A DNA stretch of 36,430 bases. Origin: Nemertoderma westbladi (taxonomy: Eukaryota; Animalia; Xenacoelomorpha). Shown here piece after piece: positions 1-36,430 of this stretch. The first letter of the stretch is position 1. Each line of letters opens with the position of its first letter. The translations under genes were made by a program, and so were the position numbers. The notes beneath the pieces were generated by a model that saw only the letters and a list, made by a program, of their open reading frames with translations, ran no database searches and was not told the origin of the DNA. The DNA is taken from positions 1-36,430 of the forward strand of contig JAUCBJ010009119.1 in assembly GCA_032718475.1 (NCBI GenBank), in the 5' to 3' direction.

Positions 1-3000
1 CTTAAACATTACACGACTACTTAAACATTATACGACTACTTAAACATTATACGACTACTTAAACATTATACGACTACTTAAACATTATACGACTACTTAA
101 ACATTATACGACTACTTAAACATTATACGACTACTTAAACATTATACGACTACTTAAACATTATACGACTACTTAAACATTATACGACTACTTAAACATT
201 ATACGACTACTTAAACATTATACGACTACTTAAACATTATACGACTACTTAAACATTATACGACTATACTTAAACATTATACGACTACTTAAACATTATA
301 CGACTACTTAAACATTATACGACTATACTTAAACATTATACGACTACTTAAACATTATACGACTACTTAAACATTACACGACTACTTAAACATTATACGA
401 CTACTTAAACATTATACGACTACTTAAACATTTATACGACTACTTAAACATTATACGACTACTTAAACATTATACGACTACTTAAACATTACACGACTAC
501 TTAAACATTATACGACTATACTTAAACATTTATACGACTACTTAAACATTATACGACTACTTAAACATTATACGACTACTTAAACATTATACGACTACTT
601 AAACATTATACGACTACTTAAACATTATACGACTACTTAAACATTATACGACTACTTAAACATTATACGACTACTTAAACATTATACGACTACTTAAACA
701 TTATACGACTACTTAAACATTATACGACTACTTAAACATTATACGACTACTTAAACATTATACGACTACTTAAACATTATACGACTACTTAAACATTATA
801 CGACTACTTAAACATTATACGACTACTTAAACATTATACGACTACTTAAACATTATACGACTACTTAAACATTATACGACTACTTAAACATTATACGACT
901 ACTTAAACATTATACGACTACTTAAACATTATACGACTACTTAAACATTATACGACTACTTAAACATTATACGACTACTTAAACATTATACGACTACTTA
1001 AACATTATACGACTACTTAAACATTATACGACTACTTAAACATTATACGACTACTTAAACATTATACGACTACTTAAACATTATACGACTACTTAAACAT
1101 TATACGACTACTTAAACATTATACGACTACTTAAACATTATACGACTACTTAAACATTATACGACTACTTAAACATTATACGACTACTTAAACATTACAC
1201 GACTACTTAAACATTATACGACTACTTAAACATTATACGACTACTTAAACATTATACGACTACTTAAACATTATACGACTACTTAAACATTATACGACTA
1301 CTTAAACATTATACGACTACTTAAACATTATACGACTACTTAAACATTATACGACTACTTAAACATTATACGACTACTTAAACATTATACGACTACTTAA
1401 ACATTATACGACTACTTAAACATTATACGACTACTTAAACATTATACGACTACTTAAACATTATACGACTACTTAAACATTATACGACTACTTAAACATT
1501 ATACGACTACTTAAACATTATACGACTACTTAAACATTATACGACTACTTAAACATTACACGACTACTTAAACATTACACGACTACTTAAACATTATACG
1601 ACTACTTAAACATTATACGACTACTTAAACATTATACGACTACTTAAACATTTATACGACTACTTAAACATTATACGACTACTTAAACATTATACGACTA
1701 CTTAAACATTATACGACTACTTAAACATTATACGACTACTTAAACATTATACGACTACTTAAACATTATACGACTACTTAAACATTATACGACTACTTAA
1801 ACATTATACGACTACTTAAACATTTACACGACTACTTAAACATTACACGACTACTTAAACATTATACGACTACTTAAACATTATACGACTATACTTAAAC
1901 ATTTATACGACTACTTAAACATTATACGACTACTTAAACATTACACGACTACTTAAACATTATACGACTACTTAAACATTTATACGACTACTTAAACATT
2001 ATACGACTACTTAAACATTATACGACTACTTAAACATTACACGACTACTTAAACATTATACGACTACTTAAACATTATACGACTACTTAAACATTATACG
2101 ACTACTTAAACATTATACGACTACTTAAACATTATACGACTACTTAAACATTATACGACTACTTAAACATTATACGACTACTTAAACATTATACGACTAC
2201 TTAAACATTATACGACTACTTAAACATTATACGACTACTTAAACATTATACGACTACTTAAACATTATACGACTACTTAAACATTATACGACTACTTAAA
2301 CATTATACGACTACTTAAACATTATACGACTACTTAAACATTATACGACTACTTAAACATTATACGACTACTTAAACATTATACGACTACTTAAACATTA
2401 TACGACTACTTAAACATTATACGACTACTTAAACATTATACGACTACTTAAACATTATACGACTACTTAAACATTATACGACTACTTAAACATTATACGA
2501 CTACTTAAACATTATACGACTACTTAAACATTATACGACTACTTAAACATTATACGACTACTTAAACATTATACGACTACTTAAACATTATACGACTACT
2601 TAAACATTATACGACTACTTAAACATTATACGACTACTTAAACATTATACGACTACTTAAACATTATACGACTACTTAAACATTATACGACTACTTAAAC
2701 ATTATACGACTACTTAAACATTATACGACTACTTAAACATTATACGACTATACTTAAACATTATACGACTACTTAAACATTATACGACTACTTAAACATT
2801 ATACGACTATACTTAAACATTTATACGACTACTTAAACATTACACGACTTACTTAAACATTACACGACTACTTAAACATTATACGACTACTTAAACATTA
2901 TACGACTACTTAAACATTATACGACTATACTTAAACATTATACGACTACTTAAACATTATACGACTACTTAAACATTATACGACTTACTTAAACATTATA

Positions 3001-6000
3001 CGACTACTTAAACATTATACGACTATACTTAAACATTATACGACTACTTAAACATTATACGACTACTTAAACATTACACGACTACTTAAACATTATACGA
3101 CTACTTAAACATTATACGACTACTTAAACATTATACGACTACTTAAACATTATACGACTACTTAAACATTTATACGACTACTTAAACATTACACGACTAC
3201 TTAAACATTATACGACTACTTAAACATTATACGACTACTTAAACATTATACGACTACTTAAACATTATACGACTACTTAAACATTATACGACTACTTAAA
3301 CATTATACGACTACTTAAACATTATACGACTATACTTAAACATTTATACGACTACTTAAACATTATACGACTACTTAAACATTACACGACTACTTAAACA
3401 TTATACGACTACTTAAACATTACACGACTACTTAAACATTATACGACTACTTAAACATTTATACGACTACTTAAACATTATACGACTACTTAAACATTAT
3501 ACGACTACTTAAACATTATACGACTACTTAAACATTATACGACTATACTTAAACATTATACGACTACTTAAACATTATACGACTACTTAAACATTACACG
3601 ACTACTTAAACATTATACGACTACTTAAACATTATACGACTACTTAAACATTATACGACTACTTAAACATTATACGACTACTTAAACATTACACGACTAC
3701 TTAAACATTACACGACTACTTAAACATTATACGACTACTTAAACATTATACGACTACTTAAACATTATACGACTACTTAAACATTATACGACTACTTAAA
3801 CATTATACGACTACTTAAACATTATACGACTACTTAAACATTATACGACTACTTAAACATTATACGACTACTTAAACATTATACGACTACTTAAACATTA
3901 TACGACTACTTAAACATTATACGACTACTTAAACATTATACGACTACTTAAACATTATACGACTACTTAAACATTATACGACTACTTAAACATTATACGA
4001 CTACTTAAACATTATACGACTACTTAAACATTATACGACTACTTAAACATTATACGACTACTTAAACATTATACGACTACTTAAACATTATACGACTACT
4101 TAAACATTATACGACTACTTAAACATTATACGACTACTTAAACATTATACGACTACTTAAACATTATACGACTACTTAAACATTATACGACTACTTAAAC
4201 ATTATACGACTACTTAAACATTATACGACTACTTAAACATTATACGACTACTTAAACATTATACGACTACTTAAACATTATACGACTACTTAAACATTAT
4301 ACGACTACTTAAACATTATACGACTACTTAAACATTATACGACTACTTAAACATTATACGACTATACTTAAACATTTATACGACTACTTAAACATTATAC
4401 GACTACTTAAACATTATACGACTACTTAAACATTATACGACTACTTAAACATTATACGACTACTTAAACATTATACGACTACTTAAACATTATACGACTA
4501 CTTAAACATTATACGACTACTTAAACATTATACGACTACTTAAACATTATACGACTACTTAAACATTATACGACTACTTAAACATTATACGACTACTTAA
4601 ACATTATACGACTACTTAAACATTATACGACTACTTAAACATTATACGACTATACTTAAACATTTATACGACTACTTAAACATTATACGACTACTTAAAC
4701 ATTATACGACTACTTAAACATTATACGACTACTTAAACATTATACGACTACTTAAACATTATACGACTACTTAAACATTATACGACTACTTAAACATTAT
4801 ACGACTACTTAAACATTATACGACTACTTAAACATTATACGACTACTTAAACATTATACGACTACTTAAACATTATACGACTACTTAAACATTATACGAC
4901 TACTTAAACATTATACGACTACTTAAACATTATACGACTACTTAAACATTATACGACTACTTAAACATTATACGACTACTTAAACATTATACGACTACTT
5001 AAACATTATACGACTACTTAAACATTATACGACTACTTAAACATTATACGACTACTTAAACATTATACGACTATACTTAAACATTATACGACTACTTAAA
5101 CATTATACGACTACTTAAACATTATACGACTACTTAAACATTATACGACTACTTAAACATTATACGACTACTTAAACATTATACGACTACTTAAACATTT
5201 ATACGACTACTTAAACATTATACGACTACTTAAACATTATACGACTACTTAAACATTATACGACTATACTTAAACATTATACGACTACTTAAACATTATA
5301 CGACTACTTAAACATTATACGACTACTTAAACATTATACGACTACTTAAACATTATACGACTACTTAAACATTATACGACTACTTAAACATTATACGACT
5401 ACTTAAACATTATACGACTACTTAAACATTATACGACTACTTAAACATTATACGACTACTTAAACATTATACGACTACTTAAACATTATACGACTACTTA
5501 AACATTATACGACTACTTAAACATTATACGACTACTTAAACATTATACGACTACTTAAACATTATACGACTACTTAAACATTATACGACTACTTAAACAT
5601 TATACGACTACTTAAACATTATACGACTACTTAAACATTATACGACTACTTAAACATTATACGACTACTTAAACATTATACGACTACTTAAACATTATAC
5701 GACTACTTAAACATTATACGACTACTTAAACATTATACGACTACTTAAACATTACACGACTACTTAAACATTATACGACTACTTAAACATTTATACGACT
5801 ACTTAAACATTATACGACTACTTAAACATTATACGACTACTTAAACATTTATACGACTACTTAAACATTATACGACTACTTAAACATTATACGACTACTT
5901 AAACATTATACGACTACTTAAACATTATACGACTACTTAAACATTATACGACTACTTAAACATTATACGACTACTTAAACATTATACGACTACTTAAACA

Positions 6001-9000
6001 TTATACGACTACTTAAACATTATACGACTACTTAAACATTATACGACTACTTAAACATTTATACGACTACTTAAACATTATACGACTACTTAAACATTTA
6101 TACGACTACTTAAACATTATACGACTACTTAAACATTATACGACTACTTAAACATTATACGACTACTTAAACATTATACGACTACTTAAACATTATACGA
6201 CTACTTAAACATTATACGACTACTTAAACATTATACGACTACTTAAACATTATACGACTACTTAAACATTATACGACTACTTAAACATTATACGACTACT
6301 TAAACATTATACGACTACTTAAACATTATACGACTACTTAAACATTATACGACTACTTAAACATTATACGACTACTTAAACATTATACGACTACTTAAAC
6401 ATTATACGACTACTTAAACATTATACGACTACTTAAACATTTATACGACTACTTAAACATTATACGACTACTTAAACATTATACGACTACTTAAACATTA
6501 TACGACTACTTAAACATTATACGACTACTTAAACATTATACGACTACTTAAACATTATACGACTACTTAAACATTTATACGACTACTTAAACATTATACG
6601 ACTACTTAAACATTATACGACTACTTAAACATTATACGACTACTTAAACATTATACGACTACTTAAACATTATACGACTACTTAAACATTATACGACTAC
6701 TTAAACATTATACGACTATACTTAAACATTATACGACTACTTAAACATTATACGACTACTTAAACATTATACGACTATACTTAAACATTTATACGACTAC
6801 TTAAACATTATACGACTACTTAAACATTATACGACTATACTTAAACATTTATACGACTACTTAAACATTATACGACTACTTAAACATTATACGACTATAC
6901 TTAAACATTATACGACTACTTAAACATTTATACGACTACTTAAACATTATACGACTACTTAAACATTTATACGACTACTTAAACATTATACGACTACTTA
7001 AACATTATACGACTACTTAAACATTATACGACTACTTAAACATTATACGACTACTTAAACATTATACGACTACTTAAACATTACACGACTACTTAAACAT
7101 TATACGACTATACTTAAACATTATACGACTACTTAAACATTATACGACTACTTAAACATTATACGACTATACTTAAACATTTATACGACTACTTAAACAT
7201 TATACGACTACTTAAACATTTATACGACTACTTAAACATTATACGACTACTTAAACATTATACAACTACTTAAACATTATACGACTACTTAAACATTTAT
7301 ACGACTACTTAAACATTTATACGACTACTTAAACATTATACGACTACTTAAACATTATACGACTACTTAAACATTATACGACTATACTTAAACATTTATA
7401 CGACTACTTAAACATTATACGACTACTTAAACATTTATACGACTACTTAAACATTATACGACTACTTAAACATTATACAACTACTTAAACATTATACGAC
7501 TACTTAAACATTTATACGACTACTTAAACATTTATACGACTACTTAAACATTATACGACTACTTAAACATTATACGACTACTTAAACATTTATACGACTA
7601 CTTAAACATTATACGACTACTTAAACATTATACGACTACTTAAACATTATACGACTACTTAAACATTACACGACTACTTAAACATTATACGACTACTTAA
7701 ACATTTATACGACTACTTAAACATTATACGACTACTTAAACATTATACGACTATACTTAAACATTATACGACTACTTAAACATTATACGACTACTTAAAC
7801 ATTATACGACTATACTTAAACATTTATACGACTACTTAAACATTATACGACTACTTAAACATTTATACGACTACTTAAACATTACACGACTACTTAAACA
7901 TTATACGACTACTTAAACATTATACGACTACTTAAACATTATACGACTATACTTAAACATTTATACGACTACTTAAACATTATACGACTACTTAAACATT
8001 ATACGACTACTTAAACATTATACGACTACTTAAACATTTATACGACTACTTAAACATTATACGACTACTTAAACATTATACGACTACTTAAACATTATAC
8101 GACTACTTAAACATTATACGACTACTTAAACATTTATACGACTACTTAAACATTATACAACTACTTAAACATTATACGACTACTTAAACATTATACGACT
8201 ACTTAAACATTATACGACTACTTAAACATTATACGACTACTTAAACATTATACGACTACTTAAACATTATACGCTACTTAAACATTATACGCTACTTAAA
8301 CATTATACGACTACTTAAACATTATACGACTACTTAAACATTTATACGACTACTTAAACATTATACGCTACTTAAACATTATACGCTACTTAAACATTAT
8401 ACGACTACTTAAACATTATACGACTACTTAAACATTATACGACTACTTAAACATTACACGACTACTTAAACATTATACGACTACTTAAACATTATACGAC
8501 TACTTAAACATTTATACGACTACTTAAACATTATACAACTACTTAAACATTATACGACTACTTAAACATTATACGACTACTTAAACATTACACGACTACT
8601 TAAACATTATACGACTACTTAAACATTTATACGACTATACTTAAACATTATACGACTACTTAAACATTTATACGACTACTTAAACATTATACAACTACTT
8701 AAACATTATACGACTACTTAAACATTATACGACTACTTAAACATTACACGACTACTTAAACATTATACGACTACTTAAACATTATACGACTACTTAAACA
8801 TTTATACGACTATACTTAAACATTATACGACTACTTAAACATTTATACGACTATACTTAAACATTATACGACTACTTAAACATTATACAACTACTTAAAC
8901 ATTACACGACTACTTAAACATTATACGACTACTTAAACATTATACGACTACTTAAACATTTATACGACTATACTTAAACATTATACGACTACTTAAACAT

Positions 9001-10067
9001 TATACGACTACTTAAACATTATACGACTACTTAAACATTATACGACTACTTAAACATTATACGACTACTTAAACATTATACGACTACTTAAACATTATAC
9101 GACTACTTAAACATTTATACGACTATACTTAAACATTATACGACTACTTAAACATTTATACGACTATACTTAAACATTATACGACTACTTAAACATTATA
9201 CGACTACTTAAACATTATACGACTACTTAAACATTATACGACTACTTAAACATTATACGACTACTTAAACATTATACGACTACTTAAACATTATACGACT
9301 ACTTAAACATTTATACGACTACTTAAACATTATACGACTACTTAAACATTTATACGACTATACTTAAACATTATACGACTACTTAAACATTATACGACTA
9401 CTTAAACATTATACGACTACTTAAACATTTATACGACTATACTTAAACATTATACGACTACTTAAACATTTATACGACTACTTAAACATTATACAACTAC
9501 TTAAACATTACACGACTACTTAAACATTATACGACTACTTAAACATTTATACGACTACTTAAACATTATACAACTACTTAAACATTACACGACTACTTAA
9601 ACATTATACGACTACTTAAACATTATACGACTACTTAAACATTTATACGACTATACTTAAACATTATACGACTACTTAAACATTATACGACTACTTAAAC
9701 ATTATACGACTACTTAAACATTATACGACTACTTAAACATTATACGACTACTTAAACATTATACGACTACTTAAACATTATACGACTACTTAAACATTAT
9801 ACGACTACTTAAACATTATACGACTACTTAAACATTATACGACTACTTAAACATTATACGACTACTTAAACATTTATACGACTACTTAAACATTATACGA
9901 CTACTTAAACATTATACGACTACTTAAACATTATACGACTACTTAAACATTATACGACTACTTAAACATTATATGACTACTTAAACATTATACGACTACT
10001 TAAAAACATTTATACGACTACTTAAACATTATACGACTACTTAAACATTTATACGACTACTTAAACA
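1..10067. repeat. 19-bp tandem array (CTTAAACATTATACGACTA)n, roughly 520-530 units; candidate telomeric repeat or minisatellite
   Basis: Head-to-tail units with no spacers from base 1 to ...TTAAACA at 10067. Recurrent variants: TACAC for TATAC, +T (CATTTATA), +TA (GACTATACTT), CAA for CGA, -A (ACGCTA). Confidence refers to the array, not to the telomere interpretation. Confidence 0.98.
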
Positions 10068-10125
10068 ATTAAACTAACTTATTATTTTGAGAGACACGGG
10101 GGGAATGTAACTGGACGGAAATCCC

Positions 10126-10338
10126 ATCTCTGTAAATTAATATTCCGCCTGAATGTTAAATTATCAATTTAGGGCAAGGAGCAGGTTACAGTGACACGTT
10201 ATTCTAACCAAAACAATTAACTAAAGTCAATATATCAGGTTATAGTTTATATTTGGGGGTAATCAGCTGTTATATACACCGAATTTCCCTGAGAGGGATT
10301 AAATTTTATTGCGTCGAACCCCCCCCCCCCCCCCCCCC
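10126..10338 (+). repeat. Dispersed repeat, copy 1 (unclassified, ends in poly-C)
   Basis: Aligns by eye to 14065-14277, e.g. CAATTTAGGG(C/A)AAGGAGCAGGTTACAGTG(A/G)CACGTTATT, CAATATATCAGGTTA, GTAATCAGCTGTTAT, TTATTGCGTC then poly-C. Confidence 0.8.
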
Positions 10339-10395
10339 GGGCGCAATTTCCTAATTACCGGTAATGTAACTTTTTGAAGGCTTTTTCAAGGCTTT

Positions 10396-10535
10396 GCAAA
10401 GTCCGCAATGACGTCCAGGTGGGATCGAACTCTTCGGGTTGGCTGACCCGACCCTCTAACCATTCAGCTTGCGGCTCAGCTAAAAGATAGACCTGGAAAT
10501 TCTATCTGATACCTTGTATGCAATTTACCTCCTCA
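10396..10535 (-). mobile_element. tRNA-derived SINE-like repeat, degenerate copy
   Basis: Shares GACGTCCAGGTGGGATCGAACT, CTCTAACCATTCAGCT, GCGGCTCAG and CTGATACCTTGTATG with 19416-19564; B box GTTCGATCC on the - strand. Confidence 0.65.
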
Positions 10536-10648
10536 CGGCATCCCTTCTGTTAATCAAGGACAGGATACGATACGATACGATACGAAAACGGATTTTCGTA
10601 TTTCGTATCGCAGTATTTATTAGTACCGGTATCGAATTTCGTATCGTA

Positions 10649-11663
10649 TAGAGTTGAAACAGAGACCTGTATTTCTTAATCCCGGTAAACCAGAGACCTA
10701 CCCGGATAATTATTTAGAAAAATACCGGAGACCAGAGCCAGAGATCAGAGACTTTGCTTATTTTTCTACTTACAATTTGATTACTCCCCTATAGCACAAA
10801 CAGGTACATACGGCCTTAGAACTATTTTTCTATGGTTCAATTAGAGTAAAGTAAATCCAACCCATTTCAACCCTTATATACCCATTGTAAGAAAATAAGC
10901 GCACGTACAGTTTGGGGGGCTTAATTAATATTAATTAATATTATTTTGGTTATTTGTTTATTAATTCGTGCTTATTTTGTTGTTAATAATATGTTACATT
11001 AATTTGTTTTGCGCCATAGGTACCGGTACTTTGTTAATTAAAGGCACTTATTTTACAATTGTTCAAATCATAAACATTTCAATGTACTATAAACTTGGTT
11101 ATTTACGAATACTTAGTGCACAGGTATAGTGCTCTACTCGCCCCATTTACAAGCCTCGTTACGCTCGTTCTCTCCATTTGGTCGTCATATTATCTATCCT
11201 ATAACAAGTTGAATGGAGATCAGCCCTTTCTTTCAATTTTAAACATTGAGTGCTCAAATTAAGCAACCTTATCCTTAAATAAGAACCATCTTTAGGTGCT
11301 AATTTAACTTAAAATTAAACGAAACTTAAATTAATTAATAAGAAGATTATCGGTACATTTATTAGAAATAGAAATAGTGTAAAAGTGAATATATTATAAT
11401 TGTGTTGAAGTGGTGTATGAAAAATAGTTAAAAATTAAAGAATTAATTAATTGTAAAAAATTTGTGAAAAATTATCTTCATTTCACATTTTGTGTTGTAC
11501 AGGATCTATTTTTAAATATCTATTTCTAATTTGTAAAATCACTGATCTCTGGGTAAAATGTCTGTTTTCAATACCCGGGAACCAGAGACCTATCCGGAGA
11601 CCAAAAAATAGCCCGGAGAATCCAGAGAACAGAGATCAGTGACAGGTCTCTGTTACAACTCTA
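10649..11663. mobile_element. Non-autonomous hAT-like DNA transposon (MITE), 1015 bp
   Basis: 22-bp TIRs TAGAGTTG(A/T)AACAGAGACCTGT (10649-10670 and 11642-11663, one mismatch); 8-bp TSD GTATCGTA/TTATCGTA; CCAGAGACC and CCGGAGA subterminal repeats at both ends; no ORF. Confidence 0.85.
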
Positions 11664-12531
11664 TTATCGTATCAAAAAATGGACTTCGTATCGTATAATA
11701 CGAATAAATATTTTTCGTATTTTCGTTTCTAATTATTTTATAAATCATTAATATTTTAAACAGAGATAACCAAAAAGATAAACACAACACAACATTAATA
11801 TTTACAATATTTTCACAAAATTGTTGTATAAATTAGGTTACAGCTTACAATTTTATTATGTCAATATAATTTGTAAGACAGGAGGATCGTTATCGTTAAT
11901 CACATTGTAATTAACTGTAGAATAATTATAAAAATACCACTGAAATATAATCGAATTTAAATAAAGATTTTAGGATAACTAATCGCGCCTACAAGGCATC
12001 TGATGTTGTTATAAAAGCATTTGTGAGAGAATAAGAGAAATTAAACATATAGTTTTATTCTAGTACAGTATTCTATTCGTTTAACTCAGAACTCTGAAGT
12101 TTTTAATGTTATTCTATATCGGTAACATCAAATTCATATATAATTGTATCAATAAATGCAGTACCGGTAGTAAAAGTTTCAGTTTTGGCGCTAAATGCGG
12201 CGCCAACGCCATCGCACATGGCAGTGGCGCCATTATTGATGACGCTGGCAGCGCCATCGAGATTTCTCCGAGATTCGCCATGAATTTTCTCTGATAACAA
12301 TAGTTTTATAGTTATAGTTAGTTCATTTATTGACAGTTAAAACAAAACAAAATTACAAAAAGCAATAAAAGCACCATAAGGACTGTCCATCGTATTGTCG
12401 TACATAAACGACAAAGTAAGGCATTTATTAACGGTAGATATAAATAAGTCTATATGTATATAAGTAACTATGTATTTATGATTGGAAATATAAACTAATG
12501 ATTTCCGCCCCACACAGTAATTCTAATCGAT

Positions 12532-12873
12532 CAGGATTGCCACTATTATAGTTCAGTTTCAATTTTCCCTGACTTTTTGAAAATATTCCCTGACTGCAGG
12601 TACAACAACATTTTTTATAGAATATAGTATACTTGTATTATTGGCAGCTTTATTATATTCCAAACAATGTAACGAGTTAAGCGATTAGAGTGGACCCTGT
12701 CGACCTATATATTTAGTGATGTGAGGAAATTTAATGACGAGCGAAGCGAGCAGAGAATATTTTACACATTTTCGCTTATTTCACATTCCCTGACTTTTCC
12801 CCGATTTGTCCCATTTTTACTAGAATTCCCTGACATTTATAAAATTGACTATTCCAGGTTAGTGGCAACCCTG
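12532..12873. mobile_element. hAT-like MITE, 342 bp
   Basis: TIRs CAGGATTGCCACTA / TAGTGGCAACCCTG (13/14 match); TTCCCTGAC subterminal motif four times; no clear TSD. Confidence 0.7.
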
Positions 12874-13589
12874 TCGAGGATACTTAGGGGGCGTTCATAA
12901 AGTATGTCACGCACAAGGGGGGAGGGGGACTTTTGTGACGGTCACGGCGATGTTCTACGGTATGTTTTAATGTTAGATTGTCTTTGACTAACACATTTGT
13001 AGATGAGTGGGAAACTTTAAGGAAAAAACAATAAACTCAATAACATTGAATTTAATCCCTAACAGTAACAGGGCACCCCTGTCTAGTCTGCCTTGTACAT
13101 GTACAACCTGTACAGTACTGTAGTTTGAAGCTGCTAAAGTATGTATAGGCTTTTAGTAAGAACTACTTCAGTCAAAATGTTTCACTTTCTATTGTGCTTT
13201 CTAACTGTTATTAAATTATTGAAATAAAATATTTAAGGGGGGGGGGGGGGGGTATAATATATATATAAAATAAAACTATAAATAAAACTTTAAATAAAAA
13301 ATAGAGAATAAAAAATATATATAAATAAAAAATAACACCCCGCTTGTTTACTGTTGTTGTATCGGTATTAAAAAATATTTACTTATTTTACGGAATAAAC
13401 GTGATGGGTGGAAATTTTTTGAAAACTTAGGCCTACTTACTTAACATACAGTATAGGCGTACAGGTACAGTAGTACCAACGGCTACCGGTGGTATACTCG
13501 GTACACGGATTGGGTTTTCTTTCAATTTCAACTCTCAATTATTATGGGAACAAACGGTAATTTACTCATAATTAGCAAGTCGTAAAACT

Positions 13590-13874
13590 TGATTACTGTA
13601 AGAATTGTTCGCTGACTGGCTGGCTGACTGATTGACTGACCTACAGCCAAAACTTGATTTTGATGAAATTTTCACAGCATCTAGATACCGCGATTCTAAG
13701 GTCCCTGGTATGATCGGCTACTCCGTCCATAGCCTCTGGGCTCGAAAAATAGAGATAAACAAAAAAACGCCATAGGCGCAATGGTAAAATAACACCAATG
13801 ACAGCTTGTTGATGGAATTTACATTTGATTGATGACTTCCGACTTACTTAACGGCGTCTTGACGCCGTCTCTAG
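13590..13874 (+). mobile_element. Non-autonomous Helitron/Helentron-like element, 3' part (5' boundary uncertain)
   Basis: GC-rich hairpin ACGGCGTC-TT-GACGCCGT (13851-13868) followed by CTAG then T; internal (CTGA/CTGG)n microsatellite near 13612-13640. Confidence 0.55.
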
Positions 13875-14064
13875 TAAAGAATGTACTAAATTTTTAAAAA
13901 AAAATTAATACTCCGGGTGTCTGGAACTGGAATAAGAGAATTTTGGGTGGATTTTATTTCAAAAATTAATAGCCGTGTCGCCGTTTCTATATATCGGACT
14001 CCAGGGTACATAGAGAAAAAAGTATTAAAATAAAAATAGATTCCCCCACAGAAGACTCAATCCA

Positions 14065-14277
14065 ATCTCGGCGATATAATATCCGCCTCACCTCAATGTT
14101 AAATTCTCAATTTAGGGAAAGGAGCAGGTTACAGTGGCACGTTATTTTTACCAAAACAGAAAACTAAACGCAATATATCAGGTTACAGTTTTATTTTTGA
14201 GAGTAATCAGCTGTTATTTGCGTCGAATTTTCCCTGGAGAGGGAGGAGTTGTTATTGCGTCCAGTCCCCCCCCCCCT
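14065..14277 (+). repeat. Dispersed repeat, copy 2
   Basis: Diverged direct copy of 10126-10338. Confidence 0.8.
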
Positions 14278-15003
14278 CATCTGGAAAAGTGATATACTTA
14301 GTAAATAAAGTGACCATTTTGGTGCAAAAGTGATATTTTTTGGTGTAACGAGTAAATCGTAGCCAAAAAATACGGTAGTTTATTTTCAAATATTTATTTT
14401 AATTAAAATTACACGAATTGAATTTAAAAAAATATTTAAGGGCAGATATTTAAAATAAAACGACTAACATTATTATAATTAAAACCATTGTAACTCAAAT
14501 TTAGACCATTAAACGTGATAATGAATGCAAATGACTAAAATTATTCGTTAGGTTTTGAATTCTCACATATTTTAGGTCCGGTATACCGGAAGGTCACCAT
14601 GATGTTGAGAAATTCTAGTCCTTTTCATTCATTTTCATTATATTAATTAATATGTTATAATAATAATTTTAATTAATACCGGGTACCGGTATGTTTGTTA
14701 GTTGTTTAATTTTAGTTTTGCTGAGCAAATAAACTACGTCGTAAGCCGACTGGCACTACTGGACGACTGGTTAACCAGTAGGTAGTAGTACGGTGGTACT
14801 ATAGTGGTAGTATTTTCCGTGGCGCCTGTCGTCATAGGAAATTTGGTTGATGGCGCCGACAGCGACATCAGGCCATTAGCAAATTTTCAAAAAAGGATCA
14901 GATGGAATTATATTTACCAGATGTTTATTTTTCTTCATTTAGGAAAATAAAGTGTTACTTTTCAGCCCTGTGCTGTACGTATATAATATAGTTAACTACT
15001 AAC

Positions 15004-15142
15004 GGCTGGGTTTTATTGAAGGTGGAATTCCCTTGGGGTACGTTTCTGGTGCGGGGGCCAGGGGGGGTGCGTTGCGTTGTTGCTAGAGGGCGACGGGTCG
15101 GCTGGGAGGCGGTTTTATCGCCACTGCCGGCGACCGGCTGGC
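15004..15142 (-). CDS. MAPRE1: EB1/MAPRE coding exon 2 (Pro/Thr/Arg-rich linker)
   Basis: Polypyrimidine tract and acceptor (ctttatgtcccttcttccttctccgtAG) immediately before 15142; continues exon 1 in phase 1 as GQPVAGSGDKTASQPTRRPLATTQRTPPGPRTRNVPQGNSTFNKTQP; ends at a GTTAGT donor identical to that of exon 1; GC-rich island in AT-rich intron. Confidence 0.75.
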
Positions 15143-15610
15143 CTACGGAGAAGGAAGAAGGGACATAAAGTTACTATATCTGTATATAGTTTAGGTTAGC
15201 TACAAAGAACTAAAGAAGGAAGGCAGGAACGGATATAAAGTTATTAGTTTATGATATACCTACTTAGAAGAAAAGAAAGGAATATCAAATTAATAGTTTA
15301 TTGTACCGGTACCAAAAGAAGGAAGGGATATAACTGTATAAAGTTATTAGTTTGAGAAGGGGGATATCTGGATATAAAGTAGTTAATTTGTTTAATAAAT
15401 ACATAGGGCCTACATACCTACCATATATATATATAATACATAATCCACACATACATACCAGTATACCACACCACATACCTCAGTACCGGTACCTGCTGCC
15501 TGCCTGCCTGCCACCTGCATACCGGTCAGCCGGTACACGTGAAGGAACGGTAGGACTACGTTATACTGTTATATAGTTATAAAGACTACAGCATAGGCCT
15601 ACAGACTAAC

Positions 15611-16004
15611 CAGAGCGGGCGGCTGCAGGCTCGTAGGCGTTGCCTTGGTAATTTGCGTCGAAAAATTTCTTAAACCATTGCACAAACTCAAAGTTATCCT
15701 GAAATCTTCCCTTAATTAATTTCTCTACCGGAGCGACTTTATCCACTTTTAGTTTCTTGAAACTTTCCTGGAGTAACTTAAAATTGTATATATATTCGTG
15801 TTCTAATTTGGCGCTAAATTTAACTTTCTTTAGGGAGACTGAACCCGGGAATAACATGTCCATAAACTGGCAGTATGCCGCGCCAGAACACATGTTCTCG
15901 ATTTTCTGGTAGTTTAGCGCTAACGAGTTGTTCACCCAGGCCAACATTTCGTGACGACTAAGGTTGTCGGCTGTGGTTGTCGCTACCACGTTAATAGCAG
16001 CCAT
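15611..16004 (-). CDS. MAPRE1: EB1/MAPRE-family microtubule plus-end binding protein, coding exon 1 (calponin-homology domain)
   Basis: [12 protein letters not shown]...[16 protein letters not shown]...KKVKF...[13 protein letters not shown]...[22 protein letters not shown] is the EB1 CH domain. The ORF-track stop lies inside a G|GTTAGT splice donor, so the exon ends at 15611 (phase 1). The symbol denotes the family, not orthology to one vertebrate paralogue. Confidence 0.95.
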
Positions 16005-16553
16005 CTTTTCATTAGCCTACCGTTCCAGCGTTCTGCCGTTCGTCAGATCAGTACAGGCAGACAGGACAGGTAGCCCTATTATTGATTATTTCAGTAATTG
16101 TTTGCTGGTTTGGTTTGGTAGGCCTATGGTTTGCCTTCAATGACAATGATATGTAGTTGGATAGGCCGATAGGCCTAGGGCAGTAGGAGTGCCAGTCTGC
16201 CAGTGCAGCAGAGTTGTGGAGTGTGGAAATAGCCTATTGACAAACTGATCGCAAAACCGGTACAATAAACCAGTAAACAAAAGGTGTACTGCAGTCTGGG
16301 CAGCTGGGCCTGGCAGCCTGGGAGTAGCCCTACTGCTACAGTGCTACTACAGTACTACAGTACTAGCTGCTGAGCTGCTAGCTGACTGGTCTACAGGTAT
16401 ATGCCTACCAATTGTCTGCCAGTGCTGCAATGTAGGAAAGTCAACCAGATTAGGTTGACGCCGTCAACCAAATTACGGTACCGGTACGTTGTAAAATTTC
16501 TGTTTCCCCACTGTACCTGTGTACCGTAAGTAAATGCAGTCAAAATAAATGAA

Positions 16554-17699
16554 GGGTAAATCTTTTCGACCTACGCGTAGTTCGCAACATTGGGTCATAT
16601 ATCACCAGTTTCAGAGTTTTAACATTAACTACGCGTAGGTGCTACGCGTAGCTACGCGTAGGTCCTACGCGACCTGCGCGTAGGTGCTACGTATAACTAC
16701 GCGTAGGTGCTACCCATAACTATGCCTATACGTCGTTTATCATTAGTAGGCCTACGTATTCCAAACGGTTCAGTACGTTCAGTACGATAAGACAATAATA
16801 ATAGAGTAAATAAGACAATACGGTACTGTTTGTTCAATAAACAAACCACAACCATCAAATGCTTTCAACAGTACTGCATCCTATACCTGTATACTCTATA
16901 GAGAGGAATACGCTAAGACTACATATTCTTCACTTCATGCGTTGCTGGTGCTAAAATGTGTTTCCGGTAATAATGTTTAGAGTTCAAAAATAGTTTACAA
17001 AGGAAATAGGCCGATGGTTCTTATCGATTCTCAATGCTTTTTATTGCCTTTGTTCACGATAGGGCAAGGATATATTTCATATTTAACATAATATTTAATT
17101 AACCCCTTGAAAAGGGAAGGGGGAGACTAAATTGTCTACCATGATTGGTTGCACTTGTTATTTGACCAAACAATTGAATTATATGCAGTATATATCAGCT
17201 TTCGCTTAACCACTTCACCGGTAGATTGGTAGCTTACTACTGTAGAATATTTAAATAATCCAATGGAAACAAAGATACTTGAATCATGAGACGTGAATTT
17301 TAAGTCTACTTTTTATTCATCCTGTGTTTGTATGTGAAAGAGCCGAATATTATTTATTACCAGTGCAGTATGTAGAGATACTGTATGAGCTTCCGATTCT
17401 GTTATTCCATTTGTCTGATAATCAGATACCTGACATATACCGATACTTGCCTAACAACTCAACCCTACCGGACCTGAAATGAAAAATCATTGTTATCAGG
17501 ACTGCTTCGCGTAGCACCTACGCGTAGCTACGCGTAACACCTACGCGTAGTTTCAAAATACCTACGCGTAGTTCCAAAATAACTACGCGTAGTTTTAAAA
17601 CACCTACGCGTAGTTGTTAAAAAGGCAGTAAGTCTGGCCCTACCGGTAAATGACAGGAATGGAAGTTACAAACTACGCGTAGGTCGAAAAGATTTACCC
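16554..17699. mobile_element. Non-autonomous TIR transposon with 8-bp TSD (Merlin-like or MULE-like), 1146 bp
   Basis: 29-bp perfect TIR GGGTAAATCTTTTCGACCTACGCGTAGTT; perfect TSD TAAATGAA (16546-16553, 17700-17707); clusters of palindromic CTACGCGTAG at both subtermini. Superfamily inferred from GG termini plus 8-bp TSD. Confidence 0.9.
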
Positions 17700-18064
17700 T
17701 AAATGAATTGCTATTGGAAAAAAATGCATAAACACAGAAACATGGTAATAATAATACTACATGTACTACAGACTTAGATTTTATATACTGTCAGACCGTA
17801 GTCGTTCCATGTATATACTGATAGTCGATGTAAGAAATTGAATTTTTGATAAATTGGAAGAGGCGATGATGATGATCTCTAATGGCTAAACGTAATACAG
17901 CGGAGGATCTTGTTTACTTTAGCAGTTGACTATGGTTGATGGATCCGATAACGCTGTAGGCTTAATTGAGTGTAGAGTTGATATGTTGAGTAAAGCTACA
18001 GTAAGAGATTGCTTGTTATACTTTTATTTTTTAATTAATTAATAACAAAGTGAAAAAAAGTGAT

Positions 18065-18590
18065 CAGAAAGTCAGTGTTCTTTTGAAGGGGAGCTGAAAG
18101 TTGTTCTTTAAGATTGTTTCAGTTTGCGTCGCCACAACATTCCAATCTCATAGTGACCATTGTCTAGTTGTTTACTGGTTCGCTCTATTATTTCTTGGGC
18201 TCTCAGTTCGTCTGCTAAATAATATCCCACATTTGCGGTTTGATTCTACACGTCATCCCGTTACAGAACACCATTAACCTATCTCTGTCCTCGCTACGCT
18301 CGTACGTGTAGAATATAGTCGTTGAATATATATCGTGGTCTCCCTCGTCTCCCGTCCTCTCGATCTCATAACGTCTCTTACGAGGTTTATAAGGCTGTAC
18401 ACCAACATTAGTATCGGGATTACCATCCTGCAGGGAACCGAGTATACCAACCGAATAGGCCTACCATACTGTTGGAATAAGAGTCTCCAATTAGTTGCTT
18501 TAGTTTCCCAAACGCGATGTGCGTTCAATATATCATTTCCTATTATCATCACAATGCAATGATAGTCTTCTCGAGTTTCTGATATGTCAG
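18065..18590 (-). pseudogene. Degraded BEL/Pao LTR-retrotransposon pol fragment (protease-to-RT region)
   Basis: Manual - strand translation gives, in order and across frameshifts, IIGNDILNAHRVWE, LFGW, ADELRAQEIIERTSKQLDNGHYEIGMLWR and LKNNFQLPFKR, resembling the BEL/Pao pattern LIGxD...LGW...DGHYExGLLW...LPNN...KRL. Confidence 0.6.
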
Positions 18591-19415
18591 GTTTTATTTT
18601 TAATAAGAGAGGTTAATAAATGTGAAATGAGATAAACTCGTCTCCAAAAAAGTTGCAAATTTTCCAAACTGAAAGTTAATATATAATAAACTGAGTGTTG
18701 GCTATAACGATTTAGCTATTTGGGTAAAGCTATCTGTCACGTCTCACTCATGTTTGGTGAACGTGATATACCGTAATTACGTCAGATTCGATTCAATGCA
18801 CTATAAATTATTTGTTCTGCCCTGTTGACTAACTGCAACTGATAAGTATTATCTGAGCGGGTGTATTGGCCGCTATTCGTCTGTCTGTATTGCGTTAATC
18901 TGTATTTTATCTATGATCGGCAGTGTATGGCTGAGCGATGCAGTGCTTAATAATAGTTCCATTATTACTACAGCAGCGCACACCAATAGCAGCTCCCATT
19001 GGCTCAGAGCTCACTCACTCAGATAAACTGTGGCCACCAGATGTCGTAATTTATACAGTAATGTCATGGGGCGATGGCTGTCTAGACAGTTTATTTTTAG
19101 AAGTCGCTTTGAACTGTGTTGGACTCAAATAAATGTTTGGTTCTGGTTGAAATCAACCACTCCTTCCTGGAATCCTTTATAAATAGGCTGTTTATTATGG
19201 ATCGTCTGCATTCACATTAATCTAAATTAGAAATAATTTCTGTTACTCTATTTTTTAGTTTAGATTCTCAAACTGGCAAGTGGGTATTGAACTGCGATTT
19301 TTTTTAACAATAGCTGTCATTAAAAACTATTTTTAGTGTTTTTATAATTTATTATCAGTGTTTTGTGTGAATGAGTGGTTTCTTATTATTATAACGTTTT
19401 GTTGGGCACAGTGTT

Positions 19416-19564
19416 ACATAGTCGGCACTGACGTCCAGGTGGGATCGAACTGGTGACCTCCGGATGGAAGACTGACGCTCTAACCATTCAGCTACCGGTA
19501 GCGGCTCAGGTAAAAGACATGGATATACTACCTGATACCTTGTATGTCCCAATTTACGTCCTCA
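19416..19564 (-). mobile_element. tRNA-derived SINE-like repeat with Pol III A and B boxes
   Basis: A box TAGCTGAATGG (19484-19494) and B box GTTCGATCC (19442-19450) at tRNA spacing; stems do not pair well; second copy at 10396-10535. Confidence 0.7.
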
Positions 19565-19724
19565 TTAAGTCCCATCTGCCATTACCACCATCTGCTGCCA
19601 CTGTTGTGCTCAGCACCCTACAGTACTTGGCCGTCTTTAACCACTCGCTACAATGAAAGGATAGTTTATATTAACCATGAAGTAATGAACCATACCCGGA
19701 CCGATTAATTCTTAACCCTATTAA

Positions 19725-20376
19725 CCCTTTCCATACCGGGGCACACCCGTATGAGCCACAACCTACCCTCCCGTGGCACACCCGTATGAGCCATGATATT
19801 ATATTATGTTCTATGGTTTCCTATGTATGACTGGGATGCCAGATAAGTGTTACTATGTTCCCATTAGGTATTTGGGACAAGTAAAATGAGTATCCCTATA
19901 CTCAGCAGCTGCCTGACAGTCCCTACCAATATGGAAAGATGTCATGCATTTCTGTATAATTCAGTAGCACTGCAGTATTGAAGAATGTATAGTCTAACTA
20001 ACTGTACAGCAGTAGTATACGCTAACACTAATAAATAGCGCCAAATGCAGCATTTCACGGTTTATTATGGTTGATTAGTAAAAATTTTACAATCATGCTG
20101 CCTGTATTTCAACAGTTATAATTCTGTCCCTATCAGTACTCGTATCATTTAAAAGCCTCGTTGTGCTCGAGTCCTGTTATTCTGGTGTACAAATTAGATA
20201 GCCTGGAAAATTTATATTTTACTTCTGATCAAAATGATATGCTAATCTTGGTCATTTAAGGCTGACATTTCTTGTTTTATTGATGGCTCACACGTATGAG
20301 TCACGGTCCAGGGTGGACATTAGAATGACTGGACCACCAGGCATATGCAATATTATCTTCTGCGGTATGGAAAGGG
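19725..20376. mobile_element. Non-autonomous piggyBac-like element, 652 bp
   Basis: TTAA on both sides; perfect 14-bp TIR CCCTTTCCATACCG; GGCACACCCGTATGAGCCA twice at the left end and a related inverted motif near 20284. Confidence 0.9.
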
Positions 20377-22032
20377 TTAAACAAAGTGGGGGGGGGGGGG
20401 GGGGGGGGTGTTTAATATGGCTTTTTTTTGTTGGAACTCTGAAACAAACGCAGTTGAGAATCTGAAATTTTATGACTTATCCTAAACATCCGCCCTCGTA
20501 TAGTGAAAACGGTTTTTAAACATATTAGAAGTTAATTATTTTTATTAATTTTTTATCACTATTTTATTACTATTTTTTAACCCTACTTTTGGCACATTTT
20601 CGAGACGTTTTTTTCAAAATTACATTTCTAGAAGTATGATATCTAACATCTATATTTTTTATTTATACCGGTTTTTGGTTTTCGCAATTAGATGGAATTC
20701 ATATAAAAATTCATATAATTTTTTGGCGGATACCAAATTTTGGAGCCAGCACCAAATTTTTAAAAATGTGTTGAACTTATTTTTTGCGCAGTGCAATAGG
20801 GTTTTTGGGATTCTGTTTTCGAAGAAATATATGCGAGTTGCACCAGGCATAACAAATTTGTATTTTTCGGTGTTCTATGCAAAATTTCGTGCCAGCACGA
20901 AATTGTGAAAATTCATTCAATAGTTCATTTGAAGGTGACAAATAATTATTTCTTTCATTTTATAGGTTTATGGGTTTTTTAATTCAATTGAATAAATAAG
21001 TATCTAACAAGACTTCTCAAACTTGTATTTTTCGGAAATGGGTGCAAAATTTGGTGCTAGCACCAAATTTTGAAACCCATCAAATATATCAATTGATTAT
21101 GTGGCCTTGTGCGGCGAGCGACGAAAGAAAGCGTGCTTAGCATACAGGTACCACTAACTCACCAATATCCCACTAACTCACTCGATTAACTTAGCATCAC
21201 TAACTCAATCGGTGTGTCTGTTGTTCTGTTGTGTTCATACTGTATGTGGGGCGAGACACGTATGGCGAGCCATCAGCGAACTGATATAATTATACTATGG
21301 CCGTTTCTCAAAAGTCTGTGTGTGACGTGTGTGTGTGTGTGTAGGTGAACTGGTTCAAACAGGGGACAATAGCATGAATACACAGCGACAAACCGGGGAC
21401 GATCTACAATCCGGGGACGTCCCCGGAATGAAAAAATATCAAAAATGGAATCTACGTACTAAAATTAATGGATTCTGAAAATTTCAGATCATTTCGGCGA
21501 TGTCCCCTGTTCCACCCAAACCTGTCAAATACGTGTGTAAATTTGTGTTTGAGTTTTGAAAATTTCACTGACCCCAGTATAATGCGATAGTTTCAAGTGT
21601 CCCCTTTTCCATACAGTTAATATAACAATCCAAACACACGTTGTAGTATGGGTGCTGTTGTTCAATGTGGGGACTGGAATCTACAATGTAATTAATATTT
21701 TGTGATCTAATTTAACATTTTGACCAAACGCAGCAGTATGTGTGGTATGGTTCAAAATGGGGACTAGGAATTCATTGTCACCTAAAAAGTAGAGATTAAT
21801 TTTAAGTAAGTAGAATATATATATGTCAAATGTGCCAATTTGGAAATCAAATACTTTAGTAATCGTGTTTTAAAGCAGAATGGCGCCCCTCACTGCTATT
21901 ATTTCATTCATTTCATTTCTATTATCTATTATTTCACCAAACAATAAGAAATCAAATCGAATATATAATTTTATGACAAATTTTCCTGATAAACAACTTG
22001 ATATACATTTGCAATATACAATTGAAAGTGGT

Positions 22033-23454
22033 TCATGAAGGACATTTATTAAGAACGTTACGTTTCCTTTTCTTGCTATAATTTGTATAAGCTGATTCTG
22101 ACTCAAATTCAAATTCAGTTACTTGAAAATACATCCATATCATCTTTACCAGAAACATTTCCCGAATCAGTATCAGAATTGCATAGATTGTTTTTATCTT
22201 CTTGAGAATCACCACAGACCATGTCACAGTTACTCAATGCCGGATTGCTGACATGTTGCTCACTGATGCAATCTGCAAGTTCAGCATAGTTGCTGCACCA
22301 TGTAAACTCCTTAACAATATCAAGAACATTGGTGGTAGTTAAATCTGATGTATCAAATAAGTCATGCCATGAACGCATGGTTTGCATAACAACAACAGAC
22401 GCAGTTAACCTTGCCCCCAAACCCTATCCTCCTCCAACGACCCTGCCCCATCCACTCCTTCAACCCCCAACGACCTCGTCCCACCCACTCCTTCAACCTC
22501 GGACAACCCTGCCCCAACCACTCCTTCAACATGCGACAACCCTGCCCCACTCACACCTTTAAACTCAGACGACCCTGCCCCACTCACTACTTAAAACTCC
22601 GACAACCCTGCCCCACCCACTCCTTCAACCCCCAACGACCTCGTCCCACCCACTCCTTCAACCTCGGACAACCCTGCCCCACCCACTCCTTCAACATCCG
22701 ACAACCCTGCCCCACTCACACCTTTAAACTCAGACGACCCTGATCCACTCACTCCTTCAACCTCCGACAACCCTGCCCCACCCACTCATTCGACCTCCGA
22801 CAACCCTGCCCCACTCACTCCTTTAAACTCAAATGACCCTGCCCCACCCACTCATTCAACCTCCGACAACCCTGCCTCACTCACTCCTTTAAACTCAGAC
22901 GACCCTGCCCCACTCACTCCTTCAACCTCGGACAACCCTGCCCCACTCACTCCTTTAAACTCAAATGACCCTGCCCCACCCACTCCTTCAACCTCGGACA
23001 ACCCTGCCCCACTCACTCCTTTAAACTCCGACAACCCTGCCCCAGCCACTCCTTTAAACTCAAATGACCCTGCCCCACCCACTCCTTCAACCTCCGACAA
23101 CCCTGCCCCATTCACTCCTTTAAAATCAGACAACCCTGCCCCACCCACTCCTTTAAATTCCAACGACCCAGCCCCACCCACTTCTTTAAACTCCAACGAC
23201 CCTGCCCCACCCACTCCTTTAAACTCCATCGACACAGCCCCACCCACTTCTTTATACTCCAACGACCCTGCCCCACCCACTCCTTTAAACTCCATCGACA
23301 CAGCCCCACTCACTCCTTTAAACTCCGACAACTTAGGCACTTCAATATCTCTCTGTATCTCTTCTTTATTGTCCAATCTTCTAGTTGCTCTGCTTCTTTT
23401 TGGGTAAGATTTGATAACTTCCGTGTTATTCCACCTTCTTCTTCTTGTATTCAA
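22033..23454 (-). pseudogene. Possible disrupted ORF containing 11-aa repeats (S-E-F/V-K/E-G-V-G/S-G-A-G-L/S)
   Basis: ORFs 22852-23454, 22591-22785 and 22405-22587 share one frame, split by point stops; charged non-repetitive leader and acidic/basic downstream ORFs (22115-22420, 22033-22227) in shifted frames; no family recognised. Confidence 0.3.
22432..23331. repeat. 33-bp C-rich minisatellite, about 27 units
   Basis: Unit approx. AACCTCCGACAACCCTGCCCCACCCACTCCTTC; substitutions but frame retained throughout; a 4-unit (132-bp) block is duplicated in the left part. Confidence 0.92.
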
Positions 23455-23725
23455 TACATTTTCTCCTTCCTTTTCAACCCCATAAACACGTTAACATCCA
23501 TGTATTTAAAATTATTTTATACATTGATTTCATTTACTATTAATACACTTTGTAAAAAGTAGCACTTTTTAGAGGTCGGCCAGAGTGTGTTTATTATCTG
23601 AACGAAGCGATTGTTATAAAATGTCATAACGCTATAAAGTGCTTCTTTCTTATAAGTATGTTTGTAATTTTCTCCAATTATATCAACTTTATACATAGAA
23701 ACTTGTTTGCACTTAACTTGAAATT

Positions 23726-25202
23726 GTGCTCATCTATCCCATCATAGTAGACATGTACCGAACAACAAGAGTCCCACAAGAAATGAAAACAAATAAGTTG
23801 GTGCCAGTTCCCAAGAAGGGCAACCTAACACTCTATGGTTCTTTTCGGGGAATCTCATTGATCTCGATTGCTGCAAAGCTATACAATAGGATTCTATTAA
23901 ATCGCATCAGGGATCCCATTGAGAGACTGCTCCGTGGAAATCAGAATGGGTTCCGTAAAGGTCGTGGGACCGTGGAGCCCATTTTGGCACTTAGAAGGAT
24001 AATTGAAGAGTTATCAAAAAAGAAAGACAGGCATCTGGCTGTTATCTTTGTTGACTTCTTCAAGGCCTTTGATTCAGTCTCTCGCTCACGTATGTTCAGC
24101 ATACTTTCATTATATGGGATTCCTGATGAAATTATTGCAGCAATCAGATCAGTATACGATGGTTCGACAACATTTGTGTCTACTGTTGACGGTGACACAG
24201 ATCCATTTGAAGTGTTATGGGGCGTCCTCCAAGGAGACACACTTGCACCATTCTTGTTCATTATTGTGGTTGACTATGTTCTACGCATGTCCTTAGATCA
24301 TTATAATGATGATGGGGTGATGATAACTCCACCTACTGGCTCCAGAAGTCGAGGAAATCCTGCCAAGTACCTAACTGATCTAGACTTTGCTGATTACTTA
24401 GGAGTACTCTCAGAATCATTAGAGGGAGCCCAACGGCTCCTCAGCTCATTAGAACATGCTGCTTCTAGTGTTGGTCTTTTTATTAACTCCAGAAAGACCA
24501 AAATTCTGACAGTTAACTTTGAAAGTCCTCAGCAAGTCTCTGATCGGATGAGCATAAGCTCAAAGGATGGTATGCTTGAGCATGTGGACGACTTCTGTTA
24601 CCTGGGATCATGGATCCGGAAGTCAGGTGAGGGAGGACCTTCGAATACGTAAGGGAAAGGCATGGGCAGCCTTGAATAGGCTTTCCAGGATTTGGAAGTC
24701 ACCGAGAATTAATCGGAAACTTAAGGTCCGATTATTTAGAGCAGCAGTAGTTCCAGTACTCCTCTACGGGAGTCCATGCTGGGCTCTAACTGCTGAGGAC
24801 ACCAAATCTCTGGATGGCACATTCACAAGAATGCTACGCCGGGTTCATTGTGTCAAGTACAATGCACACATCCCCAACCAGACACTATATAACATTGGAG
24901 GTGTCTCATTGGTTCCCCCAAGCTTGACACTAGAACAAAATCGCCTCCGCTTTGCAGGACATTGCTTTCGCCGTGAGGACCAGCCAGTGCATAATCTTGT
25001 ACTTTGGCAGCCTCATGGAGTGAATAACCATGGTGGACAGCCCATGACTTTCTTGAGACGCATCTTAAAGGACACTGGCCTTAAAGATGCGGATGATCTA
25101 GCAAATGTCATGGGTGATAGGGAGTTGTGGCGATGCAATTTTGTTGACAAGCCGGCACAGCATTCTTAAAAATGCAGCTGCAATGCAGCATGCCGATCCT
25201 AG
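23726..25202 (+). mobile_element. 5'-truncated RTE/RTEX-type non-LTR retrotransposon, inactivated RT
   Basis: PKKG...RGISL...QNGFRKGR...FVDFFKAFDSV...GVLQGDTLAPFLF...DLDFADY; catalytic FADD changed to FADY; 4-bp insertion near 24631 shifts the frame into ORF 24567-25169 (VLLYG...LRFAGHCFR); no endonuclease domain. Confidence 0.93.
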
Positions 25203-25302
25203 NNNNNNNNNNNNNNNNNNNNNNNNNNNNNNNNNNNNNNNNNNNNNNNNNNNNNNNNNNNNNNNNNNNNNNNNNNNNNNNNNNNNNNNNNNNNNNNNNN
25301 NN
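25203..25302. other. Assembly gap (100 N)
   Basis: Run of 100 N, a typical unknown-size scaffolding gap. Confidence 0.99.
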
Positions 25303-26014
25303 CTCCCGTAGAGGATTACTGGAACTACTGCTGCTCTAAATAATCGGACCTTAAGTTTCCGATTAATTTTCGGTGACTTCCAAATCCTGGAAAGCCTATT
25401 CAAGGCTGCCCATGCCTTTCCCTTACGTATTCGAAGGTCCTCACCTGACTTCCGGATCCATGATCCCAGGTAACAGAAGTCGTCCACATGCTCAAGTATA
25501 CCATCCTTTGAGCTTATGCTCATCCGATCAGAGACTTGCTGAGGACTTTCAAAGTTAACTGTCAGAATTTTGGTCTTTCTGGAGTTAATAAAAAGACCAA
25601 CACTAGAAGCAGCATGTTCTAATGAGCTGAGGAGCCGTTGGGCTCCCTCTAATGATTCTGATAGTACTCCTAAGTCATCAGCAAAGTCTAGATCAGTTAG
25701 GTACTTGGCAGGATTTCCTCGACTTCTGGAGCCAGTAGGTGGAGTTATCATCACCCCATCATCATTATAATGATCTAAGGACATGCGTAGAACATAGTCA
25801 ACCACAATAATGAACAAGAATGGTGCAAGTGTGTCTCCTTGGAGGACGCCCCATAACACTTCAAATGGTTCTGTGTCACCGTCAACAGTAGACACAAATG
25901 TTGTTGAACCATCGTATACTGATCTGATTGCTGCAATAATTTCATCAGGAATCCCATATAATGAAAGTATGCTGAACATACGTGAGCGAGAGACTGAATC
26001 AAAGGCCTTGAAGA
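25303..26014 (-). mobile_element. Second RTE-type fragment, inverted, near-identical to about 24058-24773
   Basis: Same RT sequence with intact FADD and no frameshift; about 8 differences seen over about 710 bp; 3' part lost in the gap. Confidence 0.93.
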
Positions 26015-26100
26015 TAGGGCTGGCAATCCCGGAGGGTTATTGAAATCCCGGGATCAGAAATGGTCCAATCCCAGGATCCCGGGATTAATCCCGGGATTTA
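26015..26100. mobile_element. hAT-like MITE terminus (other end not found)
   Basis: Begins TAGGGCTGGCAATCCCGG followed by repeated ATCCCGGGAT palindromes; starts exactly where RTE identity stops. Confidence 0.55.
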
Positions 26101-26557
26101 GAATTTCAGGAATAATGTAGGTGAAAAAATACTTGTGTCAATTAATAGCAATTAATTTCCTTTTTTTAATATTAATATTAGGTATCTATTACTGATACAG
26201 TTAAAGTAGTTAACCTATAGTTAACTAATATACAGTAGTTAACCTATAGTTAACTATTATACTGTAGTTAACAAACAGTTAATAAACTGTAGTTAATCGT
26301 TAAAAATTGTTCGGCATTCTTCAGCGAATTTCTTAATATGCGAACTGACTGAATTATGTGAAATTGGCAAGGTGTATCCAGACCTTTGAAAAAGACGACG
26401 TAAATCACACGATGTCTCGAACACAGAAAATGGAAGGCCATCCACTGCTATTAATCTAGCTAGTTGAGTGAAATATTCCTTGGACCCAAAGTAGTTGTCG
26501 ATTGTTAAAGTTTTTTGAATAGGCCTTGCTTTATTAGTAGATTTAGTAGATTAGTGA

Positions 26558-26877
26558 TTATTGATTTACAATTAAAATTGCATTATTATCAATTAATTCA
26601 CACGCAGGCTCTAACCGCCTAATGACAGTCAATACGGAGTAATTCCTTCCCGTGTCTTAGCAACGCTGAGAATGTCCTGGCCTGTTAGAGGCAGACTGCT
26701 GCTGGTTGGGGATGGTAGGATAGCATTAATTCCCTAAACATTCACTCACTCCCCATAGAACTGGCTGACGGGGGTGTGTGTGTGTGTGTTTAGGTATCAG
26801 TTATTCAATGACATTAATATTATTACTAATGAAGGAATAGTGCTCCTTCAATACATCTCAACAGACATCAATTCATT
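26558..26877 (+). repeat. 320-bp direct duplicate of 29926-30245
   Basis: No differences seen by eye, including the (GT)n tract; constant offset 3368. Confidence 0.93.
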
Positions 26878-27370
26878 TTGTCAAATAAATATTCACATTC
26901 TTTAACAAATTAATTTTGTTAATTTTTTAACAAACATTCCTATATGATATGATGATCTTGATGAATATTTCATATTTACCACTTTGACAATCTCTTTAAT
27001 AAGGGGAGTTCAGTAATTGACTAGAAATTTCTAACCCGTCATTTAGGAAACTGGATTTTATCCAAAGTAATTGCTGTTTAGCCTACTTAGATACAATAGG
27101 TGAAAAAAAATATATTTCATATAAATATATTATTAAAAAATAATATAAAAAATTATTTCAATAAAAAATTTGAGGAATTTTAATTCTCTAGTCGACAGAC
27201 AGTCGAGTGTCTGTTTTTTGGATAACCGTTAGACAGACATTGTAGGTTTTTTCTAAATTGTGTAAAATTACATCGGAGATTGTTGGACAGTATATAATGT
27301 TGGGAACAACAATAATAAGAAACACACGACGATTGTCAATAAGTATGGAATATTATAATAAATCGTTTAG
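26875..27370 (+). repeat. 496-bp direct duplicate of 34250-34745
   Basis: No differences seen by eye; constant offset 7375; overlaps the preceding duplicate by ATT. Confidence 0.93.
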
Positions 27371-27494
27371 AATAGTAGTAGTGAAATTGTGAATCCCAGG
27401 CATAACCAAGAAAGTTCAACTTTTTGATCCTATAACAATTTTTCTAGAACTGTACAAAGTTGATATAATTAGAGAATTAGAGAAAAACACTTAA

Positions 27495-28727
27495 GGCCCC
27501 GGTAGCACTACTTCAATAATTTTTTTCAAAAATTTTTTTAATTTCATCTAGAGCAGATTTATCAAGATTCCAAATTTGAAAACCGCTTAGCAAGATCTGA
27601 CCTATTTCTCGAGATAATGCTGTCTGTCCGTTTTACTGTCGGTTTGTCCGTCAGTATGTCTGTCCGTCAATAAAAAACATACGATTTGTCTAATAAAATT
27701 CCCTATGTGGGTTTTCGTGGTCGGTGACTTCATTTCTGATGTCATTAATCAAATTTGCCCTCGTCGGTTCTGTCTGTATGCCTGTCAGTCTGTCTGTCAA
27801 AATATAACCGACAGTCTGACAGCGAAACAGACAATTTGGAAGTCATCAAATGTTAAAATTGACACTCGAAATGAATTCTGCGACCAGGAAAACCCCTATA
27901 GCTAAACTTTTAGCTCAATGCTGTGCCTTTTTCTAATATTTGAGAGACAGATAAGTCGGATGGTCAGAAAGACCGACAGACAAACATTCAGACAAACTAG
28001 ATTTCATTAAAATTGAAAACTGACCTCAGAAATGAAATCAGCTACCAGGAATACCCCCATAGCAAAATTTTTAGCATGGTTTATGCTTTCTTGTTGATAC
28101 CTATATATTGACAAACTTTCTCACATATTAACAGACAATTTTTGCGCGGGAAGGTTCAAATTTTAAAGGCAATTATCTCGGAATGGTTTTTTTTTGCATA
28201 AAAATAGCTTCAGACAATTCAATTTTCAATAAATTTTCAAAAATTTTGCTCAGAGGGGTTCTCTGATGTGCTCTTTCTTCAGATATCTCGATCTCGAATT
28301 CTGATTGTTTTATTCCAATAAGGAAATGATTGGCCAAAATTGAATAAAATATTTATAATTTTTAATTTGTCAAAATCAAACAATAAACAAAACAAAAAAC
28401 AGCACCAAAATGACAATTGTTAATTAATTTTTGAAATTTTGCTTCGAGATATCGAAAGAGCGTACATTTTTGATGCGATTTGAAAAATTAGAAAGGAAAA
28501 TACTCAAGATTGAATCTGATGAAGGTTTTTGGATTTTTGTCCAAAAATTTGTCAATATTTGTTAATATTTTTCCAAATTTTTGAAAAATTTGAATTTTTT
28601 ATTTTTATTCATAATTACAAATCTTCCATTGACCTTCATACCAAGTTATATGGTCGTTTCTGACAATGAGAAGTTTCTCTAACAAGGCAATATAAAAATC
28701 ATGTCCATGTAGCGCTACCGCGGGGCC
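27495..28727. mobile_element. Non-autonomous Kolobok-like element, 1233 bp
   Basis: TTAA on both sides; TIRs GGCCCC--GGTAGCACTAC versus GGCCCCGCGGTAGCGCTAC; GG termini with TTAA TSD fit Kolobok rather than piggyBac; internal CTGT/ACAG microsatellite modules in inverted arrangement. Confidence 0.75.
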
Positions 28728-29925
28728 TTAAAATAATACCTAGGCCAACGTATCGTATGTTTTCATTTTTATGTATTTACTGTAGTACTAAAGAATTTAA
28801 CTTGCTTAGTACCCAATCCTACTTGATATGTTCATGCAATCATATGTATTCAAAAATATACATTATAATATTATACACATATATTACACACATATTATAC
28901 ATTATAATATATACATATATATATACATATACGTTTTCTTCTTATATATTAAGAAAATCAGAATTAAAGCATTTAACTATATTATCGACTGTATTAATGT
29001 TACGAACATCATGTAGTCAATAATATACTATTATTAGGCACTACATACTGCGAAATTAAATAAATGTTTCTTAGGTTTAGTTAATTATTTATTTCAAGTT
29101 CATTGGTTATTTTGATTATTATCACAAATAGCAATAAAAATATTAAAATATTTAGTTAAAATTGGTAGCAAAATGAAATCTACGTATTGTTTCCTCACAT
29201 CAAAATCATATTGCCGAGTTAGTTACGAATACAAGGATTTTAAGATTATGGCTGCCTGCCCATTGAACCCTTTCTATTTCTCAAGAATATTCCAGAACAT
29301 TATTTGTTATCCAATCACATATTATTGTCTGACACGGCTGCACATTGTTAAATGTTTAACATTCGGTAGAGTTAATGATTGTGTAAACTCTACCTGAAAT
29401 GTGCTCAATCACACTGGGGACCGGGTCGTGATTGGAGAAAAACTTAAACACACCAGTGAAATGTGTATGTTTGAGGACCCCAGTTCAACCTATGAGTAAC
29501 AAATTAGCAATCTTTAGAGTTGATAAATTTTGAAACAATAGAATGACGTAAAATGGTCTCCTGAGTCTATTGGTGCCAAAATAATTTAATTTAAACCAAG
29601 AATAAAGAAGTTATAAGGGAATCAATATCGACCCCAGAACCGACCGATAGAAATAACGGTCCCCAGAATGGGGGTTGTACAAAGAGGGGTGTGTGTGTGT
29701 GTGTGTCGGTAGCCATAAATGTCGGAAGCCATAATCGAAGTTAATATCTTCAGTTAAATTGTATGGTTGAATCGAATTATTTCGATTCTTCTATCGGTAA
29801 TTAATTATTTAGGGGGGTAACATTTATCCCATCTGGTATAAAATTAACATGGGTAGATTCGCCGTGTCCCATTCTATCAAAGTCTTTACTTTATACTCGA
29901 GATTAATGTCAAGTTTTATAGTTAT

Positions 29926-30245
29926 TTATTGATTTACAATTAAAATTGCATTATTATCAATTAATTCACACGCAGGCTCTAACCGCCTAATGACAGTCAA
30001 TACGGAGTAATTCCTTCCCGTGTCTTAGCAACGCTGAGAATGTCCTGGCCTGTTAGAGGCAGACTGCTGCTGGTTGGGGATGGTAGGATAGCATTAATTC
30101 CCTAAACATTCACTCACTCCCCATAGAACTGGCTGACGGGGGTGTGTGTGTGTGTGTTTAGGTATCAGTTATTCAATGACATTAATATTATTACTAATGA
30201 AGGAATAGTGCTCCTTCAATACATCTCAACAGACATCAATTCATT
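29926..30245 (+). repeat. Partner of the duplicate at 26558-26877
   Basis: Direct sequence match. Confidence 0.93.
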
Positions 30246-30448
30246 GCCTGTGCCTACCAACGCGTGCTCCATAACATAACAACATATATCCTTGATTTCC
30301 ATCACCTCTCACCACAATTATTATTAGTAATTAAAAGTTTCAATTCGGTTTGTCGTTCCGTTATCTGGTTATTCAGTTATTGCATTATTAATAAATAAAT
30401 GTTTTAAAATATATCTTACGAAATATGGTTAATAATTAAAACTTGTCG

Positions 30449-30988
30449 CTAACATTCTCACTATGGGGGTTTTAAGGAGTGCTGATTACATTTCTGATGT
30501 CAGTTTTCACGTTTACATAAATCTAGTCTGTCTGTCTGTCGGTCTTTCTGTCAGTCAGTCTGTCAAAACATAAAAGAGAATTCAAATTAACTAACATTCT
30601 CGCTATTGGGGTTTTAAGGGGTGCTGATTTCATTTCTGATGTCAGTTTTCAGGTTTACATAAATATAGTCTGTCTGTATGTCGGTCTTTCTGTCAGTCAG
30701 TCAGTCTGTCAAAACTTAAAAAATAATACAAACTAACTAACATTCTCGTTATGGGGGTTTTAATGGGTGCTAATTTTATTTCAGATGTCAGTTTTCACGT
30801 TTAAAAAAATCTAGTCTGTCTGGCTGTCGGTCTTTCTGTCAGTCAGTCTGTGAAAACTTAAGAAAGTATACTAACTAACCAACATTCTCGCTATGGTGGT
30901 TTTAAGGGTTGCTGATTTCATTTTTGATGTCAGTTTACACGTTTACATAAATCTAGTCTGTCTGTCTGTCGGTCTTACTGCCAGTCTG
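30449..30988. repeat. Tandem repeat, 142-146-bp unit, about 3.8 copies
   Basis: C(T/C)AACATTCTC recurs at 30449, 30591, 30737 and 30879; each unit has GCTGATT..ATTTCTGATGTCAGTTTTCA and a TCTG/TCAG microsatellite. Confidence 0.9.
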
Positions 30989-31164
30989 TACTACTGTACT
31001 GTGGTTGGCATTACGCCATATACCTAACACTAATAATACAGTCTACAATACAGCCTATCTACAGTACAGAATGGATTTTTTGCCACGAAGAGCAATAAAT
31101 GTCATTAATACTATCCACCAGTATACCTACTCCAAGAGCCTTCCAATAAAACATGTATTCCAGC

Positions 31165-31232
31165 ATGACGTCCACTGCACGTCTTCGTGCTGTCCATTGT
31201 GACGTGCAGTGGACGTCATAGGCTCTAAGGGG
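31165..31232. mobile_element. piggyBac-like terminus with 19-bp subterminal inverted repeat
   Basis: ATGACGTCCACTGCACGTC (31165-31183) and its perfect inverse (31201-31219), then ...TAAGGGG|TTAA; matching left end not found. Confidence 0.55.
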
Positions 31233-31236
31233 TTAA

Positions 31237-31593
31237 GCAACACGGTCCCTACTTCGCCCTGTCGACACCCCAGCCATTTTTCACCTATCCTTTTTTAGAG
31301 TTTTTTAATTTTTTTGGTATTGGTGAAAGTTCTACAACATTAGTAGATATGTTTTTTATGATAGCTAGTATTTTTTGAAATTATAAAAAATGTGAAAGTC
31401 CATGATATTTCAGGTTAAACTGTTGAAGAATATATTAATGACCAAAATAATTTCCAAAAATTACTAGCTAGTAAAAAATACTAGCTATATACCATTAAAA
31501 ATCTACTAAGGTTCTAGAATATTCACTAGTATAAAAAAAGCACTCAAAATCACAAAAAATAAAGGTTAAAAAACTCATTCGGGACCCTTTTGC
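31237..31593. mobile_element. TTAA-flanked palindromic MITE, 357 bp
   Basis: TTAA-GCAACACGGTCCC ... GGGACCCTTTTGC-TTAA (11/13 TIR match); inner halves are imperfect inverted copies (TTAGTAGAT/ATCTACTAA, TAGCTAGTATTTTT/AAAAATACTAGCTA). Confidence 0.7.
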
Positions 31594-33040
31594 TTAAGGA
31601 GTCAAAATTGTAGAACAAATTCCCGAAGTTTGCGACGTTTGCGAAATTCGCGAAGAATCCGTCAGTTTCTGTGCCCTAATGGTTTCGTGACGAAACAATC
31701 AAATCTTACACACTTAACACACGCGAACTAATTTAATGTGTGTATTAGTATGCATGAATCATTAAATACAAATTAAATTAATGAACGCTATTTCAACATG
31801 AAAACTACGGAATCAATACACAACACACCCACACTACTGAAATCAAAAATTTATATAGATTGCAACTTATACTTGGCTACCTTTTAGGCCTAATGGGTGA
31901 CTAATTTAATTATTCACCCCTATATATTTGTAGCCTTTTTAATTTGTGCCTCTAATTGAATCAAACATTAAACTAAAATATATGTCACAATATTGGTCTG
32001 TCGGTAGCTGGTCAATGAATCTCTCATAAATTTGTTAATTAGTCGCTGCTCAGTCATTGAACATTTGAACACGTGCTGCTCGAAGACCCCACAACGTGTA
32101 CCGATGTGTATATATATCGATGAAATCTATCCAAATTTGGTACACATGTAGTCTAGCAAAAGTTTAGAAATTTTCCAAGTTAAATTTCCGTGTGGCCTTC
32201 GAGAAGCTAAGATAATAGCAGTTAATTAATTAAATTAAAATTAATTAAGTTGGTTGGGGTAAAAACAGCATTTCAAGCCTGTCTTTTAATGGAAATTAAT
32301 TATTTTAGAGAAAGATATAAATAATTATACATAAAAGTTATACAGCTGTAATTCACATACCCCATTCCATTAAAGTTTTTAATTAGTTTAAGTGATTTGC
32401 TTTAAAAAATGTGTTTTTAATTGATCTAAACGTAATTAAGTATCAAAATGCCCTCGCCACTCTATACCTCCCTCATTCCTTGGCATACTAGCTGTCTATT
32501 GCCTACTACTTGGCTATGGGTAATTACATCTATATAGGACATAAAGGCAGGGCACTACTAGTGTAACTAATAAGCCAGCTCGCTTTATCCTGCCTTTCAT
32601 TTATCCTCTGTGCTCCTTTGGGTTGGGGTGGTGTAAAATAAGATGGCGGTTGAAGCAAGGGGAAACCTCTCTTCTTTGATTTATTCTTATTAGCGGTTTG
32701 GTTAAATTTCTTAATTATTTATTTAAATTTCTTAAGTACCGATTTTGGGATAGAATTGCTCAATTTTAATCAATTTGGTGATGGTTCATGGTTATTAATA
32801 TACACTACTATTTATCAGCCACCCTTAGCGGTAACCATAGTAACTAAGTGGGCCCATAAAGATCGTATAATATTTTTCTCCAAACATGTACCATCACCAA
32901 TAATAATAATTTGTTAACTCATTAATATTATTTACTTTAGTTTATAAATTTTTATTATTTCAGAACCCTATATTATTTTATTTGTTTGAAGTTTAAAGTT
33001 GAATTTTTATATAAATAATTAATATTTAATAGAATCAACC

Positions 33041-33796
33041 ATGTTAATGATTTACATATCTGCCTTTCTTTTGATCCATCTGATATCTTTATGCCACGGA
33101 ATAGATGACACCTACGATCCTACCAAACTCACCATAGAAGATCCTATTGGTAAGAACTGCGTGGAGGAGGGAGATAACTTAACGTTAAGTTATGAATTCA
33201 CAAGCGATATAGTCATCAAGGATATAAGATGGATCCGTGGAAGGATTGGCGGTTATCGTGTATTTGAGTTGAACTACGAGGATGGGGAAATAAACGGGGA
33301 GCAATACGAGGACGGTTATACTAATAATAGTGTAATAGTTTCAGTTACGGGACGACCTGTAGTAATCAGAGTTACTTATACTAACATCCATGTTACAAGT
33401 AAGAGAGAGGAAGGGCGGCATATAAAATGGGAGGTTGGGAAACACTGGATGTATATATGGATAGTGAAGCAGGGCGATGATGATTGGACACGCCTGAAAC
33501 CATCAATAGAAATACACGAGTGCGCGGTTAATACGGAATCGGACCAACAACAAACAACTGAAGAAGGGAAAGATGTAGTTGAACCTAACGGCTCAAACTC
33601 CATCGCACCCGATATAACAACCACTGGTGTTATAGAAGATGTAGTTGAACCAAACGGCCCAACCTCAATCGCACTCAATGTAACAACCACTGGTGTTATA
33701 GAAGATGCAGTTAAACCTAACGGCCCAACCTCCATCGCACTCAATGTAACCCCTAGTATATTACTTACTCTCCTCCTATTGGTTATTGTATTATGA
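33041..33796 (+). CDS. Secreted, probably GPI-anchored cell-surface protein with an atypical Ig-like domain and 22-aa stalk repeats (251 aa)
   Basis: ACC-ATG start; signal peptide ending ...SLCHG; VEEGDNLTLSY...IRWIRG resembles Ig strands A'-B-C; N-glycosylation sequons; Thr/Pro-rich repeats; hydrophobic C-terminus ILLTLLLLVIVL with no cytoplasmic tail; long open frame in AT-rich DNA; candidate 5'UTR acceptor ttattattttcAG near 32963. Confidence 0.8.
   Translation: MLMIYISAFLLIHLISLCHGIDDTYDPTKLTIEDPIGKNCVEEGDNLTLSYEFTSDIVIKDIRWIRGRIGGYRVFELNYEDGEINGEQYEDGYTNNSVIVSVTGRPVVIRVTYTNIHVTSKREEGRHIKWEVGKHWMYIWIVKQGDDDWTRLKPSIEIHECAVNTESDQQQTTEEGKDVVEPNGSNSIAPDITTTGVIEDVVEPNGPTSIALNVTTTGVIEDAVKPNGPTSIALNVTPSILLTLLLLVIVL
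33570..33751 (+). repeat. 66-bp in-frame coding repeat, about 2.7 copies
   Basis: AAGATG(T/C)AGTT(G/A)AACC at 33570, 33636 and 33702, encoding DVVEPNG..SIA...TTTGVIE. Confidence 0.9.
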
Positions 33797-34249
33797 AGGA
33801 ATTAACTGAGAATGAAATCTGATTGGCTTATTATTATTGGCTGATTGGCGTTATTTTTGCATATTTTTTCGTAATATAATTAACAACTAACAATTACTAA
33901 TTATCTGGAATCTCAAAAATAATAAGTAAAGATTCGCGCCATAAGATGAATAATGTAAATAATCCAATTGAATCTAACTGATAATAATTATTACGTTTTC
34001 TTGTAACAAAATTTATAGATTATGTCCAAATGTTTTTAGTGAATTAACATTTACGCTTGTGGCAGCTAGAGGGCGACGAAATTTTAACACATATTTTTAA
34101 TCCAATTTTTTACCCTAAGTTAGTCCCATAAAGTCATAAAAAATACAAAGTACCCAAAAACAGAAATTATATCCATTTAAGTTACGGCGTTGTCGATTAT
34201 GAAAGAGCTAATCCTATTGGCTAGTTACCTGAATATTATATGATCAGAT

Positions 34250-34745
34250 ATTTTGTCAAATAAATATTCACATTCTTTAACAAATTAATTTTGTTAATTT
34301 TTTAACAAACATTCCTATATGATATGATGATCTTGATGAATATTTCATATTTACCACTTTGACAATCTCTTTAATAAGGGGAGTTCAGTAATTGACTAGA
34401 AATTTCTAACCCGTCATTTAGGAAACTGGATTTTATCCAAAGTAATTGCTGTTTAGCCTACTTAGATACAATAGGTGAAAAAAAATATATTTCATATAAA
34501 TATATTATTAAAAAATAATATAAAAAATTATTTCAATAAAAAATTTGAGGAATTTTAATTCTCTAGTCGACAGACAGTCGAGTGTCTGTTTTTTGGATAA
34601 CCGTTAGACAGACATTGTAGGTTTTTTCTAAATTGTGTAAAATTACATCGGAGATTGTTGGACAGTATATAATGTTGGGAACAACAATAATAAGAAACAC
34701 ACGACGATTGTCAATAAGTATGGAATATTATAATAAATCGTTTAG
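34250..34745 (+). repeat. Partner of the duplicate at 26875-27370
   Basis: Direct sequence match. Confidence 0.93.
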
Positions 34746-36430
34746 TTACTGTAATTAATCTTTAGATAAATATCATTAAATTGTATGAAAAAATGTATCT
34801 TGTCTATATCTCATGATGTGAAATATGGTTACACATAGAAAGCTGAAGGGTCTAACATACAGTACCTACTGTAGAAGTGCAAACAATGTAAATGTAATAT
34901 AATTAATCATGGAGTTAATTAACAGAGTAAGGTTAACATTATAATTCACATAAAAATCTGCACCAGAGGGAATTGAAAATGATAAATCGCCTTTGAGCGC
35001 TGCGGCGACACAAAACGTATTTATGTACCGCGCTGGTGCATCAAGGGGACTTACATAAATAGAAATGGTTCATAAACTCTGAATAGTAGCCCTTTTCTGA
35101 CAATTATGTATTATTTTACCTAATTTTGTTTTAACTTAGCGGTGATCTGAACATTTAATTAATCACTTTAATTAATGTAATTGTATTGTTTAATTTTACA
35201 GAAAATATTGATCCTTTTATTGAACTACAACCAACACTTACGCTACTTACACATGGAATGCAATGGCTATCATCCATGCTAGAGAAATGTAGAATACTCA
35301 AGACGTATTCTAGAAGTCAATTGTTTCTAAGAGATGAGTGTTTTCTTTGCAGTTGATATTTAGGATCGCTCTATTAATTTGACATAATTGTAACAAAAAC
35401 ATGTTTGTAGTTATTTCAGTTTAATTTCGTAATTATAATTATATAAGATTGTATTCATGATATATTAAGTTTTCATTAATTATTGATATGAAAAAAACAA
35501 TATTAGTGTTTTCTATAATTACCGAATATCGCATTAAACTCTCTTTCCTGGTAACACGATTACTATGACTACGATAACTAAAACAATAAGTTAAAGTGAT
35601 AGTTCATCCGCCATCCATGTTGTGTTTCCTAGCAACTATACACAATACAGACCGTAGTGCTTCTCCTTGGTCTGTTACACTGTAGCAACAACCGCACTGT
35701 TAATAAAATGTCGGCCCATAAGTTTTTAGACAAACGATTGTAGATTGCAAAAGCAAAAGGACTTATCAAATTAAATAAATATTTACACTGTAAATGGCAT
35801 GGGCTTAGTTAGTCTACTCTGAATATTATTTTAAATTTAAATTTTTAAATTAATTAATTTTATGCCGGTACTTCACTTTCCGTTCACTAGTACCCAAGGT
35901 ATTGTTCGTGGTAATTTCCTGCACATTTAAGGCCCGGGTTCTTACCTTGAATCAATCCTCGCGCCCACGCGCTCCGGCCCTTCGCGATTTCAGGTACGGC
36001 CCGCCCCCCCTACTCCACTCTGCTCGCTTCCTCTCCACTCCGATTTTCGCGTTTTTAGAATATTCGGTGACGGTTCTATTTAAACACTATTCTGTGATCA
36101 ATGCGGATATTTCTTTATTATATTTTAATATTTTACATTTTTTTAACAATTAAATTAAATTAAGCTTTCTAAATTAAGACGTCAACAAACGTCATTGTAA
36201 TTTGAAACCCTGGCCTCTCATTGGCTAGTAACTGGCGAAGCTGTAATAATTAAATTGATGAATGTGAATGAAAAGGAAATTAAGATTGGTTCGCTTATGA
36301 AGTTATCGGTATTATTAATTGTTAATATTTTTAATTGTTAATAACGGAAATATTGTTGTAAATTCGTTAAAGTGCATTGATAGTAGGTATTCATACTTGG
36401 TATTCATATTACGAGCTATTCATACTTGCA

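What the first reader, a model, noticed from the sequence alone, without database searches (positions are those of the whole stretch)
1..10067. Candidate non-canonical 19-bp, G-poor telomere repeat in an animal
Seen: at least 10 kb of one 19-mer running off the window edge; + strand has 4 C and 1 G per unit, so the G-richer strand (TTTAAGTAGTCGTATAATG) runs 5'->3' outward; new variant types appear only near the inner junction; no (TTAGGG)n or (TTAGG)n tract noticed; TE-rich flank with an apparently cut-off gene. Established: left chromosome ends carry the C-rich strand on +, proximal telomere repeats are the most degenerate, most animals use short TTAGGG/TTAGG-type units, and long telomerase units are best known from budding yeasts. 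Inference: this may be a telomere with a long unit lacking any GG, so unable to form G-quadruplexes, implying an unusual telomerase RNA template or recombination-based maintenance. I do not know whether base 1 is a scaffold end.
Basis: partly seen in the sequence, partly recalled or inferred. Interest (0 to 1): 0.82.

Follow-up and report, generated by a model that had tools for sequence, protein, structure and literature searches.

The report
Long 19-base array beside cut gene
An unnamed animal carries at least 10 kb of a 19-base repeat with no GG in it, directly downstream of two intact exons of a conserved gene (EB1); it is more likely a rare, locus-specific minisatellite inside that gene's intron than the species' telomere, but a very unusual chromosome end is not excluded.

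Summary
The array is real: 1-10067, 523 units, 401 of them exact copies of a 19-mer with no GG on either strand. It has two zones. The outer 6.5 kb has 15% variants, nearly all of three types, with no higher-order order. The inner 3.5 kb has 38% variants and block duplications. The edge is sharp. A short-read contig matches it exactly, but with only 19 array bases. EB1 exons 1-2 are intact and point at the array; the EBH-domain exon is absent from the whole window.

Telomere status could not be tested: no genome is held, it is unknown whether base 1 is a scaffold end, and the junction-polarity test gave nothing. Two points lean against a species-wide telomere. Rough short-read amounts are small (20-41 kb in one sample, about 1-4 kb in another). 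The second sample's repeat graph is as simple as one 2-3.5 kb array. Library bias could explain both.

Best reading: a locus-specific long minisatellite, likely in EB1 intron 2 (0.5). Rivals: an end-specific, recombination-kept telomere (0.2); a telomerase-made 19-nt telomere (0.2). Long terminal repeats are already known in animals (Meloidogyne hapla 16-mer). I found no GG-free one.

The parts
1..10067 (+). Tandem array of a 19-bp unit (8A 6T 4C 1G on +; no GG on either strand), 523 units plus a partial one; runs off the window's left edge
1..6500 (+). Outer zone: 340 units, 52 variants, 49 of them of three recurrent types. No significant higher-order periodicity (family-wise p 0.185). Variants are clustered between pure runs of up to 36 units (p 0.001)
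6501..10067 (+). Inner zone: 183 units, 70 variants, private types E, F, G, K, L. Lag-11 periodicity (p 0.0055) and an exact 11-unit block duplication at about 7113 and 7328
10049..10181 (+). Array/flank junction at 10067/10068. A 133-base contig of run X3 matches with 0 differences at depth 15.2, but holds only 19 array bases. The flank's first 20-60 bases are no more unit-like than background
10120..10330 (+). Copy of a very high-copy dispersed repeat; a second copy lies at 14059-14276 (81% identical); thousands of contigs per run lie on it
15004..15142 (-). EB1 (MAPRE) exon 2, the linker: AG acceptor after a pyrimidine tract, GT donor, in frame with exon 1 (exon limits predicted from sequence, no RNA seen)
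15611..16004 (-). EB1 exon 1: ATG plus the whole CH domain (PF00307, E 7.6e-14; up to 77% identical to animal EB1 proteins), GT donor
10068..15003 (-). Predicted EB1 intron 2 or cut-off region: 4.9 kb of repeats with no EBH-domain exon

Best explanation
This is a real array of at least 10 kb of a 19-bp AT-rich unit with a sharp edge, and it is likely a locus-specific (one or a few loci) long minisatellite that probably lies inside EB1 intron 2, where the assembled sequence or the window would break. Shown: the array, its two zones, the sharp edge, intact EB1 exons 1-2 pointing at it, no EBH exon in the window, and the same extra-T and extra-TA variants in another sample. Inferred: a few old variant units were spread and duplicated in blocks by slippage and gene conversion or unequal exchange. 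A more recent expansion would give the uniform outer zone. Allele length would differ strongly between individuals. The rest of EB1 would lie beyond the array. No function is implied.
For: (1) EB1 exons 1-2 are in frame with canonical splice sites. The best EBH-profile score in any frame of the window is 5.9 bits, against 22-57 bits for 12-25-residue pieces over the EBH core of four profile members, so that control is optimistic. (2) In run X2 (sample S1) the canonical piece has depth 1243 and the extra-T piece 452, against long contigs at 24-31.5: about 40-52 canonical copies and 1-4 kb in all. The window's last 2 kb alone gives 45 canonical and 18 extra-T copies. (3) X2 has 20 contigs on the stretch (8 listed); one copy of the window's inner 2-3.5 kb gives 18-25 layable unitigs in simulation. 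(4) In run X3 (sample S2) the canonical circle has depth 21809.5 against 15-30 for other contigs: 20-41 kb in all, about two alleles of the window's size. (5) Interspersed variant units, block duplications and large length differences are what minisatellites show (PMC2599865 passages; PMC8327921 passages: human VNTRs up to 14 kb, 61.5% intronic, variation by duplication and deletion). (6) The unit has no GG, unlike the animal motif formula ending in 2-4 G (PMC8977481 passages).
Against: The strand orientation fits a left telomere. The outer 6.5 kb has only three recurrent variant types and no detectable block order, which looks like templated synthesis. The extra-TA unit is followed by the extra-T unit 12 times against 2.0 expected (max 8 in 5000 shuffles). 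The edge is sharp, with no decayed units. The depth figures are rough: the tool warns that depth is no copy number, single-copy depth was guessed from other contigs, and library types are not on record. Points 2 and 3 above are not independent, since strong under-sampling would give both. More than 500 units is above the VNTR copy range in PMC8327921 (up to 300). EB1 intron 1 is only 468 bp, whereas intron 2 would exceed 15 kb. The far side of the array was never seen.
Confidence: 0.5

Rival explanations
1. The array is a true chromosome end, but specific to one or a few ends and kept by recombination (ALT-like), not telomerase. The EB1 piece would be a truncated subtelomeric duplicate or a broken and capped allele.
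For: It reconciles the low total amount with the telomere-like orientation, sharp edge and two zones. Precedents exist. Chromosome-end-specific 52-178 bp repeats occur in telomerase-negative Microstromatales yeasts (PMC13234504 abstract and passages). 105-111-mers cap Strongyloides stercoralis scaffolds (10.1101/2024.10.29.617943 passages). A 16-mer in 1.3-8.9 kb arrays sits at 17 scaffold ends of telomerase-less Meloidogyne hapla (PMC12643312 passages). Such repeats need no G-run for templating (inference).
Against: There is no evidence that base 1 is an end, and loss of TERT was not testable. It needs a cut EB1 copy with an undamaged frame. Telomerase loss is reported from few animal groups (PMC12133305 passages).
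Confidence: 0.2
2. One reading: the 19-mer is the species' telomere repeat, made by telomerase from a long RNA template. The recurrent extra-T, extra-TA and T>C units would be realignment slips or a second template allele, and the inner zone the older recombined part.
For: The G-richer strand runs outward. 49 of 52 outer variants are of three types with no higher-order order, while the inner zone has block duplications and private types. The extra-TA/extra-T pair is coupled and also occurs in sample S1 at depth 120. Long telomerase-made units and two-allele mixtures are known from budding yeasts (PMC7857110 passages).
Against: Arrays of about 10 kb at all ends would give hundreds of kb, against 20-41 kb and 1-4 kb estimated here, so 5- to 100-fold under-sampling is needed. 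The unit has no GG. EB1 is cut. Animal telomerase RNAs described so far template short repeats (PMC8480181 passages). No template-like copy lies in the 26 kb flank: best 15 of 20 matches; no Rfam hit of note.
Confidence: 0.2
3. The array is real somewhere in the genome, but its join to this flank, or its length, is an assembly product.
For: The scaffold shows assembly-type oddities: a 100-N gap flanked by an inverted 716-bp LINE duplicate (98.5%) and two 100%-identical dispersed blocks of 320 and 496 bp. The one junction contig holds only 19 array bases, under the tool's 31-base rule for a bridge.
Against: That contig matches 133 bases across the edge with no difference. The variant units occur in short-read contigs of another sample. 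Variant density does not rise toward base 1 as read errors would.
Confidence: 0.07

Closest known systems
Hypervariable minisatellites/VNTRs, such as the AT-rich human MSY1 (25 bp, 75% A+T; PMC2599865, abstract and passages) and human expanded VNTRs (PMC8327921, passages)
   Same: Unit size in the 9-100 bp class, AT-rich, a few recurrent variant units, block duplications, apparent length differences between individuals, probable intronic position.
   Different: At least 523 units (MSY1 48-118; up to 300 in the VNTR set). It tolerates length-variant units, whereas MSY1 does not. No hairpin is predicted. Both flanks were not seen.
Meloidogyne hapla terminal 16-mer (PMC12643312, abstract and passages)
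   Same: An animal, a 16-19 bp unit, arrays of 1-10 kb at scaffold ends, no canonical repeat nearby.
   Different: The M. hapla unit has GG and CCC runs and was shown at 17 scaffold ends and by FISH. Here one array is seen, it has no GG, and an end position is unproven.
Chromosome-end-specific ALT telomeres of Microstromatales yeasts (PMC13234504, abstract and passages) and Strongyloides stercoralis 105-111-mers (10.1101/2024.10.29.617943, passages)
   Same: Would explain a low genome-wide amount together with a terminal position.
   Different: Their units are far longer (52-178 bp) and in the yeasts GC-richer. Telomerase loss is shown there and untested here.
Long telomerase-templated repeats of budding yeasts (over 20 nt in Candida albicans and Kluyveromyces lactis; PMC7857110, passages) and Allium's 12-mer (PMC12133305, passages)
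   Same: Unit length, high uniformity, few recurrent variants.
   Different: Not animals; templates are known there. The Allium unit has a G-run. No template or TERT was found or searchable here.

Membership tests
Telomere repeat (any mechanism) | Array lies at the physical chromosome end | not testable with these tools
   No genome held; only short-read contigs were available.
Telomere repeat (any mechanism) | G-richer strand runs 5'->3' outward | tested here: met
   4 C and 1 G per unit on + at the left edge; expected half the time by chance.
Telomere repeat (any mechanism) | Junctions to unique DNA on one side of the unit only, at many loci | tested here: inconclusive
   0 of 20 (X2) and 0 of 3 (X3) laid contigs ran on into other unique DNA. 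Junction contigs hold too little repeat to be laid.
Species-wide telomerase repeat | Amount fits arrays at all ends | tested here: inconclusive
   20-41 kb (X3) and about 1-4 kb (X2). This is low, but library bias and chromosome number are unknown.
Species-wide telomerase repeat | G-run (2-4 G) in the unit, as in described animal motifs | tested here: not met
   No GG in 10067 bases; formula in PMC8977481.
Species-wide telomerase repeat | TERT gene and a template RNA with more than one unit | not testable with these tools
   No genome; no RNA holder listed; none in the 26 kb flank.
Species-wide telomerase repeat | Variant-rich proximal zone, uniform distal zone | tested here: met
   70 of 183 against 52 of 340 variants; block order only in the inner zone. 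From my own knowledge, satellite edges and polar minisatellites can also show this.
Minisatellite/VNTR | Tandem unit of 9-100 bp with interspersed variant units and block duplications | tested here: met
Minisatellite/VNTR | Unique DNA on both sides (interstitial) | not testable with these tools
   The window begins inside the array; the missing EB1 exon only hints at it.
Minisatellite/VNTR | Locus-specific and variable in length between individuals | tested here: inconclusive
   S1 content resembles one 2-3.5 kb array and S2 holds at least 5-fold more; the depth figures are rough.

The most novel reading that the evidence does not exclude
This animal caps chromosomes with a 19-nt repeat that has no GG at all and so cannot form G-quadruplexes. 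It is made either by a telomerase with a yeast-like long template (the extra-T, extra-TA and T>C units being its slips or a second template) or by recombination at individual ends. This particular end was formed inside a copy of the EB1 gene.
Probability: 0.38. Interest if true: 0.8.

Novelty: new member of a known kind. Interest (0 to 1): 0.4.

Why it matters
If it is a minisatellite, it is an ordinary if large polymorphic array of little general interest. If it is a telomere, it would be an animal chromosome end without any G-run. That would make directly testable whether G-runs and G-quadruplexes are needed for end protection. A 19-nt unit would also make the telomerase RNA easy to find by a 20-nt permutation search, as done in Allium (PMC12133305). 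One look at the full assembly or the long reads settles it.

Tried and rejected
Whole-genome mapping: not possible, no genome held. Exact 29-base pattern scans: 0 matches in metagenome, viral and prokaryote genome contigs; 0 of 80 EB1-related loci hold the unit. Sequencing runs: no RNA holder listed. Junction-polarity test: no contig with array plus other unique DNA was laid, inconclusive. Naming the animal failed. EB1 hits top out at 76-77%. The linker exon found nothing. In a 50-row tree of the CH domain (1 chosen row, P0091, skipped) the window's EB1 groups (98/84) only with three unnamed environmental proteins. The Ig-like ORF gave 2 weak hits and only generic atlas clusters. A recalled guess of Xenoturbella did not fit its 43% GC and short introns (PMC11521371 passages). 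Literature: a search for six 12-15-base rotations of the unit reported 5 papers and listed 3, all unrelated by title and abstract start. Searches for 19-bp or GG-free animal telomeres and for telomeres in little-studied phyla listed none; I saw listings only, apart from the papers cited. Supplements and the TeloBase tables were not read and could hold the motif. Earlier findings of the scan: nothing on this genome or this repeat. Folding: no secondary structure for either strand. A decayed extra unit in the flank was considered and rejected (score at background). Read error as the source of the variants was rejected for the extra-T and extra-TA types, which are in short-read contigs; it was not tested unit by unit for the outer zone.
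Full report
Observation. Bases 1-10067 are one tandem array of period 19, 523.4 copies, 96% matches. Splitting at the unit start gives 523 units and a partial one; 401 are exactly CTTAAACATTATACGACTA. The unit has 8 A, 6 T, 4 C and 1 G, and neither strand of the whole array has a GG. No canonical telomere motif (0 of 6 tested) and no 11-mer of the unit lie elsewhere in the window. Three variants (extra T, extra TA, T>C) occur from the first 450 bases on; only types E, F, G, K and L are confined to positions after 7250.

Internal structure. The outer 6.5 kb has 52 variant units of 340 and the inner 3.5 kb has 70 of 183 (p 1e-8). In the outer zone 49 of 52 variants are of the three common types, there is no significant periodicity (family-wise p 0.185), and variants cluster between pure runs of up to 36 units (p 0.001). 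The inner zone has lag-11 periodicity (p 0.0055) and an exact 11-unit block duplication. An extra-TA unit is followed by an extra-T unit 12 times against 2.0 expected. The edge at 10067 is sharp: the first 20-60 flank bases are no more unit-like than background. This is the layout expected of a telomere with an old proximal and a templated distal part. From my own knowledge, satellite edges and polar minisatellites can show the same gradient.

Surroundings. The organism is an animal that could not be named: its EB1 is at most 77% identical to named proteins and groups only with unnamed environmental sequences. EB1 lies on the minus strand, pointing at the array. Exon 1 (16004-15611) holds the whole CH domain, and a predicted exon 2 (15142-15004) continues in frame with canonical splice sites. 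A profile of the EBH region, built from the 128 fetched proteins that carry its core motif (duplicates dropped), finds nothing above 5.9 bits in any frame of the window. Core pieces of 12-25 residues from four members of that set score 22-57 bits, an optimistic control. So the gene either continues beyond the array, through an intron of more than 15 kb, or is a truncated copy. The 4.9 kb between exon 2 and the array is dispersed repeats.

Short-read evidence. Five public DNA runs from three samples of one coded organism hold part of the flank (shares 0.05-0.54); I laid four of the six listed runs and two. Run X3 has a 133-base contig matching 10049-10181 without a difference at depth 15.2. It holds only 19 array bases, under the tool's 31-base rule for a bridge, so the join is supported but not fully bridged. 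X3 may be the source sample, which would not be independent support. Its canonical-unit circle has depth 21809.5, which against 15-30 for other contigs gives 20-41 kb of array in all. Run X2, another sample, has 20 contigs on the stretch (8 listed): canonical 1243, extra-T 452, and the extra-TA/extra-T pair 120. The variants are therefore real and shared between individuals. Against contigs at 24-31.5 this is about 40-52 canonical copies and 1-4 kb in all, with a variant ratio like the window's inner zone. One copy of the window's last 2 kb gives 45 canonical and 18 extra-T copies and 18 layable unitigs (25 for 3.5 kb). So sample S1 looks as if it holds about one short array. These figures are weak: the tool warns that depth is no copy number, the libraries are not on record, contig simplification drops variants, and strong under-sampling would lower both amount and complexity. 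No contig linking the repeat to other unique DNA was laid, so the polarity test failed to run.

Mechanism. I favour a locus-specific long minisatellite, likely in EB1 intron 2 (0.5). It explains the missing exon, the small genome-wide amount, the difference between samples, the block duplications and the lack of G-runs in one step. Spread of variants by slippage and conversion is inferred from known minisatellites (PMC2599865 and PMC8327921, passages). It explains less well the order-free outer zone, the coupled variants and the sharp edge. An end-specific telomere kept by recombination (0.2) fits both sets of facts but needs telomerase loss and a cut EB1 copy. A species-wide telomerase-made 19-mer (0.2) fits the internal structure best but needs 5- to 100-fold under-sampling. 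An assembly misjoin is unlikely (0.07), though the scaffold has an inverted LINE duplicate around its 100-N gap. These odds are my judgement, not a computation.

Comparison with what is known. Long terminal repeats in animals are not new: a 16-mer in Meloidogyne hapla (PMC12643312, passages), composite G-rich repeats in other Meloidogyne (PMC10844300, abstract), 105-111-mers in Strongyloides (10.1101/2024.10.29.617943, passages), and 8-9-mers in wasps (PMC8977481, passages). End-specific arrays occur in telomerase-negative yeasts (PMC13234504, abstract and passages). Long telomerase-made units occur in budding yeasts (PMC7857110, passages). TeloBase's introduction lists no GG-free animal motif in the passages I saw (PMC10767889); its tables were not read. 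My searches listed no report of this unit or of a GG-free animal telomere.

Verdict. The array is real; telomere identity is unproven and somewhat less likely than not. Interest 0.4. The telomere reading in either form has a probability of about 0.38 and would deserve about 0.8.

Noticed in passing
window 33041-33796 (+): Single-exon ORF of 251 aa with a hydrophobic start and end and a 66-bp internal repeat. No Pfam hit; atlas look-alikes are Ig-like and Thy-1-like clusters at score 0.90; only 2 weak hits among 1.84 billion representatives. Likely a lineage-specific cell-surface protein.
   Followed up: partly
window 23717-26036: LINE reverse-transcriptase pieces (PF00078) on both sides of the 100-N gap at 25203-25302, as an inverted 716-bp duplicate at 98.5%; possibly a scaffolding join.
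   Followed up: partly
window 26558-26877 = 29926-30245 and 26875-27370 = 34250-34745: Two dispersed blocks of 320 and 496 bp are 100% identical within the window: very recent copies or an assembly effect.
   Followed up: no
window 22432-23329: A second minisatellite, 33-bp C-rich unit, 27 copies, with long open frames on both strands.
   Followed up: no
window 16553-16713 and 17511-17700: Inverted, 69%-alike arms made of short palindromic CTACGCGTAG-type repeats enclose about 800 bp; possibly a non-autonomous DNA transposon.
   Followed up: no
window 10394-10535 and 19414-19564: Two 76%-alike copies of a 150-bp element that by recall resembles a tRNA-derived SINE head; ARAGORN found no tRNA.
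   Followed up: no
window 30449-30986 and 27622-28075: 142-bp tandem repeat (3.8 copies) with diverged inverted relatives 2-3 kb upstream.
   Followed up: no
window 26293-26550 (-): 85-aa open frame that by recall resembles a hAT transposase fragment; no Pfam hit.
   Followed up: no
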